In this document: positions 1 through 64,000 of the stretch, piece after piece
Layout of the letters: every line of letters begins with the position of its first letter
Numbering within the stretch: the stretch's first letter is position 1
NCBI GenBank assembly: GCA_002309615.1
Contig: DBXT01000042.1
Location: forward strand, 2,154 to 66,153
Direction: 5' to 3'
Source of the DNA: Bacteroidales bacterium UBA1205
GTDB taxonomy: Bacteria > Bacteroidota > Bacteroidia > Bacteroidales > WCHB1-69
DNA length: 64,000 nt
Notes under the pieces: generated by a model
Told to the model about the DNA's origin: nothing
What the model saw: the letters and a program-made list of their open reading frames with translations, nothing else
Databases searched by the model: none
Program-made: the position numbers and the translations under genes

Positions 1-765
1 ATAGAAAATATCAACAAAATAGAAGTTGAATACTATGCTCCGAAAATTCCGTATCGTGAAACCATCACCAAATCGGCAGAAGCCATGTACCGCCACAAAA
101 AGCAATCCGGCGGTGCCGGTCAGTTCGGTGAAGTTCACATGCTGATAGAACCCTATTATGAAGGCATGCCCAACCAAACCAAATATCCTATCAGAGGTAC
201 TGAAAGTTACGATCTTCCTTGGGGCGGTAAATTGGTGTTCAACAACTGTATAGTCGGTGGTGCCATTGACGCCCGCTTTATGCCTGCCATATTAAAAGGC
301 ATTATGGAAAAAATGGAAGAAGGTCCGTTGACAGGTTCTTATGCCCGTGATATTGTTGTTAATATCTACGATGGTAAAATGCACCCCGTAGATTCCAACG
401 AAATGGCATTCAAATTGGCAGGACGTAACGCATTTAAAGAAGCATTTAAAAATGCCGGTCCCCGTATTTTGGAACCCATTTACGATGTGGAAGTGTTTGT
501 TCCTTCCGACAACATGGGCGGTGTGATGACCGACTTACAAGGTCGTAGAGGTATAGTAATGGGTATGGATAGCGAAGGTAAATTCCAAACCTTGCGGGCT
601 AAAGTTCCTTTGGCAGAAATGAACAAATATTCCACCTCTTTAAGTTCACTCACCAGCGGCAGGGCATCGTATGGTATGAAATATGCCGAATATCAACAAG
701 TACCTTCTGATGTTCAATCCGCATTGCTGAAAGCTTACGAAGAATCTCAAACTGACGAAGATTAA
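1..765 (+). CDS. Elongation factor G-family GTPase, C-terminal part (5' end lies outside the window)
   Basis: Frame 1 is open from base 1 (IENINKIEVEYYAPKIPYRETITKS...). It contains 'HKKQSGGAGQFGEVH' and 'VPLAEMNKYSTSLSSLTSGRASY', which resemble EF-G domains IV/V. A stop lies at 763-765 and a hairpin terminator follows. Confidence 0.85.
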   Translation: MENINKIEVEYYAPKIPYRETITKSAEAMYRHKKQSGGAGQFGEVHMLIEPYYEGMPNQTKYPIRGTESYDLPWGGKLVFNNCIVGGAIDARFMPAILKGIMEKMEEGPLTGSYARDIVVNIYDGKMHPVDSNEMAFKLAGRNAFKEAFKNAGPRILEPIYDVEVFVPSDNMGGVMTDLQGRRGIVMGMDSEGKFQTLRAKVPLAEMNKYSTSLSSLTSGRASYGMKYAEYQQVPSDVQSALLKAYEESQTDED

Positions 766-798
766 CACAGTTGTTTTTCTTCATTATAATCAAAAAAA

Positions 799-823
799 AG
801 CGAAATTCATTTCGCTTTTTTTT
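799..823 (+). terminator. Rho-independent terminator after the EF-G-like gene
   Basis: Stem AGCGAAAT/ATTTCGCT (799-806 / 809-816) is followed by a T-run at 817-823. An A-run upstream makes it potentially bidirectional. Confidence 0.7.
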
Positions 824-1138
824 ATTAATAAAAATTGAGGAATGTACTATAAAGCAGGTAAAATTCGCTTGATTCAGCAAGAAGACCTATCAAGTGTTCC
901 TAAAATTATCCGTTATTAGCAACCTATTGATATCTTATTTCATTCAAAAAGGGGGTTGTATTATTTTTTTGTATATTTGCGGAAAATATTGTTTAACAAA
1001 AGTTGCATTTGTAACTTGAATATGGCATATCTTTTTTTGTCCATATTAAAACTGCATTTATATGTTACATTCAGCAAATAAAAAATTGTCAAAATAGATT
1101 ATTTTTTTATTTCTATAAGAATATCCAACAAAAAATTG

Positions 1139-1146
1139 TATTTTTG
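1139..1146 (+). promoter_or_regulatory. Bacteroidota -7 promoter box (TAnnTTTG) upstream of parA
   Basis: TATTTTTG lies 23 nt upstream of the parA ATG (1169) and matches the Bacteroides -7 consensus TAnnTTTG. Confidence 0.5.
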
Positions 1147-1168
1147 CAAAATTGTAAACATAGATTTT

Positions 1169-1945
1169 ATGGGAAAGATTATTGCAATAGCAAATCAAAA
1201 AGGTGGCGTAGGCAAGACCACTACCTCTATTAATTTAGCCGCAAGTTTGGCTATATTAGAGCACAAAACCCTGCTCATAGATGCCGACCCGCAAGCCAAC
1301 ACCTCCTCCGGATTAGGCGTTGACCCTAATATAGTCCAAAACAGCATCTACGAAGTGATGATAGGTGATGCCGCCATACAAGAAAGCATCACCCGCACCA
1401 ATGTGCCCAATTTGGACATCATTCCGGCACACATCGATTTGGTTGGGGCCGAATTGGAGATGATAGACTTGGAAAACAGGGAAACCGTTATGCGCAGAGC
1501 CATCAGGTCGGTTGCCGATGCCTATGAATTTATATTGATTGACTGTGCTCCTTCTTTAGGATTGATTACGGTAAATGCTCTCACCGCTGCCGACACCGTG
1601 CTTATTCCCGTTCAAAGTGAATACTTCGCATTGGAAGGTTTAGGCAAACTGCTTAACACCATTAAAATAGTACAAAGCAACCTCAACCCCGACCTTGGCA
1701 TAGAAGGCATATTGCTTACCATGTATGACAATCGTACCAAAATGTCCAACCAAGTGGTAGAAGATGTAAAATTACATTTTAAAAATTTGGTTTTCAACAC
1801 TATCATCAGCAGAAACATCCGATTAGCCGAAGCCCCGAGCTTTCAAAAACCTGTGTTGCTCTATGATGCCCAATCCAAAGGTGCTACCAATTATTTGAAT
1901 TTAGCTCGTGAAATTTTAACCAAAAACCACAAAAGCAAACTATGA
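1169..1945 (+). CDS. parA: ParA/Soj chromosome-partitioning ATPase
   Basis: It has the deviant Walker A 'IANQKGGVGKTTT' and 'LIDCAPSLG'. The first ATG gives MGKIIAIANQKGG; the track ORF starts earlier at TTG 1136. The stop overlaps the parB start (ATGA). Confidence 0.93.
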   Translation: MGKIIAIANQKGGVGKTTTSINLAASLAILEHKTLLIDADPQANTSSGLGVDPNIVQNSIYEVMIGDAAIQESITRTNVPNLDIIPAHIDLVGAELEMIDLENRETVMRRAIRSVADAYEFILIDCAPSLGLITVNALTAADTVLIPVQSEYFALEGLGKLLNTIKIVQSNLNPDLGIEGILLTMYDNRTKMSNQVVEDVKLHFKNLVFNTIISRNIRLAEAPSFQKPVLLYDAQSKGATNYLNLAREILTKNHKSKL

Positions 1946-2838
1946 CAAACAACAAAAATCCTAAACAAAGAGGTATGGGACGCGGTTTGGATGCCATATT
2001 GGGCATATCCACCCCCGACAATAGCATAGTAAGTCGGCAATCTCCAAGTAGAATCAAAGAAAATGAGTTTACCGAAATAAAAATAAGTTTGATAGATGTC
2101 AACCCATGGCAGCCGAGAAACGATTTTGAAGATGAGGCATTGCAGGAATTATGTCTCTCTATTAAAGAGCACGGGCTTATCCAACCCGTTACTGTACGCT
2201 TAGCAGAAAACGGTCGCTACCAACTCATAGCAGGAGAAAGACGTTTGAGGGCATGCAAAATGGCGGGTTTTACCACCATAGCCGCTTACATCCGCTCGGC
2301 CTCCGACATACAAATGCTGGAAATGGGACTCATAGAAAACATCCAACGCAAAGACCTTAACCCCATAGAAATTGCCTTATCGTTCCAACGACTTATAGAC
2401 GAATGCAATCTCAAACAAGAAGAGCTCTCCGCCAAAGTGGCAAAAAGCCGACCCGTGGTTACCAATTATTTACGTTTGTTAAAACTTTGCACCCCCGTGC
2501 AACAATATATATGTGAAGGTAAAATATCCATGGGACATGCCAAAACCATAGCCAGCATAGCCGATAGCGACACCCAAACGGCATTAGCCGAGAAAATAAT
2601 CAACATGGGGCTATCGGTACGACAAGCGGAAGAAATGGTAAAAAAAATCAGCACGCCCGCCGTGAAAAAGGCGAAAATAAAACTACCCGCACACTTTAAC
2701 GGTGAAGAAAAAAAATTGGCTGCAAAATACAAAACCAAAGTGAATATCAAAAGAAATATCAAAGGAAAAGGTAGCATAAATTTGCATTTTTCATCTGATA
2801 ATGAATTAGAAAGGCTATTATTACAATTAACAAAATAG
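1942..2838 (+). CDS. parB: ParB/Spo0J partition protein
   Basis: It contains the 'GLIQPVTV' and 'IAGERRLRA' ParB box motifs and an HTH region, and is translationally coupled to parA. Confidence 0.93.
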   Translation: MTNNKNPKQRGMGRGLDAILGISTPDNSIVSRQSPSRIKENEFTEIKISLIDVNPWQPRNDFEDEALQELCLSIKEHGLIQPVTVRLAENGRYQLIAGERRLRACKMAGFTTIAAYIRSASDIQMLEMGLIENIQRKDLNPIEIALSFQRLIDECNLKQEELSAKVAKSRPVVTNYLRLLKLCTPVQQYICEGKISMGHAKTIASIADSDTQTALAEKIINMGLSVRQAEEMVKKISTPAVKKAKIKLPAHFNGEEKKLAAKYKTKVNIKRNIKGKGSINLHFSSDNELERLLLQLTK

Positions 2839-2840
2839 TC

Positions 2841-3443
2841 ATGAAAAAAAGACATATCAGCCATATATTGCTTTTATGCATGCTTTGCACCAACACTATT
2901 TATGGTCAATATGCCTTTTCCTATAATGATATTACCCGCAAAAATAAAATAGACACTACAAGTATCAGCCCTCAAGAGAGAAAACATTCTCCCGTTACGG
3001 CGGGATGGATGTCGGCGGTATTGCCGGGGTTGGGACAAGGATACAATCACAAATATTGGAAAATACCCATAGTATATGCCGGTTTGGGTGCTACAGGGTT
3101 TTGTGTATATTATTTCAACAAACAATTCACGGAATTACGCACCGAATACAGGCACAGGCTCAATAACGAAACCGACGGGCTGCTGCCCAAATATGCGGAT
3201 ATGAGCGTCAGCAATATACAACTGCTGAAAGAGACGCAACAAAAAAACATGGAAATATCCATCATTGTATTGGTGGTATGGTATGCTGTGAATATAGTTG
3301 ACGCCGTAGTGGATGCACACCTGTTTACATTTGACGTGTCCGATGATTTATCACTACGTATTCAACCGGGAATCACTCCCCTTCAACCCGATTTAAAACA
3401 GCCCTTTGCCATGCCGAATATATCATTAACACTTAATTTCTAA
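2841..3443 (+). CDS. Membrane protein, DUF5683-like (conserved downstream of parB in Bacteroidota)
   Basis: It has a signal sequence plus 'SAVLPGLGQGYN..YWKIPIVYAG' and a second TM helix, and sits directly after parB. Confidence 0.6.
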   Translation: MKKRHISHILLLCMLCTNTIYGQYAFSYNDITRKNKIDTTSISPQERKHSPVTAGWMSAVLPGLGQGYNHKYWKIPIVYAGLGATGFCVYYFNKQFTELRTEYRHRLNNETDGLLPKYADMSVSNIQLLKETQQKNMEISIIVLVVWYAVNIVDAVVDAHLFTFDVSDDLSLRIQPGITPLQPDLKQPFAMPNISLTLNF

Positions 3444-3447
3444 CAAT

Positions 3448-4176
3448 ATGAAAATAGTTATATTAGGATACGGAAAAATGGGGGAACAAGTGGAAATAGC
3501 CGCCAAAACATTACATCACCAAATAGCGGCCTACATTGATTCCGAAGAAGATTGGAACAAAAACGCCGCGATTATCCCCACTGCCGATGTTGCCATAGAA
3601 TTTTCCACACCGCAAACGGTGTTGAACAATATTGACAAATGTTTACAATTACATTTACCCATAGTGGTCGGCACCACAGGATGGTATGACCAACTTGACA
3701 ACGTTCGTCAAAAATGCGAACAAATGCAGGGAAGTGTGCTCTATGCCAGCAATTTCAGCTTGGGAGTCAATCTGTTTTTTGCCCTCAATTCCGCATTGGC
3801 TCATATTATGAACGGATACAACTATGATGTAAGCATAGAAGAAATTCATCATATCAACAAAAAAGATGCCCCCAGCGGCACCGCCATCACCCTTGCCAAC
3901 GATATCATAAGCGTGATAGACAACAAAAAAACATGGATTAACGAGATGAACGACAATCCGCAAGAATTGTCCATCAAATCGCAACGTTTGAGTAATAACG
4001 TCGGCACGCATATCGTAACTTACCAATCGGATATGGATGCCATAGAAATCAAACATACCGCTTTTAATCGCAAGGGCTTTGCCATGGGCGCCGTTAAAGG
4101 GGCAGAATGGTTGTTACAACACCAAGGCTTTCATTCCATTAAAGATATGTTCAACTTTAACCAACCGACTATATGA
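3448..4176 (+). CDS. dapB: 4-hydroxy-tetrahydrodipicolinate reductase
   Basis: It has the N-terminal Rossmann motif 'KIVILGYGKMG', then 'VVGTTGW' and 'EEIHHINKKDAPSGTA', which are typical of DapB. Confidence 0.9.
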   Translation: MKIVILGYGKMGEQVEIAAKTLHHQIAAYIDSEEDWNKNAAIIPTADVAIEFSTPQTVLNNIDKCLQLHLPIVVGTTGWYDQLDNVRQKCEQMQGSVLYASNFSLGVNLFFALNSALAHIMNGYNYDVSIEEIHHINKKDAPSGTAITLANDIISVIDNKKTWINEMNDNPQELSIKSQRLSNNVGTHIVTYQSDMDAIEIKHTAFNRKGFAMGAVKGAEWLLQHQGFHSIKDMFNFNQPTI

Positions 4177-5885
4177 CTTTTAGCATAGAATTCTTAACCG
4201 TCTATTGTATTCTATATGTAATAGGAACTTTTGCCGGATTATACGGTGTGTTCCAAAAAGCGGGACGCACCCCGTGGCACGCCCTTATCCCTTTTTACAA
4301 TTTATACGCATGGCTTAAAGTGATACAACGGCCGCTATGGTGGATAATATTTTTAATTATCCCCTATTTGAATGTATTCACATTTATGCTCATGATATGG
4401 AAAACAGCCCGTATGTTTGACCACACCCGCTACATAGAGCTTATTCCGGCATTGATATTTCCTTTTGTTGCCGTGCCCTACATGGGATTTTCCAAAAAAG
4501 AAATTTTTTACCCTCGTGATAAAGTTCCCGAACACTTATTGGGCGTATGGCACACCATGCCGCTGACAAAAAAACAAAAACAAGCATCAGAACAAACACA
4601 AAAGAACGAGCTAACCATTAAAACTAAAGCCCGCAGCTGGACTGATGCCATCATCTATGCAGTGGTGGCAGCATATATCATCCGCACCTTTATGTTTGAA
4701 TTATACAAAATACCCACCTCCTCCATGGAAAGCACCCTTATGGTGGGCGATTATTTGGCGGTAAGCAAAATGGCTTACGGGCCTAAAATACCGCAAACCC
4801 CCGTTGCCGTTCCTTTTGTACACCATACTTTGCCGCTTACCAAATATCAAAAAGCTTATACCGATAAAATACAATTCCCTTTTTATCGATTCCCCGGACA
4901 TAGCCGCATACAACGTTATGACGCTGTGGTATTCAACTATCCTGACGGCGATACCGTAGCCCTGGAACGACAAAGCGAAAGTTATTATGCTATAGTAAGA
5001 CATATCAAAAACGCTTTTATGCACCCTGCCGAATATGCCGATGAATACTATTTTTGTGACGGACAATGGCACAAATATACGGAATTGCTTTACAAATACG
5101 GGGCAGATTATTATGCAGGAAAAGAATATGATGTGGTAAACAAGGAATATCATATCCGATATCGGCCTGTGGACAAACGAGAAAATTATATCAAAAGATG
5201 TGTGGGAATGCCCGGTGACACGCTGCAAATAAAACATGCCGTGCTTTATGTCAACAGCCAAAAAGCATATCAGCCCAAGCTGTCACAACTTATGTATTTG
5301 GTAGAAACCAACGGCATTAACATCAGCCCCGCCAACAGACAAAAACTTAACATTAACGAAGAAGATATGCAACAACTATCCCCTACCCTGTGGGCATATC
5401 ATCTGCATCCCGACCAAGTGGCAAAAATACGCCAATATAACAATGTAATATCCATACAACCTTATATTTACGAAGATACTGTTTATGAAGCCGACATTTT
5501 CCCGCAAAATGAGAACTTCAGATGGAATCGTGACAATATGGGGCCTATAATAGTGCCCAAAGCGGGACAAAGCATAGATATCGATATCAACAATATCTGT
5601 CTTTATACTCGCATTATCAAAAATTATGAGGGTAATACCTTGGAAATACGTAACAATAAAATATATATCAACGGAAACGAAACCAATACCTACACATTCC
5701 GTATGAACTACTATTGGATGATGGGAGACAACAGACACAATTCCGCCGATTCGCGTTATTGGGGATTTGTGCCGGAAGACCATATAGTGGGTAAAGCAAG
5801 TTTTGCATGGATGAGTTTGGATAAATTCAAAAGTTTGGGTGAAGGAAAAATCCGTTGGAACAGAATGTTTAAAAAAATACACTGA
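4173..5885 (+). CDS. lepB: Signal peptidase I (S26) with an extended N-terminal membrane domain
   Basis: It carries the catalytic Ser box 'IPTSSMESTLMVGDY', the Lys box 'YIKRCVGMPGD' and 'GDNRHNSADSRYWGFVP'. The first ~110 aa form a multi-TM region (DUF5684-like, 'PWHALIPFYNLY'). Confidence 0.9.
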   Translation: MTFSIEFLTVYCILYVIGTFAGLYGVFQKAGRTPWHALIPFYNLYAWLKVIQRPLWWIIFLIIPYLNVFTFMLMIWKTARMFDHTRYIELIPALIFPFVAVPYMGFSKKEIFYPRDKVPEHLLGVWHTMPLTKKQKQASEQTQKNELTIKTKARSWTDAIIYAVVAAYIIRTFMFELYKIPTSSMESTLMVGDYLAVSKMAYGPKIPQTPVAVPFVHHTLPLTKYQKAYTDKIQFPFYRFPGHSRIQRYDAVVFNYPDGDTVALERQSESYYAIVRHIKNAFMHPAEYADEYYFCDGQWHKYTELLYKYGADYYAGKEYDVVNKEYHIRYRPVDKRENYIKRCVGMPGDTLQIKHAVLYVNSQKAYQPKLSQLMYLVETNGINISPANRQKLNINEEDMQQLSPTLWAYHLHPDQVAKIRQYNNVISIQPYIYEDTVYEADIFPQNENFRWNRDNMGPIIVPKAGQSIDIDINNICLYTRIIKNYEGNTLEIRNNKIYINGNETNTYTFRMNYYWMMGDNRHNSADSRYWGFVPEDHIVGKASFAWMSLDKFKSLGEGKIRWNRMFKKIH

Positions 5886-5890
5886 CAACC

Positions 5891-6604
5891 ATGAAACAAT
5901 TTTTTTACATCATTACCGCCCTTTTTCTTTTTGTAGGGTTGCCTGCACAAGGACAAAACCGACAAATATTTCAAGGAACCATCTCCTATAACCTGCAAAT
6001 GTCATTCAATGACTATACCATGGAAACAAAAGCAACATGCTATTATTCCGACAAACATAGTAAAATATCTACCGATATCTATGGCGTAGGCATACAAGTG
6101 ATACGGGATTTCAACCTTGACAGTGCCACCATGCTGATGAATGTCATGGGAAAAAAAATAGCACTTCGCATCCCCAATCCACAAGAAAATGATACGGCTG
6201 AAATGAATATAGGAGAACTGCTTTCCACCGACACCCTCTGCGGCTATATCTGTCAAAAATATTCAATATTTCACGGCTCACTCACCGATTCCGCCATCTC
6301 CGCCCTGCCCTCCACCCCCTTTACGGATTTGAACATTTTGAAAAATACGGAAGTGAACATGTGGGCTAGTGTATGCCAAGATTTATCTGTCAAAAACACA
6401 CTCTTCTCCGCATTGCCCATTCCACAAAACGAGGCCATACTCCAAATGTGCATGGAACAAAACAATATAAAAATAACCATAACGGCAACCGAGGTAAAAG
6501 CAGGTAAAATATCCAATAAAGAATTTCAAATAGATAAATCATATCAATACACTACCCTGCAAAAATTGCAACAAATGCTGGATAGTAGCAATACCATGTT
6601 TTAA
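5891..6604 (+). CDS. Secreted hypothetical protein (paralog of 6694..7413)
   Basis: It has a signal peptide (FLFVGLPAQGQ) and shares 'FQG.i.Y' and 'CGY.C..Y' with the next ORF. Confidence 0.6.
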   Translation: MKQFFYIITALFLFVGLPAQGQNRQIFQGTISYNLQMSFNDYTMETKATCYYSDKHSKISTDIYGVGIQVIRDFNLDSATMLMNVMGKKIALRIPNPQENDTAEMNIGELLSTDTLCGYICQKYSIFHGSLTDSAISALPSTPFTDLNILKNTEVNMWASVCQDLSVKNTLFSALPIPQNEAILQMCMEQNNIKITITATEVKAGKISNKEFQIDKSYQYTTLQKLQQMLDSSNTMF

Positions 6605-6655
6605 AAGGAAAAATAGTCTTACAGAACCCTGGCATAAAAATTGTAAAAAAAATAG

Positions 6656-6663
6656 TACCTTTG
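6656..6663 (+). promoter_or_regulatory. -7 promoter box TACCTTTG
   Basis: TACCTTTG lies 31 nt upstream of ATG 6694. Confidence 0.5.
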
Positions 6664-6693
6664 CATCATTAATTTATTAAAATAATTACCAAA

Positions 6694-7413
6694 ATGAAAA
6701 AAATAATTTCAGTTATCGTTCTCTCCTTATGCTGCACAATGGTTATCAACACCGCAACTGCAGGAGGTAAAAAAACAAAAAGCACTGTATTTCAAGGTGA
6801 AGTAAAATATGCTATTAAATACAGTGGAGATATAGATCCTCAAAAATTAGCTCAAATGCCTACGGAATCCACCTACAAGGTAATGGGAAACAAACGCAAA
6901 ACCACTATGAATGTAGGTTTTCCTCTTCACATCATATATGATGGTGATTCTTGCAAACTCATACAATTAATAGACTATCCGGGACAACAAATGGCCATAG
7001 TAAGAGATAAAGCTTATTTTGATGAAGCCCGTGAAGGTGTAGTTTATTCCTATACTCCTACCAATGACACCAAAACCATTTGCGGCTATGTTTGCAACGG
7101 ATACAAAATCACCGTTACCAACACCGAAGAAGAAGAAAGCAGAGAAGTAGGTGTAGCTTATACCTCTACCGAATTAGTGGCAGGCACTGCCGGTAACTTT
7201 TTTGAATTACCCGGCTTGGAAGGCTTCCCGATGTATATCCAAACCACATCCGCTAACGGCACTTCCACTACCTCCGAAGTAGTATCTATTAATACCAAAG
7301 CCAAAATAAATTTGGCCGACTATTTAATACCTTCCACCTTCAAAATACTTTCCGACGAAGAAATAGAACAATTATTCGGCGGCGGCGGTAGTGACGATGA
7401 AGATGATTTTTAA
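6694..7413 (+). CDS. Secreted hypothetical protein with an acidic C-terminal tail (paralog of 5891..6604)
   Basis: It has a signal peptide, the shared motifs 'VFQGEVKY' and 'CGYVCNGYKI', and the C-terminus GGGGSDDEDDF. Confidence 0.6.
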   Translation: MKKIISVIVLSLCCTMVINTATAGGKKTKSTVFQGEVKYAIKYSGDIDPQKLAQMPTESTYKVMGNKRKTTMNVGFPLHIIYDGDSCKLIQLIDYPGQQMAIVRDKAYFDEAREGVVYSYTPTNDTKTICGYVCNGYKITVTNTEEEESREVGVAYTSTELVAGTAGNFFELPGLEGFPMYIQTTSANGTSTTSEVVSINTKAKINLADYLIPSTFKILSDEEIEQLFGGGGSDDEDDF

Positions 7414-7440
7414 CATTAATATATATAATGAGCATTAACA

Positions 7441-7466
7441 AACACCTATTATTATAGGTGTTTTTT
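7441..7466 (+). terminator. Rho-independent terminator
   Basis: Stem AACACCTAT/ATAGGTGTT (7441-7449 / 7454-7462) runs into a T-tract. Confidence 0.7.
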
Positions 7467-7484
7467 CTTTATAACAAGCAGAAT

Positions 7485-8252
7485 ATGAACTTTATAGACA
7501 CGCATTCTCATTTATACGATACCGCATTTGACCAAGACAGGAACAGCATAATAACCGAATGCAAACAAGCGGGAGTAAACACCTTATTGCTTCCTAACAT
7601 CAATAAGGAAAGCATTCCCGCCATGCTTCAATTATGTCACACCTATCCGGAGATGTGTTATCCTATGATAGGCTTGCATCCTTGTGATGTAAAAAGCGAC
7701 TATAAAGAGGTATTGCAAAGCATGTTTGCCTTATCGGACCAATATCCGTTTATTGCAATAGGCGAAATAGGCATAGACTTATATTGGGATTCCTCCCTGC
7801 TTGCAGAGCAAAAAGATGCTTTCGCCATGCAGGTGGATTTCGCCGTTCGGCACCGACTTCCCATTGTCATTCACAAACGACAATCTTATTACGAAGTAAT
7901 AGATGTGCTGAAACAATTCAAGGGACAAAAATTAAAAGGTATTTTTCACTGTTGGTCCGGAAGTTTAGACCACGCACTTGCAGTTATTTCCATGGGTTTT
8001 CATTTAGGAATAGGAGGAACTGTCACCTATAAAAGCAGCCGCTTGGACGAACTTTTGCCCCATATAGACTTACAGCACATAGTGCTGGAGACCGATAGCC
8101 CCTACCTTACTCCCCATCCCTACCGCGGACAACGGAACAAAAGTAGTTATATTCCTATTATAGCACAAAAAATAGCCGAGATTAAACATTGCGATATTGC
8201 TACCATAGCAAACATTACCACCGAAAATGCAAAAAAACTTTTCAATATATAA
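7485..8252 (+). CDS. TatD-family metal-dependent hydrolase/DNase
   Basis: It starts 'MNFIDTHSHLYD' (HxH metal site) and also has 'GEIGIDLYW' and 'ETDSPYLTP'. The ATG at 7485 is preferred over the GTG at 7458, which lies inside the terminator. Confidence 0.88.
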   Translation: MNFIDTHSHLYDTAFDQDRNSIITECKQAGVNTLLLPNINKESIPAMLQLCHTYPEMCYPMIGLHPCDVKSDYKEVLQSMFALSDQYPFIAIGEIGIDLYWDSSLLAEQKDAFAMQVDFAVRHRLPIVIHKRQSYYEVIDVLKQFKGQKLKGIFHCWSGSLDHALAVISMGFHLGIGGTVTYKSSRLDELLPHIDLQHIVLETDSPYLTPHPYRGQRNKSSYIPIIAQKIAEIKHCDIATIANITTENAKKLFNI

Positions 8253-8255
8253 ACC

Positions 8256-9290
8256 ATGAACACACCCAACATTTTAATACTTTACACAGGCGGAACCATC
8301 GGCATGGTTCAAGATGCTGAAACCGGCAGTTTGAAAGTTTTTGATTTTAAAAACATCTACGACCAAATTCCCCGTTTGGCATTTTATAATATTAAAGTTG
8401 ACACATTTGCTTTCCAACATCCTATCGACTCTTCGGATATGAACCCGAGCGATTGGGCTGACATCGGCAATAAAATAATGGAATATTACGACCAATACGA
8501 TGGCTTTGTGGTACTACACGGCACCGACACCATGGGATATACCGCCTCGGCACTCAGTTTTATGTTTAATCATTTGAACAAACCTATTATCCTTACCGGT
8601 TCCCAATTACCTTTGGGCATAGCCCGTACCGATGGCCGTAACAATATGATTAATTCCATAGAATTAGCCGCAGCACGCAACGAAACCGGTCGTCCCATGA
8701 TACCCGAAGTGTGCATTTGTTTTGAAAACAAACTCTATAGAGGCAACCGCACCCACAAAAATCATGCGGAAAATTTTGACGCCTTTGCCTCTCCCAACTA
8801 TCCCATTTTGGCACATGCCGGTGTGAGCATTAAATACAATAAAGAATATATACACCAAGCTGATGGTCTTCCCGTGGAACTATTTACCGATATGGATGCC
8901 AATATCTCTATATTGAAACTTTTCCCCGGCATTACCCCCAGTGTGGTGAAATCGGTTTTGCATGCCGAAGGACTCAAAGGAGTGATATTGGAGACCTACG
9001 GTTCGGGCAATGCGTGCCAATCACCGTGGTTTTTAAATTTGCTGCGGGAAGCCGTTGACAAAGGAATAGTAATAGTAAATGTCACCCAATGCAAAGGAGG
9101 CGGCAGCGTGGACTTGGGAAAATATGAAACCAGCCTTGAATTACAAAAAATGGGCATCATCAGCGGATATGATATTATCACCGAAAGTGCCGTTACCAAA
9201 TTAATGTATCTTTTAGGCAAAGAAAAAAATATTGATAGGATTAAATATTTGTTTAACAAATCATTACGAGGAGAAATATCCATAGAATAA
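8256..9290 (+). CDS. ansA: Type I (cytoplasmic) L-asparaginase
   Basis: It has 'ILYTGGTIGM' with the catalytic Thr, plus 'VVLHGTDTM' and 'ILTGSQLP'. No signal peptide is present. Confidence 0.88.
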   Translation: MNTPNILILYTGGTIGMVQDAETGSLKVFDFKNIYDQIPRLAFYNIKVDTFAFQHPIDSSDMNPSDWADIGNKIMEYYDQYDGFVVLHGTDTMGYTASALSFMFNHLNKPIILTGSQLPLGIARTDGRNNMINSIELAAARNETGRPMIPEVCICFENKLYRGNRTHKNHAENFDAFASPNYPILAHAGVSIKYNKEYIHQADGLPVELFTDMDANISILKLFPGITPSVVKSVLHAEGLKGVILETYGSGNACQSPWFLNLLREAVDKGIVIVNVTQCKGGGSVDLGKYETSLELQKMGIISGYDIITESAVTKLMYLLGKEKNIDRIKYLFNKSLRGEISIE

Positions 9291-9371
9291 TTTTTTTTTC
9301 ATTTTTTTGGAGAATGCTATTGTTTTTTTTTGTAATTTAGCATTTTGAAAATAGGTCAGATTTTGACTGTC

Positions 9372-9461
9372 AGGAGAGGTGTCCGAGTTGGCCGAAGGAG
9401 CACGCCTGGAAAGTGTGTAAGCGACAAAATCGCTTCCAGGGTTCGAATCCCTGTCTCTCCG
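9372..9461 (+). tRNA. tRNA-Ser (anticodon GGA)
   Basis: The acceptor stem is GGAGAGG/TCTCTCC, the anticodon loop is CTGGAAA and the T arm is CAGGG-TTCGAAT-CCCTG. A long variable arm (AAGCGA..TCGCTT) marks a class II tRNA. CCA is not encoded. Confidence 0.9.
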
Positions 9462-9523
9462 CTAAATTATTAAAAATATTATAAATACAAAATTAATTAT
9501 TTAACTTAAGACCTAAACATAGT

Positions 9524-10351
9524 ATGAAAAAGTTAGTAACAATTCTAGCTGTAGCTGGATTTTTAACCTTCGGATTAAACAATGTTGTAAAAGCACAAGA
9601 TGCCGCTACAAATGCAACAAGCGAACAAACCCAAGTAGCTAATGATGAAAATGCAGCTCCTGCTGAAGCAGTGGAAGCTGAAAATGCTATAGGTATGGAA
9701 GAAGAAGTTGTTGTAGAAAAACCATTTCACCAAGTATTGAAAGATAAATTTATAGAAGGTGGTCCCGGCTGGATGACTCCTATATTAATTATCCTTATTC
9801 TTGGTTTGGCATTAGTGATAGAAAGAATTATTTATTTGAATTTATCCACCACCAATACCAAAACGCTGCTCAAAGGCATAGAAGATGCTCTTGCCGCCAA
9901 TGATGTTGAAAAAGCAAAAGAAATTTGCCGTAACACCAGAGGTCCTGTTGCCAGCGTATTCTATCAAGGTTTGGACCGCTACAATGAAAACATTGAAGAA
10001 ATTGAAAAAGCAGTGGTTTCATATGGTAGTGTTCAAACAGCACGTTTGGAATCCAATATGTCATGGATAGGTTTCTGTATTGCAGTGGCTCCTTCATTAG
10101 GATTCTTGGGAACAGTTGTTGGTATGGTTCAAGCATTCGATGACATTGAACAAGCAGGTGATATCAGCCCGACGATTGTTGCCGGTGGTATGAAAGTAGC
10201 TCTTATCACTACCGTTACCGGTTTGATTGTTGCTATTATTCTTCAAATATTCTATTCCTACCTCATATCTAAAATAGATAGTTTGGTTACCTCCATGGAA
10301 GATGCAACTATTAACTATATGGATATTATAGTTGCCAACAAAAGAAAATAA
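9524..10351 (+). CDS. exbB: MotA/TolQ/ExbB proton-channel family protein
   Basis: It has an N-terminal signal and acidic region, three TM helices, and 'APSLGFLGTVVGMVQAF' (ExbB/TolQ signature). Confidence 0.85.
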   Translation: MKKLVTILAVAGFLTFGLNNVVKAQDAATNATSEQTQVANDENAAPAEAVEAENAIGMEEEVVVEKPFHQVLKDKFIEGGPGWMTPILIILILGLALVIERIIYLNLSTTNTKTLLKGIEDALAANDVEKAKEICRNTRGPVASVFYQGLDRYNENIEEIEKAVVSYGSVQTARLESNMSWIGFCIAVAPSLGFLGTVVGMVQAFDDIEQAGDISPTIVAGGMKVALITTVTGLIVAIILQIFYSYLISKIDSLVTSMEDATINYMDIIVANKRK

Positions 10352-10381
10352 GATTAAATACTAATATTTAATTGTTTGAAC

Positions 10382-10831
10382 ATGGAAAAATTATTAAATA
10401 GAATAACAACTATAGCAGCATTTGCGATAGCTATTATAGCCAGCGTATTTGTATTAGTTGCTGCTATGCATGGTAAAAGCTATCTTCAGGCGGGTGTTGA
10501 AAATCAACATTCTTTAGACATAGCTTTTTATATTACATACTTTATGGTGTTTCTTATTGCTATTGCATTGATAGGTTTTACCATCATGCAAATTGCAAGC
10601 GATAAAAACCGTATAAAAAGTACCCTTATATTATTAGGTATAGTTGCCGTTGTAACCATTATTGCCTATTTCACCGCTTCAAGCAATTTGAGCGAAGTTG
10701 CCATCCGCGTCGGCACCACCACAGGCATGTACAAATGGTCGGGCACCTTATTAAATATTGCTTACATCATGTTCTTTGGTGTATTTGCAGCTTTGATAGG
10801 TTCAGTTATTTATACCAAGATTAAAAAATAG
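10382..10831 (+). CDS. Small integral membrane protein (hypothetical) within the exbBD cluster
   Basis: Four predicted TM helices. The ATG at 10382 gives MEKLLNR; the track ORF starts at TTG 10376. Confidence 0.55.
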   Translation: MEKLLNRITTIAAFAIAIIASVFVLVAAMHGKSYLQAGVENQHSLDIAFYITYFMVFLIAIALIGFTIMQIASDKNRIKSTLILLGIVAVVTIIAYFTASSNLSEVAIRVGTTTGMYKWSGTLLNIAYIMFFGVFAALIGSVIYTKIKK

Positions 10832-10840
10832 TAAATTATT

Positions 10841-11419
10841 ATGGCAAAAAAAACACCGGGACTTAACACAGGGTCAATGTCAGACATATCTTTCCTATTG
10901 CTGACATTCTTCCTTCTTACCTCGTCTATTAATACAGACCAAGGAATACAAAGAAGGTTACCGCCCCCACTTAAAGGAGACGAAACACCGCCCAAAGTGA
11001 ATGAACGTAATGTCCTACAAATATTAGTTAATATGTACGATCAATTGTTGGTCAACAATGAACCTATGAACAATGTTGAAGACTTAAAAAATCGTACTAT
11101 AGAATTCATTACCAATCCTAATGACAATCCTCACATGTCGGAAGTGGAACTGAAATATGTGGAAGAATTCGGTGCTGTAGCCCCTGTATCCAAGGGGGTG
11201 GTTTCTTTACAAAGCGACCGCGGCACTTCTTACAAAACATATATTGATGTCCAGAACCAACTTACGGAAGCTTTTAATGAAATACGTAATGATTTTGCTC
11301 AAAAGAACTACGGAAAATCGTTTGACAACCTTACCGAAGCACAACGCAAGGCTGTACAAAAAGTAATTCCTATCAGTATCTCGGAAGCAGAACCATCTAA
11401 TATAGGAGGGAAAAAATAA
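10841..11419 (+). CDS. exbD: ExbD/TolR biopolymer transport protein
   Basis: N-terminal 'MSDISFLLLTFFLL' TM anchor followed by a periplasmic domain. Confidence 0.8.
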   Translation: MAKKTPGLNTGSMSDISFLLLTFFLLTSSINTDQGIQRRLPPPLKGDETPPKVNERNVLQILVNMYDQLLVNNEPMNNVEDLKNRTIEFITNPNDNPHMSEVELKYVEEFGAVAPVSKGVVSLQSDRGTSYKTYIDVQNQLTEAFNEIRNDFAQKNYGKSFDNLTEAQRKAVQKVIPISISEAEPSNIGGKK

Positions 11420-11892
11420 TGTCAAGATTTAGAAAAGACGAGAAAAAATCAGTACCCGAATTGAATATGGGTTCTATGTCCGATATTATTTTCATGTTTT
11501 TGTTCTTCTTTATGGTGATTACCACCATGAGAGAATCCACCTTGTTCGTTAAAACTAACGTACCCGCTGCTACGGCAGTACAAAAATTGGAGAAAAAATC
11601 TTTGGTTGCCAATATCAACATAGGTTCCCCTAATACACCGGAATTACGTAAAAAATTAGGACCCGAACCTCGTATACAACTCAACGACCAATTTAAGGAA
11701 GTATCCGACATAGTTGAATTTGTAGAAACAGAAAAACAATCCAGAGAAGAAGCAGAAAGAAATATGATGACTTGGTCACTTAAAGTTGATAGAGATGTTC
11801 GCATGGGTATAGTTACCGATGTTAAACAAGAATTACGTAAAGCAAGTGCTTTTAAAGTAAACTACTCTACTTCTAAACAAGTGAAACGCTAA
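11419..11892 (+). CDS. exbD: ExbD/TolR biopolymer transport protein (second copy)
   Basis: 'MGSMSDIIFMFLFFFMV' TM anchor. Its start overlaps the stop of the previous gene. Confidence 0.8.
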   Translation: MSRFRKDEKKSVPELNMGSMSDIIFMFLFFFMVITTMRESTLFVKTNVPAATAVQKLEKKSLVANINIGSPNTPELRKKLGPEPRIQLNDQFKEVSDIVEFVETEKQSREEAERNMMTWSLKVDRDVRMGIVTDVKQELRKASAFKVNYSTSKQVKR

Positions 11893-11917
11893 TCTATCGT
11901 ATTTTCTCAATAGACTA

Positions 11918-11947
11918 ACGGCTAATCGAATGATTAGCCGTTTTTTT
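11918..11947 (+). terminator. Rho-independent terminator
   Basis: Stem ACGGCTAATC/GATTAGCCGT with loop GAAT, followed by TTTTTTT. Confidence 0.8.
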
Positions 11948-12107
11948 ATATAAATTCATTTCAACATAAATAAAAATGAGAAACTCATCTGCCACAAAAC
12001 TATATATTTCGGCAGATATATAACTTTTGTAATAAAACACCTCCGCTTCCGGCATCCTGTACGTACATTTTTTTTACGATATTACACACTATATCAAAAA
12101 AAAATAA

Positions 12108-12115
12108 TACCTTTG
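12108..12115 (+). promoter_or_regulatory. -7 promoter box TACCTTTG upstream of guaB
   Basis: TACCTTTG lies 69 nt upstream of ATG 12184. Confidence 0.45.
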
Positions 12116-12174
12116 TATTTTATGAGATATTATAGCCTTAATATAAAAGGTTTGTTATATAAATTTTCTAATAA

Positions 12175-13659
<1,485 letters not shown>

Positions 13660-13684
13660 ATCGAATAAAATAAATTATTACAAT

Positions 13685-15706
13685 ATGAACAAAAATATAT
13701 TTACACTACTGACTGCATTGCTTCTATGCTCTATTAATATGATATGGGCACAAAACACAACGGCTTCCGACCCTGTGGTGATAGTTATTAACAAAGATTC
13801 CGTTACTTTTTCAGAATTCAGAAACACTTATGCCAAAAATAATGATTTGAGTAAAGTAAGTCAAAAAGATATAGATAATTATATCGACCTCTATATCAAT
13901 TTCCGTCTTAAATACCAACAAGCTATGGATATGCAATTGGATACCATAGAACGCTTGCAAAATGAATTGGAGGGTTATAGAGAACAGGCTGCCGGACAAT
14001 ATCTTACAGACAAAGATGTGGACGAAAGAATCATCAACGAAGCCTTGGACCGTATGCAATGGGACATTCGGTGCTCGCATATATTGAAAAAAGTAGCATT
14101 AGACGCCTCCCCTGCCGATACATTGGCAGCCTATAACGCAATTATGAATATCCGTAACCGCATCATCCAAGGGGAAGATTTTGCCACCATCGCTCAAGCT
14201 GAATCGGACGATCCTTCAGCAAAAGACAAACTCTCCGCCGGCGGAAATATAATTCAATACGGCAATCATGGCGACTTGGGTTACTTTACCGTATTTGATA
14301 TGATATATTCTTTTGAATGCGGTGCATACAATACTCCCGTAGGACAACTTTCCATGCCTATACGTAGCGAATTCGGATATCATTTGATTTTTGTACAAGA
14401 CAAGCAACCTGCCCTGGGAAAACGCAAAGCCAAACAAATACTCCTGCCTTTTAACAGAAATGTAAACCTCAACGAAGCTGAACGCTCGGCCAATGCCAAA
14501 CAAGTGGAAGAAAGAATAAAGGAAGCTTACGCCGATTTGCAACAAGGGATGAACTTTGAAGAGGCCCGCAAAAAATACATGGGCGAAACGGTTAGTGCCA
14601 ACGAAATACCCCTATTCGGATGCAATAGATTTGAAGGCGATTTTATAGCAGCTCTTTATCCTTTGAAAAAGAATGAATATTCCCGACCCGTGAAAACCAT
14701 GTACGGATGGCATATTATATTGGTTACGGATGTAGTGCCGGTGGAAATAAACAAAGACACCCGCGCTAACGTGAAAAGCAGAATTATGCGGGACAGCCGC
14801 TCTAACAAAAGCAAAGAAGCATTTGTGGAAAGAGTGAAAAAAGAAAACGGATTCCAAGAAATCAAACCTAAAAAAGGCACTCGCCCGCCTGTAGAAGATT
14901 TTTACATCGCATTGGATTCCAATATTTTTGTAGGAAAATACACCGCCGATATGGTCGACTACCTACAAAGAGATATGTTCGTTCTGGGCGGTAAAACCTA
15001 TACACAAAAAGATTTTGCCCGCTATTTGGAAAAATATCCTTTTACCAATTTAGACCCTTCCGAATTGAAAGTATTGGTCAACTACGCCTATAAACGTTTT
15101 ATTGAACGCACTGCCATAGAATTGGAAAACAGTAAATTGGAAGATAAATACCCTGCTTTTGCCAATCTGATGAAAGAATACAAAGAAGGTATACTTATAT
15201 ATGAACTCAGTGAAAACAAAATATGGCGTAAAGCGGAAAACGACAGCGTGGGCTTGGAAAAATTTTATGAAAGCGTAAAAGACCAATACCTCTATCCTAT
15301 ACGCATACAAGCACTGCGGATAAAATGTGTGGATGCTGCCACTGCCGATAAAGTGAACAAATATTTGGCTCACAATAAAGCCATATCTGCCATGAACAGC
15401 AAATTTAACCACAAAAACGTAAGCATAGTAATGGATACGGTAATGTTAGAAAAAGGCAAGACCAAAGATAACGATATTATAGTACGCTTGCTTACTTCCG
15501 ACAACTCAGATTATATTGCTTGCCAAGATAATACTTTCTATCGTACATTGCAAGTATTACAACCCTCTCCTAAACCATTGAAAGAAATTAAAGGTATTGT
15601 TATTTCGGCATACCAAGATAAACTGGAGCAAGACTGGATAAAAGAATTACATAACAATGCCCATATATGGGTGGACCGCACAAGGATATATCAACTGATA
15701 AAATAA
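13685..15706 (+). CDS. Periplasmic peptidyl-prolyl isomerase (parvulin/PpiC-type, SurA-like)
   Basis: Signal peptide MNKNIFTLLTALLLCSINMIWAQ, and parvulin motifs 'GDLGYF...FGYHLI' and 'YGWHIILV'. The ATG at 13685 is preferred over the overlapping upstream start. Confidence 0.8.
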   Translation: MNKNIFTLLTALLLCSINMIWAQNTTASDPVVIVINKDSVTFSEFRNTYAKNNDLSKVSQKDIDNYIDLYINFRLKYQQAMDMQLDTIERLQNELEGYREQAAGQYLTDKDVDERIINEALDRMQWDIRCSHILKKVALDASPADTLAAYNAIMNIRNRIIQGEDFATIAQAESDDPSAKDKLSAGGNIIQYGNHGDLGYFTVFDMIYSFECGAYNTPVGQLSMPIRSEFGYHLIFVQDKQPALGKRKAKQILLPFNRNVNLNEAERSANAKQVEERIKEAYADLQQGMNFEEARKKYMGETVSANEIPLFGCNRFEGDFIAALYPLKKNEYSRPVKTMYGWHIILVTDVVPVEINKDTRANVKSRIMRDSRSNKSKEAFVERVKKENGFQEIKPKKGTRPPVEDFYIALDSNIFVGKYTADMVDYLQRDMFVLGGKTYTQKDFARYLEKYPFTNLDPSELKVLVNYAYKRFIERTAIELENSKLEDKYPAFANLMKEYKEGILIYELSENKIWRKAENDSVGLEKFYESVKDQYLYPIRIQALRIKCVDAATADKVNKYLAHNKAISAMNSKFNHKNVSIVMDTVMLEKGKTKDNDIIVRLLTSDNSDYIACQDNTFYRTLQVLQPSPKPLKEIKGIVISAYQDKLEQDWIKELHNNAHIWVDRTRIYQLIK

Positions 15707-15707
15707 C

Positions 15708-16541
15708 ATGAAGTTTCGCCTGTCCGCATTGATTTTTGGGGTGGTTTTAACCTGCATTGCATGCCATCGTTCTGACCCTGTGGTGGTAAGAGTGTATGAC
15801 AAAGAATTATCTCTATCCCGATTGCAAGCCATGCTACCTGCCTACAATACGGATGATAGCATAACTTTAAGCCAACAACACATACAAGCATGGATACAAG
15901 AGCAAGTGCTGCTGCATGAAGCGGAGCGGAGTCTTAGTTCACAAGAACAAGATTTTAAAGAAGAACTAAACGCCTATCGCACCGCTCTGATGATACATGC
16001 CTATGAAAATAAATATTTGGCATCGCATGTTACCAAAGATTTAATTTCCAACGAAGAAATTGAAGCGTATTATCGCACGCATCCGCAACAGTTTCTGTTA
16101 CAACAAAACGCTATTAAACTGCATTTTATTAAATTCAACGCAAATGCCGGCAATATAGAAAAAGTAAAAAAATTGTTCTTCAAAACACGTACAGCCCAAG
16201 AAGAACAAACTTTGGAAAATATTTGTGTGAACGATGCCGAAAACTTTTATTTACAAAACCAATGGATACTCTTTGATGATGTATTAAAAGAATTACCCTT
16301 GAAAGATTATACCAAAGAACGTTTTCAAAACAAAGAAACCGACCTCACGCTCAACGATTCCGATTATTTGTATTTAGTAAAAATAATTGACTATAAAACA
16401 AGTGAAAATATTGCACCTCTGTCTATAGTTCAAAATCAAATAATAGATTTACTCCTCAAAGAAAAGCAAATAATCGCATTGGAGCAACTGCATAAAAAAG
16501 CTTTGGACAAAGCTAAGAATAACGGGGAAATAATTTACTAA
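15708..16541 (+). CDS. Lipoprotein, SurA N-terminal-domain-like chaperone (hypothetical)
   Basis: It has a lipobox (VLTCIAC) and sits between two PPIase genes in one operon. Confidence 0.5.
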   Translation: MKFRLSALIFGVVLTCIACHRSDPVVVRVYDKELSLSRLQAMLPAYNTDDSITLSQQHIQAWIQEQVLLHEAERSLSSQEQDFKEELNAYRTALMIHAYENKYLASHVTKDLISNEEIEAYYRTHPQQFLLQQNAIKLHFIKFNANAGNIEKVKKLFFKTRTAQEEQTLENICVNDAENFYLQNQWILFDDVLKELPLKDYTKERFQNKETDLTLNDSDYLYLVKIIDYKTSENIAPLSIVQNQIIDLLLKEKQIIALEQLHKKALDKAKNNGEIIY

Positions 16542-16551
16542 AAGCAAGAAG

Positions 16552-17916
16552 ATGAAAAAAATAATCTGTATCATAATACTATCCGTCACACTAATACTTC
16601 CCTCATCGGCACAAAACAACATGGTGATTGATGAAATCATCGCCACCGTAGGCGACCACATCATCACCCGCTCCGATTTGGAATATGCCATTCAAGCATA
16701 TAAATATTCTTCAGGATTTTATACCATGGAAGCGGATAGCGGAACCATTTGCAGTATTTTGGAACAACTGCTGTTTCAAAAGTTATTGGTTCACCAAGCG
16801 GAACTGGACAGCACTGTTATTACCGACCAACAGGTGGAAGACCGTTTGGATTATAACCTTAAAGTACAAATCATGCGAATGGGCGGAGACACCAAAAAGC
16901 TGGAAGAATACTACGGCAAGAGTCTTACAGAAATAAAAGCAGACTCTCGAGACCAACTCAGAGAAGACATGCTCGCCGAAGAAACACAGCGTTCCATCAC
17001 CTCCAATATAAAAGTAATCACCCAAGAGGTGAAAGATTATTTTAACAATATTCCTGACGATAGTCTGCCTATCATACCCACAGAATACGAAATTGCCCAT
17101 ATAGTAAAAACACCCGTGATTTCCGATGCGGAAAAAATAAGTATAAAGGAAAAATTGGAAGAATTTCGTTCTCGTGCACTCAAAGGTGAAAATTTCAGCA
17201 CTTTTGCCCGTATGTATTCCGAAGACCCCGGTAGTGCAGGAAAAGGCGGGGATATCGGTTTTACTTCGCGTGGAGAACTCTATCCCGAATTTGAGGCAGC
17301 CGCCTACTCTCTTCGTCCGGGTGAAATATCATCGGTGGTGGAAACAGAAGCAGGATATCATATCATCAAAATGTTAGAACGCCGCGGAGAAAGCATACAT
17401 GTAGCCCATATACTCATCAAACCCAAACCCTCGGTAGAATCGCTTATGGAAGCTAAAAATTATCTTGACAGCATTTACACGCTCATGTCTCAAAACAATA
17501 TAGCTTTTGCCGATGCAGCCAAAGACTATTCTGACGACCCGAGCAAGATAAGCGGTGGAAAAATAGTAAATCCCTACTCCTCTTCACATGCTTTTTTGGA
17601 AGAGCAACTGATGGAATATGACAAAACTGCCATGTACGCCATAGAAAACCTGCAAGAAGGACAATATACCCGCCCATTGGCTACAATTACCGAAGCCGGT
17701 AATCAAGCCTATCATATAGTGTGCCTTATAGCCAAACGAGAAGCCCATGTAGCCAACATGATAGACGACTATGAAAAAATTAAAAATGCAGCCCTGGAAG
17801 ATAAAAAGCAAAAAACACTACTTAAATGGATTAACAACAAAGTAAAATATACCCATATCCGTTTGGCTGACGAGTTTAACAACTGCGAATTCTTAAACGA
17901 TTGGGGTATTAAATAA
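16552..17916 (+). CDS. SurA-like peptidyl-prolyl isomerase chaperone
   Basis: It has a signal peptide, the parvulin motifs 'GGDIGFTSRGELYPEFE' and 'GYHIIKM', and a second degenerate parvulin domain. Confidence 0.8.
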   Translation: MKKIICIIILSVTLILPSSAQNNMVIDEIIATVGDHIITRSDLEYAIQAYKYSSGFYTMEADSGTICSILEQLLFQKLLVHQAELDSTVITDQQVEDRLDYNLKVQIMRMGGDTKKLEEYYGKSLTEIKADSRDQLREDMLAEETQRSITSNIKVITQEVKDYFNNIPDDSLPIIPTEYEIAHIVKTPVISDAEKISIKEKLEEFRSRALKGENFSTFARMYSEDPGSAGKGGDIGFTSRGELYPEFEAAAYSLRPGEISSVVETEAGYHIIKMLERRGESIHVAHILIKPKPSVESLMEAKNYLDSIYTLMSQNNIAFADAAKDYSDDPSKISGGKIVNPYSSSHAFLEEQLMEYDKTAMYAIENLQEGQYTRPLATITEAGNQAYHIVCLIAKREAHVANMIDDYEKIKNAALEDKKQKTLLKWINNKVKYTHIRLADEFNNCEFLNDWGIK

Positions 17917-17929
17917 ACATTTTCAAACC

Positions 17930-18907
17930 ATGATACAATATGCTTCTGATAAAGATGCGGTAGATGCATTCTGTAATAAATACCAAACACTACGTGATGA
18001 AATAGGCAGGGTGATAGTAGCACAAGACGATGCCGTAAAAAAAATACTTATCACCATTTTCAGCCGTGGACATGTATTATTGATAGGCGTTCCTGGATTG
18101 GCAAAAACATTAATGATTACCACCATCGCTAAAGCGATAGGATTAACCTATAACCGTATACAATTCACTCCCGACCTTATGCCCAGTGATATCATGGGAA
18201 CAGAAATATTGGATGAAAATAGAAAATTCAAATTTGTAAAAGGACCTATTTTTGCCAATATCATATTAGCCGACGAAATTAACAGAACGCCTCCTAAAAC
18301 ACAATCCGCCTTGTTGGAAGCCATGCAAGAGCGAAGCGTGTCCATGGCAGGCATTACCTATAACCTGCCCAACCCTTTCTTTGTGTTAGCCACTCAAAAC
18401 CCTATAGAACAAGAAGGAACCTATCCGCTTCCTGAAGCTCAATTGGATAGATTTATGTTCAATGTATATTTAGACTATCCTTCTTTCCAAGAAGAGGTGG
18501 AAATAGTAAAAACCACCATCAACGGGAAAATGGCAGAACCCCGACAAGTAATGGAAATGGATGAAATTCTATACTTCCAACACCTATTACAACGTATACC
18601 CGTTGCCGAAAATGTATATCAATATGCAGTCAAGCTATCGGCTTGCACCCGCCCCGACACCGACCACGCACATGCATGGGCTCAACAATATTTGGCATGG
18701 GGTGCCGGTCCCCGTTGCTCTCAAAACTTGGTGATAGCCGCTAAATGCCATGCCGTGCTCAACGGAAAATACTCTCCCGATATAGATGATATTAAAGCCA
18801 TAGCTCATAGTGTGATGGGGCATCGTATAGTAAAAAATTATCGAGCCGAAGCTGACAATATCAATATTGATACCATTATCTCCCGTTTGATTGACGACAT
18901 AAAATAA
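17930..18907 (+). CDS. MoxR-family AAA+ ATPase
   Basis: Walker A 'GVPGLAKT', Walker B 'ILADEINRTPPKTQSALLEAMQE' and 'VLATQNPIEQEGTYPLPEAQLDRF'. Confidence 0.92.
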   Translation: MIQYASDKDAVDAFCNKYQTLRDEIGRVIVAQDDAVKKILITIFSRGHVLLIGVPGLAKTLMITTIAKAIGLTYNRIQFTPDLMPSDIMGTEILDENRKFKFVKGPIFANIILADEINRTPPKTQSALLEAMQERSVSMAGITYNLPNPFFVLATQNPIEQEGTYPLPEAQLDRFMFNVYLDYPSFQEEVEIVKTTINGKMAEPRQVMEMDEILYFQHLLQRIPVAENVYQYAVKLSACTRPDTDHAHAWAQQYLAWGAGPRCSQNLVIAAKCHAVLNGKYSPDIDDIKAIAHSVMGHRIVKNYRAEADNINIDTIISRLIDDIK

Positions 18908-19338
18908 TGCCCTTACAAATATACACTTCCAAAAACGGAAAAAAAGAGATATTTGACCCTATCCGTAAAAAACGTGTAGCCCTCACACCCGAAGAATGTG
19001 TAAGACAAAGCATGATAGCATATCTGTTACACACACTTCAAGTGCCCGCTTTGGCTATTTCGGTAGAAAAGAAAATTACCTACAACGGCATGACCCGCCG
19101 TTTTGACATAGTAATATTTCATCAAGGAAAATGCTTGGTGATAATTGAATGCAAAGCACCAGCCATCACGCTCAATCCCGACACACTCTTTCAAGCCTCT
19201 ATGTACAATAGCACATTGCAGGCCAGATATATAGTACTGACTAACGGAAAACAAAATATGGTGTTTAGAATACAAAATCAAAATTACGAACCCTGTTCTG
19301 AACTGCCTTCGTTTAGCGAGATGATCCGGAACTTATAA
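18907..19338 (+). CDS. HsdR-N-terminal-like PD-(D/E)xK domain protein (orphan)
   Basis: 'RFDIVIF...LVIIECKAP' is a D...ExK nuclease-fold motif. The ATG overlaps the moxR stop. No R-M partners are nearby. Confidence 0.7.
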   Translation: MPLQIYTSKNGKKEIFDPIRKKRVALTPEECVRQSMIAYLLHTLQVPALAISVEKKITYNGMTRRFDIVIFHQGKCLVIIECKAPAITLNPDTLFQASMYNSTLQARYIVLTNGKQNMVFRIQNQNYEPCSELPSFSEMIRNL

Positions 19339-20536
19339 GCAACCGGTGATACAATTGAGCCATATTTTTCACCAACTGCTGATAGCCATAACTATCCAAA
19401 GCATATTGGGAACCGTTTTGAGATAACTCATGCCGCAATCCTTTATCTTCTACCAACGAAAGCGTTTTTTGAGCAAATTCTTCCACGTTTTCACTCTCTA
19501 CCAACAAAGCGGTACTTCCTTCTTTTACTATGTCAGCCACACCGCCCACTCTTGTTGCCACTATGGGTTTGTTAGCGGCTTGCGCTTCTATCAAACTTCC
19601 GGGAGTGCCTTCGTTAAGAGAGGTAAGGGCTACTATGTCTATACCGGCATACACCTCATCCACCTCTTTAATCCATGAAGTAAATATCACCTCCACCTGC
19701 GGACATTCCCCTCCTTGCTGGGAATTGTAATTGGCAAAAGTAAAATTCAATTGCCTGCACAAATTTTCTATATGTTCATGCTCTTCTCCATCACCTACTA
19801 TCAATAATTTTATTTTTTGGGTGGTGGCTGATTTCACCTTTTGCATGGCTTTGATAAACAAAGTGTGATTTTTAATAGGAGCCAGCCGGCCCACTATTCC
19901 TATCACCACTTCATCATCGGCAAAGCCGTAGGCTTTTCGGAATGTTATACGCTTTTGCTCTTTATTTTCTACATATTTTGCCAAATCCAAGCCCAATGGT
20001 ATTACTTGTATTTTATCATTGGAACAAATGCGGTATTTTTCTACCAAATCATATCGCTGCTTATCACTCAAAGCAATGATGGCAGTAGATATTTTGGCTA
20101 AAAAACGCTCTAAAATTTGATAGAAATTTGATTTGTGCGCATTGAAATACTTATCAAACACATGCCCGTGGAAAGTATGCACTATCACCTTTACCCCGCA
20201 ACGCTTGGCAGCTACACGACCTAAAAAACCGGCCTTGGCGGCATGGGTATGCACTATGTCGGGCTTGTAATGTTTGATGATGGACCGGATTTCTTTATAT
20301 GCTTGAAAGTCCTGATGACCTATAGAACGATGCATGGATTTAATCAAAACAGGCTTTACACCATATTGCTCCGTTACGTATTCAGATGTGCCTTCTTGTT
20401 CATCTTTCACACCACCAATTAAAACAGCCTCAAACTCTTCCGGCAAAAAACGAGTAAGATATACTGCATAATAGGTGGGCCCGCCTAAATTAAACCGATT
20501 TAATATATGTAAAACTCTTATTTTACGTTCTTGCAT
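19313..20536 (-). CDS. Family 4 glycosyltransferase (GT-B)
   Basis: N-terminal 'RVLHILNRFNLGGP' and C-terminal 'EGTPGSLIEAQAANKPIVATRVGG' (EX7E-type motif). Confidence 0.85.
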   Translation of the reverse strand: MQERKIRVLHILNRFNLGGPTYYAVYLTRFLPEEFEAVLIGGVKDEQEGTSEYVTEQYGVKPVLIKSMHRSIGHQDFQAYKEIRSIIKHYKPDIVHTHAAKAGFLGRVAAKRCGVKVIVHTFHGHVFDKYFNAHKSNFYQILERFLAKISTAIIALSDKQRYDLVEKYRICSNDKIQVIPLGLDLAKYVENKEQKRITFRKAYGFADDEVVIGIVGRLAPIKNHTLFIKAMQKVKSATTQKIKLLIVGDGEEHEHIENLCRQLNFTFANYNSQQGGECPQVEVIFTSWIKEVDEVYAGIDIVALTSLNEGTPGSLIEAQAANKPIVATRVGGVADIVKEGSTALLVESENVEEFAQKTLSLVEDKGLRHELSQNGSQYALDSYGYQQLVKNMAQLYHRLLISSGSSR

Positions 20537-20665
20537 CCCTTAGATATAATACCTTTTTTGCATTCAAATATCAAAATGCAAAATTACTCAATTTTCTATA
20601 AAAATACCATAAATTATCTATCATTTTTTTTATACATTTGCATATATATTTCAAACATTTTATTC

Positions 20666-21649
20666 ATGAATACTAAACGCTTTCATTTAATCGGCATTTT
20701 TGGATTAACTTATTTATTGTCAATATTTTTTTCTTGTAGCCGTCAAGAAAATACTCAAACTTTTTCTTTAACCGAAAAGAAAGTTCCCTGCGATATTTCT
20801 TGTCAGGAAAGCATCACCGACACTGCCAACATCTTACCCTTACACATGGTTAATGATGTTATCCGTTCGCTCAAAAACTTTAAGGGTACCGGTTTTAAAT
20901 TACCGACCACTATTCCCGACACATGGATAGCTGAATACAAATTGGAAGCATTTTCCGATTTTGATATTTGGATCATTAGCAATGCAGGAGAACCTACTTT
21001 CAAAATATTAGCCACCATTTCTTCCGACACTTCCACCATTATTCAGGCCATACCCATAGCCTACAATACAGCCAAAGAGAAGCCCCAATACATAGAGAGT
21101 GAATATTGGCAATGCCACATAGACGATATCTACAACATTACCGTGAGCAAAGAATATGAAATGCTTCACTCTCTGACAGAAGACAGCACAGCCGACCATT
21201 CCAATCTGCACTATAAAACAGAAGACCAATATATTATAGAAGCTGACGGCACCATTAGCTACATAGAAAAACCTTCTTTCAACATAGATTACAAAGCCGT
21301 GATTCTATTTGCCGACACCTCGCATATTGACTTAAACAACAACGAAACGTGGCTGTGGAATGCTATCAGCATGCACGAACACTTGGAGCCCGAGAACATT
21401 ATTTTCCAAGAATGCTACAATCAATTTGATAAAATATCCGTCAAAAATTACACAGGAGAAGAAGTAGACATGCTGAATATTAGCGAAGAGGTAAACCGTC
21501 ATCATATAGGATACATAATAGTAACCAATGAAACAGAACCCGAATACATTCCCTATGATTCCCCGCAAAACATACTCCGCAATATAATGCAGATATTGAA
21601 TATGGATATCCCCGAAGAATGGGAATTGGACTATACTCCTCAAAACTAA
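20666..21649 (+). CDS. Hypothetical lipoprotein
   Basis: MNTKRFHLIGIFGLTYLLSIFFSCS is a signal peptide with a lipobox. The upstream part of the track ORF is AT-rich promoter DNA. Confidence 0.55.
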   Translation: MNTKRFHLIGIFGLTYLLSIFFSCSRQENTQTFSLTEKKVPCDISCQESITDTANILPLHMVNDVIRSLKNFKGTGFKLPTTIPDTWIAEYKLEAFSDFDIWIISNAGEPTFKILATISSDTSTIIQAIPIAYNTAKEKPQYIESEYWQCHIDDIYNITVSKEYEMLHSLTEDSTADHSNLHYKTEDQYIIEADGTISYIEKPSFNIDYKAVILFADTSHIDLNNNETWLWNAISMHEHLEPENIIFQECYNQFDKISVKNYTGEEVDMLNISEEVNRHHIGYIIVTNETEPEYIPYDSPQNILRNIMQILNMDIPEEWELDYTPQN

Positions 21650-21665
21650 ACAGCATAAGGTAAGA

Positions 21666-22925
21666 ATGGAACAATGGGTCTTTTTATCGGCTTATATTTT
21701 ACTTTTTATTGTCATTTGTCAAAAATGTAAATTCTTTACTTTCCGATATTTTGCCAAATATTGGGTATATATCTTATTCGGCATACACCTTGCTGCAGGG
21801 GTAGGATTTTACGGGGTGTATCACTACCATTATCCTTCAGGTTTGGATTCCGAAGCAAGTTTTCATTCCGGCACAAAATTGTTTAACACCCTCTATTCCC
21901 AGCCTAACACTTTTGCCAAACTTATGTTAGGATATACCGACAGCACCACCACAGCAGCAGGAACTGCCATCAACAAATCATGGGTGAAACAATATGAATC
22001 CAATACCATTAATGAAAATCGCACGGTCTTGCGTGTGAACGCATTGCTCAATAGTTTCAGCGGACAACACTATAGCGTGCATTTATTGCTGATGATCATA
22101 CTTTCTTTTTGTGGCAGTTTCTTTTTATTTCATTTTTTTGCTCCGGAGAATAAACAAGAAGAAAAGGTGTGTGTCTTAGCTTGTTTTCTCATTCCTTCCT
22201 GCTTGTTTTGGACATCAGGAGTGCTAAAAGAACCCTTATTCTTCTTTTGCATGTCTTGCTATTTATATTTTTTACAAAAAAACACGTCCAAAATCAGTGT
22301 TACCTATATCCTTTTGGCTATAATGGCTGCATTGGGCATGATATGGACCCGAACATTTATCGCCTTGGTGCTTATTCCCTTAAGTATGGTATATATATGG
22401 TGTGCATGGAGACCGCAACACCAAGCTTTAAAATATATCGGAGCGGTAATTTTAGGAGGGATAATGATAACCGTTATTCATAGCACAGCCCCCTGTTCCG
22501 CCTTGGATGTGGTGAATAACATAGCCCATAAAAACCAATTGTTCATCAATATGGAAAACGTATTGTTTGACGGATTGGACATGAACGTTCCCCATGTGAA
22601 AGCGAGCACTGCAAACCTTATATATAATGCTCCTTTTGCTCTATATAACACTATGTTTATCCCGTGCAAGCTCAAATCTGCATTGCATATAGGAATATTC
22701 ATGGAGAACATATTCTTCGGTTTGCTACTGTTTTTATCGCTGTCTATGGTCTTAATACGAAAAACACCCTATAGCAATAAACAATGGCTGCTGTTGCTGT
22801 TTTGTATCATTTGTTTTACCGTCATAGGGCTCACCACCCCCAATGCGGGAGCTATATGCCGATACAGATGTGTATTATTACCCTTGTGGTGCTATACGCT
22901 ATGCATGCCCTTATGCCGGAAATAA
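21666..22925 (+). CDS. Polytopic integral membrane protein (possible glycosyl/lipid-carrier-dependent transferase; unassigned)
   Basis: About 10 hydrophobic helices across 419 aa. No confident motif was recognised. Confidence 0.5.
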   Translation: MEQWVFLSAYILLFIVICQKCKFFTFRYFAKYWVYILFGIHLAAGVGFYGVYHYHYPSGLDSEASFHSGTKLFNTLYSQPNTFAKLMLGYTDSTTTAAGTAINKSWVKQYESNTINENRTVLRVNALLNSFSGQHYSVHLLLMIILSFCGSFFLFHFFAPENKQEEKVCVLACFLIPSCLFWTSGVLKEPLFFFCMSCYLYFLQKNTSKISVTYILLAIMAALGMIWTRTFIALVLIPLSMVYIWCAWRPQHQALKYIGAVILGGIMITVIHSTAPCSALDVVNNIAHKNQLFINMENVLFDGLDMNVPHVKASTANLIYNAPFALYNTMFIPCKLKSALHIGIFMENIFFGLLLFLSLSMVLIRKTPYSNKQWLLLLFCIICFTVIGLTTPNAGAICRYRCVLLPLWCYTLCMPLCRK

Positions 22926-22971
22926 AAAGAGGCAGTATACACTGCCTCCAATCTGATTCCATTCATCAACA

Positions 22972-24171
22972 TTATTCTTCTATAGCGGCTATGCCCGGCA
23001 ATATCTTGCCTTCGCAATATTCCAACATGGCTCCGCCGGCAGTAGAGATATAACTATATTTATCGGTAAGATGAAATTTATTGACTGCCGATACGGAATC
23101 GCCGCCTCCTACCAAAGTGAAAGCACCTTTTTCCGTTGCTTTGGCTACAGCATCGGCAACCATGAAGGTTCCTATGCTGAAATTATCCATTTCAAACACG
23201 CCCATAGGTCCGTTCCATAATATGGTGGCCGAATCCATAATCACCTTTCTGTACATGAGGCAGGTTTCGGGTCCTAAGTCCATACCTTCCATATCATCGG
23301 GTATGTGTTTCACATCATAAATAGCCCTCATGGCATCGTTACTAAAACGATCTGCGGCTATTCTATCTATGGTGCAATATAAATTCACACCCAATTCTTC
23401 GGCTTTTTTCATAATATCTTTTGCTACGGGTATCATATCGTCTTCACACAACGATTTACCGATATGGGCACCCATAGCTTTTTGGAAAGTAAAATCCATA
23501 CCACCGCCTATGATAAGATTATCCACCTTGGTCATTAAATTGGTGATTACGTTAATTTTACTGGAAATTTTCGAACCGCCTATAATAGCCGTTACCGGAC
23601 GTTGCGGATTTTGCATCACTCTGGTTAGGCTATCTATTTCTTTTTCCATTTGATAACCATACATTTTATCATTAGGAAAATATTGAGCTATTACTGCCGT
23701 TGAGGCATGCCGACGGTGTGCGGTGGAGAAAGCTTCGTTAACATATACATCTCCATACGATGCCAATGTTTTGGCAAATGCCTCATCACCTGCTTCTTCT
23801 TCTTTGAAATAACGTACGTTTTCCAACAAAAGAACCTCTCCCGCTTTTAAGTCCTTCACCATTTTTTGCGTCTGCTCACCTATACATTCAGGAGCGAACA
23901 ATACACTATTTCCTTCCAACACTTGTTTTAAATACGGCATTAAATGTTGCAAAGAAAATTGATATTCCTTGTTTTTAGGTCTGCCCAAGTGCGTCATTAA
24001 AATCACGCTACCGCCATCGGAAAGGATTTTCTTTAACGTAGGAATGGAAGCATCGATACGCTTGGTATCCTGAATTTCATACGTTTCGTTTAATGGCACA
24101 TTGTAATCAACTCTTACTAAGGCTTTTTTTCCTCTAAAATTATAATCTTTTAACTTTAGTTTTGCACACAT
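22972..24171 (-). CDS. pgk: Phosphoglycerate kinase
   Basis: 'RVDYNVPL', 'LMTHLGRPK' and 'STAGGAMLEY..GK.LPG' are classic Pgk motifs. Confidence 0.95.
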   Translation of the reverse strand: MCAKLKLKDYNFRGKKALVRVDYNVPLNETYEIQDTKRIDASIPTLKKILSDGGSVILMTHLGRPKNKEYQFSLQHLMPYLKQVLEGNSVLFAPECIGEQTQKMVKDLKAGEVLLLENVRYFKEEEAGDEAFAKTLASYGDVYVNEAFSTAHRRHASTAVIAQYFPNDKMYGYQMEKEIDSLTRVMQNPQRPVTAIIGGSKISSKINVITNLMTKVDNLIIGGGMDFTFQKAMGAHIGKSLCEDDMIPVAKDIMKKAEELGVNLYCTIDRIAADRFSNDAMRAIYDVKHIPDDMEGMDLGPETCLMYRKVIMDSATILWNGPMGVFEMDNFSIGTFMVADAVAKATEKGAFTLVGGGDSVSAVNKFHLTDKYSYISTAGGAMLEYCEGKILPGIAAIEE

Positions 24172-24205
24172 ATTATATCTGTTTATTTAGTTTCAAACTT
24201 ATTGT

Positions 24206-25729
24206 TTAAAAGGGTACTTCATCCGAATTGTCATTGTTCCCTTTTGAAGGCAGGGTGATTTTTTGTACATCTGATGAAAATTCGTTATTGTACGGCATAT
24301 AATCCAAATTGGTGAATTTAGCATGCTCGCCTATGAATCTCACTTTTACTTCATCTTGTCTGCCGTGACGGTTTTTGGCTATTATCAATTGTGCCAACCC
24401 GCGTGCAGGATCGCCATCGGGAAAAGTTTCTAATTTATGTGCTTCGGGGCGATAAATAAACATCACTATATCGGCATCCTGCTCTATAGACCCTGATTCA
24501 CGCAAATCGGACAGTTGAGGAATTTTATCCCCGCCGGCTCTTTGTTCCACATTACGACTCAACTGTGACAAAGCTATCACAGGCACATCCAACTCTTTAG
24601 CCAATGCTTTGAGCGAACGCGATATATTGGCAACTTCCTGTTCCCTGTTCGACTTTCCTTCTTTGCTGGTGGCTTGCATCAACTGCAGATAGTCTATGAT
24701 GATACATTGCACTTGATATTGCTGTTTTAATCTTCTGCATTTAGACCTTAAATCAAAAATATTCAGCCCTGCCGTATCGTCAATAATCAGCGGAGCCTCA
24801 GCCAAAACGCCCAAAGCCTCTGTTAAATTTTTCATTTCGGTATCGGTGAGTTTGGCTTTTTTCAGCTTGTCTTGATTAATTTTACTTTCTCCTGCAGCCA
24901 AACGCATCACTAATTCTGCTGCTGACATTTCCAAAGAGAAAAAAGCTACAGGACGTTTATAGTCTATTGCCATGTTGCGGGCCATGGTCAGCACAAAGGC
25001 GGTTTTACCCACACCGGGTCGGGCAGCAATGATGATCAAATTGGAGCCGTGCCAACCTCCCGTGACTTCATCCAATCCGAAAAAGCCGGTAGGAACACCT
25101 TGAACTTCACTCCCTTTAGAACGAGCTTCTTGCAATGACACCATAAATTGGTTTACCAATTCCGGCATGGTCTGCTCATTTTGAGAACGCTGCTGCTCCA
25201 TGATGTTGAATATACCTTTTTCGGCATCATCTATAATATCTTGAGCATCTTTTACATTCTCGTACGCTTGGGTGATGGTTTCGGTAGATACCGATATCAC
25301 TTCCCTGAGCATATATTTTTCTATCACCACATCGGCATAGTAATTAATATTCGCCGAAGAAGCCACATTGTTGGTAAGCGTTGTCAAATAATATGCGCCC
25401 CCGACAGCATCCAAGGTTTTGGATTTTCTCAGTTGTGCCGTTACCGAAAGAAGGTCTATGGGGTTGTGCTCGTTATAAACAGCCACCATGGCTTTGAATA
25501 TTTCTTTATGAGCATTCTGATAGAACATTTCGGCTTTTAATTTGCCTATCACCCGCCCTGCTGCATTCTGTTCCAACATCATGGCACCCAACAAAGCCTC
25601 CTCGTATTCTACTGCCTGAGGCTGGACTTTGCCCCTTAAATTAATATCTTGGACAACTTCTGAAGGCTTGCCTTTTTGATTTTTTTTACCGCTGTTTCCT
25701 TCCATGTTTTTTACTTTTCTTTTATCCAA
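24206..25729 (-). CDS. dnaB: Replicative DNA helicase DnaB
   Basis: Walker A '[11 protein letters not shown]', 'IIDYLQLM', 'ALSQLSR' and '[13 protein letters not shown]'. The alternative ATG at 25705 (MEGNSGK) would remove the overlap with lysS. Confidence 0.93.
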
Positions 25730-27438
25730 TTTTGAATTTCATTCAATTGCAATGCGGGCATTTCCAGCTTGTTCTTTTTACGCAAACCGTTTAAAGTATT
25801 TAACAGTTTGGCATCGGAAGCCGCTTTTAAATCGGCAAGGGTGTTCACTCCGGCTTTACGCAGAACGGGTATCCATGCTGCCGGTACGCCTTCGGCGGCA
25901 AATTCGGCATCGGTAGCGACTTCGGGTTGCTTTTCAGGACGCATCTGCGGGAAGAACAACACATCTTGAATAGAAGGCTGGTTGGTCATTATCATCACCA
26001 ATCTGTCTATGCCTATGCCCAAACCCGAGGTGGGAGGCATGCCGTATTCCATGGCACGCAAGAAATCTTGATCAATAAACATGGCTTCATCATCACCTTT
26101 TTCACTTAAGCGTAATTGCTCTTCAAAACGATAGCGTTGGTCTATGGGGTCGTTGAGTTCGGAATAGGCATTGGCTAACTCTTTACCATTGACCATCAAT
26201 TCAAAACGTTCGGTAAGCTGCTTATTGTTGCGGTGACGCTTGCACAACGGGGACATCTCTATAGGATAATCGGTGATAAAAGTAGGCTGAATGTATTTTT
26301 TCTCACAATGTTCACCGAAAATTTCGTCTATCATTTTGCCCACACCCATGGTTTCATCCACCTCTACTCCCAATTGCAGGGCAGTAGCCCTTAATTGGGC
26401 TTCATCCATTCCTTCTATATTTACCCCCGTATGTTCCTTGATGGCCTCTATCATGGTGATACGCTTAAACGGGCGTTTGAAATCTATAACATTATCGCCT
26501 ACCTGCACTTGTGTGGTACCATACAAAGTAAGAGCTATTTTTTCCAACAATTCCTCCACCGAATTCATCATCCAATTATAGTCCTTATAGGCTACATACA
26601 CTTCCATACAGGTAAACTCAGGATTATGCGTGCGGTCCATCCCTTCATTACGGAAATTGCGGCTGAACTCATACACGCCGTCAAATCCGCCGACTATCAA
26701 ACGCTTTAAATACAACTCGTTGGCTATACGCAGATACAAAGGAATATTCAACGCATTATGATGCGTTACAAAAGGGCGTGCGGCAGCACCACCGGGTATA
26801 GACTGTAAAACAGGTGTTTCTACTTCCAAATAGCCTTTGGAATTATAATATTCTCTTATGGTGTTGATTATTTTTGTACGACGTACAAAAATATCTTTTA
26901 CATCCGGATTAACTATTAAATCCAGATAACGCATGCGATATCTTTGTTCGGGATCGGTAAAGGCATCATATACTTTGCCTTCCGCTTGTTTTACTATCGG
27001 TAAGGGTCTTAACGACTTTGACAGCAAGGTAAACTCCTGAACATGAACCGTTATTTCTCCCATCTGGGTGATAAAAACAAAACCTTTTACCCCTATAATA
27101 TCACCTAAATCCAATTTTTTGTATATGCTATTATACAAAGTTTTATCCTCACCGGGGCACAAATCGTCTCTGCGAGCATACACTTGTATTCTACCTGTGG
27201 CATCTTGCAACTCGTAAAACGAAGCAGCTCCCATGATTCGCTGGCTCATAATACGGCCTGCTATGCTCACCTGCTGAAACAAAGTGTTATCTTTAGGATA
27301 TTGTTCCAATATTTCTTTAGCTGTAGCATTTACTATATATTCCGCTGCAGGATATGCATTGACACCCAAGCGCTCAAATTCTTTCAATTTTTCTCTTCTG
27401 ATAACTTCTTGTTCACTTAATTCCATTTTAGTATCCAC
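25711..27438 (-). CDS. lysS: Lysine--tRNA ligase (class II) with a C-terminal extension
   Basis: An OB anticodon-binding domain, then class II motifs '[15 protein letters not shown]' and '[11 protein letters not shown]'. About 70 aa of extra C-terminal tail is present. Confidence 0.95.
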
Positions 27439-27808
27439 GTAATATTATGCCTACTCTCAGTTTTCGGCTTCCCTTTTGGCAGGTAAAAACACACCGGTTT
27501 TTCCTACCTTGCACATATACATATTATTACATCAGACCTACACCACCCCTTGCAAATGTTTGCATAATAGAGAACAAAGGTAAAAGCTCTAACATATTTT
27601 TACACAAATGCTTAAAACAGGCAACCGCCTATCGCATCTTATTTGCAAAGTTAGCACTATTTTTGCTCATTTGCACTAAAAAAATAGCATTTTGCCAAAA
27701 ATATTTTTCAGCATTACTGTTGATAAATATGTGAATAAAATACCGGCACTTATAACACTCGGGCAAAAACAAGGCCGACACCCAAAAAAATATACACATA
27801 AAAAATGT

Positions 27809-27816
27809 TACCTTTG
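27809..27816 (+). promoter_or_regulatory. -7 promoter box TACCTTTG upstream of ispG
   Basis: TACCTTTG lies inside the 5' end of the track ORF, which argues that translation starts at ATG 27832. Confidence 0.5.
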
Positions 27817-27831
27817 CAAAAAATATACACT

Positions 27832-29451
27832 ATGTTACCGATGTACAACGATAATATGTTTTCTTACCATCGCCGTCAAACTTGGGAGACCAAAGTAGGT
27901 GAAATAGGGATAGGCGGTGCCAATCCCATACGCATACAATCCATGACCAATGTCAATACTATGGACACACAATCGTGTGTGGAACAATGTGTTAGGATGA
28001 TAGAGGCAGGCAGCGAATTGGTGCGTATCACCACTCCCGGCATTGCGGAAGCCGAAAATTTGAAAAACATACAGCACGGCCTACGCCAAAAAGGATACCG
28101 CGTGCCATTGATAGCCGATGTCCATTTCAATCCGAGAGTGGCGGAAACGGCGGCTCAAATAGTGGAGAAAGTCCGTATCAACCCGGGTAATTATGTAGAT
28201 AAAAAGCAATTTAAGCAACTTCAATATACCGACCATGAATATGCTTTGGAAATAGAACGCATTGCCGACAGACTTGTACCCTTGCTGAAAATCTGCCAAG
28301 CCAACGGAACCGCCATACGCATAGGCACCAATCATGGTTCTTTGTGTGACAGAATCGTCAGTCGCTACGGCAACACCCCTTTAGGCATGGCCATATCCAC
28401 CATGGAATTTGTTAGCATTTGCCACGATTTCGGATTTCACAATTTGGTACTATCCATGAAGTCGAGCGACACTCGCATCATGGTGCAGTCGGTACGCTAT
28501 TTGGTGAGCATGCTCAACGAAAAGCAATGGCATTATCCTTTGCATCTGGGTGTTACCGAAGCCGGAGACGGCGAATACGGACGTATTAAATCGGCGGCAG
28601 GTATAGCCTGTCTGTTGCAAGACGGCATAGGCGACACCATACGCGTTTCCCTTACCGAAAAACCCGAAAACGAATTGGCATTTGCCGATATATTGGCACA
28701 TCTTAACGATAACACACCTTCTGCAAGCAAGACAGCAACTGCAACTATTCATTATAATCCTTATCAATATCAAAAAAGAAGCACCCAAGCCTGTGGAAAA
28801 ATAGGCGGGGACCACCGTCCTGTTATTGTGAGCGAAGATGAACATATTCAAGACTGTGACCTGCATCCGCAAGAGCTGCCTGCAGCAGATATCATCATAG
28901 CGGAAGACAAAGACAACAATATAACAGCCTTGAGGACTTTGGCCGATACCGGTGAAAAACCCTTACTATTGAAAAAGACCTATACCGAAACTGACTGGGA
29001 AAAATTTTATGCCCATGCAACGGCGGATGTTGCCGTATTGGGTATGGACGGATTATTGGACGGAATATGGATACAAAATCCGCATTTTTCCTCTCAACGC
29101 ATTTACGAATTGTGTCTTAATATATTGCAAGCCTGCGGTTTAAGATACAGCCGTGCGGAATTTATCTCCTGCCCCTCCTGCGGACGCACACAATATGCGA
29201 TAGAACAAGTGGTATCGCAAGTGAAAGCCGCCACCGCACACTTGTGCGGTCTCAAAATCGGCATTATGGGCTGTATAGTAAACGGTCCCGGCGAGATGGC
29301 CGATGCCGACTACGGTGTGGTGGGTTCCGGTCGCGGAGTGGTAACACTCTACAAAGGGCATACCCCTCTTAAACGCAATATCCCGCAAGAACAAGCTGCT
29401 GAAGAACTTGTACTGCTGATTAAAAACGAAGGGAAATGGATGGAGCCGTAG
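27832..29451 (+). CDS. ispG: 4-hydroxy-3-methylbut-2-enyl-diphosphate synthase, long form with inserted domain
   Basis: 'IRIQSMTNV', 'PLIADVHF', 'NPGN' and the C-terminal Fe-S motif 'FISCPSCGRT...GCIVNGPGE'. A ~250 aa insert separates the TIM and Fe-S domains. Confidence 0.92.
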   Translation: MLPMYNDNMFSYHRRQTWETKVGEIGIGGANPIRIQSMTNVNTMDTQSCVEQCVRMIEAGSELVRITTPGIAEAENLKNIQHGLRQKGYRVPLIADVHFNPRVAETAAQIVEKVRINPGNYVDKKQFKQLQYTDHEYALEIERIADRLVPLLKICQANGTAIRIGTNHGSLCDRIVSRYGNTPLGMAISTMEFVSICHDFGFHNLVLSMKSSDTRIMVQSVRYLVSMLNEKQWHYPLHLGVTEAGDGEYGRIKSAAGIACLLQDGIGDTIRVSLTEKPENELAFADILAHLNDNTPSASKTATATIHYNPYQYQKRSTQACGKIGGDHRPVIVSEDEHIQDCDLHPQELPAADIIIAEDKDNNITALRTLADTGEKPLLLKKTYTETDWEKFYAHATADVAVLGMDGLLDGIWIQNPHFSSQRIYELCLNILQACGLRYSRAEFISCPSCGRTQYAIEQVVSQVKAATAHLCGLKIGIMGCIVNGPGEMADADYGVVGSGRGVVTLYKGHTPLKRNIPQEQAAEELVLLIKNEGKWMEP

Positions 29452-29454
29452 CGG

Positions 29455-31140
29455 CTAAAATCCGATATTAAAGCCTGCCATAATAGCGATAGGCAAACCG
29501 GTGGTTTTCTGCATATAAGGTGGATTGTATTTCTCCACCAATCCTTCTTCTCCTGCCGTTTTGTACCAATAGGCATGGGCATAGACAAAACTATTGTTCA
29601 TAAATTCCCATTCTACTTGCAGGGCTGCAATATGATTATAATATATAATGTTGTCCAAACATGGCAGTCCCCAAGGTTCGCCTACGCCGTAGCGATAGTC
29701 GGTGCCTTTGCGGATATAGGTATAAGACGCTTTCAAATGCAGACGTTGTACGGGACGGTATGCCAATTCGGCATAAATTTCGTCGGCATTGCTGCCCAAA
29801 TAATGACCTAGGCACACATCTCCGGAAGCAAAAGTGACAGACGGCATAAAATGTTGATATACATTGGGATGTGTGCGGGTGTATTCCAATTTTAACGAAA
29901 ACGTTTTGGGAAGGCCGCTGAAACAGGCTCCTACTTTGGTGCTGATATAATTAGATTGTTTTTGCTTGTCGAACATGCGGGTAAACGACAATTCATCTAT
30001 AAACACGGATGCATACAGATGCAGATATTTGACATTGCGGCTGCTGATGTCAAAGAACATCTGCGTGTTGTGTCCTGCCGTGTTGGAGGTGGCGTTATAA
30101 TTGTCATCCACTCCTTTGAAGAACAAAAACGGCACCACATATTGCAATTGGAAGCCCATATCGCTATAAACTATGGAATTGCCGATATTGATATATAAAT
30201 GTTTTACCGGACGGAATGTCAGCATATTGGCGGCTATCAATTTGCTTCGCATCACTTCCCGCCTGTTCCCGTTGATGGATACATACGAGGCGGCACTGTC
30301 AACGAGGTTGGAGGCCAGCCATCCGTTAAAATAGTTGTATTCAAACCATTCCACCGGAGACAATCGCAATTTAATCATCACATAGGGCAAGGTGCGTCCG
30401 GAAAGTATATTGGAGCCGTGACAGGCATTGCCCCATGCGATATTGTCTTTTATCAATGCCAGCGAACCCCATTTCCATGAAAAAGTGATGCCGCCCCGCA
30501 CATTGAAATAGTCGGTGTTGGTGGTTTGTCCTTTTAATATGGCTCCCTGCATTTGCGTCAGTTTTTCGGGGGTGCTCATCGGTTGGGACTGCGAATTGTC
30601 GGTGAAATTGGCATAAAAGCCGATATGCTTGCCTATATATCCCACCATTTCTCCTCCGCCCCAATAGCGGTACATGCGTTGTTCCTTCTGTCTGCCGGCT
30701 ACATAATATTCTATGCCCCATATCGGTTTTACCGATATTTTGAACCATTTGTTATTATAATAAAGTCCTAAAGGGTAGAGACATAAATTGACATGCTCGT
30801 TGTTTTTAAAGGCATTGATTTTATAGGCGGACTTGTCCGCATCGCGTTCCAAGTTGAATTCCAACAGGTGAAATGCCAATTCCTGCCTTTGCACTTTGTT
30901 GAGTTGCTCTTCCTGGGCTTGGACTTCCTGCAGCTTTTCTGCAACAAAGGCTCTGCTATAAGGCTTTATGGCCGTGTTGATGTCTATAAGGTGCAAACTT
31001 GCCATTTCATCCAAAAATGCATACACACTTTTATGTGATATGTGCAAAGGGTTTTCCTGGGCATGAACCGCAAATGCCACCACCGACAACAATACTATAC
31101 CTGCTATTTTGTATATAATACTCTGTTTCAAAGTTTTCAT
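29455..31140 (-). CDS. Outer-membrane beta-barrel protein, capsule-assembly Wzi-like
   Basis: The signal peptide MKTLKQSIIYKIAGIVLLSVVAFAVHAQ starts at 31140. The remainder has alternating beta-strand patterning and ends in aromatic GFNIGF. The family call is from memory of Wzi-like annotations, not from a search. Confidence 0.6.
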   Translation of the reverse strand: MKTLKQSIIYKIAGIVLLSVVAFAVHAQENPLHISHKSVYAFLDEMASLHLIDINTAIKPYSRAFVAEKLQEVQAQEEQLNKVQRQELAFHLLEFNLERDADKSAYKINAFKNNEHVNLCLYPLGLYYNNKWFKISVKPIWGIEYYVAGRQKEQRMYRYWGGGEMVGYIGKHIGFYANFTDNSQSQPMSTPEKLTQMQGAILKGQTTNTDYFNVRGGITFSWKWGSLALIKDNIAWGNACHGSNILSGRTLPYVMIKLRLSPVEWFEYNYFNGWLASNLVDSAASYVSINGNRREVMRSKLIAANMLTFRPVKHLYINIGNSIVYSDMGFQLQYVVPFLFFKGVDDNYNATSNTAGHNTQMFFDISSRNVKYLHLYASVFIDELSFTRMFDKQKQSNYISTKVGACFSGLPKTFSLKLEYTRTHPNVYQHFMPSVTFASGDVCLGHYLGSNADEIYAELAYRPVQRLHLKASYTYIRKGTDYRYGVGEPWGLPCLDNIIYYNHIAALQVEWEFMNNSFVYAHAYWYKTAGEEGLVEKYNPPYMQKTTGLPIAIMAGFNIGF

Positions 31141-31278
31141 CTTTCCACCAAGCTGATTGTGCATGACTATTGTAAAATACAAAAGTACTAAATAAATGTG
31201 AAATATAAACATTTGCAAGGAATAAATTTTTATTGACAGCTTTCGGGCGGAACTTTTATTCTGCATCAGTAAAAAAAA
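30951..31278. repeat. Direct repeat copy 1 (wzi-like 5' coding end plus its promoter/leader)
   Basis: It aligns by eye base-for-base with 32741..33068 at an offset of ~1790 bp, with roughly 80-90% identity and long identical runs such as 'gtgcatgactattgtaaaatacaaaagtactaaataaatgtgaaatat'. Confidence 0.85.
31180..31187 (-). promoter_or_regulatory. -7 promoter box (TACTTTTG on the minus strand) for the wzi-like gene
   Basis: Plus-strand CAAAAGTA lies 40 nt upstream of ATG 31140. Confidence 0.5.
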
Positions 31279-31492
31279 TTTCATATCAATGCTGCTTGTG
31301 CACACTGTTTTCCATATTGCGGTGGGGCCTTCCGGTTTCTTCAATAGAAAAAAAATGATAACCCCGAAGAAGCATCTTTTCAGAACAGCTGACATCAAAT
31401 ACTTAAAAATTCTTTCATTGGTCTAAAAAATGGCATATACTTCTTTTTTACAATTTTTCAATATTATATAATTAGTTATTAAAAATATATGT

Positions 31493-31542
31493 TAATCCAA
31501 ATTTTTATATAAATATTTTGGATTATAATCCAAATTTTTATA
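31493..31542. promoter_or_regulatory. Operator/iteron-like repeat array upstream of the ATPase gene
   Basis: A 17 bp perfect direct repeat TAATCCAAATTTTTATA occurs at 31493-31509 and 31526-31542. The 16 bp perfect palindrome TTGGATTATAATCCAA (31518-31533) links the two copies. The array lies ~35 bp upstream of the -7 box. Confidence 0.45.
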
Positions 31543-31574
31543 CATATTTTTTTGATTAGAATGTTTTTTTTTTG

Positions 31575-31582
31575 TACCTTTG
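31575..31582 (+). promoter_or_regulatory. -7 promoter box TACCTTTG for the ATPase gene
   Basis: TACCTTTG lies 27 nt upstream of ATG 31609. Confidence 0.5.
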
Positions 31583-31608
31583 CATCCGTATTCATCAAAT
31601 TATCTATT

Positions 31609-32739
31609 ATGGATTTACTTAACAGAACTCTTCAGCAAGTTATTGAAAATAGAATATTTAAAGGTAAAGCCATAGTGCTTGTCGGTGCGAGACAAGTTGG
31701 CAAAAGCACTCTTTTCCGTCAGATTTTATCCTCCTGTCATGATATACTGACCTTAAACTGCGACGATATAGAAACCCGCAATCTGCTTGAAAATGCCAAT
31801 TTGAGCGAATTGCAACGACTTGTCGGTTCACATACTATAGTTATGATTGATGAAGCTCAACGACTAAAAGGAGCCGGACTTACCATGAAACTTATTACCG
31901 ACAATATGCCCGATGTTCAGTTGCTCATCACAGGATCATCATCTTTTATGCTTCAAGGCAGTCTTAACGAGCCGCTTACCGGTCGCAAATTTGAATATCA
32001 TCTATTTCCATTTTCCACCCAAGAGATAAACGATAATCTCGGATATTTGCGTACCCGTCAACTGTTGGAATCCCGACTTATATTCGGCTCCTATCCGGAT
32101 GTTATTAATCATATTGCGGATAGTGCAGATATTTTATCCAACCTTTCAAGCAGTTACATGTATCAGGATTTGCTCTCATTGGAAGGAATACGCAAACCCG
32201 TGATTATTGAAAAATTGTTGATAGCCTTAGCTTTGCAATTGGGTAATGAAGTATCATACTACGAACTTTCAAAAACCGTCGGGTCGGATGTAAAAACCAT
32301 TGAGAAATATGTTGACCTGCTTGAAAAATGCTATATAATATTCCGCCTGCCCGCTCTGAATCGGAATATGCGTTCAGAACTCAAAAAAGGAAAAAAAATA
32401 TTTTTCTACGATAACGGCATCCGCAATTCCATCATACATAACCTCAATCCGCTCTCCCTACGAAACGATATAGGGGCATTGTGGGAAAATTTTATTGTAA
32501 GCGAAAGAATAAAATATAATCACTATCGCGGACATCATGTAAACTATTATTTCTGGAGAACAACCACACAACAAGAAATAGACTTTATTGAAGAAAGTGG
32601 CGGCGAATTCCAACTTTTTGAGATGAAATGGAACCCCAAGAAAACTCTTGTACAAGCTCCACGGGAATTTACAAAAGCATATGGAGAAATGCCCTTTGCA
32701 ACCATCACTCCTGACAATTACCTTGATTTTCTGACATAA
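31609..32739 (+). CDS. AAA-ATPase with a C-terminal DUF4143/PD-(D/E)xK-like domain (COG1373-type)
   Basis: Walker A 'GARQVGKST', Walker B 'VMIDEAQ', and C-terminal 'QQEIDFIEE...LFEMKW' (D..ExK-like). The start MDLLNR at 31609 lies downstream of the promoter box. Confidence 0.8.
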   Translation: MDLLNRTLQQVIENRIFKGKAIVLVGARQVGKSTLFRQILSSCHDILTLNCDDIETRNLLENANLSELQRLVGSHTIVMIDEAQRLKGAGLTMKLITDNMPDVQLLITGSSSFMLQGSLNEPLTGRKFEYHLFPFSTQEINDNLGYLRTRQLLESRLIFGSYPDVINHIADSADILSNLSSSYMYQDLLSLEGIRKPVIIEKLLIALALQLGNEVSYYELSKTVGSDVKTIEKYVDLLEKCYIIFRLPALNRNMRSELKKGKKIFFYDNGIRNSIIHNLNPLSLRNDIGALWENFIVSERIKYNHYRGHHVNYYFWRTTTQQEIDFIEESGGEFQLFEMKWNPKKTLVQAPREFTKAYGEMPFATITPDNYLDFLT

Positions 32740-32740
32740 G

Positions 32741-32930
32741 TCCTGCTGTACGGTTTGACGGCCGTATTGATGTCAATGATATGCAAGGATGCCATTTCAT
32801 CCAAAAAAGCATATACGCTTTTGTGTGTGATATGCTATGGATTTTCCCGAGCATGAACGGCACATGCCGCAACCGACAACATCACTATACCCGCAATTTT
32901 ATATATAATACTCTTTTTCAAACTTTTCAT
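32741..32930 (-). pseudogene. Truncated, stop-interrupted 5' fragment of a wzi-like gene
   Basis: It translates as MKSLKKSIIYKIAGIVMLSVAACAVHARENP*HITHKSVYAFLDEMASLHIIDINTAVKPYS, against MKTLKQSIIYKIAGIVLLSVVAFAVHAQENPLHISHKSVYAFLDEMASLHLIDINTAIKPYS in the intact gene. It has an in-frame TAG, and homology ends at the ATPase stop. Confidence 0.8.
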
Positions 32931-32969
32931 CTTTCCACCGACCTTATTGTGCATGACTATTGTAAAATA

Positions 32970-32977
32970 CAAAAGTA
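32970..32977 (-). promoter_or_regulatory. Orphan copy of the wzi-like -7 promoter box
   Basis: It has the same CAAAAGTA context as 31180-31187. It points into the pseudogene fragment and then antisense into the ATPase 3' end. Confidence 0.4.
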
Positions 32978-33159
32978 CTAAATAAATGTGAAATATGAAC
33001 ATTTGCAAGCAAGAAATTTTTGCTTGTTGATTTTTGGGTGGCACTTTTATGCTACATGAGTAAAAAATGACAGTTTATTATAGTAGCGTGCCTTCGGCAC
33101 GCGAGAGGGAGCGGAGTGTATATTCTCTCCTCCATATTGCGACCTGCGGTCTTGTATGG

Positions 33160-33192
33160 AGTTAATAAAATAGTGTGCCGGAGGCACACTAT
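33160..33192 (-). terminator. Putative terminator of the protease-RT operon
   Basis: A perfect 10 bp stem ATAGTGTGCC/GGCACACTAT (33170-33179 / 33183-33192) with loop GGA. On the minus strand it is followed by TTTATTAAC. Confidence 0.55.
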
Positions 33193-33208
33193 TTCGCTTA
33201 TCTTATTA

Positions 33209-33233
33209 ACTTCGCTTGATTCCTAATGACAAG
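33209..33233. repeat. Cassette-flanking imperfect direct repeat, copy A
   Basis: ACTTCGCTTGATTCCTAATGACAAG compares with ACTTCGCCCGATTCCCAAAGACGAAC at 36650-36675, about 19/25 identical. The preceding TTATT is also shared. Confidence 0.5.
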
Positions 33234-33309
33234 ATTTAGCAAATATTCAATCTATTCTACAATATTTTTGTTTTTAAAGTTTTTTAGAACTAAATATTAT
33301 ATACAACGA

Positions 33310-34992
33310 TCACACATATCTACTAAAGTTCTCAACTTCGTGATATTCAATATACTCAGTCAACCTATTAATTTCGTCTTCATTAATACAAGAGTTGTCC
33401 GGATTTTGAAATATATTCTTAATATCTTCTTTTAACCAATCAATGTTCCAGATACTTTCGTTTGCATTTGCAGCATATTGGCATAAAGGTTCTGAAAATT
33501 CTTTATTGCGGTTTTCTTTAATAGTCAATCTTTGTAGCCATATTTCCAAATAACCCACATTAGGTAGCTGATCAAATTTTTTCAAGATTTTCTCAATTAC
33601 TTCTTTTTTCTTATTAGTATCTGGCTCTTGTGATAAAATCTTGCTTACGATAGCAACGAATGTTTTGTATACCTTTGGATTATTGAAAGCAATATTTGTT
33701 AATATACTAATTAAGACATCTGAAGAACCGAATTCTTTATATAAATCCAATTTTTCTGTTTCTGAAATCCATTTGAAGAACAAATCCATTGATTTTTGAA
33801 CAGAACCTGAGTTCGGGTATTCTTGTGCTAATCTGTTTATACGCAACAGATGTTTCTGTAAACTATATTTGTTATCTTTTTTTTCTAAATCCTTGTAGCC
33901 ATTCGTAATATAATACAATTTGTCAGGCTTGATTGCTCCGTTTATTATATCCTGAGTTATCATTGTTTTCTGAGTGTTGAGTCTAAAATTCAAACTTGAC
34001 AAAACCTCCGTTAAGATTTTAGCAATTTTAATGACGTCCTCTTGCGAGTTTCCAAAAATGCGATAATCATCACGATAACGTAAAATTCGGTAGTCTGATA
34101 TTTTTGCCTTAAAAATCTTTTCAGATAACAACAAATCAGCATAACCCAACACTATTTCTGCAATAAAATCCATTAAAACACTGCCTTGAGGGATGCCATT
34201 AGTTTGTTGATATGACATGGATTGTATACGTGAATCAATAATATCACCTACTGTATATCGGTTCTTAACTTGTTGTAAATAAATAATAGCTTCACTACTT
34301 CCATCTAAAAATTTAGTATTACAAACACTTAGCAACTCAGCATTTAGTTCAACTTCTTTATTTTTATTTCTGTATTTATGTTTAATTTTTGCATTCTCTT
34401 TTCCACACATTGCCCATGTTATAGAGTGTGTATAAATCGATCCATAACAATCTGTTATGTCGGTTGTTATTAGATAATTGAAATTCATAGCCAACTTTAT
34501 GGATTGCTGTTCAATTTCCTCCCACCAATTTAGAATCGTATTTGTACTATTTTTCTGTTTCGACAAATTAATAATAGGTAAACTATAGCATTTAATTTTA
34601 TCGTTTTTTGCAAACTCCTGAAACCTTTCAACTATCAATGCCCAATTATCTTCTTTTGTAATTTCATTGACTAAATAAACATATAGTACTGGGTTAATAA
34701 TTTGCAAAGGACGCCACGAAAATCGTCCATCTTTATTTTGAAAGAAATGATAATTGACGTTTTCAATTGTCTTAGGTTCTACATCCAAAATATCGCTTTT
34801 TTGTGTTTTATTTTCTTTATACTTATATCTCTTGCATACAAGGAAACTTGTCAATTCGTTTAACAATTTTTGAAAATCAAAATATTTAGGCAAGCAGATA
34901 TTACAAAACGATTCTTGTCTCAAAAAAAAATGTTTTGCTTCTTCTGCTGAAGCATCAATGATAAAAGTATTCATAAATCTTTTTTCTATCAA
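33310..34992 (-). CDS. Reverse transcriptase, AbiK/Abi-P2/UG-like, with a ~215 aa helical C-terminal domain
   Basis: RT motif A is 'ITTDITDCYGSIYTHSITW' (aa 175-193), motif B 'NGIPQGSVLMDFIAEIVLG' (aa 265-283), motif C 'RYRDDYRIFG' (YRDD = nt 34066-34077) and motif D/E 'LNFRLNTQKT'. The track start at 34992 is TTG. The first ATG is at 34974 (MNTFIID). Confidence 0.85.
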   Translation of the reverse strand: MIEKRFMNTFIIDASAEEAKHFFLRQESFCNICLPKYFDFQKLLNELTSFLVCKRYKYKENKTQKSDILDVEPKTIENVNYHFFQNKDGRFSWRPLQIINPVLYVYLVNEITKEDNWALIVERFQEFAKNDKIKCYSLPIINLSKQKNSTNTILNWWEEIEQQSIKLAMNFNYLITTDITDCYGSIYTHSITWAMCGKENAKIKHKYRNKNKEVELNAELLSVCNTKFLDGSSEAIIYLQQVKNRYTVGDIIDSRIQSMSYQQTNGIPQGSVLMDFIAEIVLGYADLLLSEKIFKAKISDYRILRYRDDYRIFGNSQEDVIKIAKILTEVLSSLNFRLNTQKTMITQDIINGAIKPDKLYYITNGYKDLEKKDNKYSLQKHLLRINRLAQEYPNSGSVQKSMDLFFKWISETEKLDLYKEFGSSDVLISILTNIAFNNPKVYKTFVAIVSKILSQEPDTNKKKEVIEKILKKFDQLPNVGYLEIWLQRLTIKENRNKEFSEPLCQYAANANESIWNIDWLKEDIKNIFQNPDNSCINEDEINRLTEYIEYHEVENFSRYV

Positions 34993-34995
34993 ATA

Positions 34996-36618
34996 TTATT
35001 TCTTCAATTCTATCTCATAAAAACACCATCCACCCTCTACAGTTTCTCTTAAATTCATTTCAGTTGTAGCGAACGGAATAGGAGGAAAGTATAATGTGAA
35101 TGTTATATCTTCTCCATTAGAGAAAAAATATGTTTTTTGCGGAGCTATTGCTATTCCTTCTGCTTTTGTCATTGTATACGCTCTCCCATTAACAGATAGA
35201 TAAGTATTCTTATCAATATAGCAATAATCAGCGTAAGAATCACCTATTTTATTATTGGCAATAATCTCAACTGCTGTATATTCTTTTTTCAAAGTAACAC
35301 TTTTGATTTTTGTATTTTCTGCCGATGCCGATTTAGTTCTTACCGTGGGCCAATATATTGTATTGGAAGAATTTACATTGGGCGATACACTTCGCTCATT
35401 GTAAGATGATTGTGTTGAAGAATTAGCGGACGTTGATTGATTAGAACACTTAATCAAAAAAACAAAGTTTTTTAAACTTTTGACTTTGTCGCTTAATTTC
35501 ATTCCGGAAACTGTATTGTTTGTTGGCAGTACGGATGTTAACGATGCACTTTCCACAAGATTTCTCAACAAAGAAGTTTTAATTGCATAACCGACATTTT
35601 CCGCTCCAATATGTTTAGCATTGACAATGCCTATAAGATTGCCATTATTATCAAAGAGAGGACCACCACTATTTCCCGGCTGTACAGGTGCTGAAATTTG
35701 ATACAAAGATGCATCTCCCTGAAAACCTGTTTTGGAGCTTATCACACCTGTGGTAAGTTTTATTTCATCTCCCATGGTACTTGTCAAAGGATAACCCAAA
35801 ACAAATATTTCTTCTCCGACTTCAGATGTACTTGTTTTTATTTTGTATGGTAATGTTCCGAATCCTTTAAATCTGTTATCGTTTATTTTTAATATTGCCA
35901 AGTCATTTATTTTGTCCGTAGCTACAACTGATGCCGAATATGAAACATCAAAATTTCCGTTTACACCATTAATGTTGATAGATTTAGCATCTTCTACAAC
36001 ATGGTAATTTGTTACAATGTAACCATTGTTTAATGCAAATCCTGTTCCTGACCAATTTTCAATTTTTGACTCTTCCTCTCTTTCTTTAATTTCTCTTTCA
36101 GCTTGCCAATACATTTCTTTTGTAGGATAGGTTTTTATTAATTTATAGTGCAATATACATTTTGCTGATGCTGCAGCATCTCTTCCCATAGATTTAGCAA
36201 GAGCTTCTTTCGGTATGTTCAATTTAAAATCTAACGTTGTTCCGTTGTACAATGTAACCCATTCTTCCATAGAGTAATCCTTAAAGGTTTGTGTAAATCT
36301 ATATTGGTTAGATTCTCCGATTCTTGAAAAAATAGCTGCTCCTCCATCTTGACCTCCAATAGCATATCTATTATTGCCTATTTTTTGAATAAAAATAGTT
36401 TCAAAAGTATTATTAGGAGGGAAAGCCCTACCGAGAGCAAAAACTTGACTAGACATAGACATTTCATACACCCCTTCAATTGGATCTAATGAGCTGATAT
36501 TATTTTTGAAATATTCTTTTGCTCTAATCAGATCTGTTCTAGTTTGTCCCATTACACTTGCAACAACACACATTAAAAGTATGCACATACATAATTTGGA
36601 AATTCTATTTGTTTTCAT
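34996..36618 (-). CDS. Exported trypsin-like (S1/Trypsin_2-type) serine protease with unknown N- and C-terminal domains
   Basis: The signal peptide is MKTNRISKLCMCILLMCVVASVMGQ. The catalytic triad context is 'TNYHVV' (His206), 'INDLAILKI' (Asp239) and 'GNSGGPLF' (Ser317). An S/N/T-rich linker spans aa ~391-420. The stop lies 3 nt (TTG start) or 21 nt (ATG start) before the RT start. Confidence 0.85.
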   Translation of the reverse strand: MKTNRISKLCMCILLMCVVASVMGQTRTDLIRAKEYFKNNISSLDPIEGVYEMSMSSQVFALGRAFPPNNTFETIFIQKIGNNRYAIGGQDGGAAIFSRIGESNQYRFTQTFKDYSMEEWVTLYNGTTLDFKLNIPKEALAKSMGRDAAASAKCILHYKLIKTYPTKEMYWQAEREIKEREEESKIENWSGTGFALNNGYIVTNYHVVEDAKSININGVNGNFDVSYSASVVATDKINDLAILKINDNRFKGFGTLPYKIKTSTSEVGEEIFVLGYPLTSTMGDEIKLTTGVISSKTGFQGDASLYQISAPVQPGNSGGPLFDNNGNLIGIVNAKHIGAENVGYAIKTSLLRNLVESASLTSVLPTNNTVSGMKLSDKVKSLKNFVFLIKCSNQSTSANSSTQSSYNERSVSPNVNSSNTIYWPTVRTKSASAENTKIKSVTLKKEYTAVEIIANNKIGDSYADYCYIDKNTYLSVNGRAYTMTKAEGIAIAPQKTYFFSNGEDITFTLYFPPIPFATTEMNLRETVEGGWCFYEIELKK

Positions 36619-36649
36619 AAATCTATATTTGATATGTTAACATTTATTC

Positions 36650-36675
36650 ACTTCGCCCGATTCCCAAAGACGAAC
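36650..36675. repeat. Cassette-flanking imperfect direct repeat, copy B
   Basis: See copy A. This copy lies 31 nt upstream of the protease ATG. Confidence 0.5.
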
Positions 36676-36701
36676 AAAACAAAAAACACTCAAAACCACA
36701 T

Positions 36702-36741
36702 AAAAAAAAGCGCGGGAATCAGAACTTTTGCTCATCCCGCG
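36702..36741 (-). terminator. Intrinsic terminator/attenuator-like hairpin at the 3' end of the structured RNA
   Basis: The minus strand reads CGCGGGA-U-GAGC-AAAA-GUUC-UGA-UCCCGCG-C-UUUUUUUU. The outer stem is 7 bp, the inner stem 4 bp, and a U8 tract follows. Confidence 0.6.
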
Positions 36742-37010
36742 TACAAGGTCTTCGCATTACCTACCAACCGAGGATAAGCAATGCCGAAGCCCACGCTGTA
36801 CGTATAAACGGATTTTAGGACATCCGCTATATAAAGACGCTATTCAATAGTGCCTTTCATATACAATACCATGGACACTGATCATTGCCTTACCGTGCGG
36901 TTGGTGTAGAATTTGCGAAGTTCTGTACGCCGCAGATAAAACGTCAGTTCAACGTCTTTTCTATGTTTTGTCGTCCACCCGCAAACCCGTCAAGGCTTCG
37001 GATGTTTGAC
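36702..37010 (-). ncRNA. Candidate ~300 nt structured non-coding RNA, or structured leader of the protease-RT operon; family unknown
   Basis: No ORF is present and GC is higher than in the neighbouring DNA. It has a -7 box at its 5' side and a hairpin plus U-tract at its 3' side. Long-range complementarities are 36750-36756/36914-36920 (7 bp), 36763-36770/36898-36905 (8 bp) and 36784-36791/36994-37001 (8 bp), with several local hairpins. The 5' boundary is approximate. Confidence 0.5.
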
Positions 37011-37014
37011 ACTG

Positions 37015-37022
37015 CAAAAGTA
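37015..37022 (-). promoter_or_regulatory. -7 promoter box (TACTTTTG on the minus strand) for the structured RNA/operon
   Basis: The plus strand reads CAAAAGTA. A TTTG lies upstream on the minus strand at 37052-37049, which is longer than ideal spacing. No other TAnnTTTG was found between here and the protease ATG. Confidence 0.4.
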
Positions 37023-37080
37023 ATAAAAAAAATGATATAAAAAACCAACAAAGTCAATTTGTTGAAAAAAATATCTGCAA

Positions 37081-37181
37081 GGACGTTTCATGAAACGTCC
37101 CCACAATATCATGGTGAGTTTTCACTATAGGTGGCTTTGACAAGCTCAGCCACCCATGTAAGGACGATGTGTACATCGTCC
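37081..37181. repeat. Three GC-rich stem-loops in the divergent intergenic region
   Basis: H1 is 37081-37100, GGACGTTTCATGAAACGTCC, a perfect 20 bp palindrome. H2 is 37130-37154, GGTGGCT..AGCCACC. H3 is 37162-37181, GGACGATGTGTACATCGTCC. H1 and H3 share the frame AAGGACG-N-CGTCCC(C/G)ACA. Confidence 0.6.
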
Positions 37182-37248
37182 CGACAGGTATCTCTCCATT
37201 AAGGTATGTATTGTCCATACAAATATCGGAATATTAATAAAAAAATAC

Positions 37249-37256
37249 TATCTTTG
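37249..37256 (+). promoter_or_regulatory. -7 promoter box TATCTTTG immediately upstream of coaE
   Basis: It ends 5 nt before ATG 37261, which implies a leaderless or near-leaderless mRNA if functional. Confidence 0.35.
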
Positions 37257-37260
37257 CAGT

Positions 37261-37839
37261 ATGAAAAAAATAGGGATTACCGGATATATCGGCAGTGGAA
37301 AAACCACGGCATGTATGATATTTGAGCATTTGGGAATTCCGGTGTATTATAGCGACAAGCAGGCCAAAGAGGCTTACAAGCAGGCGGAGATACAGGAGCA
37401 GATAGTGCAAATTGCGGGAGCGTCGGTGTATGAACACGGTGTACTCAACACTTCAGTTTTGGCGGATATTATATTCCGGCAGCCGGAGAAATTAGCACTT
37501 GTCAACGGAATTATACACCCTTATGTATGGAATCATTTTTTGCAGTGGTGTGAACAACAAGAGAGTGCCTATGTTTTGTTCGAATCCGCAATTTTGTTTC
37601 AAACGGGGTGGCATTCCCGCTTCGAAGATGTTATACTCATCCGCACGCCCATGGAAGAGTTGTACAATCGTATTCAATTTCGCAATCATTGGACTATCGA
37701 ACAAATATCTCGGCGGCTGCAACAGCAGAACATTTCTCCCGAGGCGGTTGAAACCTGCAAATACATAGTCGATAATGCGGAAGCAGACTTGATGCTGCCT
37801 CAAATATTGCAAATTCACAACGAAATTCTAAGCGAATAA
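37261..37839 (+). CDS. coaE: Dephospho-CoA kinase
   Basis: 'IGITGYIGSGKTT' P-loop, ~190 aa, typical CoaE length and layout. Confidence 0.88.
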   Translation: MKKIGITGYIGSGKTTACMIFEHLGIPVYYSDKQAKEAYKQAEIQEQIVQIAGASVYEHGVLNTSVLADIIFRQPEKLALVNGIIHPYVWNHFLQWCEQQESAYVLFESAILFQTGWHSRFEDVILIRTPMEELYNRIQFRNHWTIEQISRRLQQQNISPEAVETCKYIVDNAEADLMLPQILQIHNEILSE

Positions 37840-37893
37840 GAAAAAAATATTGAAAATTCATTCTGCTTTTGCTTAAAGAATAAAAAAAAATGA

Positions 37894-37901
37894 TACCTTT
37901 G
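37894..37901 (+). promoter_or_regulatory. -7 promoter box TACCTTTG upstream of gcvH
   Basis: TACCTTTG lies 78 nt upstream of ATG 37979. Confidence 0.45.
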
Positions 37902-37978
37902 CCATTACGAAAGGCTTTTTGAAGAAGAAGCACAAATAGTTAACAATCACGTAATTAACAATATAAAAAATTTAATAG

Positions 37979-38359
37979 ATGAAAGTTTTAGAAAATTTAA
38001 AGTACACGCAAGACGATGAATGGATAAGAGTGGAAGGTGATATTGCATACGTAGGTATCACTGACTATGCTCAACATGAATTAGGAGATATAGTATTTGT
38101 TGATGTTACCAGTGAAGGCAGTTCATTGGATAAAGAAGAAGTTTTCGGTTCTATTGAAGCCGTTAAAACAGTAGCTGATTTACTTATGCCCGTAGCCGGC
38201 GAAGTAATGGAATTCAATGCTGAATTGGAAGCTAATCCTGCATTAATCAACACCAATCCGTACGATGAAGGTTGGATTATCAAAATGAAAATGAATAATC
38301 CTGCTGACGTAAACGAACTTTTAACCGCAGCACAATATAGCGAAAAAATAGGTTTATAA
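37979..38359 (+). CDS. gcvH: Glycine cleavage system H protein
   Basis: '[20 protein letters not shown]' carries the lipoyl-Lys motif (E-x-V-K). Length is 126 aa. Confidence 0.93.
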
Positions 38360-38381
38360 TCGCTAATGCTACCATAAAAAA

Positions 38382-38410
38382 ATAGGGAGTGTGTACTCCC
38401 TATTTTTATT
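38382..38410 (+). terminator. Rho-independent terminator after gcvH
   Basis: Stem ATAGGGAGT/ACTCCCTAT with loop GTGT, followed by TTTTATT. Confidence 0.75.
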
Positions 38411-38418
38411 ATCATTTC

Positions 38419-38808
38419 ATGAAAAATTTTGTTCGACAATACAAATATTCGCTTTTATGCTTTATAGTCATATTTATACTCATGGCTATTCCCGGCACCA
38501 TGATACCTCCTATTCCCAATTTTAGAGATTGGCTGCAATGGGATAAAATAAGTCACCTGCTATTTTTCGGAGGCTTGAGTTATGTTATGCTACGCGATAG
38601 ATATCAATCACCTTCTGTTAACAATAAGTTTTTCACTTACGGGTTCATATTTTTTATCGGCGTAAGTTACGGTGCCTTTACCGAATGGTTCCAGCATTTA
38701 CCCTTTGTAAAACGCGATGGTAATTATTTTGACTGGTGTGCCGATATCATAGGAGTAGCACTCGGCATGCTTTTATTCAGCCTGCTGCTTAAGAAAAAGA
38801 ACAACTAA
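38419..38808 (+). CDS. VanZ-family membrane protein
   Basis: Four TM helices, with 'DKISHLLFFGGLS' and 'DWCADIIGVALG', typical of VanZ-like proteins. The ATG at 38419 lies downstream of the terminator. Confidence 0.75.
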   Translation: MKNFVRQYKYSLLCFIVIFILMAIPGTMIPPIPNFRDWLQWDKISHLLFFGGLSYVMLRDRYQSPSVNNKFFTYGFIFFIGVSYGAFTEWFQHLPFVKRDGNYFDWCADIIGVALGMLLFSLLLKKKNN

Positions 38809-38814
38809 CTTCCG

Positions 38815-39348
38815 TTATTCTCCTGATTTATTGTTTGCCACCACTCCCAATTTGGCTAGGATAGCATCATTGATATCAAATTTGCTATCGGCATACACTA
38901 TGGTTAAGTCACCTGCTTTGTCAAACACAAAAGCATATGCTCTTTCTCTTGCATATTCCTCTATGGCGGTAAACACTCTGTCTTGTATAGGTTTGATTAA
39001 TTCTTCGCGTTTTTTGTACAAGTCGCCGTCGGTGCCAAAACGTTTTCTTTGCAATTCTTTAGCATCGTTTTCCGCGTTGATAATTTCATTTTGACGTTTT
39101 ATCTTTGCATCTTCGGGCAACAACACGGCGTCTTGTTGATACTTACGATACATTTCGTCAATTTCTTTAAATTTGGCTTCTATCTCTTTTTGCCAATTCA
39201 CACTCAAACGGTCCAGTTCTGCTTGTGCTTCTACATAACTGGGCATATTGCTCAATATATATTCCGAATCTATATATGCGTATTTTTGAGCGAATAAAGC
39301 GACTGAACCTGCTAAAAAGAACAATAATGCTAAAAATAATTTTTTCAT
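38815..39348 (-). CDS. OmpH/Skp-family periplasmic chaperone
   Basis: A signal peptide and a coiled-coil-rich 177 aa protein, directly downstream of bamA. Confidence 0.85.
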   Translation of the reverse strand: MKKLFLALLFFLAGSVALFAQKYAYIDSEYILSNMPSYVEAQAELDRLSVNWQKEIEAKFKEIDEMYRKYQQDAVLLPEDAKIKRQNEIINAENDAKELQRKRFGTDGDLYKKREELIKPIQDRVFTAIEEYARERAYAFVFDKAGDLTIVYADSKFDINDAILAKLGVVANNKSGE

Positions 39349-39370
39349 AATGCTATATTAATTTAAATGA

Positions 39371-41965
39371 TTAATCAATTGAACGACCTATAGAAAAATG
39401 GAATTGAGATTTATTGGCGTCTTTGTTGCCCGGTACAGGGTCAAATCCATAGCCCCAATCTAATCCCAACAAACCGAACATAGGCAGATATACTCTCACA
39501 CCTACACCGGCAGAACGATATAATTTAAACGGCTGATAACTTGCAAACGATTCCCAGCAATTACCTGCCTCCATAAATCCTAACAAATAAATAGTTGCAG
39601 AGGGATTCAGCGTGATAGGATAACGCAATTCCAAAGTAAACTTTTGATAGATGGCTCCACCTCCATCCGGTGCTAACGATTCATCGGTATATCCCCTCAT
39701 ACTTACTATTTCACGGCTATCGTACATATATCCTGTTGTCATACCGCTTCCTCCCAAATAAAATCTTTCAAAAGGAGTAATTCCCAACTGTTTGTTATAT
39801 GTACCCAAGATACCGAATTTGGCTCTTACGCTCAACACCAAATTCTCCACTATATTCACATATTGTGCTATATTAAACTTCCATTTGTGATACTCCAGCC
39901 ACTTATATTTTTCAGCATCAGACATATCGCTGTAGTTCTTTCTGCTCATCAACGAATATGGTGGTGTTAACTGCACACTGAACAACATTTCCGAACCCGT
40001 GCGGGGATAAATAGGCGCATCTACTGAATTTCGGCCTAAAGTAAACGTATAACTGATGGCATTGCACCGTCCTGAGTCCAAGATAAAATAGGAATAGTTT
40101 TTCACATAATATTGCTGATAAGAAAGCATATTGGACATATAAAAATAGTCATCCGGCAATTTCAACCTGTGCGATTCGCCTAAAGACACTTGTGTGATAT
40201 CAAAACGATAATATTTTGAATCCGTGGAGGCTACTCTATAGCTGGCAATACGATTGTGCGACACTCCGAAGGTGAGTGCGATAGGTTTTTTACCTCCTAC
40301 CCAAGGCTCGGTAAAGCTAAAGGCATAATATTGTGAATAATTGGAATACACTTGCACCCTGAACGACACGCTTTGACCGTCTCCGCTGGGAATGGGTGTC
40401 CACGCATCTTTTTTAAACAATTTACGGGTGGAAAAATTGTTAAAAGCCAATCCTACTGATCCGTAAAATACGTTCGAGCCCCAGCCGACTGATAATTCCA
40501 ATTGGTCGGAAGTGGATTCTTCCACCACATATTCCAAATCAACTGTGCCGCTTTTTTCGTCAGCTTTGGGTATTACATTCATATTCTCTTGATTGAAATA
40601 CCCCAAAGAAAGCAATTGGCGTTGCGAACGGATGATATCCGAACGAGAAAACACATTTCCCGGCACTGTTGCCAACTCCCGCAATATTACATTATCGGAA
40701 GTGCGGGTGTTACCGGATATGGTTACTTTGTTAATGCGGGCTTGTATTCCTTCGCGTATTCTTATTTCCACATCCACCGAATCGTCTTCCACCAATATTT
40801 CCACAGGCAGAGCATAATAGAACAAATAGCCGTCATCCAAATAGAGCGAGCTCACATCGGCATTGTCTTGTCCCATATTGAGATTTTGTTCCAAAAGTGA
40901 AGTGTTGTACACATCACCTTTGTTGATAGCCAATATTTTGGACAAAAGTTCGGAAGAATATTTGGTATTTCCCACCCATGTGATATTGCGGAAATAATAT
41001 TTCTTACCTTCTTCCACCTCTATGTCGATATTCATCTCTCTATTGTTGACAAGATATACACTATCTCTTTTGATATAAGCATCTCTATAGCCCAATTCGT
41101 TCATTTTCTTTACCAAGGCCACTTTATCATCTTCATATTTCTGCTCATCGAATTTAGAAGCTTTAAAACGAAAACGGACCCTGTCGGAATTGTATTGTTT
41201 GAACAATTGGAACAAATCTTTGCCTTTGTATTGATCGTGATTTCTAAAGAAATCGACCACTGCGGTATCCCATTTTTCAAAGGGTTGGAACAAAAATTTG
41301 GTTTTGGTTTCTTTCATTGCCATACGCAAAGTGGAAGATTCCATCTGCTGCGTTCCTTTAATATTGATGGTACCGACTTTCACTTTCTTTCCTTTGTTTA
41401 CTTCTATGGTAAGCACCACAAAATTGCTGTTAAGTGTATCGGTTTCCTCTGTAATGTTGGTGGTGGCATGATAAAAACCTTTTTCCTTATAATAGTCGGT
41501 AATCACATTGTTTACCACTATTTTGGTATTTTCATTTACCACCTTGCCCTGCACCAAATTAATTTTTTTCTCAAATTCTTCTATATCGCTTTTTTTAACG
41601 CCTTTGTAAACAAAAGAACTCAAGCGGGGCATTTCCTCTAAAAAAATATCCAGAAATATGACGTTACCTTCTATTTTGGAAGCGGATATTTTGATATTGT
41701 CTTTGTACAGACCCATTGCCGAAAGGCGTTGTATGGTTTTTCTGATTTTATCGCCAGGAATTTTAATTTTATCGCCCACCGCAAAATTCAAGGTGCGCAA
41801 ATCACATCTGCCCGTGCCGCTGAAAGTGATACCGCCTATTTCATATTCTCGCGGGGTGAGATAATTCAACGACATGCTCGTTTCTCCGCCCAGAGTCACT
41901 TGCGAATACAATTGCCCCAGAGAAACGATACATATTGCTATGAGAATTATCTTTATCTTACGCAT
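39371..41965 (-). CDS. bamA: Outer membrane protein assembly factor BamA
   Basis: 864 aa with a signal peptide, POTRA repeats and a C-terminal Omp85 barrel ('GGSGMTTGY', 'RSAGVGVRVYLPMFGLLGLDWGYGF'). Confidence 0.93.
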   Translation of the reverse strand: MRKIKIILIAICIVSLGQLYSQVTLGGETSMSLNYLTPREYEIGGITFSGTGRCDLRTLNFAVGDKIKIPGDKIRKTIQRLSAMGLYKDNIKISASKIEGNVIFLDIFLEEMPRLSSFVYKGVKKSDIEEFEKKINLVQGKVVNENTKIVVNNVITDYYKEKGFYHATTNITEETDTLNSNFVVLTIEVNKGKKVKVGTINIKGTQQMESSTLRMAMKETKTKFLFQPFEKWDTAVVDFFRNHDQYKGKDLFQLFKQYNSDRVRFRFKASKFDEQKYEDDKVALVKKMNELGYRDAYIKRDSVYLVNNREMNIDIEVEEGKKYYFRNITWVGNTKYSSELLSKILAINKGDVYNTSLLEQNLNMGQDNADVSSLYLDDGYLFYYALPVEILVEDDSVDVEIRIREGIQARINKVTISGNTRTSDNVILRELATVPGNVFSRSDIIRSQRQLLSLGYFNQENMNVIPKADEKSGTVDLEYVVEESTSDQLELSVGWGSNVFYGSVGLAFNNFSTRKLFKKDAWTPIPSGDGQSVSFRVQVYSNYSQYYAFSFTEPWVGGKKPIALTFGVSHNRIASYRVASTDSKYYRFDITQVSLGESHRLKLPDDYFYMSNMLSYQQYYVKNYSYFILDSGRCNAISYTFTLGRNSVDAPIYPRTGSEMLFSVQLTPPYSLMSRKNYSDMSDAEKYKWLEYHKWKFNIAQYVNIVENLVLSVRAKFGILGTYNKQLGITPFERFYLGGSGMTTGYMYDSREIVSMRGYTDESLAPDGGGAIYQKFTLELRYPITLNPSATIYLLGFMEAGNCWESFASYQPFKLYRSAGVGVRVYLPMFGLLGLDWGYGFDPVPGNKDANKSQFHFSIGRSID

Positions 41966-42016
41966 TTTTTATTTTTAAAGAATATAACGCCTGTACTGCG
42001 ATTTTATTATATAAAA

Positions 42017-42754
42017 TTACAATTGTTCACTTGTTTTTCCGAACCGACGTTCTCTTTTTTGATAATCGGCAACAGCTTCAAACAATTGTTCTTTGTTAAA
42101 GTCGGGCCAAAAACAATCGGTGAAATATAATTCCGTATAGGCTATCTGCCATAACAAATAATTGCTTATTCTATACTCTCCGCTTGTGCGTATCAACAGG
42201 TCGGGGTCGGGAATGTCATGGGTAAGCAGATGTTTTGCTACCATTTGTTCGTCTATATCGTCTATGCTGATATCCCCTGCCTGGACGCCTTGGGCTATTT
42301 GTTTGGCGGCATTGGCTATTTCCCAACGGGAACTGTAACTGATTGCCACCAATAAAGTTAAACTTGTATTTTGCATGGTTTGTTCCTCCATGACACGAAT
42401 ACTGTTTTGGCAATCTTTATTCAGCATAGCCAAATTACCTATAGCTCTGAATCTGATATTATGTTTTTGCAAGGTAGGCAATTCCAATTTGCATGTTGTG
42501 ACAAACAAATTCATCAAACCGCTCACTTCACTTTCGGTTCGATTCCAATTTTCTATAGAAAAAGCATATACGGTGAGATATTTTATCCCCAATTCCAACG
42601 CACCTTCCAAAGTGTTACGCAAAGCGGTAGCACCTTGTTGATGTCCTATTAAACGATCTTGATTACGCAATTTTGCCCATCTGCCGTTGCCATCCATTAT
42701 TACAGCCACATGCTGCGGTATAGGATATTTTTTAATTTCAGCAATTGATGCCAT
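42017..42754 (-). CDS. uppS: Isoprenyl transferase (undecaprenyl-diphosphate synthase)
   Basis: 'HVAVIMDGNGRWA', 'LTVYAFSIENWNR' and 'DLLIRTSGEYRISNYLLWQIAYTELYF'. Confidence 0.95.
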   Translation of the reverse strand: MASIAEIKKYPIPQHVAVIMDGNGRWAKLRNQDRLIGHQQGATALRNTLEGALELGIKYLTVYAFSIENWNRTESEVSGLMNLFVTTCKLELPTLQKHNIRFRAIGNLAMLNKDCQNSIRVMEEQTMQNTSLTLLVAISYSSRWEIANAAKQIAQGVQAGDISIDDIDEQMVAKHLLTHDIPDPDLLIRTSGEYRISNYLLWQIAYTELYFTDCFWPDFNKEQLFEAVADYQKRERRFGKTSEQL

Positions 42755-42778
42755 TGCGTTAAAATTATAAAAAATACT

Positions 42779-43678
42779 TTATCGTCTTTTGGGTAAACCT
42801 TTGGATTTTCCTGATTTTAACGGGGATGAACAATCATTAATCATATCCGATATTTTGAATGTAAAATTCAAAACGGCAAAGGAATACCAATCTTTAGCCT
42901 TGCTTGTGCCGCGTGCGGAGCCGGCTTTATGGTAGTCCGGCACCACCTCACCATCTTCATTGGTGGTGGTGGTTAAGGTTCTGTCGGCTAAATCGGCTAA
43001 CAATTGAGAACGATATTCAATTAAAAAATCTCTGTCAACGTAATTACCGCTTACATCATCTATATAATCGGTGAAGGTTTTTCTAAATCCCCATTCTATG
43101 CCTATAGAATAATATTGTAAGAAATTCACTCTGAAGCCCAATCCGAAAGGGATGGCGAAATTGGTTAAAGAATATCTTTTTTGATAATATTCATTGCCGT
43201 TGGCATCTGTTTGATTCAGGCCTTGACCTTCGGTGCCCAAGGCTTGCAAATCGTACCATGTGCCGTTCATTTCCGCTTGCGGATTAAAAGCAAAACCTGC
43301 TACACCCACAAACAGATAGGGAGTGCAACAGTTTTTACCTTTTTCGTTATACAAACGCAAAAAGTTCAATTCCACTTGTGCCGACAATTCGCATAAAGGG
43401 GAGCGAAAACTTAAATTACGTTCTGTATTGCCGTGGTCGGCATCACTGGCATAAAGAGAGCCGAACAAAGCCGAAGCCTTGATGGCGAAACGCTCATTGA
43501 TATTATAGCGATACAATATGCCACCGGCTGCCCTGGAGCCTTTGAAAACTCCTTTGGGATTTAAATCGCCCATGTAAAACGATACGCCTCCGCATACTCC
43601 TATTTCCGAAGATTGAGCCTTTACTCCTGACACTATCAGCAATAGTGCCGCCAATACTAAAGCATATCGTTTCTTCAT
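42779..43678 (-). CDS. Outer-membrane beta-barrel protein (DUF6089-like)
   Basis: A signal peptide and the shared motif 'WY.L..LGTEGQG' with the next ORF. The position next to uppS is typical of Bacteroidota. Confidence 0.6.
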   Translation of the reverse strand: MKKRYALVLAALLLIVSGVKAQSSEIGVCGGVSFYMGDLNPKGVFKGSRAAGGILYRYNINERFAIKASALFGSLYASDADHGNTERNLSFRSPLCELSAQVELNFLRLYNEKGKNCCTPYLFVGVAGFAFNPQAEMNGTWYDLQALGTEGQGLNQTDANGNEYYQKRYSLTNFAIPFGLGFRVNFLQYYSIGIEWGFRKTFTDYIDDVSGNYVDRDFLIEYRSQLLADLADRTLTTTTNEDGEVVPDYHKAGSARGTSKAKDWYSFAVLNFTFKISDMINDCSSPLKSGKSKGLPKRR

Positions 43679-43712
43679 AATAATATTTATTTAGGTGAAT
43701 AAATAAAATCTA

Positions 43713-44669
43713 CTATTTAAATGAGTTTCTCAAAGGATTCTTCTTTCCTTGCATTACATAGCACAAACCCAATTGAACAAAGAAATAAGCGTCATTTTTT
43801 AACGCATTACCGCGAATTTGTCCGGGAGTTAAAGAAGGATCCAACCGAACTCCGTCTGCAAAATATTTTGCACGGTCAGCCTTTTCAGCATCATTGGTTT
43901 CTGCCAATACTGCATCATAAACTGCATCGGGAGAAATATAGGTGGTGCTTACTTCATCCAAATAATCGGTAGAAGTAAGACGCATACCTGCTTCAATTTT
44001 CAATGCGAATGAAGGGGTGAACAAACGTTTAACACCCAAACCCAAAACGCCTACTGCTTGAACAGGGGCCGGTTGTTTACGGGTGGTCATCAAACCTTGA
44101 CCTTCGGTGCGTAATTCACGCAATGAATACCATTCACCGTCACTATATTTACCTTTACAATCGTACCATACACCGCCTGCGCCTAATATCAAATACATAG
44201 ACAAGGGTATACCTGAACGAACTGAACGGGATTTAAAGCCTTTGTGGTTAAAAGCACCCACTCTAAATGCAGACATGGTCTGTTTTAAGAAATAAAATTC
44301 CACACCGGCATATAATTCCACCAAATCGGTGATACGGCTCACCTGACGGATATTTCTTGATTCATTTTCGGTATAGTTATCACAAGAATTCATACGGGTG
44401 TAGGTTGCATCCAATTTGAATGCAAAGCCGACAGCGTTACCTTTATCTCTTGTGTAAGTATATCCTAAAGTATAAACCGGAGACATAGCTTGAAAGTCAA
44501 AATCTTTCAATCCGTATGTTCCGATACCGGGACCCCCGCCTAATTCACCTAACATGGTTGACCAGCCCATAGCTGCCGATAACGTATGTTGAGTTCCTAC
44601 CCATTTTTGAGCCGATGTTATAGTAACTAATCCTACTAATAAACAGACTAATACAAAATTTCTTTTCAT
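43713..44669 (-). CDS. Outer-membrane beta-barrel protein (DUF6089-like paralog)
   Basis: A signal peptide, 'EWYSLRELRTEGQG', and beta-strand periodicity. Confidence 0.6.
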   Translation of the reverse strand: MKRNFVLVCLLVGLVTITSAQKWVGTQHTLSAAMGWSTMLGELGGGPGIGTYGLKDFDFQAMSPVYTLGYTYTRDKGNAVGFAFKLDATYTRMNSCDNYTENESRNIRQVSRITDLVELYAGVEFYFLKQTMSAFRVGAFNHKGFKSRSVRSGIPLSMYLILGAGGVWYDCKGKYSDGEWYSLRELRTEGQGLMTTRKQPAPVQAVGVLGLGVKRLFTPSFALKIEAGMRLTSTDYLDEVSTTYISPDAVYDAVLAETNDAEKADRAKYFADGVRLDPSLTPGQIRGNALKNDAYFFVQLGLCYVMQGKKNPLRNSFK

Positions 44670-44708
44670 TACTAATAATACTTCTTTCTACTTTACAAAA
44701 AATTTTTG

Positions 44709-44716
44709 CAAAGGTA
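44709..44716 (-). promoter_or_regulatory. -7 promoter box (TACCTTTG on the minus strand)
   Basis: Plus-strand CAAAGGTA lies 40 nt upstream of ATG 44669. Confidence 0.5.
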
Positions 44717-44880
44717 GCATTTTTTTTAATGCTACAAATGTTTTTTAACAAAAAAATATAAAAAAAATGTGCATGCGATTTTATTTGATACCGAACAGCA
44801 AACAAACCAGCGGGTTTACCCTGCTTTGCAAGCGGAAATTTTATAGTAAAAAAATTATTTTTAACAGCTGTGATAAAAAA

Positions 44881-46221
44881 TCAATCTTTCACTTCAGCCA
44901 TTAAATCAAAAGCATCGGCATGAGTGATAAGGGCATTATAAAAAGCTCCTATTTGCAATGCTTGTTCGGTAACAGGGATAAGCACTCTGTTATCCACCTC
45001 CGGAGAGTCGTATTGGGTGCGTCCTTCATAATATTCACCTTGTCTGTCGTCTATCACCACTTTTAGTTCCTTTCCTACCAAGGATTTGTTTTTTTGCAAA
45101 GAGATATCATATTGCACAGCCATCAAACGCTCTTGTCGTCGTTGTTTTTCTGCTTTGGTAACATTGTCTTTCATAGCAAAGGCAAGCGTGTTTTCTTCAT
45201 GAGAATAGGTAAACACTCCCAGACGGTCGAAATAAGCTTGTGCCACAAAATCCTCCAATTCCTTGAACATTGCCTTGGTTTCTCCGGGGAAGCCCACTAT
45301 CAGCGATGTGCGTAATGCCACATCGGGAACCTTTTGCTTGATGGTGTCTATCAGTTGTCTGATTTGTTCTCCGGTAATATGCCTGTGCATGGCTTGCAAC
45401 ATATCGTTATTGATATGCTGAACGGGCATATCTATATAATGACAAACATTGGGATATTGTAACATTAATTCCAACAATTCCAACTGAAAGGAATTAGGAT
45501 AAGTATAATGCATGCGTATCCATTCCACCCCTTTTATTTGAGCCAATTCCTCCACCAATTGCGGCAACAGGTATTTTTTTTCTATATCTTGACCATAAAA
45601 AGATAAATCCTGTGCCACCAGCAACAGCTCTTTCACCCCTTTTTGCGCCAGCCATTCCGCCTCTTGCTTTATGAGCGATACGGGTTTGGAAATTTGCCTG
45701 CCTCTTATTTTCGGTATGGCACAAAAAGCACAATTATGGGAACATCCTTCCGATATTTTCAGATAAGCATAATGTGAAGGAGTGGCTGTTTTTCTGCGTG
45801 TTATCATACCGGGGTAATATTTTGCCCCCAAATAGGCGAGTATTTCTTTTGTAGCCTCAGTAGGGAAAAAAGCATCCACTTCGGGAATGGACTGTTGTAA
45901 TTCTTCCTTATAACGTGCAGACAAACAACCATATACTATCAGTTTTTTGATTTTTCCGGTGTTTTTTAATGCCACGCATTCCAATATCATATTCACCGAT
46001 TGTTCTTTAGCGTCGGCTATGAATCCGCAAGTGTTGATAATGGTAATAGGCATGGGCTGCTGACTTTCATGTACTACCAAAAAGTCATTGGCTTCCAATT
46101 GTGCCGCCAACTGCTCGGAGTCCACCAAATTCTTTGAACATCCCATGGTGATGATGTTCACCTCACACGGAATATTGCTTGAGGATGAAGATTTGGCTAC
46201 CAAAAAATTGATTGATTGCAT
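44881..46221 (-). CDS. rimO: Ribosomal protein S12 methylthiotransferase RimO (radical SAM)
   Basis: An MTTase N-domain 'NIITMGCSKNLVDSE', the radical SAM motif 'CSHNCAFCAIP' and a C-terminal TRAM domain. Confidence 0.9.
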   Translation of the reverse strand: MQSINFLVAKSSSSSNIPCEVNIITMGCSKNLVDSEQLAAQLEANDFLVVHESQQPMPITIINTCGFIADAKEQSVNMILECVALKNTGKIKKLIVYGCLSARYKEELQQSIPEVDAFFPTEATKEILAYLGAKYYPGMITRRKTATPSHYAYLKISEGCSHNCAFCAIPKIRGRQISKPVSLIKQEAEWLAQKGVKELLLVAQDLSFYGQDIEKKYLLPQLVEELAQIKGVEWIRMHYTYPNSFQLELLELMLQYPNVCHYIDMPVQHINNDMLQAMHRHITGEQIRQLIDTIKQKVPDVALRTSLIVGFPGETKAMFKELEDFVAQAYFDRLGVFTYSHEENTLAFAMKDNVTKAEKQRRQERLMAVQYDISLQKNKSLVGKELKVVIDDRQGEYYEGRTQYDSPEVDNRVLIPVTEQALQIGAFYNALITHADAFDLMAEVKD

Positions 46222-46222
46222 G

Positions 46223-47530
46223 CTATTTTTTTCTTTTATCCACTATCACCCTGCTGATGTTTCCGTTGGTGTATTCTACGCTGTATATAATCTGCCCGTT
46301 TTCATCGTAATAAGTCCACACGCCGGATTTAACCAACATGGAATAAGCCCCTGTGCTGTGTTTTTTTCCGTTGGCAAAATATTGTGTCCATTTGCCGTCG
46401 GGTATATCGTCGGTAAAACTCTGCTCTCTGCTCAACACTCCTTGCTCGTCGTAGAATTTCCACTTGCCTGTTTTTTTGTTAACAGCAAATTTTCCAGTGT
46501 TCAGCAGACGACCATATTCGCTATAGACGCTCCATTTCCCTTGTTTTTCATCTTTAACATAGCTGCCTTTTTCCTTTAGTTTGCCGTTTTGCCAATAAGC
46601 AATATGTTTCCCGTTACGCAGATTTTTTTCAAAGTCGGTTTGATATTTCATTATGCCCGAAGCATACCATCCTTTCCATAAATTACACATTTTCCCTTGG
46701 CAAAAAAAGCCTTCATCCTGCTTTTTACCATTCACATACCACGATGTCCACAGGCCTTCTTGTTTATCATTAACAAATTTCCCTTCGCGTTGTTTTTGTC
46801 CTTTTTCGTACCAAGCTGTCCAGGTGCCTTCGCGTTTTCCGGCGATAAAATTTCCTTCCTTCCATTTTTCACCTGTTTCGTAGTAATAGGTCCATTTTCC
46901 GTCTTGTTCTCCGTTAACAAATTTGCCGGTGCTGCCCAGATTGCCGTTTTCGTTATAAAAATTCCACAATCCTTCTTGCTTGCCCTGTATCAGTGCACCT
47001 TCCATTTCTTTATTGCCGTTGGTATACCACCAATCGGCTCTGCCTTCCAACTCTCCGTTTTTATAATTTCCTTTAAACGAAAGTTTTCCGTCATTGTAAT
47101 ATTCTTCACATTTGCCGTTTAATTCTCCGTTTGCATAGTTACAGTATTTGGACAATTGACCGTTGGTATAATAAAATTTCCATACGCTGTCTTTTTCATA
47201 ATTTTTAAAATACCCCGCACTTTCTTTGGCACCGTTTTCATACCAGGATAAAAATTCGCCTGTTTGCGGATAATATTGCGTACACAATGCCCCGCTTTCG
47301 TACCACGATTTCCACAGGCCCGTTTTACGCCCGTTTTCATACTTGCCCTCCATGGCTTTTTTGCCGTTGGTATGATAATATGTCCACGCCCCGACTTCCA
47401 CTCCGTTTTGGTAGCTGCCTTGGCTGCGTTTATTACCGTTTTTCCAATATGCTACAGAATCCTGCACTTGGGCATATACATTCACGCACATCAATGTGCA
47501 AAACAATATGGTTATTTGCTTTACCTTCAT
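46223..47530 (-). CDS. Secreted MORN-like/YwqK-family repeat protein
   Basis: The signal peptide MKVKQITILFCTLMCVNVYAQ is followed by about 17 tandem ~23 aa repeats of the form 'G.W..(W)Y.NG.K...G.Y.NG...G'. The ATG at 47530 lies 1 nt after the upstream stop. Confidence 0.75.
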   Translation of the reverse strand: MKVKQITILFCTLMCVNVYAQVQDSVAYWKNGNKRSQGSYQNGVEVGAWTYYHTNGKKAMEGKYENGRKTGLWKSWYESGALCTQYYPQTGEFLSWYENGAKESAGYFKNYEKDSVWKFYYTNGQLSKYCNYANGELNGKCEEYYNDGKLSFKGNYKNGELEGRADWWYTNGNKEMEGALIQGKQEGLWNFYNENGNLGSTGKFVNGEQDGKWTYYYETGEKWKEGNFIAGKREGTWTAWYEKGQKQREGKFVNDKQEGLWTSWYVNGKKQDEGFFCQGKMCNLWKGWYASGIMKYQTDFEKNLRNGKHIAYWQNGKLKEKGSYVKDEKQGKWSVYSEYGRLLNTGKFAVNKKTGKWKFYDEQGVLSREQSFTDDIPDGKWTQYFANGKKHSTGAYSMLVKSGVWTYYDENGQIIYSVEYTNGNISRVIVDKRKK

Positions 47531-47531
47531 A

Positions 47532-48578
47532 TTAATCTTCTTCATTAAAATATAGTTGATAATACTGCATTTTTCTGTCTTGGTCGTAACCGCGGGATAT
47601 AAAATCGCGTTTACCGTGTACATACACATGAAAATTTTTATCCAATTTGATAACACTTTTCAATATCTTGGCTTGTTTTTTCACAGCCGTTTCGGATATG
47701 TCAAAATTATCGTTCAGTTGGTAACCGCCATAGTTTTCACATTGCGAACGGTAGAATTTGAATTGTTCTTCCGCCTCATCGTTTTGTATCACCTCTTTGG
47801 CATAATCGTCAAACGAAAATTCATCGTTGGTTTTAAAAAATTCAGCCGAACGATTCAACAATATTGCTTGTTGGTCTTTGGTGATGTTAAAATTTTCCGG
47901 CAAAGCTGTCCGCACAAAATCGTTGCACATTTCTATGGCTTTTTGTGTTTGGAAAAAATTGTTTTCCATTTGACACAATCCCAAAAAGTTGTCCATCCAA
48001 TAGTTGCCGTTCTCCCCTTTTCCCGAATCGAAAGCCGCCACCACATAACCATCGGTGGATTGCACATCCAGCACCAGGCAGCCTTTTTCTATTTTGCTCA
48101 CAAGCGAACCTTCTTCTGCCTGCACTTGCAGGGCGTTGCCTTCGGCATACACTTTCAAAAAAGTTTCTTTTTTTTCCGCCTTGAACAATCCTACCGCATT
48201 CACCAACTGATCTTGATAAACACAATTTTGGAATTTGACAACATAGAATTCCCCTTTAAGAATATTTTCGCTGATACATTTGGCATATAGCATTTTTGCA
48301 AGTGCCACCGAATGCATATACAAGGAATCACTGCCCGTCAATATGGACGATACACATCTATACACGCCGTTATCGCTCACATTGCCGTCTTGTGCAACAA
48401 AACGATAATATTCATCATATTTGAACGACGAGAACAAAAAATGTATCATGGCATTTTCGGTGAACTCGTCCAAATGCAGCACACCGTCACTTATCATGAT
48501 ACCGCCTTCGGGGTCTGTTTGACTGCCCACACGGTGCACGGCTATTTCCGTAATTTTGGTATCTTCGGTAAAAAACAT
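47532..48578 (-). CDS. Nucleoid-associated protein (NdpA/YejK-like)
   Basis: 348 aa with an N-terminal 'ITEIAVHRVGS' motif. The call rests on recollection of this family's layout, so confidence is moderate. Confidence 0.6.
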   Translation of the reverse strand: MFFTEDTKITEIAVHRVGSQTDPEGGIMISDGVLHLDEFTENAMIHFLFSSFKYDEYYRFVAQDGNVSDNGVYRCVSSILTGSDSLYMHSVALAKMLYAKCISENILKGEFYVVKFQNCVYQDQLVNAVGLFKAEKKETFLKVYAEGNALQVQAEEGSLVSKIEKGCLVLDVQSTDGYVVAAFDSGKGENGNYWMDNFLGLCQMENNFFQTQKAIEMCNDFVRTALPENFNITKDQQAILLNRSAEFFKTNDEFSFDDYAKEVIQNDEAEEQFKFYRSQCENYGGYQLNDNFDISETAVKKQAKILKSVIKLDKNFHVYVHGKRDFISRGYDQDRKMQYYQLYFNEED

Positions 48579-48582
48579 AATA

Positions 48583-49530
48583 TTACAACGTTAAAAATGG
48601 ATGTTTACACGAAAGAGCCTCCTTGGATATTTCCGCATTGCGGATAAAATGCACCATTTGTATGCTGGGCTTGGCTTGGTCCAAACCAAAACCCTTACCC
48701 GCTAATATGTGTTCATAACTTACTGTATGCAAATCGGTGAATCCGCCGGTAAATTCCACTTCTTCTCCTTCCACTTGTATGGACCTGTATGTTGTTTTTC
48801 CCTGATTGACAGCATCTTTTGGCAGATAGCCGCTATCCACACTCAAAAACCACCGTACCCGTGCTTTTTGCAATTCCATATAACCCGACACCACATGCTT
48901 GTCGCGATGATGGACAATGATTTGGCGAGGTTCGCCGAATATAAATTGCAACATGTCAAAAAAATGAATACCGATATTGGTAGCCAGCCCTCCCGATTTG
49001 GACTCATCACCTTTCCATGAATAATGGAACCATTTTCCGCGAGAGGTGATATAGGTAAGGTCTACATCATAGATTTTATCGGCAGGACCATTGTCTATCT
49101 GTTGTTTCAATTTCAATATCATGGGATGGTGACGCAGTTGTAAAATGGTATATATTTTTTTCCCCGTTTCTTTTTCCAATTCCGCCAGCGCATCTACATT
49201 CCACGGATTAAGTACCAATGGTTTTTCACATATAGCGTCTGCCCCGTTCAACAAGCTCATACGGATATGGGCATCATGCAAATAGTTGGGTGTGCAAATA
49301 CTGAAAAAATCAACCTTCTCATTTTGTCCGTGCTGTAATTTATATATGTGACGTTCAAAACGTTCGGGCTCGGTAAAAAAATCCGCTTGAGGAAAATAAG
49401 CATCTATCACCCCTACGCTGTCGTTTTTATCCAATGCCACCAACACGGTATTGCCGGTGTCTTTTATGGCTTTTAAATGGCGTACCGCTATATATCCGCC
49501 CAAACCTATTAATGCAAAATTTTTACTCAT
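48583..49530 (-). CDS. Gfo/Idh/MocA-family NAD-dependent sugar-nucleotide oxidoreductase (WbpB-like)
   Basis: N-terminal Rossmann 'FALIGLGGYIAVRH' and 'EKPL' motifs. It is coupled to the acetyltransferase upstream (ATG/stop overlap at 49530). Confidence 0.8.
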   Translation of the reverse strand: MSKNFALIGLGGYIAVRHLKAIKDTGNTVLVALDKNDSVGVIDAYFPQADFFTEPERFERHIYKLQHGQNEKVDFFSICTPNYLHDAHIRMSLLNGADAICEKPLVLNPWNVDALAELEKETGKKIYTILQLRHHPMILKLKQQIDNGPADKIYDVDLTYITSRGKWFHYSWKGDESKSGGLATNIGIHFFDMLQFIFGEPRQIIVHHRDKHVVSGYMELQKARVRWFLSVDSGYLPKDAVNQGKTTYRSIQVEGEEVEFTGGFTDLHTVSYEHILAGKGFGLDQAKPSIQMVHFIRNAEISKEALSCKHPFLTL

Positions 49531-50099
49531 TATAATAATTCCACCTTGTTATTTTTCAATATATATCTCATGCCGCTTTCAGGGCATACGGCTATGCCTT
49601 CTTCATTAAAATGCAGACGATGCCCGTACTGACTCATCCATCCTATCTGCCGTGAAGGATTGCCTACTACCAAAGCGTAAGGCGGCACATGGTGCGTTAC
49701 CACCGCACCGGCACCTATGAATGCATACTCTCCTATGTCATGACCGCACACTATGGTGGCATTGGCCCCTATGGTAGCCCCTTTACCCACATGCGTGCTT
49801 GCATATTCATGCTTGCGGCAGATAGCACTGCGAGGGTTGATTACATTGGTAAACACCATAGAAGGACCCAAAAAAACATCATCATCACACACAACACCTG
49901 TATATATGGATACATTGTTCTGCACTTTTACATTATTGCCCAATTTCACATGAGGCGATACCACCACATTCTGACCAATATTACAATTCTCCCCTATTCG
50001 GCAAGGTGACATGATATGGGAAAAATGCCATATCCTGGTACCTTTGCCTATTTGACATCCCTCATCAATAACGGCTGTTTCGTGTGCTTGATATTCCAT
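49530..50099 (-). CDS. Left-handed beta-helix (hexapeptide) N-acetyltransferase, WbpD/WlbB-like
   Basis: Hexapeptide repeats '[26 protein letters not shown]..' in a 189 aa protein. Confidence 0.8.
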
Positions 50100-50186
50100 G
50101 TGCTAAATGTATTTGTCTTTCTTGATAAAATTCCTATAGCCCTGCCCGCTGCATTTTATAAGAAAACTTTTTATTAAAACTTTGTG

Positions 50187-50194
50187 CAAAGGTA
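50187..50194 (-). promoter_or_regulatory. -7 promoter box (TACCTTTG on the minus strand) for the wbpD-like operon
   Basis: Plus-strand CAAAGGTA lies 88 nt upstream of ATG 50099. Confidence 0.45.
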
Positions 50195-50859
50195 GTATTT
50201 TTTTACAACATTCATCAGCATACGTCCAAAACTTTTTTACTCGCCTTATCTCATTCTCTGCCGAAACTCCACTGTTTACCTGCATCAAACATTCTACCTC
50301 ATAAAAAAAAGGGTTATTTCATGCGTTTTATTCTCTTCAAATAAAATTTATAAAAAATATTAATATGATTATCTGTTATTTACAAGAAAAATACAATATT
50401 TTTCATTATAACTTTACTTTCGTACTATTTTTTTTATTACATTTGCAAAATGATTAATAAACTACATTTATTTATATGGTATCAAAAATAATATCCTTTT
50501 TACAAATATTATCAAAGAAATATAAGCAATTACGTTATCTTTCTTTTATACCACTTCTTCTCTTATATAAAATACTTAAAAAGTTCTGGATATTCAAAGA
50601 AAATTATGAAATAATCGTAAGGTTTGCTTTATTAGAGTATTCGCCCCCTTTACTATTGGGCAAATAAAGCCCTTGTTGATAGCGAAGACAGAATTTATTT
50701 CTGTTCAGCAAGGGCATAAGTTAAACATCTTCGCACAAGTTTTGGCAATTCTTGGAGGTAAAAATCGCCAAAAGCCAATATTTTTTTAATAAATCTTGGT
50801 GTGAGTAGATTAACATAAAACAATAAAAAAATCAAATAACAACATAAAATCTATCAAAT

Positions 50860-51732
50860 ATGAAAAATTTAAAATTAATAGCCGGAATTGCTACATTGAT
50901 AGCCATAACCGCAATTATAATTTTTGCGGCATGTAGAAAAGACTCAAATAACACAAAAAAATCTGAAAAAAAGTATGTAATTAATAATATTGAAAACATG
51001 GGTGACTATTGTTGGGTACCCCCAAATGCAGAGGTAATAGAAGATTATCATAATCAAACTATTCTAATATCGTCATCTAATTGGACATATATTGGCACTA
51101 CATCTGACAATCAATTATTAATGCTTAACAAGGGTGATCAGATAAAGATATCCTGCACCTGCAATTCTTCCGGAAGTTGCTATCCTTTTTATGTAAATGA
51201 AATTGCAGGCTGTGCAGGAGATTGTTCCAAATGTACTATGACTCAATCCGTAACAACTACAGGCAAGCATATTACTCATGGAGGGTATGTTAATCTTGAA
51301 ATAGAACCTCATTTCATTACCAAAGATGAAGAACTCCCTACCGCCTTTGATGAAATGTTCAACATTCCTGAAATCAATAACAAAATTAATACTTTTATAA
51401 CCAATATTTATAAAGGGTATGAATATCCAAAATTGATTAATAAAGATGATTACATATTAACTCCCGACAATTACTCTTTTGCAGTTATCAATCTATGCGG
51501 TAGAGCCATTGTATTGCCAGTCCCTGATGACATCTTGCCTCAAAACAGCATATCTGGTAATAAATTTCAATGCAGTTGCACAGATGGAACCTGTCTACAC
51601 AAAGTTGAAAGATTGATTATTCACTATTGCAAAGATAATTGTTCTGGAACTTGTACAATGACTGTTTCGGTTGCCACAACTCCTGAGATTGATGACCATA
51701 TCCGATTTTCATCCATATCGTTTCAATATTAA
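50860..51732 (+). CDS. Cys-rich lipoprotein with two duplicated 6-Cys modules (no family recognised)
   Basis: It has a lipobox (IIIFAAC). Module 1 is 'ISCTCNSSGSCYPFYVNEIAGCAGDCSKCTMTQSVTTT' and module 2 is 'FQCSCTDGTCLHKVERLIIHYCKDNCSGTCTMTVSVATT'. Confidence 0.6.
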   Translation: MKNLKLIAGIATLIAITAIIIFAACRKDSNNTKKSEKKYVINNIENMGDYCWVPPNAEVIEDYHNQTILISSSNWTYIGTTSDNQLLMLNKGDQIKISCTCNSSGSCYPFYVNEIAGCAGDCSKCTMTQSVTTTGKHITHGGYVNLEIEPHFITKDEELPTAFDEMFNIPEINNKINTFITNIYKGYEYPKLINKDDYILTPDNYSFAVINLCGRAIVLPVPDDILPQNSISGNKFQCSCTDGTCLHKVERLIIHYCKDNCSGTCTMTVSVATTPEIDDHIRFSSISFQY

Positions 51733-51747
51733 CAAATTAGTTACCTT

Positions 51748-52080
51748 ATGAAAAAGTTAGTTTTAGTATTATTAATCATTATTCTTGTCGCTTGCTCAAA
51801 GCAGCCGAAGAAAATTTCATCGGAAGGAGAGTGGATAGTGTCAAAGATTGAACTCACGGACCAATGCGACCCTATGGCGGGACTTATCGGTTGGGCTTTC
51901 ACTCATGATTCTACATTCACATTTCGTCATGATTTTCTATATTTTAACGATGAAATTTTAGGTTTTCGCTATGCGGACACGCTTTACTATGCAGACGGCG
52001 AAAAAGCAATTATGCGTTTTAAAGCCGACAGCCTCATATTAAACGGAGACATTATCTATACTTTATATAAAAAAGAATAA
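51748..52080 (+). CDS. Small hypothetical lipoprotein
   Basis: It starts MKKLVLVLLIIILVACSKQ (lipobox), is 110 aa, lies 15 nt after the previous gene, and is followed by a strong terminator. Confidence 0.55.
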   Translation: MKKLVLVLLIIILVACSKQPKKISSEGEWIVSKIELTDQCDPMAGLIGWAFTHDSTFTFRHDFLYFNDEILGFRYADTLYYADGEKAIMRFKADSLILNGDIIYTLYKKE

Positions 52081-52104
52081 TGTTTCCTCCATACAAATTC
52101 TATA

Positions 52105-52135
52105 AAGGGCAAATATTTTTTTATTTGCCCTTTTA
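52105..52135 (+). terminator. Rho-independent terminator
   Basis: Stem AAGGGCAAATA/TATTTGCCCTT (52105-52115 / 52122-52132) with a T6 loop, followed by TTAT. Confidence 0.75.
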
Positions 52136-52295
52136 TAGTTTACAGGAAACATTCTACCCCTTAAATTACATTCCTTTAACCGAAATCTGCTACCATTGTC
52201 ATTAAACATTTAAATTAATGTTTTCTTAACATTTTTGTTACTTAAAAATAAACTTCAATTAAACTTCCGCCCTGGTTTGATAATTAAAATAATGC

Positions 52296-52303
52296 TACTT
52301 TTG
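52296..52303 (+). promoter_or_regulatory. -7 promoter box TACTTTTG upstream of the Na/Pi transporter gene
   Basis: TACTTTTG lies 50 nt upstream of ATG 52353. Confidence 0.45.
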
Positions 52304-52352
52304 CAGATGTAATATTATGCAGTAATACGGACTGCCAGCAAAGCATAAACAA

Positions 52353-54098
52353 TTGAATATTATGAACATACTGAACATATTGTGTATTATCATTAATTTT
52401 GCCGGAGCGCTTGCGATATTCCTTTTCGGAATGAAGCTAATGAGTGAAGGTTTGCAAAAAGTGGCCGGAAACAAAATGCGTTCCACCCTCGGCAAGGTAA
52501 CGGAGAGTAAATGGAGAGGCATACTTACCGGAGCTATAGTAACTACCGCCATACAATCCTCCTCTGCTACCACGGTAATGGTAGTAAGTTTTGTTAATGC
52601 AGGGTTGCTATCTCTCACAGGAGCTATATCAGTAATTATGGGTGCAAACATAGGCACCACCATCACCGCATGGATTATCACTCTTTTCGGGTTGGGAGAG
52701 AGTGCAAAAGTATTTAGTTTACCATTGTTTTTAGGAGCACTGGCACTTGTATTTATTTTTTCACAAAAAAGCAAATTCAAAGCCCTCGGCGAATTTATTA
52801 TAGGTCTGACATTACTACTGTTAGGCATGGGATTATTGCAACAAGCCATGCCTAATTTGGAAGAATATCCAAAATTTTTAGAATTTTTGGGGTCGTTATC
52901 CGACCATGGATTTGCTTCTATTTTGCTATTCATTACTATAGGTACCATACTTACTTGTTTGGTACAAGCCTCTGCCGCCATGATGGCTATCACCTTGGTG
53001 ATGTGCTACAAAGGCTGGATAGGTTTTGATGTGGCAGTAGCTTTGGTGATGGGACAAAACATCGGAACCACCATCACGGCCAATTTAGCGGCTATGGTGG
53101 CCAATACCAATGGTAAAAAAGCCGCCAGAGCTCACTTGACATTCAATGTAATAGGAGTGATTATCACATTAATAGTATTTCGTCCTGTTATGAACCTTAT
53201 TGCCGATATCACTACAGGCGTTGTCGGGAGCAATCCTTATACGGCCGTAGGTGCCGCAGGATACAGCCCTGAAGCCATACCATTGGCATTAGCCTTTTTC
53301 CATACATTTTTTAATGTCATCAACACTTTGATATTAATGTGGTTTATTCCTCAAATAGTAAAAATAGTCAATTGGATGGTGAAAGCATTTAAAGAGGATG
53401 CCGACGAAGACGAAATATTCAAACTTAAATACATCAGCAACCACTGGATGAATACGTCCGAATTGGATTTGGAAGCCGCCCAAAAGGAAATAGAAGACTT
53501 TTCCAAAAGAGTTATCCGCATGTACAACTTTCTGCCGGCTCTCCGAACTGCCAAAAACGAAGATGAATTTGACAAAACACTGAAACACATAGAAAAATAC
53601 GAAGAAATTACCGATAGGATGGAATTGGAGATAGCCAAATACCTCACCCATGTATCCGAAGGCAACCTATCGGAAGTAGGTTCCCAAAAAGTGGGTGCCA
53701 TGCTTCGTATCATTGATAACCTGGAAAGTATCGGTGACGCTATCTACCAAATGGCTTTGATAAGAAAAAACAAACGAGAAGATGCCGTGCACTTCTCACA
53801 AGATTTAAACGACAACCTCAGCCATATTTCCCAATTGGTGGAAAAAGCTTTGTCTATTATGGACCAAAATTTACACGGAGACTATTCCAAAGCCGATATT
53901 CAAGCCGCTTATCAAGCCGAAGACGATATTAACGAATACCGTGACCTTTTGCGTTCCCGACACCTGCAATCCCTCAAAGCCGGCATTTACGACTATGCCA
54001 TCGGTTCAACCTATAGCGGATTGTATGCATTGTATGAAAAATTAGCCGACTACGTTATCAATGTCAGCGAAGCGGCAGCAGGAACAAAAAGAAAATAA
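52353..54098 (+). CDS. Na+/phosphate cotransporter family protein with a PhoU-like C-terminal domain
   Basis: It has the duplicated 'GANIGTTITA' and 'GQNIGTTITA' motifs, 8 or more TM helices and a helical cytoplasmic C-terminal half. Confidence 0.88.
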   Translation: MNIMNILNILCIIINFAGALAIFLFGMKLMSEGLQKVAGNKMRSTLGKVTESKWRGILTGAIVTTAIQSSSATTVMVVSFVNAGLLSLTGAISVIMGANIGTTITAWIITLFGLGESAKVFSLPLFLGALALVFIFSQKSKFKALGEFIIGLTLLLLGMGLLQQAMPNLEEYPKFLEFLGSLSDHGFASILLFITIGTILTCLVQASAAMMAITLVMCYKGWIGFDVAVALVMGQNIGTTITANLAAMVANTNGKKAARAHLTFNVIGVIITLIVFRPVMNLIADITTGVVGSNPYTAVGAAGYSPEAIPLALAFFHTFFNVINTLILMWFIPQIVKIVNWMVKAFKEDADEDEIFKLKYISNHWMNTSELDLEAAQKEIEDFSKRVIRMYNFLPALRTAKNEDEFDKTLKHIEKYEEITDRMELEIAKYLTHVSEGNLSEVGSQKVGAMLRIIDNLESIGDAIYQMALIRKNKREDAVHFSQDLNDNLSHISQLVEKALSIMDQNLHGDYSKADIQAAYQAEDDINEYRDLLRSRHLQSLKAGIYDYAIGSTYSGLYALYEKLADYVINVSEAAAGTKRK

Positions 54099-54389
54099 AA
54101 TTCCTCGGCAGTATATCATTTTATCCTTTAAAAAAGCACCCCCAAAATTTGACATCCGAAAAAAAAGAGGGTTTAAACCGCATCTTTCAGCGTATTGTGC
54201 TTCCGGTAACATATTATAATTACGAATTAAACGATGTATTCAGCTATTTGCCGAAATTACCCGTCCTTTTTTTTTCAAAACATTGCTATTGAAAACCGGC
54301 GATTTTCATTGTTTCTTTCCATCGAAAAACTATTTTTTCCTGTTTATAAAACTTTCTTTTCTGCTTAAAGGAATAATAGAAAAAAATGC

Positions 54390-54397
54390 TATCTTTG
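54390..54397 (+). promoter_or_regulatory. -7 promoter box TATCTTTG upstream of relA/spoT
   Basis: TATCTTTG lies 71 nt upstream of ATG 54468. Confidence 0.45.
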
Positions 54398-54467
54398 TAA
54401 GTTTGATAATATACTTTTTTTAAAGTACGCATATTGTATTGTCATTCTTAAAAACACTCGCAAAAAA

Positions 54468-56726
54468 ATGGAATATCAAAGAACTGACGAAGAATTCAAG
54501 CTCATATTATCGCGATATAAAGAGATACAGCGAAAATTGCGTCCTAGGGCCACCAAAGAACAAAAGATGGAGGTGCGTAAAGCTTTTACGCTGGCATTCA
54601 ATGCTCATAAAGACATGCGTCGGCGTAGTGGCGAACCCTATATTTTGCATCCGCTGGAAGTTGCCAACATAGTACTTGACCACATGAATTTAGGCACCAC
54701 TTCGGTGATATGCGCCTTATTGCACGATATAGTGGAAGACACCGATTACACATTGCAAGATATAGAAAATTTGTTTGGAGAGGAGGTGGCTACCATTATA
54801 GACGGATTGACAAAAATAGATGATGTGTCGGATACGCCTATGAGCAGGCAATTTGAAACATTCAAAAAGATATTGATCACCATGAGCAAAGATGCCCGTG
54901 TGATACTCATCAAGCTGGCGGACAGATTGCACAATATGCGCACCTTGGATTCCATGCCGCAGGAAAAACAGCTCAAAATAGCCTCTGAAACGCTATATAT
55001 GTATGCTCCTTTGGCTCACCGCTTGGGTTTTTACAACATCAAATCCGAATTAGAGGATTTGGCTATGAAATACCAAGACCCCGGCAGCTATAATTACATA
55101 GCCGATTGTATCAAAAACACAGAAAAAGACCGTGAAATATTTATAGAACAATTCATCGCACCCATACGTGAACAGCTGATAGCAAGAAATTTCACATTTG
55201 AAATAGTATCCCGCACCAAGTCCATCTATTCCATATGGCAAAAAATGACCAAGAAAAAAATACCTTTTGACGAAGTATATGATTTATTTGCCATACGTAT
55301 TATTATAGAAGCCGATGATGAACATCAAAAATCTTCATGCTGGTCGGTATATTCCATAGTTACAGACATATACAAACCGAAAGCCGACCGTTTACGGGAT
55401 TGGATATCCATGCCCAAAGCCAACGGATATCAATCTTTGCACACCACGGTGATGAGTAACAAGGGCAAATGGGTGGAAGTTCAGATACGCACCAAACAAA
55501 TGGACACCATTGCCGAAAACGGTTTTGCCGCACACTGGGTTTATAAAGAAAACGACAAACATGTTGATGAGCAAGGAGTGGAAGCATGGCTTGCCAGTAT
55601 AAAAGAAATACTCCAAAACAATGAAAACAACACCGGTGAATTGGTTTCTAATGTTAAAATGAACCTTTTTAACAAAGAAATTTTTGTATTCACCGCCAAA
55701 GGCGAAGAGCATACCATGCCCGAAAATTCCACCGTTCTTGACTTTGCTTACGAAACAGATGCCGAAACGGGCAATTATTGCATAGGGGCAAAGGTGAATA
55801 ATAAATTGGTACCGCCTTCGCACAAACTCAAAACAGGAGACCAAATAGAGGTTATCACCTCCAAAAAACAAAGAGTGCAAGAGGAATGGCTCACTTTTGT
55901 TGCTACCGCCAAAGCGGTAGACACCATCACCACCGCACTGGGGCAACAACGCAAAGAAAAAATCAACCAAGGTAAAGAACAACTCAAAACCTATTTTAGA
56001 AAATACAATGTGGATATCACCAAACTCAATCGCGACAAGCTGATGATGTTCACAGGCTACAAAGACAAAGAAAGTTTGTATTTGGCTATATACCACCAGC
56101 AGATACCCGAACTGAAGATAAAACAATGTTTTTCAAAAATAAGCATCGTCTATCGTGTGCTTGACTGGGTAAAACCGGCCATAAAATGGCTGTGGGGAAT
56201 GAAAAATATTTTTACCATTAACCATGCCTTACAGCGTAGATTATCTCACAATCCTCAATCGTTGCTATTGGGCAATGTTCACGAAATTAAACAAACCATT
56301 GCTCCGTGCTGCAATCCCGTTGCCGGAGACCAAGTAATAGCTTTCGCTCTCAACAACAACGAGATAGTGGTGCATCGTGCCAACTGTGCCGAAGCGGTTA
56401 GACTTTCCGCCCGTTATGGAGACAAAATAGTAAAAGCCAAATGGAGAGCCGAAGAGAATAAAGTGGATTTTCTTGCCGGTATCTCGCTAAAAGGCTTTGA
56501 CTCCAAAGGGCTGGTGCATAGCATTACCGGCATCATACACCAGGATTTTCAAGTGAATTGTCGCACCATACATTTTGAGACCACAGAAGGCCTGTTTGAA
56601 GGGAAAATCATTCTTTATATCCAAAATGTGGAACACTTAAACAAACTGATGGAACGCTTACGCTCCATTCCTAATATAGAAAAGGTTGAACGCATTTATT
56701 CCGATGAAAATGAAAATAAACGGTAA
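54468..56726 (+). CDS. Bifunctional (p)ppGpp synthetase/hydrolase, RelA/SpoT homolog
   Basis: HD hydrolase motifs 'HPLEVANIV' and 'LLHDIVEDT', synthetase motif 'YQSLHTTV', then TGS and ACT-like C-terminal domains. Confidence 0.93.
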   Translation: MEYQRTDEEFKLILSRYKEIQRKLRPRATKEQKMEVRKAFTLAFNAHKDMRRRSGEPYILHPLEVANIVLDHMNLGTTSVICALLHDIVEDTDYTLQDIENLFGEEVATIIDGLTKIDDVSDTPMSRQFETFKKILITMSKDARVILIKLADRLHNMRTLDSMPQEKQLKIASETLYMYAPLAHRLGFYNIKSELEDLAMKYQDPGSYNYIADCIKNTEKDREIFIEQFIAPIREQLIARNFTFEIVSRTKSIYSIWQKMTKKKIPFDEVYDLFAIRIIIEADDEHQKSSCWSVYSIVTDIYKPKADRLRDWISMPKANGYQSLHTTVMSNKGKWVEVQIRTKQMDTIAENGFAAHWVYKENDKHVDEQGVEAWLASIKEILQNNENNTGELVSNVKMNLFNKEIFVFTAKGEEHTMPENSTVLDFAYETDAETGNYCIGAKVNNKLVPPSHKLKTGDQIEVITSKKQRVQEEWLTFVATAKAVDTITTALGQQRKEKINQGKEQLKTYFRKYNVDITKLNRDKLMMFTGYKDKESLYLAIYHQQIPELKIKQCFSKISIVYRVLDWVKPAIKWLWGMKNIFTINHALQRRLSHNPQSLLLGNVHEIKQTIAPCCNPVAGDQVIAFALNNNEIVVHRANCAEAVRLSARYGDKIVKAKWRAEENKVDFLAGISLKGFDSKGLVHSITGIIHQDFQVNCRTIHFETTEGLFEGKIILYIQNVEHLNKLMERLRSIPNIEKVERIYSDENENKR

Positions 56727-57522
56727 AACACTTACTATACTTTTGTGCTGTATTTTACTTATATCATGCCGCCAACACCGGCATGAGGCTTCGGTTACCC
56801 CCGTGGAAGACAGCGTCCGCACCGAAAAACCGACTACCCCTGTATTGGTGCCGGCAACTATTGCAAGTATGCAATGCGATTGGTTTAGCACCCGCATCAA
56901 TCTTTCAGTCAACAACATCAAACCGGAAAAAGAGCTTGTCTCACTCACCGCTTTTGTGGTGAACAAAAAAGATAGTGCCATATTTATCACCCTGAATAAA
57001 TTAGGGATAGAAATAGCCCGCCTGCTACTGACCAAAGATTCGGTGAAATATGCCAACCACCTGTCGCATGAATATTATTGGGGACAGTATTCCTGGCTGA
57101 AAAAACAAATAGGCATGGATATCAATTTTTTTATCGTGCAAGCACTGCTTTTGGCACAAGATATCCCTGATTTTGAACCCGTATTTACCGCAAACGTCTC
57201 TAACGATTCCATTATTTACACCGCTGCTCACCGCAACAACACAGCCCATACCATGATACTGGAAGAACGCATTATCACCGATACCGCTCACCATATGCTC
57301 TACCACTATATTAAAGATATTGCATCTGTTAACACCATAAGTGTACAATACAATAGATACACTCTTATAGACGGTTTTACATGCTATCAAACCATTATCA
57401 TTGACATTCCTAACGAAAATTTGAAAATAGAAGGCTTGCTCAAAAACACCAAATTTAATACAGCCGGTCCTACCACCAGCCGTATGCCCGTTAAATACAA
57501 GCCTATTAACACCACTCACTAA
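56704..57522 (+). CDS. Lipoprotein, DUF4292/LolB-like (hypothetical)
   Basis: MKMKINGKTLTILLCCILLISCRQ contains a lipobox. The gene overlaps the relA/spoT 3' end by 23 nt. The family call is tentative. Confidence 0.5.
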   Translation: MKMKINGKTLTILLCCILLISCRQHRHEASVTPVEDSVRTEKPTTPVLVPATIASMQCDWFSTRINLSVNNIKPEKELVSLTAFVVNKKDSAIFITLNKLGIEIARLLLTKDSVKYANHLSHEYYWGQYSWLKKQIGMDINFFIVQALLLAQDIPDFEPVFTANVSNDSIIYTAAHRNNTAHTMILEERIITDTAHHMLYHYIKDIASVNTISVQYNRYTLIDGFTCYQTIIIDIPNENLKIEGLLKNTKFNTAGPTTSRMPVKYKPINTTH

Positions 57523-57524
57523 GC

Positions 57525-58469
57525 ATGGACACTATAGAACTAAGCAAAAAAATCAAAGACAAGACCTTGGAACTGGGTTTTTATGCTTGCGGCATCACCG
57601 ATTGTGCCCCTATCGATTCCGTTGTTACCCGTGCTTATGAAACCTATCTGCAAGAAGAACGCCATGCCGACATGAACTACTTGAGCCGCTATCAATCCAT
57701 AAGATTTAACCCCAAGCAGCTTGTGCCTCAAGCAGAAAGCATAATAGTAGTGTTGGCCTCCTATTATACCCTTACTCCCTATAACAATCGCCCCAGCCGA
57801 TACCGTATAGCTCGCTACGCATGGGGACAAGACTATCACAAAGTGATCAAACAACGGCTAAAAATGCTACAACAATATATTACCATGCTGGTTCCCGACA
57901 GTATCAACCGGTATTTTGTCGATACCGCTCCTGTAATGGAGAAACATTTGGCAGAACGCGCCGGATTGGGGTGGATAGGGAAAAATACGCTGCTAACCAA
58001 CCAACATGGCAGTTACCATTTTATCGCCACATTGTTCACCTCTGTTGGTTTAACTTACGACCAACCATGCTACTCCTTACATCCATGTGCTTCCTGCTCT
58101 TTATGCCAAAATGCTTGTCCCTCGCAGGCACTGCACCATTACGGAATGGATGCCCGAAAATGTTTTGCCTACCAAAGCATAGAAAACCACAATGATATAG
58201 ATGCTCATTTTTGTAGTACAAATTATATATACGGCTGCGATGAATGTCAAAAAGCATGTCCTTTCAACAAGCATGCCTCCCCTACTTCCATTACCGAATT
58301 CGGGACCAATCCTTTTTTGCTCAGTTTCACCGATAAACAATGGGAAAACATCAGCCAAGAGGATTTTGACCGCATTTTTGCCGCCTCGGCAATCAAAAGA
58401 ATAGGATACCGAAAATTCAAAAGCAACATTACACATGCCAACAATTATTTATACGGGAAAAAAGAATAG
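57525..58469 (+). CDS. queG: Epoxyqueuosine reductase
   Basis: 'LAERAGLGWIGKNTLL' and two 4Fe-4S motifs, 'CASCSLCQNACP' and 'GCDECQKACPFN'. Confidence 0.9.
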   Translation: MDTIELSKKIKDKTLELGFYACGITDCAPIDSVVTRAYETYLQEERHADMNYLSRYQSIRFNPKQLVPQAESIIVVLASYYTLTPYNNRPSRYRIARYAWGQDYHKVIKQRLKMLQQYITMLVPDSINRYFVDTAPVMEKHLAERAGLGWIGKNTLLTNQHGSYHFIATLFTSVGLTYDQPCYSLHPCASCSLCQNACPSQALHHYGMDARKCFAYQSIENHNDIDAHFCSTNYIYGCDECQKACPFNKHASPTSITEFGTNPFLLSFTDKQWENISQEDFDRIFAASAIKRIGYRKFKSNITHANNYLYGKKE

Positions 58470-58541
58470 TTTTATCCAATAAAAAGAAATATATTGCGTT
58501 TTATATTATCATAGTTATAAACAATAAAAAATACATACACG

Positions 58542-59534
58542 ATGAAAATAGGATTGATAGGAGCTACAGGATTAGTGGGCGGTGTTATGCTCAAAGTGCT
58601 GGAAGAAAGAGGATTTGGTGATTGCGAACTATATCCTGCCGCTTCGGAACGCTCTATCGGCAAAACCATTACCTTCCACGGAAGACAACTCAAAATGTTA
58701 TCGGTGCAATCGGTGATAGACAGTTGTGTAGATATAGCCATTTTTTCTGCAGGAAGCTCCGCTTCGCTCAAATATGCTCCTTTGTTTGCAGAAAAAGGAA
58801 GCTTTGTTATAGACAATTCCTCCGCATGGCGAATGTATGAACACATTCCCTTGGTGGTACCGCAAATCAATGCAGATGTGCTCACCTGTAACGATAAAAT
58901 TATAGCCAACCCTAATTGCTCTACTATACAAATGGTAATGGCATTGGCACCGTTGCATAAAGCTTACGGCATAAAAAGATTGGTAATTTCCACCTATCAA
59001 TCGGTTACGGGTACAGGCATGAAAGCCATACGCCAGCTCATGAGCGAACGTGCAGGGGAAGCCTGTGAAATGGCTTATCCTTATCCCATAGATATGAATG
59101 TATTGCCTCACGGAGGCAGCTTTGAACCCGACGGATATACCACGGAAGAACTTAAATTGGTTAACGAAACCCGTAAAATACTGCGAGATGAAAACATACA
59201 GATAACCGCTACGGTGGTTCGCGTTCCCGTTCGTGGAGGACACAGCGAGGCTGTAAATGTTGAATTCGCCCGACAATACAACATCCAACACGTACGCCAA
59301 CTGCTACAACAAATGCCGGGGCTTACCGTCATAGACAATCCCGCCGAGAACTTATACCCCATGCCGCTTTTCTGCGAAGGGAAAGACGATGTGTTTGTCG
59401 GCCGCATACGCAAAGACGACAGCAGGGAAAACTGCATGAACCTTTGGATAGTTGCCGACAACCTCCGAAAGGGTGCCGCCACCAATGCCATAGAAATAGC
59501 CCAATATATAGTTAAACAAGGTTGGATAAAATAA
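58542..59534 (+). CDS. asd: Aspartate-semialdehyde dehydrogenase
   Basis: 'KIGLIGATGLVGG', 'IIANPNCSTIQM' with the catalytic Cys, and 'RVPVRGGHS'. Confidence 0.93.
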   Translation: MKIGLIGATGLVGGVMLKVLEERGFGDCELYPAASERSIGKTITFHGRQLKMLSVQSVIDSCVDIAIFSAGSSASLKYAPLFAEKGSFVIDNSSAWRMYEHIPLVVPQINADVLTCNDKIIANPNCSTIQMVMALAPLHKAYGIKRLVISTYQSVTGTGMKAIRQLMSERAGEACEMAYPYPIDMNVLPHGGSFEPDGYTTEELKLVNETRKILRDENIQITATVVRVPVRGGHSEAVNVEFARQYNIQHVRQLLQQMPGLTVIDNPAENLYPMPLFCEGKDDVFVGRIRKDDSRENCMNLWIVADNLRKGAATNAIEIAQYIVKQGWIK

Positions 59535-59541
59535 GTCAAAT

Positions 59542-61827
59542 ATGAAATTCCGTTCATTGCTTATCGTTACCTTATGTTCATGTTTTATAGCGGCATCGGC
59601 CCAAAAGGTAGGACTTGTTCTTAGCGGGGGCGGAGCCAAAGGCATGGCTCATTTGGGTGTGATTAAAGCATTGGAAGAAAACGGCATACCCATAGACTAT
59701 ATAACCGGCACTTCCATGGGAGCCATAGTGGGCGGACTTTACGCCTCCGGCTATTCGGTAGAAGATATGGAAGCCATTTTTTCCGATCCCGAATTTGACA
59801 ATTGGATTAAAGGAAATATCAACGATAAATACATCTATTTTTTTCGACAGGAACCCCCTAATTCAGCATGGGTGAAATTCCGATTCGCCATTGACTCTTC
59901 CAAATTCAATCCATTAATACCTGTCAATATCATCACCCCCATACAAATGGATTTCGCCTTTTTGGAAATATTTTCACAAGCCGATGCCATATCCAAGGGT
60001 AATTTTGACAGCCTGTTTGTCCCTTTCAGATGCGTTGCCACTAATATAACCGAAAGCAAAGAAGCCGTATTGTCAAGCGGATGCCTCAAAGATGCCATTC
60101 GTGCCTCCATGACTTTTCCTTTCTATTTCAGACCTATAGAAATAGATAGCAACCTCATGTATGACGGCGGAATGATAAACAATTTTCCTATTGATGTAAT
60201 GCAAAAGGATTTTAATCCCGATTATATCATTGCCGTTGCGGTAGCCAAAACCAATAGCGACCCTTCTGATGAAAATTTGCTGTCCGTACTCAACAGCATG
60301 CTTATGGCAAAACAATTTTATTGTATGGACGACAGCCTTGCCGGTATAGTGATATGCCCCGATGTTCCCAATCTCAACGTTACCGACTTCACCCGCGGAC
60401 GTAAACTGATAGAAGTGGGTTATCAAACATTGCTCGACAGTTTGCACGCCATTCCCGATAATCTCAAACACCTGCGTTCGGCTGACAGCGTGAACCTTCG
60501 CCGCAAAGAATTCCTTAGCCGGCAAACGGAAATATATATCAACAAGGTCAATGCCAAGGGAGTGCAAAAAAACGAAACTGCAGCCGCAAAAAACATCATT
60601 TTCAATGATGCTCATATCATTGATTTGAATACTTTTAAAAATCGTTATTTCAGACTTTTAAACGAAGAATACATCAGTAACATCTATCCCACACTGCAAA
60701 AAAACGAAGACGACCCCTATTTTACCGCCAATTTAAACATTTCTCTTAACAAACCCTTCCAAGTAAAATTCGGCGGGTACATCACCACGAACGCATACAC
60801 CACTTTCTACGCTATGCTGCGATACGATTTTTGGAAACGTTATTTTATGAATGTTACGGCAGAAGCCCATTTCGGACGCTTTTACAATTCCATTGTAGGC
60901 TCTTTCCGTATCAGCAACCCCACTCAGCATATCAACGACCAAACCATTTCCGTAGGATACAGCCGATGGGATCATTTTAAAAGCACGCGTATGTTTTTAG
61001 AAAGCGACAATCCTTCTTTTTTGGTAAATGAAGAGGTGATTGTTAACTATGCCGTTGCCACCCCTATCGGTAATAAGGCCAAGTTTTGTGCTCACTTGGG
61101 CTTTGTCAACAACAAGAGTAAATTTTATACCAATAATGCATATTCCCAAAACGATACCTTTAATGTTAACCGCGTGGTATTGTTAGCACCCAAAATATAT
61201 TATGAATACAACACCTTGGATATAAAATTTTTCCCCACCAAAGGCATGCGTGCTTATATAGGAGCAAGCTATTTTGTGGGAACGGAACAAAACCGCCCCG
61301 GTTCTCATTCCTCGGAAACCATTAACAAAAACTATTTCAGAAACTGGTTTTCCGTCAATGTGGAATATGAATACAATTTCAAAATAGCCCGTTTTTATTC
61401 TTTGGGCTTATCCTCCACTTTCGCTTGGTCAAACATCCCGCGTATGAGCAGTTACACTGCTACAAAACTACGTTGTACGGCATTCAGGCCCACTCATGAA
61501 AGCAATATGCTCTACCTGCCCTTCTATCGCGACCCTTCATTTATCACCGCAGGATTAAGCAATAGTTTTGTGCTATACAAAAATTTACAACTTCGCGTGG
61601 CCGGCTATTATTATCAACCGTTTTATGCTATAGTAAAAGTCAACAACGATAAATGCGATTTCAGTCAATTATGTGAAAAACGTTCTTTTATCATTTACGG
61701 GTCATTGGCTTACACCACCAAATTAGGACCTATCAGCATCAACCTGTCTTACTATGCACACAACGACCCTAAATGGATATTCAATATCAGTTTCGGCTAT
61801 TTGTTTTTTAATCACAGAATATTCTAA
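59542..61827 (+). CDS. Patatin-like phospholipase fused to a C-terminal outer-membrane beta-barrel
   Basis: A signal peptide, 'GLVLSGGGAKGMAHLG' and 'GTSMGA' (catalytic Ser), 'YDGGMINNFP' (Asp), and a ~400 aa beta-rich C-terminus ending in aromatic residues. Confidence 0.85.
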   Translation: MKFRSLLIVTLCSCFIAASAQKVGLVLSGGGAKGMAHLGVIKALEENGIPIDYITGTSMGAIVGGLYASGYSVEDMEAIFSDPEFDNWIKGNINDKYIYFFRQEPPNSAWVKFRFAIDSSKFNPLIPVNIITPIQMDFAFLEIFSQADAISKGNFDSLFVPFRCVATNITESKEAVLSSGCLKDAIRASMTFPFYFRPIEIDSNLMYDGGMINNFPIDVMQKDFNPDYIIAVAVAKTNSDPSDENLLSVLNSMLMAKQFYCMDDSLAGIVICPDVPNLNVTDFTRGRKLIEVGYQTLLDSLHAIPDNLKHLRSADSVNLRRKEFLSRQTEIYINKVNAKGVQKNETAAAKNIIFNDAHIIDLNTFKNRYFRLLNEEYISNIYPTLQKNEDDPYFTANLNISLNKPFQVKFGGYITTNAYTTFYAMLRYDFWKRYFMNVTAEAHFGRFYNSIVGSFRISNPTQHINDQTISVGYSRWDHFKSTRMFLESDNPSFLVNEEVIVNYAVATPIGNKAKFCAHLGFVNNKSKFYTNNAYSQNDTFNVNRVVLLAPKIYYEYNTLDIKFFPTKGMRAYIGASYFVGTEQNRPGSHSSETINKNYFRNWFSVNVEYEYNFKIARFYSLGLSSTFAWSNIPRMSSYTATKLRCTAFRPTHESNMLYLPFYRDPSFITAGLSNSFVLYKNLQLRVAGYYYQPFYAIVKVNNDKCDFSQLCEKRSFIIYGSLAYTTKLGPISINLSYYAHNDPKWIFNISFGYLFFNHRIF

Positions 61828-61853
61828 TTTACAATCATATAAACATATATATT

Positions 61854-63467
61854 ATGCATTTTAAACACATACTGATTTTTGCTGTTATTTTTGTCAACCA
61901 CTATATTTTATGTAGTCAAATCACCATAGAAGAAGACCTTGTAGGAGGCAATTGCACCTCTATTATGGTAGGGCGGAAAGCTTCTGCCGACGGCTCTGTT
62001 ATCACCTCACACACTTGTGATGGCAAATATAGAACGTGGGTCACCATGGAGCCCGCCCGCGATTACAAGAAAGGCGATATGCACAAAGTGTACAAAGGCA
62101 CCATGCACACCGAAACGCCCAACAGCATGGAGAAAGTAAGCCTTGCCGGCGAAATACCGGAAGCGGAACACACCTACGCTTATCTTAACACCGCCTACCC
62201 TTGTATGAATGAAAAACAATTGGCAATGGGCGAAAGCACCTTCTCCGGTCCCGACACCCTTATCAACAAGAATGCCATGTTTTTAATAGAAGAATTGCAA
62301 CGCATAGCCTTACAACGCTGCGACAACGCACGTGATGCTATCAAACTGATAGGCTCACTCATCAAAGAATATGGTTATGCCGATGGCGGAGAATGTATTA
62401 CCATAGCTGATAAAAAAGAAGTGTGGCAAATGGAAATTTTGGGAGAAGGTCCTGATAAAATAGGCGGTATATGGGTGGCCCAACGCGTTCCCGATGACGA
62501 AGTGGCCGTAAGCTGTAATATTGCCCGAATAGGCAAACTTGATCGTAATAATCCCGACTATTTTCTTTGTTCGGATAATATAGAAAAAGTGGCTAAAAAA
62601 TACGGCTTATGGAACGGGAAAGACGAATTTGTATGGTGGAAAACATTCTCTTCATCTTATGCCAACGGTAAAAATCATAAAGAAAGAGAATGGTATATTT
62701 TCAACGAATTGGCCCCGTCACTTCATTTGGACATCAATGCAGAAGAACTGCCTTTTTCCGTTAAACCCGAAAAAAAGGTGGATGTTCGCACCGTGATGAA
62801 ATTATTTAGAGCCAACTACGAAGGTTGTGCATTATTAGACCAAACCAAAAACCTGCGTATCCCCACCCAACGCAAGGATAAAGACAACAATATTATCAAA
62901 GATACCATAGTATGTCCCAATGCCAACCCGTGGATGGACGGGAATGAAAGAGCTTTGTATAATGCGCTGTCTCCGGAAAGCATTACCTTCTACCGCGGTG
63001 TTGCTATGTCTTGGTGTTCATACTCCCATATTATACAATGCAGAGACTGGTTACCCGATGAAATCGGCGGTGTATGCTGGTGGTCGGTGGAGAATCCGGG
63101 GCAAAGTCCCAGAATACCCATTTTTGCTGGCAGCACACAATTACCGGAAGGTTTTAACATCTGCGGGCACGCCCGCTATAATGACAATGCCGTATTGTGG
63201 CACTACCGCAAGGCCAACAAATTGGCGCAGGTAAAATGGGGATATACCAAAAAAACCATGTACGACAATATCAATAGATATGAAGAAAAGGCATTGGCGG
63301 AATTGCCGGCATTGGAAAACCAAGTGAAAACATTGCTCCAAAACAACCAACGACAAGAAGCTCAAAAGGTGCTCAATCAATATACTTCCGATTTCGCCGG
63401 AGCCACCCGACAAACATGGGCTAAAATGGAACATACTTTTTGGGAAAGTTTTTGGACAGGATTTTAA
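61854..63467 (+). CDS. C69-family dipeptidase
   Basis: A signal peptide followed by 'GGNCTSIMVGRKASADGSV' (N-terminal nucleophile Cys after processing). Length is 537 aa. Confidence 0.85.
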   Translation: MHFKHILIFAVIFVNHYILCSQITIEEDLVGGNCTSIMVGRKASADGSVITSHTCDGKYRTWVTMEPARDYKKGDMHKVYKGTMHTETPNSMEKVSLAGEIPEAEHTYAYLNTAYPCMNEKQLAMGESTFSGPDTLINKNAMFLIEELQRIALQRCDNARDAIKLIGSLIKEYGYADGGECITIADKKEVWQMEILGEGPDKIGGIWVAQRVPDDEVAVSCNIARIGKLDRNNPDYFLCSDNIEKVAKKYGLWNGKDEFVWWKTFSSSYANGKNHKEREWYIFNELAPSLHLDINAEELPFSVKPEKKVDVRTVMKLFRANYEGCALLDQTKNLRIPTQRKDKDNNIIKDTIVCPNANPWMDGNERALYNALSPESITFYRGVAMSWCSYSHIIQCRDWLPDEIGGVCWWSVENPGQSPRIPIFAGSTQLPEGFNICGHARYNDNAVLWHYRKANKLAQVKWGYTKKTMYDNINRYEEKALAELPALENQVKTLLQNNQRQEAQKVLNQYTSDFAGATRQTWAKMEHTFWESFWTGF

Positions 63468-63523
63468 CACCTGCCTCCTGATATTTCCACTACTATAATT
63501 TTACCCGAAACCTGTTTTTGGAC

Positions 63524-64000
63524 ATGTCCGTTATAGTACACATAGATTGTAACGCTTTCTTTGCAAGTTGTGAAATAGCCACACAACCGGAATTACAGCA
63601 TTTGCCTGTAGTGGTGGCCAATGTTAACGAAACAGGTGGCGGAGTGATATTGGCACTCAATGAAAAAGCAAAAGCATTGGGGCTCAAAAGAGGTATACCG
63701 CTATTTAAGATAAAAAACATTTTATCGCAACACCCTGTACATGTGTGCCCTGTTGACCATAAAAAATACCAACGCATATCACAACAAATCATGCACATAG
63801 TATTGCGACAAGCTATCGTTTTGGATTTCCGGCAATATTCCGTTGATGAATTTTTCGGAACCCTTCCCTTGAACGAACCTCAAGAGATAAGAAAATATGT
63901 GCAAATGGTAAAAGACACTATCACCAACGAAAGCAAAATCCCTGTAAGTTGCGGTTGTTCCTCCACCTATACGCTGGCAAAAATCGCCACCCACTATGCC
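63524..64000 (+). CDS. Y-family DNA polymerase (UmuC/DinB-like), N-terminal part; runs off the window
   Basis: This ORF is not in the track because it has no stop in the window. It starts at ATG 63524 and translates as MSVIVHIDCNAFFASCEIATQPELQHLPVVVAN...YSVDEFFG, the palm motifs of Y-family polymerases. It is in frame to base 64000. Confidence 0.85.
   Translation, partial: MSVIVHIDCNAFFASCEIATQPELQHLPVVVANVNETGGGVILALNEKAKALGLKRGIPLFKIKNILSQHPVHVCPVDHKKYQRISQQIMHIVLRQAIVLDFRQYSVDEFFGTLPLNEPQEIRKYVQMVKDTITNESKIPVSCGCSSTYTLAKIATHYA

Follow-up and report, generated by a model that had tools for sequence, protein, structure and literature searches.

In Bacteroidales bacterium UBA1205, the 5' end of a gene for an outer-membrane-type protein (OMP) occurs twice, together with its promoter, and the two copies bracket a single ATPase gene. 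How did a diverged direct repeat come to flank a gene without any mobility function beside it? The question was addressed computationally in the window, that is, the whole 64,000-nt stretch of DNA that was analysed; coordinates count from its first letter (Table 1). The source genome is a MAG with 7.8% contamination and 82 contigs. The repeat is probably the scar of a gain by homologous recombination, which placed a single-gene, defence-type cassette in a cargo hotspot.

Structure of the locus

A preliminary description of this DNA had reported a colinear duplication of ~330 bp around the ATPase gene. Exact alignment confirmed a direct repeat with strict limits of 326 bp for each copy (R1 and R2). 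The copies are ~81% identical (81.5% over 335 nt in our own alignment), and the earlier by-eye estimate of 10-20% substitutions was correct at its upper end. A repeat search paired 30944-31231 with 32734-33021 (84%) and 31224-31276 with 33015-33067 (74%). The start-to-start spacing is 1790-1791, with a single 1-nt indel. In a whole-genome search R1 and R2 were the only two copies, the second with E = 1e-92, far beyond chance. As described before, R2 begins right after the ATPase end: module homology ends at 32742 and R2 starts at 32743, with zero gap. In the truncated R2 an ATG (32930-32928, minus strand) is retained, as are the signal peptide and ~63 codons (~60 in the preliminary description), and there is one in-frame stop, a TAG at codon 32 (TTG>TAG). 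Its orphan promoter, for which the preliminary description had suggested possible antisense transcription, is intact in sequence and oriented antisense into the ATPase gene; a terminator scan found no minus-strand terminator-like site between the two.

Table 1. Features of the OMP-coaE region, with coordinates in the window
Feature	Coordinates	Strand	Description and basis
ispG (GcpE)	27805..29451	+	Pfam GcpE E = 2e-114
OMP	29455..31140	-	intact 561-aa signal-peptide outer-membrane-type protein (translation); A-type allele, itself mosaic
R1	30953..31278	-	codons 1-63 of live OMP gene, promoter/5'UTR core and distal_B
R1 coding	30953-31140	-	A-type; codons 1-63 of live OMP
R1 core	31141-31219	-	promoter/5'UTR
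51-nt identical run	31156..31206	-	partner 32946-32996 in R2, 100% shared (difference list); Bacteroidetes-type -7 box TACTTTTG at 31180-31187 (R2: 32970-32977)
R1 distal_B	31220-31278	-	upstream part, non-resident type
X_B	31279..31452	.	174 bp non-resident DNA between R1 and ATPase module; positional counterpart of X_A
ATPase module	31453..32742	+	discrete, 1290 bp; regulatory region and AAA_14/DUF4143 CDS
Regulatory region	31493-31590	+	operator-like 33-bp tandem palindromes and the module's own promoter
ATPase CDS	31609-32739	+	AAA_14/DUF4143 (PDC-S01) ATPase-nuclease; Pfam, PADLOC
R2	32743..33068	-	pseudo-5' end of diverged B OMP allele, core and distal_A
R2 coding	32743-32930	-	B OMP allele, codons 1-63, TAG at codon 32
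R2 5'UTR	32931-32945	-	B-type; then shared promoter core
R2 distal_A	33007-33068	-	resident type
X_A	33069..33295	.	resident upstream sequence; comes next after the lone copy in every A-type relative
Second cargo	33310..36618	-	Abi-P2-type reverse transcriptase and secreted trypsin-like protease
Reverse transcriptase	33310-34992	-	Abi-P2-type; PADLOC AbiP2 3.7e-181
Protease	34996-36618	-	secreted, trypsin-like; Pfam Trypsin_2 2.7e-28
coaE	37261..37839	+	right-hand hotspot anchor; Pfam CoaE 9e-32

The live OMP shares 96% and 95% identical amino acids with its counterparts in the genomes G007 and G004. It had no Pfam, NCBIfam or PDB hit, and an hmmscan of P0001, P0007 and P0009 gave no Pfam family even at E <= 10. 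Precomputed tables assign PF14052 (Caps_assemb_Wzi, capsule assembly outer-membrane protein) to close homologues, and the OMP is Wzi-like only by this precomputed Pfam assignment.

The ATPase gene is the only substantial ORF in 31279-32742. Its product combines an N-terminal AAA_14 P-loop domain (PF13173, 6e-29, residues 19-140) and a C-terminal DUF4143 domain (PF13635, 2e-40, residues 186-342) in one protein of ~380 aa, as PDC-S01 / COG1373 requires; the PADLOC profile PDC-S01 / PDLC04789 matched over the full length (3.5e-155). Pfam and PADLOC profile searches revealed no transposase, integrase or other mobility gene in the insert. Terminal inverted repeats were not seen by eye, and the repeat search listed none near 31279-31453 or 32742. 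Six module copies at another locus (89.7% nt identity) show homology that begins at 31453 and ends at 32742/3. At an unrelated locus the module occurs with 94-95% aa identity, and a deletion remnant there (G004:C30) keeps 31453-31570 and 32695-32739. Direct repeats of 35-325 bp bracket 9/73 relatives of the ATPase, compared with 7/206 control ORFs; in one relative the duplicated stretch comes from the interior of an adjacent glycosidase gene. Judged from these sequences, repeat-flanked insertion is recurrent in this ATPase family.

X_B has no homologue in the genus genomes or in 80 ATPase loci. By eye, it contains a minus-strand hairpin followed by a T-run, which was not called by the terminator scan. 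Its first 97 nt are identical (97/97) in an independent Logan contig (L128), where they are joined to an OMP promoter. The R1-type distal/X_B joint recurs in this independent sample, with a distal part only 88% identical to that of R1. On the other side, X_A is 97.3% identical to conspecific contigs (L137-L143) and G004, and 92.6% to L129; it holds hairpins and a terminator-like site at 33168-33194 (terminator scan).

The preliminary description had also proposed an accessory-gene hotspot. The interval between OMP and coaE is empty in G006 and has differing cargo in G001, G004, G005, G007 and at least four conspecific metagenomic versions. The hotspot is thus supported, with no fewer than seven versions of the cargo and a single empty site. 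The reverse transcriptase-protease cargo is absent at this site in all relatives examined. The coaE product has 97%, 72% and 61% aa identity to G004, G007 and G006, respectively.

Two alleles in one repeat

The divergence of R1 and R2 is very uneven by segment: identity is 79.5% in the coding part, 94.9% in the promoter core and 68-73% in the distal part. The -7 box lies inside the shared 51-nt run. In the coding part, 26 of 40 differences are at third codon positions; 26 are synonymous and 13 non-synonymous, with a dN/dS of 0.057 (p = 6e-10 against neutrality). The excess of third-position differences and the dN/dS of ~0.06 indicate that R2 is a fragment of a once-functional, diverged allele. 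The low dN/dS and the distribution of R2-private changes over the codon positions (6/7/17) show that R2 diverged while it was a working gene. Judged by sequence, the R1/R2 pair did not arise by replicative duplication.

Over window positions 20140-27800 the conspecific contig L137 is 99.7-100% identical; it has one repeat copy, no ATPase and a different cargo. R1 is 95.9% identical to it in the coding part, 97.5% in the core and only 76% in the distal part. R2 is 79.4% identical in the coding part, 93.7% in the core, 95% in the distal part and 97.3% in the X sequence. The conspecific single copy resembles R1 in the coding part and R2 in the upstream part and the following X sequence. G004-type loci give a matching segment pattern, and R1 and R2 are reciprocal chimeras when compared with the locus of genomes, conspecific or of other species, that have a single copy. 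In distal-to-coding order, the informative sites (2222222212122221111...; Fisher p = 8e-8) switch the partner once, in or beside the 51-nt identical run and within the near-invariant core of 51-79 nt.

The repeat is single-copy in the conspecific L137-L144, in the G004-type loci L022/L115/L129-L136 and in G007, G006 and G001. The same duplicated arrangement in all relatives had been named beforehand as evidence against a recombination-mediated gain; the duplication is absent from every genus genome and metagenomic contig examined with this OMP. On either side of the insert, the resident haplotype differs from L137 by ~3-5% (left: ispG 97% and R1 coding 96% identity; right: distal_A 95% and X_A 97%), the pattern to be expected of an insert within a single contiguous haplotype. 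The reciprocal match to the conspecific single copy, with one switch in the core, points to a foreign 1.79-kb segment within a contiguous resident haplotype. Thus, the recombination origin suggested in the preliminary description, either Campbell-type or by DNA from a related strain, is largely supported by the two alleles, by the reciprocal chimeras with their single switch, and by an insert in which no transposase and, by eye, no terminal inverted repeats were seen.

Proposed origin

Conspecific strains still show the probable order of the resident A-type locus, OMP - promoter core - distal_A - X_A - cargo - coaE. The 1.79-kb segment now inside this haplotype probably derives from a diverged, B-type form of the locus. 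It comprises distal_B, the 174-bp X_B, the 1290-bp AAA_14/DUF4143 module, and 63 codons and the 5'UTR of a B-type OMP. Both joints lie in the promoter/5'UTR core of 51-79 nt, the sole stretch nearly identical between A and B. Two routes lead to exactly this product: one reciprocal crossover of the chromosome with a circle carrying core and cassette (Campbell-type, 'ends-in'), or two crossovers with a linear donor molecule in which the order repeat-cassette-repeat was already present. By either route the live OMP gene keeps an intact promoter and 5' end, and an orphan promoter and a 63-codon stub remain, aimed antisense into the ATPase gene.

We infer the direction of the event, a gain rather than a loss elsewhere, and likewise the form of the donor, circular or linear. 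Against a gain, the single-copy A-type state is exactly what a loop-out by recombination of R1 with R2 in the core would restore. Recombination over merely 51-79 nt of near-identity is inefficient, which speaks against the main reading as a whole. The primary duplication probably arose earlier, in a donor lineage, where the cassette would have inserted with a long target duplication, as it recurrently does in this gene family, and so made the repeat-cassette-repeat order. Searches for the B-type donor gave no full-length OMP_B allele and no repeat-cassette-repeat donor genome. The contig L128 matches X_B at 97/97 positions, yet its distal part differs from R1, and a one-donor picture therefore needs at least one extra exchange at 31278/31279.

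Alternative explanations

Tracts of exchange between lineages begin, on the left, a short way upstream of ispG (~27430-27850), where identity to G004-type contigs rises from ~71% to 95-99% at 27426/27850. The tract and the ATPase could be gained in one event by homology-facilitated illegitimate recombination, an explanation we regard as unlikely. A linear donor (ispG - OMP_A - promoter - distal_B - X_B - ATPase module) would form a homologous left joint at ~27.4-27.85 kb and an illegitimate right joint of the module end to codon 63 of a recipient B-type OMP, whose 5' end and promoter would be left as R2. The ispG-OMP tract (~27850-31277) is 92% identical to G007 against a background of 84%, and 95% to G004-type loci against 71%, and it ends on the right together with R1. 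The coding part of R2 shares 81% identity with G007, near the G000-G007 background, and L128 shows that an OMP_A-promoter-distal_B-like-X_B arrangement exists. However, distal_A and X_A (95-97%) and R1 coding (96%) all match the conspecific single-copy locus and look like one haplotype, whereas this explanation requires different lineages. It also turns the G004-type and conspecific single-copy loci into extra recombinants. The joint 32742/32743 has no evident microhomology, and its position exactly at the canonical right end of the module, 32742, would have to be a coincidence.

An in-situ insertion of the cassette that duplicated a long target would fit the zero gap between R2 and the canonical module end. 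Its two copies would initially have been the same, and homologous exchange with other alleles, which is rampant between lineages at this locus, would later have overwritten parts of them. The enrichment of repeat-flanked copies in the ATPase family fits as well, and the literature records long target duplications (30-420 bp) at nuclease and defence genes (PMC2853133). Yet R1 and R2 differ along their whole length outside the core, and a near-identical stretch is found nowhere else. At least two separate replacement tracts ending in the core are needed, or a donor that already carried the insertion. The low dN/dS of R2 also conflicts with this scenario, since it shows the duplication to be much younger than the A/B split. 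We consider it quite improbable.

An assembly artefact is more doubtful still. The contig would thread between co-occurring strains at the promoter core and produce an A/B mosaic in silico, with the B strain still carrying repeat-cassette-repeat. Contamination and fragmentation of the MAG, the common occurrence of near-identical conspecific locus variants in public metagenomes and the position of both switches within the exact 51-nt repeat favour such an error. Against it, the default largest k-mers of current metagenome assemblers are 55-141, and the exact repeat of 51 nt is shorter. Moreover, the bin is without a second OMP allele or a second X copy, the R1-type distal/X_B joint is independently present in L128, and k-mer sharing cannot make the joint of the ATPase end and codon 63. 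A transposon with target-site duplication is contradicted, in agreement with the preliminary description, by the lack of a transposase and of listed inverted repeats and by the length (326 bp) and divergence of the repeat.

Comparison with known systems

The preferred reading, a gain by homologous recombination, resembles Campbell-type or 'ends-in' integration in several respects. Direct repeats bracket the insert and are single-copy in genomes without it; the repeats are reciprocal donor/recipient chimeras with one switch point; host homologous recombination suffices, with no other recombinase. The promoter and 5' end are part of the fragment, and for this reason one OMP copy remains intact. 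In contrast to classical cases, no circle or plasmid is in evidence, and the donor is homeologous, with ~80% identity outside the 51-79 nt core. A linear donor with pre-existing repeats yields an identical product.

Restriction-modification (R-M) and other nuclease genes are known to insert with long target duplications of 30-420 bp; the repeats on the two sides are as a rule nearly identical to each other, e.g., 417/423 or 384/412, and are proposed to serve later in amplification and release within a life cycle (Nobusato et al. 2000, Gene 259:99; Furuta, Abe & Kobayashi 2010, PMC2853133). The UBA1205 locus shares with them a self-contained, nuclease-encoding defence-type gene without a mobility gene, repeats far longer than transposon target duplications, and an alignment of both repeats to one copy in genomes without the insert, here L137 and others. 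It differs in its cargo, an AAA_14/DUF4143 ATPase-nuclease instead of an R-M pair, and in its repeats: left and right are ~81% identical, R1 fitting the target in the coding and R2 in the distal part, so that they were not both copied from one target in this genome. A common-target origin may hold for the unseen donor.

In Vibrio cholerae, orphan immunity genes of the T6SS are reported to be left by sequential displacement of effector modules (Kirchberger et al. 2017, PMC5361080). As outlined there, allelic modules recombine via a short conserved gene-end stretch, a truncated stub stays beside the new cargo, and repeated events build arrays at one locus, as at the locus studied here. Those arrays reportedly use 3' gene ends and push the older module downstream, whereas at the UBA1205 locus the promoter/5'UTR is the conserved stretch and the stub is a 5' end.

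The ATPase belongs by its PADLOC match and both Pfam domains with the PDC-S01 / COG1373 single-gene candidates for phage defence, a function predicted for the family and for the gene. DUF4143 is placed in the PD-(D/E)XK nuclease superfamily (PMC3424549). No description of a mobility signature of PDC-S01 / COG1373 was found in the papers that a literature search for DUF4143 gave.

Implications

A bolder and rather unlikely reading is that the cassette is a selfish element without a recombinase. Its own insertion would make long target duplications that serve as portable homology arms, and a circle released by loop-out would re-integrate by a homeologous Campbell-type crossover into the same locus of other strains or species. 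Such behaviour would amount to the 'virus-like life cycle' that restriction-modification genes were once hypothesised to have. If true, it would be the first case with a visible re-integration step, since donor and recipient alleles differ.

Defence genes gather in chromosomal hotspots, and the arrival of single genes without a recombinase is usually deduced from presence and absence alone. Gene gain by homologous recombination at hotspots is an established principle, and for the specialist the locus is neat rather than surprising; it presents the principle in unusually clear form. The scar itself records the mechanism, with two alleles and one partner switch in the promoter core. This core of ~60 nt is almost invariant across species of 71-84% genome identity. 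Genomes that are quite distant from each other can thus use a conserved promoter as a landing pad for recombination.

The repeat pair and its genes

The ATPase gene is bracketed by a direct duplication, as the preliminary description had claimed from inspection. A repeat search returned it in two blocks, 30944-31231 / 32734-33021 (84%) and 31224-31276 / 33015-33067 (74%). On exact alignment, the left copy (R1) and the right copy (R2) are 81.5% identical across 335 nt, with a single 1-nt indel and a spacing of 1790-1791 nt. The 2.31-Mb genome, searched in full, contains these two copies alone, which rules out a dispersed repeat family. R1 covers the start of an intact gene for an outer-membrane-type protein (OMP): its 5' end, 5'UTR and promoter, plus ~60 nt further upstream. 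R2 retains the ATG and the signal peptide and is indeed truncated, with 63 codons and an in-frame TAG at codon 32.

Features of the repeat-bracketed locus (window coordinates)
Feature	Position	Strand	Remarks
ispG-OMP tract	27426-31277		
OMP gene	29455-31140	-	intact, 561 aa, signal peptide in product
R1	30953-31278		strict limits
Run common to R1 and R2	31156-31206 / 32946-32996		51 nt, identical
X_B	31279-31452		174 bp, between R1 and ATPase module
ATPase module	31453 to 32742/3		limits of DNA homology to copies at another locus
Palindromic units	31493-31558		two tandem units of 33 bp
ATPase gene	31609-32739		AAA_14 + DUF4143; sole gene between R1 and R2
R2	32743-33068		strict limits
Terminator-like hairpin	33005-33027	+	in R2
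X_A	33069-33295		resident sequence following R2
coaE side	37071-38000		

The ATPase gene matches the PADLOC candidate PDC-S01 at 3.5e-155. DUF4143 is part of the PD-(D/E)XK nuclease superfamily (PMC3424549). The repeats have ispG to their left; on the right-hand side come genes for an Abi-P2-type reverse transcriptase and a secreted trypsin-like protease, and then coaE. No family was assigned to the OMP (P0001) or its homologues P0007 and P0009 by hmmscan against a local Pfam-A, even at E <= 10. This disagrees with PF14052 (Caps_assemb_Wzi), which is given for close OMP homologues in precomputed tables alone. The wzi-like label was not confirmed by the profile search. Exact-protein look-ups of the ATPase and the OMP returned no record.

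Two alleles and a reciprocal chimera

The identity of R1 and R2 is strongly uneven: 79.5% in the coding part, 94.9% in the promoter/5'UTR core and 68-73% in the distal part. Third codon positions hold 26 of the 40 coding differences. The Nei-Gojobori method counted 26 synonymous and 13 non-synonymous changes, a dN/dS of 0.057 (p = 6e-10 against neutrality). The third-position bias extends to the changes that R2 alone has (6/7/17 by codon position), so R2 diverged nearly entirely within a working gene. Judged from its substitutions, R2 is a piece of another allele (B) and no decayed local duplicate. In-situ duplication with neutral decay is ruled out by the low dN/dS and the third-position bias, R2-private changes included. 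A transposon-type target duplication, dismissed before, is also rejected here: a transposase is absent and terminal inverted repeats were not seen by eye.

Single-copy loci were found on metagenomic contigs reached via members of the OMP protein cluster. Contig L137 matches window 20140-27800 at 99.7-100% identity and is therefore conspecific. Like its siblings L138-L144, it has a single repeat copy and lacks the ATPase; the cargos of these contigs vary. Against L137, the coding part is 95.9% identical in R1 and 79.4% in R2, the promoter core 97.5% and 93.7%, and the distal part 76% and 95%. X_A, which follows R2 only, is 97.3% identical; R1 has no counterpart of it. Loci of the G004 type (after a genus representative) give the same pattern. 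Informative sites were R1/R2 differences at which one copy equals L137. From distal to coding, their order is 2222222212122221111111111111111211211111111111121111, with one switch (Fisher p = 8e-8). The switch point lies in or next to the run common to both copies, which includes the -7 box. Left and right of the insert, the resident haplotype is ~3-5% from L137; thus the 1.79 kb between the cores is an insertion into one contiguous haplotype.

Gene gain by recombination, as first read, is supported by this pattern and sharpened to a reciprocal R1/R2 chimera with a single switch. A B-type segment was probably brought into the resident A-type locus by homologous recombination within the conserved promoter core, Campbell-type or by linear double crossover. 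The segment would consist of the distal B sequence, X_B, the ATPase module and the B stub of 63 codons. Its entry may have taken one Campbell-type crossover with a circular molecule, or two crossovers with a linear donor in which a repeat-cassette-repeat structure was present beforehand. The donor's structure would probably stem from insertion accompanied by long target duplication. No donor was found: when the R2 peptide, joined to the remainder of the protein, served as query for an N-terminal search, the hits were confined to A-type and more distant alleles, and scanning metagenomes with the OMP gave just 3 loci.

One-sided, homology-facilitated illegitimate recombination is unlikely, because both flanks resemble one haplotype and the joint falls exactly at the module end. 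A long target duplication in situ, overwritten afterwards by allele exchange, requires several extra events and is slightly less credible again. A strain-chimeric assembly is improbable; the first 97 nt of X_B recur (97/97) in the independent Logan contig L128, preceded by distal sequence of the R1 type and an OMP allele of the G004 type, so the left joint of the insert occurs in nature beyond this MAG as well. Neither the genus nor 80 ATPase loci yielded a homologue of X_B. The X region was also rejected as a known RNA (no Rfam match at E <= 1) and as a repeat (trivial matches only elsewhere in the genome).

The ATPase module

Six ATPase copies with 94-95% protein identity are encoded in related assemblies at a different locus, between a GT2 operon and an acetyltransferase. 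All copies of this identity are located there, and the contig of the MAG studied (G000) breaks at this locus. The DNA homology of the six copies to the window (89.7%) spans exactly the module. At the same locus, G004 contig L120 (G004:C30, 379-547) has a module remnant equivalent to window 31453-31570 + 32695-32739/32742. What is left is the operator/promoter region upstream (89%), joined to the final 45 bp of the gene (98%); the ORF was deleted between two TTTGCA microhomologies. The exact homology limits and this remnant indicate that the ATPase moves as a module of 1290 bp whose ends are fixed. Palindromic repeats of 33 bp and a promoter of its own belong to the module, and R2 starts at the very next base. 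None of 80 loci with ATPase relatives has an OMP, coaE, reverse transcriptase or protease homologue.

The tandem palindromic units (TAATCCAAA...TTTGGATTA) lie 5' of the ATPase promoter; orthologues in several other genomes are preceded by conserved units too. In loci L075, L076 and L080, the half-site motif occurs again directly past the stop codon.

The orphan promoter of R2 is intact in sequence and directed into the ATPase 3' end. A terminator scan found no minus-strand terminator-like site in between, so antisense transcription into the ATPase gene is possible. A hairpin with a T-rich tail ~270 nt past the ATPase stop resembles a terminator and could end ATPase transcripts. The R1 counterpart is disrupted, and G007 has a compensated variant (GGAATAAATTTTTATTCC).

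A hotspot between the OMP gene and coaE

The proposed accessory-gene hotspot was borne out by comparison of the OMP-coaE interval: the cargo upstream of the OMP gene varies in every lineage. Among the genus representatives, the OMP-coaE interval is empty in G006 (~200 bp), holds 2.9 kb of other cargo in G007 (Fic, an unknown gene and radical-SAM) and 2.5 kb of other cargo in G004. G004-type contigs have TonB_C genes and radical-SAM. G001 has a YhcG nuclease and an Eco57I-like methylase upstream of the OMP gene; a coaE homologue was not found within ~12 kb upstream. Conspecific contigs have IS110, PIN_3 and others. G005 has three DUF4143 ATPases and a YhcG fragment. These AAA_14/DUF4143 genes (438, 449 and 380 aa; L024, 1791-7091) all differ and stand with the nuclease fragment immediately 5' of the OMP orthologue; long repeats between them were not detected.

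Genome-wide, G000 is ~84% identical to G007 and ~71-73% to G004. In the ispG-OMP tract, identity nonetheless reaches 92% with G007 and 95-99% with G004-type contigs; the left edge of the tract is sharp and falls in the intergenic DNA preceding ispG (27426-27850). G004-type contigs match the coaE side at 87-96%, and the coaE region at 94-96%. The OMP gene itself is mosaic: 29700-30300 is only 87% identical to G004-type contigs, and 30000-30500 is 97% identical to G007. By these identities, alleles of the OMP-coaE locus clearly move between species.

The hotspot has two more repeat-cargo-repeat footprints. In G001 (L021, 3905-3953 and 5060-5108), 49-nt direct repeats (88%) tightly enclose a single YhcG/DUF1016 PD-(D/E)XK nuclease gene, a second nuclease family with this footprint. 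In G007 (L019, 9108-9156 and 11685-11733), the entire Fic/unknown/radical-SAM cargo lies between direct repeats of 49 nt (78%) made up of coaE-upstream sequence.

Repeats around related ATPase genes

Direct repeats of 35-325 bp bracket 9 of the 73 ATPase relatives with usable flanks and 7 of 206 neighbouring ORFs taken as control (odds ratio of 4, p = 0.008, from cases that are not independent of each other). On a Prevotella sp. contig (L083, 4485-4685 and 6778-6978), a relative lies between direct repeats of 201 bp (92%), which copy a coding stretch from inside the adjacent 538-aa glycosidase-like gene; an extra inverted piece is also present. Many pairs of relatives have in common just the gene and ~110-160 bp upstream, and the homology ends 0-12 bp past the stop. 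In Segatella copri contigs (L061-L074), ATPase genes are >99% identical and the homology ends are staggered, at -35, -72, -101 and -131 upstream and +130 to +279 downstream. This stagger suggests that, within a single species, recombination has repeatedly had its breakpoints close to the gene.

The repeat-flanked ATPase family has a published parallel in restriction-modification genes, for which insertion with long target duplication was described (Nobusato 2000; Furuta 2010, PMC2853133). The locus also adds a case to a mobility signature of PDC-S01 genes that is recurrent and apparently unpublished. The principle of this gene gain is already known; the value of the present locus is a scar that resolves the recombination joints.

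Follow-up and report, generated by a model that had tools for sequence, protein, structure and literature searches.

Abi-P2 reverse transcriptase and exported protease behind a structured leader: a probable mosaic accessory operon in a Bacteroidales genome

We analysed a window of 64,000 nt from Bacteroidales bacterium UBA1205 (assembly GCA_002309615.1, contig DBXT01000042.1, positions 2,154-66,153, forward strand); all coordinates are those of the window. An earlier note on this DNA described three elements lying head to tail on the minus strand, and all of them were located there: a promoter is followed by a ~300-nt structured segment with a terminator, then by the genes of an exported S1C protease and of a reverse transcriptase (RT) (Table 1). 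The cassette is more AT-rich than its surroundings, as the note had observed (GC 0.28-0.36 versus 0.36-0.48 in the flanks), and its reading as horizontally acquired accessory DNA is supported.

Scanning the minus strand across 4.2 kb, we found two TAnnTTTG boxes, one before the structured element and the other at 36409, within the protease ORF. No such box precedes the protease start, in agreement with the note, or the RT. The structured element has the first box as its promoter, which probably also serves the rest of the cassette. Since it is the sole box preceding the whole cassette, the RT is most likely co-transcribed with the protease, whose stop lies 3 nt (TTG start) or 21 nt (ATG start) from the RT start, the spacing given before. 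The single transcription unit that had been called plausible is thus probable on the box scan. Transcription of both genes would proceed by read-through of the leader's terminator, and the leader could gate cassette expression in cis.

Table 1. Features of the cassette and its flanks (positions within the window).
Feature	Position	Strand	Evidence or remark
AAA_14/DUF4143 ATPase, between two wzi 5' copies	31552-32739	+	DUF4143 E=1.8e-40, AAA_14 E=6.9e-29
Duplicated 5' fragment of wzi-like gene with promoter region	32734-33044	-	direct repeat
Palindromic GC-rich hairpin 3' of RT	33168-33194	.	terminator scan, sequence
Abi-P2-family RT	33310-34974 (ATG, 554 aa); or from TTG 34992 (560 aa)	-	PADLOC, PDB match
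Exported S1C (HtrA-like) serine protease, 540 aa	34996-36618	-	Pfam Trypsin_2 E=2.7e-28
Protease signal peptide, residues 1-24	36547-36618	-	conserved across protease family
Spacer, terminator to protease start	36619-36701	-	without promoter box; holds left recombination junction
Intrinsic-terminator-like hairpin (GCGGGAU...AUUCCCGC) + T8, 3' end of element	36702-36740	-	sequence
Structured element, ~300 nt	36702-37008	-	fold, covariance model, L101/L008 homology
-7 promoter box, Bacteroidetes type, TACTTTTG	37015-37022	-	sequence; TTTG ~20 nt upstream
Hairpin cluster (at least 3), last terminator-like, upstream of promoter	37040-37225	-	fold z = -5.0

The protease carries the catalytic residues H206, D239 and S317 and consists of a beta-rich N-domain, the catalytic domain and a C-terminal beta domain. 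Searches against PDB sequences returned matches to HtrA/DegP/DegS catalytic domains only. Across the protease family, cleavage of the signal peptide falls before an invariant Gln, and the protease and its relatives are predicted to be exported. The description of this gene as a signal-peptide-bearing trypsin-like protease is thus confirmed.

A PADLOC run, proposed in the earlier note, matched the RT to the AbiP2 model (E=3.7e-181). Likewise, residues 6-515, nearly the full length, match the Abi-P2 structure PDB 7R08 (E=8.1e-82), placing the RT by homology as a clear member of a named, structurally solved family. The former label 'AbiK/UG-like' was right as to an Abi/UG defence RT; the more specific assignment is Abi-P2. 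The YRDD motif lies at 34077-34066 and the motif A aspartate is also present. Tyr31 (codon at 34884-34882), invariant in RT alignment A7, aligns with Abi-P2 Tyr61, the experimentally defined priming residue. Comparison with two loci carrying closely related RTs, L101 and L203, gave a dN/dS of 0.14-0.19. Protein-primed, template-free DNA synthesis is the activity of both AbiK and Abi-P2 (PMC9508834), and Abi-P2 is catalogued as a stand-alone multi-domain protein (PMC9226505). The window RT keeps both the priming tyrosine and YRDD; by analogy with the solved members, for which template-free synthesis is known, it would use its own Tyr31 as primer and polymerise untemplated single-stranded DNA, an activity leading to abortive-infection defence against phages. 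On the same analogy, the upstream RNA would not be its template and its chemistry would be independent of the protease.

The structured segment contains no ORF and folds with an MFE of -116.4 kcal/mol (z = -5.8; 0/100 shuffles as good). It is 99% identical to the element of L101 and 69% to that of L008, a SIR2-linked cassette, both of which keep the terminator hairpin and T8. Covariance model R1 matches full length at 36947-36715 (17.4 bits, E = 0.056-0.26), with nested helices alike and the GCGUGGGCU apex present; relative to its family, the window element carries a ~70-nt apical insertion. By homology and fold it is a divergent member of a widespread, strongly covarying family. No Rfam family matches the window element, and the element family is absent from Rfam 15. 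The share of paired cells in the family alignment is 95%, versus 34-42% in slid controls, and double-sided changes number 130 versus 14-24. In 66/68 family members a promoter box precedes the core at a distance of 46-56 nt (mostly 50-56), as against 7% of random windows. IMG/VR yielded 95 pattern matches. One relaxase-like protein family lies upstream of the element in 64 of 91 loci, its representative in locus L012 matching Mob_Pre, and the downstream genes form 37 unrelated clusters that include a beta-lactamase, an OLD-type ATPase and a TOTE helicase. Judged by this context, the usual place of the element is directly behind a Mob_Pre relaxase gene, heading the cargo of Bacteroidales mobilizable elements; the leader in the window comes from a family that heads whatever cargo follows Mob_Pre.

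Covariation cannot separate RNA from single-stranded DNA. The element might work mainly as single-stranded DNA, either as an ssoA/ssi-like origin or priming site for the lagging strand or as some other transfer-related site of MOBV mobilizable elements; the window copy would then be a relic that travelled with the cargo. Its core of ~170 nt is strand-specific and dominated by one long hairpin, it follows the Mob_Pre-type relaxase gene by ~90 nt in most loci, and in the close subgroup the apex bears TAGCGT (the CS-6 motif). For comparison, the ssoA elements of Pre/Mob plasmids are orientation-specific single-stranded DNA hairpins of ~160 nt on which RNA polymerase does the priming (PMC5703833). 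However, the RSB motif match is no better than in shuffles, and distant members keep the structure without CS-6. The promoter box is of the double-stranded-DNA type and held at a fixed distance upstream, and the interval to the first ORF on the downstream side is nearly constant; both fit a transcribed leader. Moreover, a canonical intrinsic terminator closes the variants of the window, L008 and L101, and copies persist upstream of proteases in relaxase-free loci. We regard a role mainly as single-stranded DNA as improbable.

The earlier note had proposed a candidate RT-based system of the three parts. In an RNA-dependent form of it, the RNA would serve the RT as template or scaffold, as in retrons, DRT2 or DRT9, and the protease would be the effector. 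The head-to-tail order behind a promoter box and the strong structure of the RNA agree with this, and an RT with a neighbouring ncRNA is a known combination in class 2 UG/DRT systems and retrons (PMC9226505). The RT of the window, however, is a class 1 Abi-P2 enzyme, whose solved members are template-independent. The supposed co-occurrence of RNA and RT did not hold either: none of the 95 IMG/VR element loci contains an RT, which makes at least 95 RT-free loci for the RNA family, and it stands before the 37 unrelated gene families. Searching RT relatives at 32-64% identity with R1, we obtained no convincing copy upstream of the RT; the sole weak match (locus L001, 18 bits) is on the 3' side of the RT, at the head of a methylase gene. 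L101 is the only relative with the same RNA, and five other genes separate its RNA from its protease. The covariance check suggested in the note brought out a strongly covarying element whose family is not tied to the RT. Furthermore, the nearest relatives of the protease N-terminus are not those of the RNA and the RT, so the parts were not co-inherited. We give the tripartite system very little credence; it is mostly unsupported and close to refuted.

Comparison with the related loci points to the origin of the arrangement. Protease-gene segment 36618-36060 is 99.8% identical to L008, while segment 35442-34996 is 84% identical to L101/L203; the protease C-terminus and the RT together are 84-94% identical to L101/L203, and the region 3' of the RT is 94-98% identical in both. 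Within the spacer, L101 homology (98%) stops at ~36651, and the last ~45 nt are identical to L008. These identities indicate that the protease gene is chimeric and the cassette a very recent three-way recombinant, not the dedicated three-part pairing proposed before. Homologous recombination probably assembled it recently, with the leader/spacer and the protease's conserved catalytic domain serving as homology arms.

The flanks are rearranged as well. The hairpin behind the RT is likely a bidirectional terminator. Beyond it, the duplicated wzi-like fragment (288 nt, 84% identity, 30944-31231 versus 32734-33021) and the AAA-ATPase/DUF4143 gene reported next to the cassette are both real, but the direct repeats said to bracket the cassette actually bracket the DUF4143 gene. 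L101 and L203 have a full-length Caps_assemb_Wzi gene directly after the RT, and the fragment in the window marks the site at which related genomes have an intact wzi next to the RT. The ATPase matches PADLOC PDC-S01, a candidate single-gene defence family (E=4.2e-155), and the cassette in L008 and that on the P0123 contig are likewise flanked by genes carrying this domain pair. Upstream of the promoter, the hairpin cluster (terminator-like site at 37106-37075) has no homology in L008 and lies outside the unit common with it; L101 matches only 37113-37030 of it (88%), where the fetched L101 locus ends.

Behind related proteases, a different gene is found. In L008, L012 and L016 only 2 nt separate the protease stop from a SIR2-like gene that follows, and in L040 the distance is 7 nt; this slot is normally occupied by such a gene. 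L223-L226 carry the same SIR2 subfamily but lack this protease. In the protease tree, RT-linked and SIR2-linked proteases are interspersed. Since the slot holds a SIR2-like gene also found alone, it would be a docking place for self-sufficient defence genes. We judge it somewhat probable that the locus is a mosaic accessory operon and not a dedicated RNA-protease-RT machine.

The protease and the RT may nevertheless belong together. Adjacency that is kept while non-homologous proteases swap is the usual signature of functional coupling. Where an RT shares at least 57% identity with that of the window, a protease-domain gene lies nearby on the same strand, in 5/5 independent contexts: trypsin-like in two (both gene orders), TPR plus retropepsin-like in two and TPR-CHAT in one, covering Ser, Asp and Cys classes, although the pattern comprises only five independent contexts and was noticed after the fact. 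In 1.1 Mb of comparison loci these families hardly occur, a base rate of about zero. The RT-protease pairing put forward earlier is therefore borne out in the close RT clade. Synteny of the three parts breaks down at the RNA, and also among RT relatives of less than 50% identity; it holds for the protease in the closer clade: homologs of the tested protease families occur in 0/20 RT loci at 32-48% identity to the window RT, and two Firmicutes plasmid RT loci have no protease annotated.

These observations suit a genuine two-gene defence module whose protease partner is swappable between catalytic classes and whose leader is only a cis-regulator. Read from the protease side, an exported S1C subclade would carry interchangeable cytoplasmic effectors (SIR2 NADase, Abi-P2 RT, others); the protease might be a DegS-like sensor of envelope or phage events, or a first surface barrier, and the RT or SIR2 would execute abortive infection. 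Tight junctions (2-46 nt) agree with such a module, as do a protease-SIR2 pair that co-diverged to ~50% identity and a protease tree in which partner-coupled members form one subclade with partner-less ones as outer branches. The protease domain also matches models of defence-associated proteases (retron XI, LmuA, Avs1b; E = 1e-25 to 1e-6), and there is a precedent in the UG9 variant, where class 1 UG RTs are linked to a trypsin-like protease (PMC9226505). Against it, the trypsin-like and Asp proteases have conserved cleavable signal peptides, the RT and SIR2 have none, and no membrane-spanning relay between them is encoded. Abi-P2 and the SIR2 subfamily each occur alone elsewhere, and the RT-protease pair of the window arose recently as a chimera. 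The L205 RT is served by a promoter box of its own, 560 nt from the CHAT gene, and in L203 a truncated protease without signal peptide, His and Asp precedes an intact RT. The L203 truncation is very recent (dS = 0.005 versus L101) and so says little on long-term RT independence. We hold the two-gene module to be possible but doubtful. The mosaic reading, in turn, has points against it in the 5/5 adjacency and its rarity in the comparison loci; co-divergence of protease and SIR2 with a fixed 2-nt junction also counts against it, looking like more than a passive hotspot.

The cassette features described in an earlier note, a structured RNA, a protease, a reverse transcriptase (RT) and a terminator hairpin, were all confirmed with their coordinates. 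The cassette is AT-richer than its surroundings, as had been reported, with a GC content of 0.28-0.36 vs 0.36-0.48 in the flanks. Likewise, the note found no promoter box between the RNA and the protease, and on this strand no promoter-like box other than the leader's does precede the starts of the protease and RT. The note further placed the cassette between direct repeats, next to a wzi duplicate and an AAA-ATPase/DUF4143 gene. The duplicate and the ATPase gene are there, but the repeats flank the ATPase gene instead of the cassette. They form a 288-nt direct repeat of 84% identity (30944-31231 vs 32734-33021) comprising the wzi promoter and 5' end, and their bracketing of the AAA_14/DUF4143 gene (PADLOC PDC-S01) suggests that a recombination event involving a different wzi copy brought this gene in. 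The cassette also has neighbours with the AAA_14/DUF4143 domain pair in L008, the locus of the closest protease relative, and on P0123, a contig with a related RT.

Coordinates of the cassette, its segments and the comparison loci
Feature	Locus	Coordinates	Strand	Detail
-7 box TACTTTTG	window	37022-37015	minus	Bacteroidetes type, TTTG upstream
Structured ORF-free segment, ~300 nt	window	3' of -7 box	minus	MFE -116.4 kcal/mol, z = -5.8, better than 100/100 dinucleotide shuffles
GC-rich hairpin + T8 closing the structured segment	window	36740-36702	minus	sequence read
Protease ORF, 540 aa	window	36618-34996	minus	Pfam Trypsin_2, E=2.7e-28
RT ORF	window	start TTG 34992 or ATG 34974, end 33310	minus	gap to protease stop 3 nt (TTG) or 21 nt (ATG)
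Palindromic hairpin	window	33168-33194		downstream of RT; terminator scan
Mosaic segment: RNA	window	37029-36700		L101 99%; L008 69%
Mosaic segment: protease signal peptide and N-domain	window	36618-36060		L101 no homology; L008 99.8%
Mosaic segment: protease catalytic domain	window	36059-35443		L101 about 85%; L008 about 87%
Mosaic segment: C-domain, RT, post-RT region	window	35442-33045		L101 84-94% (L203 too); L008 weak or none
RT context 1, wzi locus	window, L101, L203			trypsin-like protease upstream of RT
RT context 2	P0123 contig			RT, then trypsin-like protease (reversed gene order)
RT context 3	L105	6001-9527		RT, then 36 nt on a predicted exported Asp_protease_2 + TPR protein (retropepsin-like)
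RT context 4	L102	2770-7912		Asp_protease_2 + TPR type, four genes downstream of RT
RT context 5	L205	1-3903		TPR-CHAT gene upstream of RT
Predicted exported S1C protease + cytoplasmic SIR2-like pair	L008	3124-5951
Predicted exported S1C protease + cytoplasmic SIR2-like pair	L012	1563-4387
Predicted exported S1C protease + cytoplasmic SIR2-like pair	L016	5963-9096
Predicted exported S1C protease + cytoplasmic SIR2-like pair	L040
Element core, ~170 nt	L108-L202 (IMG/VR)
Element core	L012	1362-1531
Element core	L016	5745-5912
Element core	L018	5803-5971
Element core	L021	4795-4963
Element core	L026	1338-1505
Element core	L042	6374-6540
Element core	L077	3869-4042

We examined the identity of the RT, which had been called AbiK/UG-like. 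The UG/Abi class holds, the emphasis on AbiK does not: judged by sequence, the RT is a clear member of the Abi-P2 family. Its PADLOC match to AbiP2 has E=3.7e-181, the runner-up UG14 2e-50 and the AbiK models E = 4e-22. Residues 6-515 align with the structure of E. coli Abi-P2 (PDB 7R08) at E=8.1e-82, and the palm motifs TDITDCYGSIY, with the motif A Asp, and YRDD (34077-34066) align to that structure and are invariant in an alignment of 24 related RTs. Tyr31 (LPKYFDF), invariant in the same alignment, aligns with Abi-P2 Tyr61 (LPAYINF) in the alpha2-alpha3 loop of the fingers; Tyr61 has been shown experimentally to prime DNA synthesis (PMC9508834). The match runs beyond the palm, pairing residues 237-515 with 219-499 of 7R08, into the C-terminal helical domain of the solved structure, which appears to replace the thumb in our RT as it does in 7R08. 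Furthermore, the RT gene is under purifying selection (dN/dS 0.14-0.19).

Abi polymerases synthesize DNA without a template, and protein-primed untemplated synthesis, trimer formation and abortive infection are established properties of E. coli Abi-P2 and L. lactis AbiK, of which AbiK is hexameric and carried on plasmids in Firmicutes (PMC9508834). The window's RT belongs to the same enzyme class as the protein-primed, untemplated AbiK of Lactococcus and presumably shares its chemistry, so that it too would synthesize DNA untemplated; unlike AbiK, it is far closer to Abi-P2. With the Abi-P2 of E. coli P2-like prophages it shares full-length homology, the YRDD palm and fingers, the C-terminal helical domain, the position of the priming Tyr and a location in variable, horizontally acquired DNA. 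In contrast to Abi-P2, a lone prophage-hotspot gene, it resides in Bacteroidales as the last operon gene behind a leader and a protease predicted to be exported. Retron identity was rejected, since no retron RT model is among the best 25 PADLOC models listed for the RT (AbiP2, UG/DRT, AbiK and two generic RT models, one of them CRISPR-associated) and the RNA family occurs at 95 loci without an RT. The class 2 UG/DRT systems that rely on a template ncRNA (DRT2, DRT9, UG27 and similar) were likewise rejected, the RT being class 1 (PMC9226505) and the RNA unlinked to RTs.

The RNA itself proved to be one copy of a widespread structured element. The window copy is 69-72% identical to the region 5' of the L008 protease, where the downstream gene is not an RT, and distant protease loci carry a shorter version with shared motifs. 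An exact-pattern scan of IMG/VR recovered 95 copies. The consensus structure comprises 45 pairs in a 28-sequence alignment, in which 95.2% of cells form standard pairs (34-42% in slid controls), 130 cells are changed on both sides (14-24 in the controls) and the covariation score is 0.336, against about 0.06. A covariance model (R1) finds additional copies ahead of distant proteases in L034, L056, L063 and L074. It matches the window copy over its full length (36947-36715, 17.4 bits), with the same nested helices and GCGUGGGCU apex, and an insertion of ~70 nt interrupts the structure of that copy. The apex has a conserved GCGUGGG with complementarity to the terminator's 3' arm or that of the P1 helix; as both partners are invariant, covariation is uninformative on the idea of an antiterminator. 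In many of the IMG/VR loci (e.g. L111, L116, L121, L125, L134, L140) the stretch from the core to the first start codon contains another small hairpin, placed ~20-40 nt ahead of the cargo start and closed by a conserved GGAACUG-like loop (GGUCUUU...GGAACUG...AAAGACA).

The surroundings of the element are as regular as its structure. A TAnnTTTG box lies 46-56 nt (mostly 50-56) ahead of the core in 66 of 68 unique loci, vs 7% of random windows, and the first ORF commonly begins 211-223 nt after the core start. In 64 of 91 loci the same-strand gene that ends ~90 nt upstream is a member of a single protein family, whose L012 representative matches Pfam Mob_Pre (relaxase). Genes downstream fall into 37 unrelated clusters, about two-thirds of them encoding exported or membrane proteins; the others include a radical SAM enzyme, a TOTE helicase, a DUF6088 protein, an OLD-type ATPase and a class A beta-lactamase. 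Lipoproteins, too, are among the cargo. Neither the RT nor the protease of the cassette is found at any of the 95 IMG/VR loci. Rfam 15 gave no match at gathering thresholds for the window and nine related loci, and lenient E-values only chance-level matches. Together these results show that the element marks the backbone-to-cargo junction of mobilizable elements and is no partner of the RT. We found no relaxase remnant upstream of the window's own copy. The relaxase that precedes the element in L018-L020 (about 2553-5718) is reduced to its C-terminal 235 residues, 91% identical to those of L127, and adjoined by an IS21-family element (rve, IstB), with the structured element and cargo intact.

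The proposal that the RNA serves the RT as a partner thus fails. Among the RT relatives searched with the covariance model no element copy precedes an RT, and the sole match near one is weak (18 bits) and lies downstream of the RT, at 7671-7918 of L001. This weak match heads a C5 DNA methylase gene directly 3' of an Abi-P2-like RT (48% identity), upstream of which lies an AbiH gene. The arrangement does resemble retron type XI, likewise made up of an RT, a protease domain of the trypsin type and a neighbouring structured RNA, and the protease domain matches PADLOC's RT-Protease_XI models at E = 7e-25. However, type XI is an RT-protease fusion with msr/msd, whereas here the RT is non-retron, the RNA is un-retron-like and found without RTs, and the protease is a separate protein predicted to be exported. 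An RNA-templated tripartite system is therefore extremely improbable.

Another view of the element is that it acts as single-stranded DNA. It resembles ssoA, a sequence of ~160 nt on Pre/Mob plasmids with RSB and CS-6 motifs (PMC4598088, PMC5703833), in size, strand specificity, its single long hairpin and its place near a MOBV relaxase gene, and its close subgroup has the TAGCGT of CS-6 at the apex. This apex is present in L012, L016, L018, L021, L077 and L008, and absent in L026, L042, L034, L056, L063, L074 and L001; the window apex reads CAGCGT, the window's only TAGCGT lying within the inserted segment. CS-6 is thus unconserved across the family. Unlike ssoA, the element has no significant match to the RSB motif (TTATGCCGAGAAAATTT), the best ungapped match being 8-11/17, compared with 9.7 on average and at most 13-14 in shuffles, and its fixed upstream promoter and downstream ORF suggest a transcribed leader. 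We rejected identity with ssoA, as RSB matches no better than shuffles and CS-6 is restricted to one subgroup, and keep it as an analogy. A role as single-stranded DNA appears improbable; it bears on what the element is and stands apart from the other readings. A known Bacteroides sRNA family was also rejected: text searches for FopS and Bacteroides RNA surveys gave no fitting description, and none of the element was found in the papers searched.

We traced the origin of the cassette by comparing it, segment by segment, with L008 and with L101 and L203, two loci with close RT relatives. In L101 five genes (four encoding exported proteins) separate the same RNA from a protease of 674 aa, after which come the RT and an intact wzi. 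L203 and L204 have an intact RT and a protease devoid of the signal peptide, the N-domain, His and Asp. The differing nearest relatives of the window's segments, together with the arrangements in L101 and L203, indicate that the juxtaposition of RNA, protease and RT is a recent recombinant, with the leader/spacer and the conserved catalytic domain as the likely homology arms. The truncated L203 protease was discarded as proof that the RT is independent, because the truncation is recent (the truncated copy is near-identical to the protease of L101, dS = 0.005). The organization recalls the defence hotspots of P2 phages and P4 satellites and the integron platform, where a fixed backbone position with a backbone promoter receives interchangeable accessory, defence or resistance genes. 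Unlike these, the junction carries a ~170-nt structured core with strong covariation. Unlike integrons, there is no evident integrase-attC chemistry, and exchange apparently proceeds via homologous recombination in the leader/spacer and conserved cargo domains.

The protease belongs to a very large family of Bacteroidales, with 5,909 matches at E <= 1e-10. H206, D239 and S317 are invariant in 23 sequences, and matches to PDB sequences reach E = 1e-17 with the catalytic domains of HtrA, DegQ, DegP and DegS. It shares the trypsin fold and His-Asp-Ser triad of the S1C proteases HtrA, DegP and DegS without their C-terminal PDZ, a domain that Pfam did not find. The catalytic domain is flanked by a beta-rich N-domain and a C-terminal beta domain in an AlphaFold model of moderate quality (mean pLDDT 66, pTM 0.42). 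Among the best 120 of the 5,909 matches, full-length homologs have a signal peptide with cleavage before an invariant Gln, and those without it are N-terminally truncated gene calls. The conserved signal peptide therefore predicts that the protease is exported.

Some of its relatives are coupled to a different enzyme. In L008, L012 and L016 a second gene begins 2 nt behind the protease stop, and in L040 7 nt behind it; in all four it is SIR2-like, has no signal peptide and matches PADLOC SIR2/Aga_SIR2 down to E = 5e-15. The protease-SIR2 pair has co-diverged to about 50% identity. We know of no described defence system that combines an exported S1C protease with a SIR2-like gene. A tree of catalytic domains intermingles RT-linked with SIR2-linked proteases and places all partnered ones in a single subclade; more distant members of the family lack a coupled gene. 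This SIR2 subfamily is also found in the absence of a cassette-type protease. It lies behind DUF2971 proteins in L224 and L225, and in L223 and L226 (2653-5239) it follows, at 329 nt, a cytoplasmic serine protease of the ClpP-like SDH type (PF01972, E=7e-17). Other genes were seen in this position. In L018 two overlapping ORFs (53 and 374 aa), unrelated to SIR2, begin 2 nt past the protease stop. In L021 a 180 aa ORF (6209-6751), 41 nt past the stop, has an HExxH motif (AHEVGH) and no Pfam match, and may encode a metallopeptidase-like protein.

Abi-P2 has been placed among stand-alone multi-domain proteins (PMC9226505). Stand-alone organization is what we see in 20 relatives at 32-48% identity, whose loci have no homologue of the tested protease families, and in two Firmicutes plasmid loci, where no protease is annotated. 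Unlike Abi-P2, the clade of RTs at least 57% identical to ours repeatedly adjoins protease genes: a same-strand protease-domain gene was present in all five independent contexts sampled. The five RT lineages are mutually 59-64% identical, and the window's RT shares 59-73% identity with those of L102, L105, L205 and P0123. Searches of plasmids and IMG/VR for nearer relatives yielded only homologs at or below 43%. A precedent exists in the UG9 variant and Avs1-type modules, which link a class 1 UG/Abi RT to a serine protease of the trypsin type. In the UG9 variant this protease is fused N-terminally to the RT, with an MBL hydrolase upstream (Mestre et al. 2022, PMC9226505). Unlike that cytoplasmic, RT-fused protease, the window's is a separate ORF and predicted to be exported, and the RT falls in a different group. 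On its coding strand the cassette has no further ORF of at least 50 aa, so no MBL-type gene stands beside the protease or RT.

As the protease families of the five contexts are nearly missing from 1.1 Mb of comparison loci, a functional link between RT and protease stays as a rival, in which the two form a true module. We regard it as possible but doubtful: the proteases are predicted to be exported, RT and SIR2 are both self-sufficient elsewhere, and the pairing in the window is chimeric. We lean instead, with modest confidence, towards an Abi-P2 abortive-infection polymerase that would work by itself and sits in a swap-prone slot behind the exported protease of a cargo cassette. The RT would probably be co-transcribed from the leader promoter with the rest of the cassette, with read-through of the terminator, because the leader box is the only one of its kind ahead of the protease and RT starts.

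If this favoured explanation holds, it describes a route by which gut Bacteroidales carry and express a known single-gene defence RT, placed distally in a cargo operon that homologous recombination reshuffles. Two by-products of the analysis are the structured element outside Rfam 15 at the relaxase-cargo junction and the recurrent protease adjacency. The uncurated element is abundant and strongly covarying, precedes beta-lactamase, defence and surface-protein genes, and lends itself to tests of whether it controls the expression of cargo or the transfer of elements in the human gut microbiome. The protease adjacency of the RT clade and the SIR2 subfamily gives a testable idea, that abortive-infection enzymes are coupled to envelope proteases. 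A joint reading, which we consider unlikely, would make the Abi-P2-like RT clade and the SIR2 subfamily protease-dependent and the element a new class of riboregulator or single-stranded DNA site. The partner protease, usually exported, may then be swappable among serine, aspartic and cysteine classes, and the element (~170-300 nt) may control expression or exchange of MOBV cargo, including resistance and defence genes. Such a combination would be a new defence architecture, an envelope protease coupled to a cytoplasmic abortive-infection enzyme.

Two further features of the window were observed on the minus strand. Between coaE and the leader promoter, at 37040-37225, lie at least three strong hairpins (z = -5.0), the last of them terminator-like; the cluster has no upstream gene on the same strand to terminate and is missing from L008. 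Inside the protease ORF, ~210 nt past its start, a second TAnnTTTG box with an upstream TTTG is present at 36409, which could be a chance match or an internal promoter.

What the first reader, a model, noticed from the sequence alone, without database searches (positions are those of the whole stretch)
33310..34992. The RT has AbiK/Abi-P2/UG-type motifs (SIYTHSITW, RYRDD) and a long helical C-terminal domain, unlike retron, group II or DGR enzymes
The palm motifs can be read directly: 'TDITDCYGSIYTHSITW', 'NGIPQGSVLMDF', 'LRYRDDYRIFG' and 'LNFRLNTQKT'. The motif C variant is YRDD (nt 34066-34077), not the YADD/YVDD usual in retron and group II RTs. As far as I recall, 'YTHSI.W' right after motif A and 'RYxDD' are characteristic of the AbiK/Abi-P2/UG class. 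About 90 aa precede the RT core. About 215 aa of predicted helical sequence follow it, which may be equivalent to the alpha-repeat domain of AbiK-like enzymes.

Features of other RT classes are absent. There is no retron 'VTG'/'NAxxH' signature, no maturase X domain, no intron domain V/VI RNA, and no DGR template/variable repeat pair.

AbiK-type RTs are known for protein-primed, template-independent DNA synthesis. A dedicated structured RNA next to such an enzyme would therefore be unexpected. The annotated start at 34992 is TTG; the first ATG is at 34974.
Basis: partly seen in the sequence, partly recalled or inferred. Interest (0 to 1): 0.75.

Follow-up and report, generated by a model that had tools for sequence, protein, structure and literature searches.

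The report
Abi-P2 defence polymerase with leader RNA
The gene encodes a clear member of the known Abi-P2 family of anti-phage DNA polymerases, but here it shares an operon with a secreted protease, downstream of a conserved structured RNA that accompanies this branch of the family and that I could not find described anywhere.

Summary
ORF 33310-34992(-) encodes an intact reverse-transcriptase-like protein, and every quoted motif is at the stated coordinates. The PADLOC AbiP2 profile scores E=4e-181. It is 34% identical to prototype P2-EC30 ORF570. The AlphaFold model matches PDB 7R08 at TM 0.88. The priming tyrosine (Tyr61 in E. coli, Tyr37 here) and YRDD are invariant. Retron, group II and DGR features are absent. 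As a family call this is ordinary: at least 560 cluster representatives exist.

The context is new. (1) A ~310-nt RNA (about 37009-36702, minus strand) has its own promoter box and terminator and heads the operon RNA > exported S1C protease > RT. A covariance model built only from RNAs next to other RTs of this clade finds it (39 bits, E=8e-10). Those RNAs show strong covariation. No Rfam family matches. (2) The same exported protease family sits next to Abi-P2 RTs in four independent loci. Elsewhere it is paired with a SIR2-like gene.

My best reading is a protein-primed, untemplated Abi-P2 polymerase whose operon is gated by a riboswitch-like leader. RNA as an RT cofactor or template is not excluded.

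The parts
33310..34974 (-). Abi-P2-family reverse-transcriptase-like DNA polymerase. It is 554 aa from ATG 34974; the ORF extends to TTG 34992 (560 aa). Residue numbers in this report count from the TTG.
   Evidence: PADLOC AbiP2 3.7e-181; PDB 7R08 7.4e-82; BLASTP to P2-EC30 ORF570 34% over 534 aa, E=7e-91; Foldseek TM 0.76/0.88 to 7R08.
34882..34884 (-). Codon of Tyr37 (Tyr31 from the ATG), the counterpart of the priming tyrosine Tyr61 of E. coli Abi-P2 (motif LPxY).
   Evidence: LPKY aligns with LPAY61. Y37 and P35 are invariant in 39 homologues. The Y61F variant abolishes polymerisation (PMC9508834).
34414..34464 (-). Motif A region TDITDCYGSIYTHSITW, with catalytic Asp178.
   Evidence: D178, Y183, Y187, H189 and W193 are invariant.
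34066..34077 (-). Motif C YRDD, with catalytic Asp308 and Asp309.
   Evidence: R305, R307, D308, D309 and Y310 are invariant; the motif is identical in E. coli Abi-P2 (RYRDDYRIF).
34255..34368 (-). A 38-residue insertion in the fingers region (about residues 209-246) that is absent from E. coli Abi-P2 and from most relatives.
   Evidence: Gap in the BLASTP alignment. It is shared only with P0001 and P0002, and partly with a few others. Nearly all library matches split into two stretches at this point.
33313..33948 (-). C-terminal helical (alpha-solenoid) domain, residues about 349-560. It occupies the place of a thumb.
   Evidence: AlphaFold2 secondary structure; full-length superposition on 7R08; description of the Abi-P2 domains in PMC9508834.
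33168..33194 (-). Perfect 12-bp hairpin about 115 nt after the RT stop codon, probably the operon terminator. The 3' flank 33040-33310 is well structured but is local to this locus.
   Evidence: z=-4.7. It is conserved only in L081. Similarity to other RT loci stops exactly at the RT stop codon.
34996..36618 (-). Exported S1C (HtrA/DegS-like) serine protease. It has a signal peptide followed by Gln25, the catalytic triad His206/Asp239/Ser317, and beta-rich N- and C-terminal domains instead of PDZ. Its stop codon lies 3 nt before the RT TTG and 21 nt before the RT ATG.
   Evidence: Pfam Trypsin_2 2.7e-28; triad motifs; signal peptides in all 9 relatives examined; Q25 invariant in 30 sequences; Foldseek hits to Deg/HtrA proteases. 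The same family is adjacent to the RT in L081, L088, L001 and L046.
36702..37022 (-). Structured RNA gene or leader. It has a Bacteroidetes -7 promoter box TACTTTTG (37022-37015), an RNA of about 308 nt (about 37009-36702), a covariance-model core at 36725-36960, a terminator stem at 36741-36710 and a U-run at 36709-36702. The protease start codon follows 83 nt later.
   Evidence: Fold z=-5.3. It is 98-99% conserved in L081 and L111, where the flanks are 88-91% identical. R1 scores 39.2 bits, E=8e-10. nhmmer finds RNAs beside other RTs. 61 of 80 consensus pairs are kept against 27-33 of about 75 when slid. Layout. No Rfam match.
33022..37070 (.). Strain-variable, low-GC island that carries the RNA, the protease and the RT, between coaE and a duplicated 5' fragment of the Wzi-like gene.
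   Evidence: Eight other contigs that encode the identical GcvH protein (taken here as strains of the same species) lose homology at 37070. L081 shares the island with 5 extra genes. GC is 0.30 for the RT and 0.33 for the protease, against 0.39 for the window.

Best explanation
The gene encodes an Abi-P2-family abortive-infection polymerase (UG/Abi class 1). By homology it should assemble as a trimer or hexamer and start DNA synthesis on the hydroxyl of its own Tyr37. It should make untemplated single-stranded DNA with its YRDD active site, and this product is what makes infection abortive. These steps are inferred from E. coli Abi-P2, AbiK and DRT4; none is shown here.

In this bacterium (an uncultured Bacteroidales organism) the gene is the last gene of a horizontally acquired operon: promoter, then a structured RNA of about 310 nt ending in an intrinsic terminator, then an exported HtrA-like protease, then the RT. 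The RNA belongs to a covarying family that is found with this clade of Abi-P2 RTs. I think it most likely acts in cis as a riboswitch-like leader whose fold decides whether transcription reads through the terminator into the protease and RT genes, which are potentially toxic.

The protease is probably a co-selected partner or cargo of the module. Elsewhere the same protease family carries a SIR2-like gene in the position the RT holds here.

My probabilities for the separate claims: Abi-P2 family member 0.97; the RNA is a real structured RNA 0.95; the RNA is functionally tied to the RT-containing operon 0.75; it is a cis leader rather than an RT cofactor 0.5 against 0.25; there is a functional link between protease and RT 0.4.
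For: Family. PADLOC AbiP2 gives 601 bits, E=3.7e-181, against 170 bits for the next family. PDB 7R08 matches at 7.4e-82. The protein is 34% identical to P2-EC30 ORF570 over 534 aa. The AlphaFold2 model (pLDDT 86) superposes on 7R08 at TM 0.76/0.88, against 0.57 for DRT4 and at most 0.42 for retron and group II RTs. Tyr37, Asp178 and Asp308/309 are invariant. The mechanism of the family is taken from PMC9508834 and PMC12783706.

Island. GC is low. The island is absent from eight other contigs encoding the identical GcvH. It lies next to a PDC-S01 candidate defence ATPase. About 10 of 80 distant Abi-P2 loci are embedded in type I R-M operons.

RNA. Fold z=-5.3. The RNA is conserved more strongly than the flanking genes. 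Related RNAs beside other RTs have 33 of 122 pairs with compensatory changes. 34 pairs have changes on both sides, against 13.9+/-2.5 in shuffles (0 of 500 reach it). 91% of cells are paired, against 35-44% with partners slid. Model R1, trained without any window-type sequence, finds window 36725-36960 at 39.2 bits (the next hit scores 13), L003 at 55 bits and L087 at 49 bits. The window RNA's own profile finds L003, L087, L090 and L058; a second-round profile that includes those four adds L089.

Leader-like layout. In 9 of 11 loci the order is a TAnnTTTG box, the RNA, a T-run, 51-84 nt, then the first ORF, whatever that ORF is: RT, protease, YfbU-like, TonB_C or a Dcm-like methylase. The 3' strand of the basal helix overlaps the 5' arm of the terminator. 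In the type-B RNAs an invariant CGUGGGUAUC can pair either inside the fold or with the terminator arm GAUACCCACG.

Protease. The same family is adjacent to Abi-P2 RTs in the window/L081, L088, L001 and L046, in both gene orders and in two separate RT clades. In all 14 protease loci sampled (four places each for three query proteases, two for the fourth), a gene follows the protease 2-3 nt downstream. It is a SIR2-like gene in 10 loci and a broken SIR2-like stub in 4.
Against: There is no biochemistry or transcript data for this locus. Three loci of the same RT clade (L088, L001, L082) have no detectable RNA within the DNA available. Several loci of the neighbouring clade also have none. In L005 the RNA lies downstream of the RT and heads a different operon, so the RT there cannot be under its control. 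I looked for the RNA almost only in loci chosen because they hold an RT, so its specificity for RT operons is not established.

No covariation can separate the terminator from the anti-terminator pairing, because the segments concerned are invariant. In the minimum-free-energy fold of the window RNA the basal helix and a slightly shortened terminator coexist.

The protease is Sec-exported whereas the RT has no signal peptide, so a direct physical partnership is hard to picture. Only 2 of 80 species-representative Abi-P2 loci have the protease. Other RTs of the clade are followed by unrelated exported proteins: BspA-type LRR proteins, a lipoprotein, and an Asp-protease-TPR protein.
Confidence: 0.6

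Rival explanations
1. The RNA is not a leader but a dedicated cofactor of the RT, acting as scaffold, activator or template, as in DRT2, DRT3, DRT9 and DRT10. On this reading, this Bacteroidales branch of Abi-P2 would perform protein-primed but RNA-dependent DNA synthesis.
For: RNA and RT stay adjacent or in one operon in about 12 loci while the RT diverges to about 48% identity. This includes L005, where the order is reversed (RT then RNA, about 50 nt apart) and a cis effect on the RT is impossible. The RNA has its own promoter and terminator, so it would accumulate as a separate transcript of about 310 nt. Protein priming and an ncRNA template coexist in DRT9 and DRT10 (abstracts of PMC12483538 and PMC12632851). 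Mestre et al. anticipated ncRNAs in further UG/Abi groups (PMC9226505). This subclade of the RT carries a 38-residue fingers insertion that E. coli Abi-P2 lacks.
Against: E. coli Abi-P2 polymerises without any nucleic acid and was purified free of nucleic acid (PMC9508834). One to six unrelated genes separate the RNA from the RT in the window, L081, L087 and L131. The RNA keeps a constant 51-84 nt distance to whatever ORF comes next. That is the pattern of a leader, not of a partner. L088, L001 and L082 have the RT but no detectable RNA. The RT model is closest to the untemplated enzymes (Abi-P2, DRT4, DRT6). Its TM-score to DRT9 and DRT2 is only 0.22-0.28.
Confidence: 0.25
2. The RT is an ordinary stand-alone Abi-P2 gene. 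The protease and the RNA are unrelated neighbours that merely share a recombination hotspot or island with it.
For: AbiP2 is described as a stand-alone multidomain system (PMC9226505). Most of the 80 species-representative loci show no conserved partner apart from embedding in R-M operons. The island junctions are recombinogenic: there is a 288-nt duplication, the N-terminal domain of the protease is swapped relative to L081, and five extra genes are present in L081. Exported proteins are very common in Bacteroidales.
Against: The same protease family recurs beside RTs of two distant clades and in both orders. It was found nowhere else within the flanks of the 80 species-representative RT loci. 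The RNA recurs in about 12 RT loci and in none of about 85 distant Abi-P2 loci or the protease-SIR2 loci. Intergenic distances are operon-like: 3-21 nt between protease and RT, and 83 nt between the RNA and the protease.
Confidence: 0.15
3. The enzyme is a retron, group II intron, DGR or CRISPR-associated RT, or an inactive relic.
For: Only a generic RVT_1 match and weak hits to group II and Cas RT profiles over the palm region.
Against: TIGR04416 (group II RT/maturase) scores 46.5 bits against a cut-off of 300. There is no VTG or NAxxH motif. No intron or retron RNA is found in Rfam. There is no TR/VR pair. TM-scores to retron and group II structures are 0.22-0.42, against 0.88 for Abi-P2. 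All catalytic and priming residues are intact and invariant.
Confidence: 0.01

Closest known systems
Abi-P2 (ORF570 of prophage P2-EC30, E. coli; PDB 7R08)
   Same: It has the same family profile and the same two-lobed fold: palm and fingers plus a C-terminal alpha-solenoid, with no thumb. The RYRDDYRIF active site is identical. The priming tyrosine sits in the same LPxY loop. It is likewise found on horizontally acquired DNA (PMC9508834).
   Different: Identity is only 34%. It carries a 38-residue fingers insertion. The host is a Bacteroidales bacterium and the site is a chromosomal island, not the hypervariable region of a P2 prophage. It is not a lone gene: it lies in an operon with an exported S1C protease, downstream of a structured RNA.
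DRT4 (UG15), DRT6 (UG12) and AbiK: the other class 1 UG/Abi polymerases
   Same: They share the SIYTH..W and RYxDD signatures and a helical C-terminal domain. They also share protein-primed, template-independent ssDNA synthesis (PMC12783706, PMC9508834). The trigger model for DRT4, in which a phage DNA-binding protein protects the ssDNA, is the best available guide to how the product becomes toxic.
   Different: They are much more distant (TM 0.44-0.58; PADLOC scores 74-139 bits against 601 for AbiP2). All are described as single-gene systems without RNA.
ncRNA-dependent defence RTs: DRT2 (UG2), DRT3 (UG3+UG8), DRT9 (UG28), DRT10 (UG17), UG27
   Same: A structured ncRNA of a few hundred nt lies next to the RT gene, usually upstream, and its sequence differs between subgroups. 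DRT9 and DRT10 combine protein priming with an RNA template (PMC9226505; PMC12483538; PMC12632851).
   Different: Except for UG8, these RTs are class 2 and structurally remote (TM 0.22-0.28). Their RNAs directly abut the RT. Here other genes can lie between RNA and RT, and the RNA behaves positionally like a 5' leader. No Rfam model matches.
Terminator-type riboswitches and other cis-acting leader RNAs
   Same: It has its own promoter and a large conserved fold closed by long-range helices. An intrinsic terminator shares nucleotides with the fold. The first ORF follows at a fixed short distance, whatever it encodes.
   Different: No ligand or binding protein is known. It matches no known riboswitch class. 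It has been seen so far only with Abi-P2-containing islands. In L005 it follows the RT.
Defence systems that combine an RT with a trypsin-like protease: retron type XI RT-protease fusions and the UG9 variant with an N-terminal protease plus MBL
   Same: An RT and a trypsin-fold serine protease are encoded together. The protease domain here scores 7e-25 against the PADLOC RT-Protease_XI profile (PMC9226505).
   Different: Those proteases are cytoplasmic and fused to the RT. This one is a separate, Sec-exported HtrA/DegS-like protein with other flanking domains, and it usually partners a SIR2-like protein.

Membership tests
Abi-P2 (UG/Abi class 1 RT) | Full-length match to the family profile that clearly exceeds matches to other UG/Abi groups | tested here: met
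   PADLOC AbiP2 scores 601.2 bits, E=3.7e-181, covering profile positions to 485 of 489. The next hits are RT_UG14 at 169.9 bits and Drt6 at 138.8 bits.
Abi-P2 (UG/Abi class 1 RT) | Homology to the prototype (P2-EC30 ORF570 / PDB 7R08) along the whole protein, including the C-terminal domain | tested here: met
   BLASTP gives 34% identity over 534 aa, E=7e-91, covering query 5-515 and subject 35-499. phmmer to 7R08 gives 7.4e-82. tblastn against phage records gives 34.3% identity over 91% of the query.
Abi-P2 (UG/Abi class 1 RT) | Intact polymerase active site (motif A Asp; motif C YxDD) | tested here: met
   D178 and YRDD 306-309 are present and invariant in 39 homologues.
Abi-P2 (UG/Abi class 1 RT) | Priming tyrosine on the loop between fingers helices alpha2 and alpha3 (Tyr61 in E. 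coli Abi-P2) | tested here: met
   LPKY37 aligns with LPAY61. Y37 is invariant. The dispensable Tyr46 of E. coli is Phe here, consistent with the mutant data in PMC9508834.
Abi-P2 (UG/Abi class 1 RT) | Bilobal fold: palm and fingers without a thumb, plus a C-terminal alpha-solenoid | tested here: met
   The AlphaFold2 model has pLDDT 86.1 and pTM 0.88. Foldseek to 7R08 chains gives E=3e-29, TM 0.76 (query) and 0.88 (target), over about 560 columns. This rests on a predicted structure, not a solved one.
Abi-P2 (UG/Abi class 1 RT) | Trimer or hexamer assembly required for activity | not testable with these tools
   Only single-chain prediction is available. This needs SEC-MALS or cryo-EM.
Abi-P2 (UG/Abi class 1 RT) | Template-independent, protein-primed DNA synthesis | not testable with these tools
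   Inferred from homology only. It matters especially here because an RNA accompanies the gene.
Abi-P2 (UG/Abi class 1 RT) | Anti-phage (abortive infection) phenotype | not testable with these tools
   The context is consistent with defence: a strain-variable low-GC island next to a PDC-S01 candidate, and relatives embedded in type I R-M operons.
Abi-P2 (UG/Abi class 1 RT) | Stand-alone single-gene system (as described in PMC9226505; a description, not a strict definition) | tested here: not met
   The RT start lies 3-21 nt after the stop codon of an exported protease gene, and both sit behind a conserved RNA. Recurrent partners occur in this clade.
Retron RT | msr/msd ncRNA with flanking inverted repeats; VTG and NAxxH motifs; match to a retron RT profile | tested here: not met
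   There is no VTG or NAxxH motif. No retron RT family appears among the 25 best of 33 PADLOC matches. There is no Rfam retron RNA. TM-scores to retron RTs are 0.20-0.42.
Group II intron RT/maturase | Maturase (X/thumb) domain and intron RNA domains V and VI | tested here: not met
   TIGR04416 scores 46.5 bits against a cut-off of 300, over the palm region only. There are no intron RNA hits. TM is 0.25/0.32.
DGR RT | Template and variable repeat pair with adenine-specific differences | tested here: not met
   The only repeat pair (30944-31231 and 32734-33021) has 46 mismatches of all types. It is a duplicated 5' end of a gene.
ncRNA-dependent DRTs (DRT2/3/9/10) | RT belongs to UG2, UG3+UG8, UG28 or UG17, and a cognate ncRNA abuts the RT | tested here: inconclusive
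   The RT does not belong to those groups: Drt3b scores 93 bits against 601 for AbiP2, and TM to DRT9 and DRT2 is 0.22-0.28. However, a conserved structured RNA does accompany the RT clade. Whether the RT uses it is untested.
Transcription-terminating riboswitch / cis leader | A conserved fold upstream of the regulated ORF, with an intrinsic terminator that competes with part of the fold | tested here: inconclusive
   The fold is supported by covariation. A promoter box, a T-run and a constant 51-84 nt spacing to the first ORF are present in 9 of 11 loci. Overlap between fold and terminator is visible but is not supported by covariation. No ligand is known.

The most novel reading that the evidence does not exclude
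This Bacteroidales branch of Abi-P2 may not be an RNA-free, template-independent enzyme. The conserved structured RNA of about 310 nt that accompanies it may be its cofactor, serving as scaffold, activator or template. That would make it the first class 1 Abi-type polymerase of the AbiK/Abi-P2 kind that depends on an ncRNA. The exported HtrA-like protease may be a third, interchangeable component (RT or SIR2-like partner) of a new modular defence system.
Probability: 0.22. Interest if true: 0.85.

Novelty: new variant of a known kind. Interest (0 to 1): 0.6.

Why it matters
Abi-P2, AbiK and DRT4 are the textbook cases of polymerases that need neither template nor nucleic-acid primer, and they are treated as single-gene systems. 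Finding a covarying structured RNA that stays with one large branch of Abi-P2 raises two possibilities. One is a new riboswitch-like sensor that gates an abortive-infection operon, in which case its ligand would reveal what these cells sense. The other is an unsuspected RNA dependence in a class 1 RT. Both can be tested directly with a construct of about 4 kb.

The recurrent pairing of a Sec-exported HtrA/DegS-like protease with a cytoplasmic RT or SIR2-like protein also points to an undescribed modular conflict system in gut and rumen Bacteroidales. Defence in these organisms is poorly studied. If neither link holds, the gene is simply one more Abi-P2 homologue.

Tried and rejected
1. Retron, group II and DGR readings were rejected.

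2. I considered whether the structured 3' flank of the RT (33040-33310, z=-4.7) is a UG8-like downstream ncRNA. I rejected this. It is conserved only in the sister strain L081, and similarity to all other RT loci ends at the stop codon. It looks like terminators.

3. Rfam at permissive thresholds on the window RNA and on a type-B RNA gave only chance hits.

4. Searches of IMG/VR for the RNA (an exact 27-mer and a degenerate hairpin motif) and for the protease gave nothing real. RT relatives in viral contigs have no protease nearby.

5. I looked for a SIR2 remnant in the window to test for gene replacement and found none.

One filters-off search failed internally.

7. RNAalifold on a plain MAFFT alignment of the window-type RNAs recovered only the 3' domain, because the 5' half was misaligned. 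Homology of the whole RNA therefore rests on R1 and on threading.

8. The five extra genes in L081 have no PADLOC hits.

9. A literature search for an Abi-P2-associated RNA, or for an exported protease paired with SIR2 or an RT, found no report. The library is incomplete.
Full report
**The observation**

The ORF 33310-34992 on the minus strand is real (560 aa from a TTG). The closest relatives start at the ATG at 34974. A 554-aa version of the protein is on record in NCBI and Logan, so 34974 is the probable start. Pfam sees only a generic RVT_1 domain (2.3e-09).

**What the protein is**

The PADLOC profile for AbiP2 matches along its whole length: 601 bits, E=3.7e-181. The next UG/Abi groups reach 170 bits (UG14) and 139 bits (Drt6). 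NCBIfam models for Drt4, Drt3b and group II RT/maturase all fall far below their cut-offs.

The best solved relative is PDB 7R08, the E. coli Abi-P2 polymerase (7.4e-82). A direct comparison with the prototype gene, ORF570 of prophage P2-EC30, gives 34% identity over 534 residues (E=7e-91).

An AlphaFold2 model built on 39 homologues (pLDDT 86, pTM 0.88) superposes on all six 7R08 chains with TM 0.76/0.88. Other structures score as follows:
- DRT4/UG15 and DRT6: about 0.57
- AbiK: 0.44-0.51
- AbiA: 0.32-0.45
- retron, group II, DRT2 and DRT9 RTs: 0.2-0.4

Figiel et al. (PMC9508834) showed three things about Abi-P2. It is a trimer or hexamer of two-lobed protomers (palm and fingers plus a helical solenoid, no thumb). 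It polymerises DNA without a template. A Tyr61-to-Phe change abolishes synthesis. Tyr61 (LPAY) aligns with Tyr37 (LPKY) here, and that tyrosine, Asp178 and Asp308/309 are invariant in the alignment.

- There is no VTG or NAxxH motif.
- No intron or retron RNA is found.
- The only long repeat nearby is a duplicated 5' end of a gene, and its mismatches are of all types.

The enzyme is a member of Abi-P2. The family is large: 6211 proteins at E<=1e-10 among the candidates scored, and 560 representatives of 50%-identity clusters at E<=1e-30. The one peculiarity of the protein is a 38-residue insertion in the fingers region, shared only with its nearest relatives.

**Genomic setting**

The RT (GC 0.30) and the gene just upstream of it (GC 0.33) lie in a window with GC 0.39. 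In a related MAG (L081, whose RT is 91% identical) the same chromosomal site between coaE/gcvH and wzi/ispG holds the same RT. There are five more genes upstream of it there, and no DUF4143 ATPase.

Eight other contigs that encode the identical GcvH protein, taken here as strains of the same species, lose all similarity at window position 37070. The segment from 37070 to about 33022 is therefore a strain-variable island.

The neighbouring DUF4143/AAA ATPase (31552-32739) matches the PADLOC candidate PDC-S01 (4e-155). It sits between 288-nt direct repeats. Among 80 species-representative Abi-P2 loci, about ten lie between hsdS and hsdR of type I R-M operons. All of this fits a defence gene on mobile DNA.

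**The protease**

The upstream gene (34996-36618, minus strand) ends 3 nt before the RT's TTG. It encodes a trypsin-fold S1C protease (Trypsin_2 2.7e-28) with an intact His206/Asp239/Ser317 triad. Its fold resembles HtrA and DegS.

All nine relatives I inspected have an N-terminal signal peptide followed by Gln, and Gln25 is invariant in 30 sequences. This is the Bacteroidetes 'Q-rule' for substrates of signal peptidase I (PMC5837995). The protease is therefore exported, whereas the RT has no signal peptide.

The same protease family, including its non-catalytic domains, is adjacent to Abi-P2 RTs in several loci:
- L081: protease then RT
- L088: RT then protease
- L001: RT then protease
- L046: RT then protease, with an RT from a different clade of the tree

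Two further loci of the clade have an exported aspartyl-protease-TPR protein after the RT. Other RTs of the clade are followed by BspA-type LRR proteins or by a lipoprotein.

Seen from the protease side, I sampled 14 loci around four other family members, and in all of them a gene follows the protease 2-3 nt downstream. In 10 loci it is a 411-415-aa SIR2-like gene (PADLOC SIR2 profiles, 6.5e-13 to 4.8e-15). In the other 4 it is a broken stub of such a gene. These loci lie in mobile or defence-like surroundings.

In the window, the RT therefore occupies the position that a SIR2-like gene occupies elsewhere. Mestre et al. describe AbiP2 as stand-alone and report a trypsin-like protease only as a fusion in a UG9 variant (PMC9226505). 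I regard a functional link between protease and RT as plausible but unproven (about 0.4). The different cellular compartments argue against direct contact.

**The RNA**

Between coaE and the protease, on the RT strand, the order is:
- a Bacteroidetes -7 box, TACTTTTG (37022-37015)
- about 308 nt of G+C-richer sequence (GC 0.45)
- a strong hairpin (36741-36710) and a run of eight U
- 83 nt further on, the protease start codon

The RNA folds much better than shuffled sequence (z=-5.3). It is 98-99% identical in L081 and L111, where the flanks are 88-91% identical. It belongs to the variable island. It matches nothing in Rfam, even at E<=10.

Comparing the flanks of related RT genes revealed a conserved non-coding block of about 330 nt directly upstream of the RT in L085, L134 and L137. 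nhmmer then found the same RNA upstream of the operon in L131-133 and just downstream of the RT in L005. A profile of the window RNA found copies next to the RTs of L003, L087, L090 and L058, and a second-round profile that includes those four adds L089.

The six 'type B' RNAs support a deeply nested structure:
- 33 of 122 predicted pairs have compensatory double changes.
- 34 pairs have changes on both sides, against 13.9+/-2.5 in shuffles (0 of 500 shuffles reach it).
- 91% of cells are paired, against 35-44% when the partners are slid.

A covariance model of the 242-nt core (R1) was built from those six sequences only. It detects L003 at 55 bits, L087 at 49 bits and window 36725-36960 at 39.2 bits (E=8e-10 in a 10-kb search without filters; the next hit scores 13 bits).

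I then threaded the window RNA onto the R1 structure by sequence alignment alone. It keeps 61 of 80 pairs, against 27-33 of about 75 in the slid controls. The window RNA is thus a member of one structured RNA family.

In my sample this family occurs in about 12 distinct loci of two neighbouring RT clades. It does not occur in about 85 more distant Abi-P2 loci, in the protease-SIR2 loci, or in IMG/VR. Three loci of the clade (L088, L001, L082) lack it.

**How the RNA might work**

In 10 of 11 loci a TAnnTTTG box precedes the RNA. In 9 of 11 the first ORF starts 51-84 nt after the T-run, whatever it encodes:
- the RT itself: L134, L085, L137, L058
- the protease: the window
- a YfbU-like protein: L081
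- a 107-aa ORF: L087
- a TonB_C protein: L131
- a Dcm-like methyltransferase: L005

One to six genes can lie between the RNA and the RT. The 3' strand of the basal helix overlaps the 5' arm of the terminator in the window RNA. In the type B RNAs the invariant CGUGGGUAUC can pair either within the fold (helix 10) or with the terminator arm GAUACCCACG.

This is the anatomy of a terminator-type riboswitch or protein-binding leader. I therefore favour a cis-acting gate on read-through into the operon (about 0.5).

The alternative is that the RNA is a cofactor or template of the RT, as in DRT2, DRT3, DRT9 and DRT10. That reading is kept alive by L005, where the RNA follows the RT, by the RNA's own promoter and terminator, and by the fact that protein priming and RNA templating coexist in DRT9 and DRT10. 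I give it about 0.25.

I found no report of an RNA associated with Abi-P2. Mestre et al. only speculated that further UG/Abi groups might have ncRNAs.

**Limits**

Everything about activity is inferred from homology. The RNA was sought almost only in loci chosen for having an RT, so its specificity is unproven. My scans of the genome and metagenome collections were already spent. Covariation supports the fold but not the proposed switch. The structure comparison uses a predicted model.

**Verdict**

As a classification of the RT, the finding is correct and, on its own, ordinary: a new member of a known family. The operon context is a new variant of that kind. It consists of a conserved, covarying RNA absent from Rfam and apparently undescribed, at the head of the operon, and a recurrent exported protease partner. 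It is directly testable. Interest 0.6.

Noticed in passing
window 31552-32739 (+), with repeats 30944-31231 and 32734-33021: A DUF4143/AAA_14 ATPase gene (PADLOC candidate PDC-S01, E=4e-155) is inserted between two 288-nt direct repeats that are 84% identical. The repeats duplicate the 5' end of the Wzi-like gene. The sister locus L081 has neither the ATPase nor the duplication.
   Followed up: partly
L117-L130 (for example L121:5001-8134, L123:5001-8152): The exported S1C protease family forms a tight two-gene cassette with a cytoplasmic SIR2-like protein of 411-415 aa (2-3 nt gap). The cassettes lie next to integrases, IS21, Abi_2 and HTH_17 genes. In L127-L130 the SIR2-like gene is reduced to a 53-aa stub followed by an unrelated 374-aa ORF. 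I found no description of such a system.
   Followed up: partly
L005:9575-15100: In this locus the RT-associated RNA lies about 50 nt downstream of the RT. It precedes, by 66 nt, an operon that starts with a Dcm-like cytosine methyltransferase followed by ORFs of 508 and 739 aa. This may be a restriction-type system under the same leader.
   Followed up: no
L087:1479-5906: Here the RNA heads a cluster of two small exported peptides with His-x-Ser repeat C-termini and two radical-SAM proteins. It looks like a His-Xaa-Ser (Hxs) type system. The RT is the last gene of the cluster.
   Followed up: no
L081:2496-5890: Five co-directional genes lie between the RNA and the protease-RT pair in the sister strain: a YfbU-domain protein of 176 aa, then proteins of 195, 131, 454 and 154 aa. 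None has a PADLOC hit.
   Followed up: partly
L019, L022, L025, L036, L053, L054, L062, L066, L069, L079 (about 1 kb upstream of the RT) and L015, L022, L025, L062, L066, L073 (downstream): About one in eight distant Abi-P2 genes is inserted between hsdS and hsdR of a type I restriction-modification operon.
   Followed up: partly
window 37075-37185 (-): Several GC-rich hairpins, one of them terminator-like at 37106-37075, lie in the core DNA immediately outside the island boundary at 37070. Many assemblies of this species break within a few hundred bases of this point, which suggests a recombination hotspot.
   Followed up: no
L001:6930-7170: Several tandem-like copies of a unit of about 47 nt (GGGCAAnGAATTCCGACCACGGGAA...) lie in the 1.2-kb non-coding stretch upstream of an RT that lacks the conserved RNA.
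   Followed up: no
window 36058-36618 compared with L081:5930-6889: The N-terminal domain of the protease has been swapped between the two sister strains. The window version resembles the short N-terminus of the SIR2-linked protease in L117, whereas L081 has the long form. This indicates domain-level recombination within the family.
   Followed up: partly
window 50001-51000: This 1-kb bin has the lowest GC in the window (0.28) and lies largely between ORFs (49530-50099 and 50860-51732). I did not examine it.
   Followed up: no
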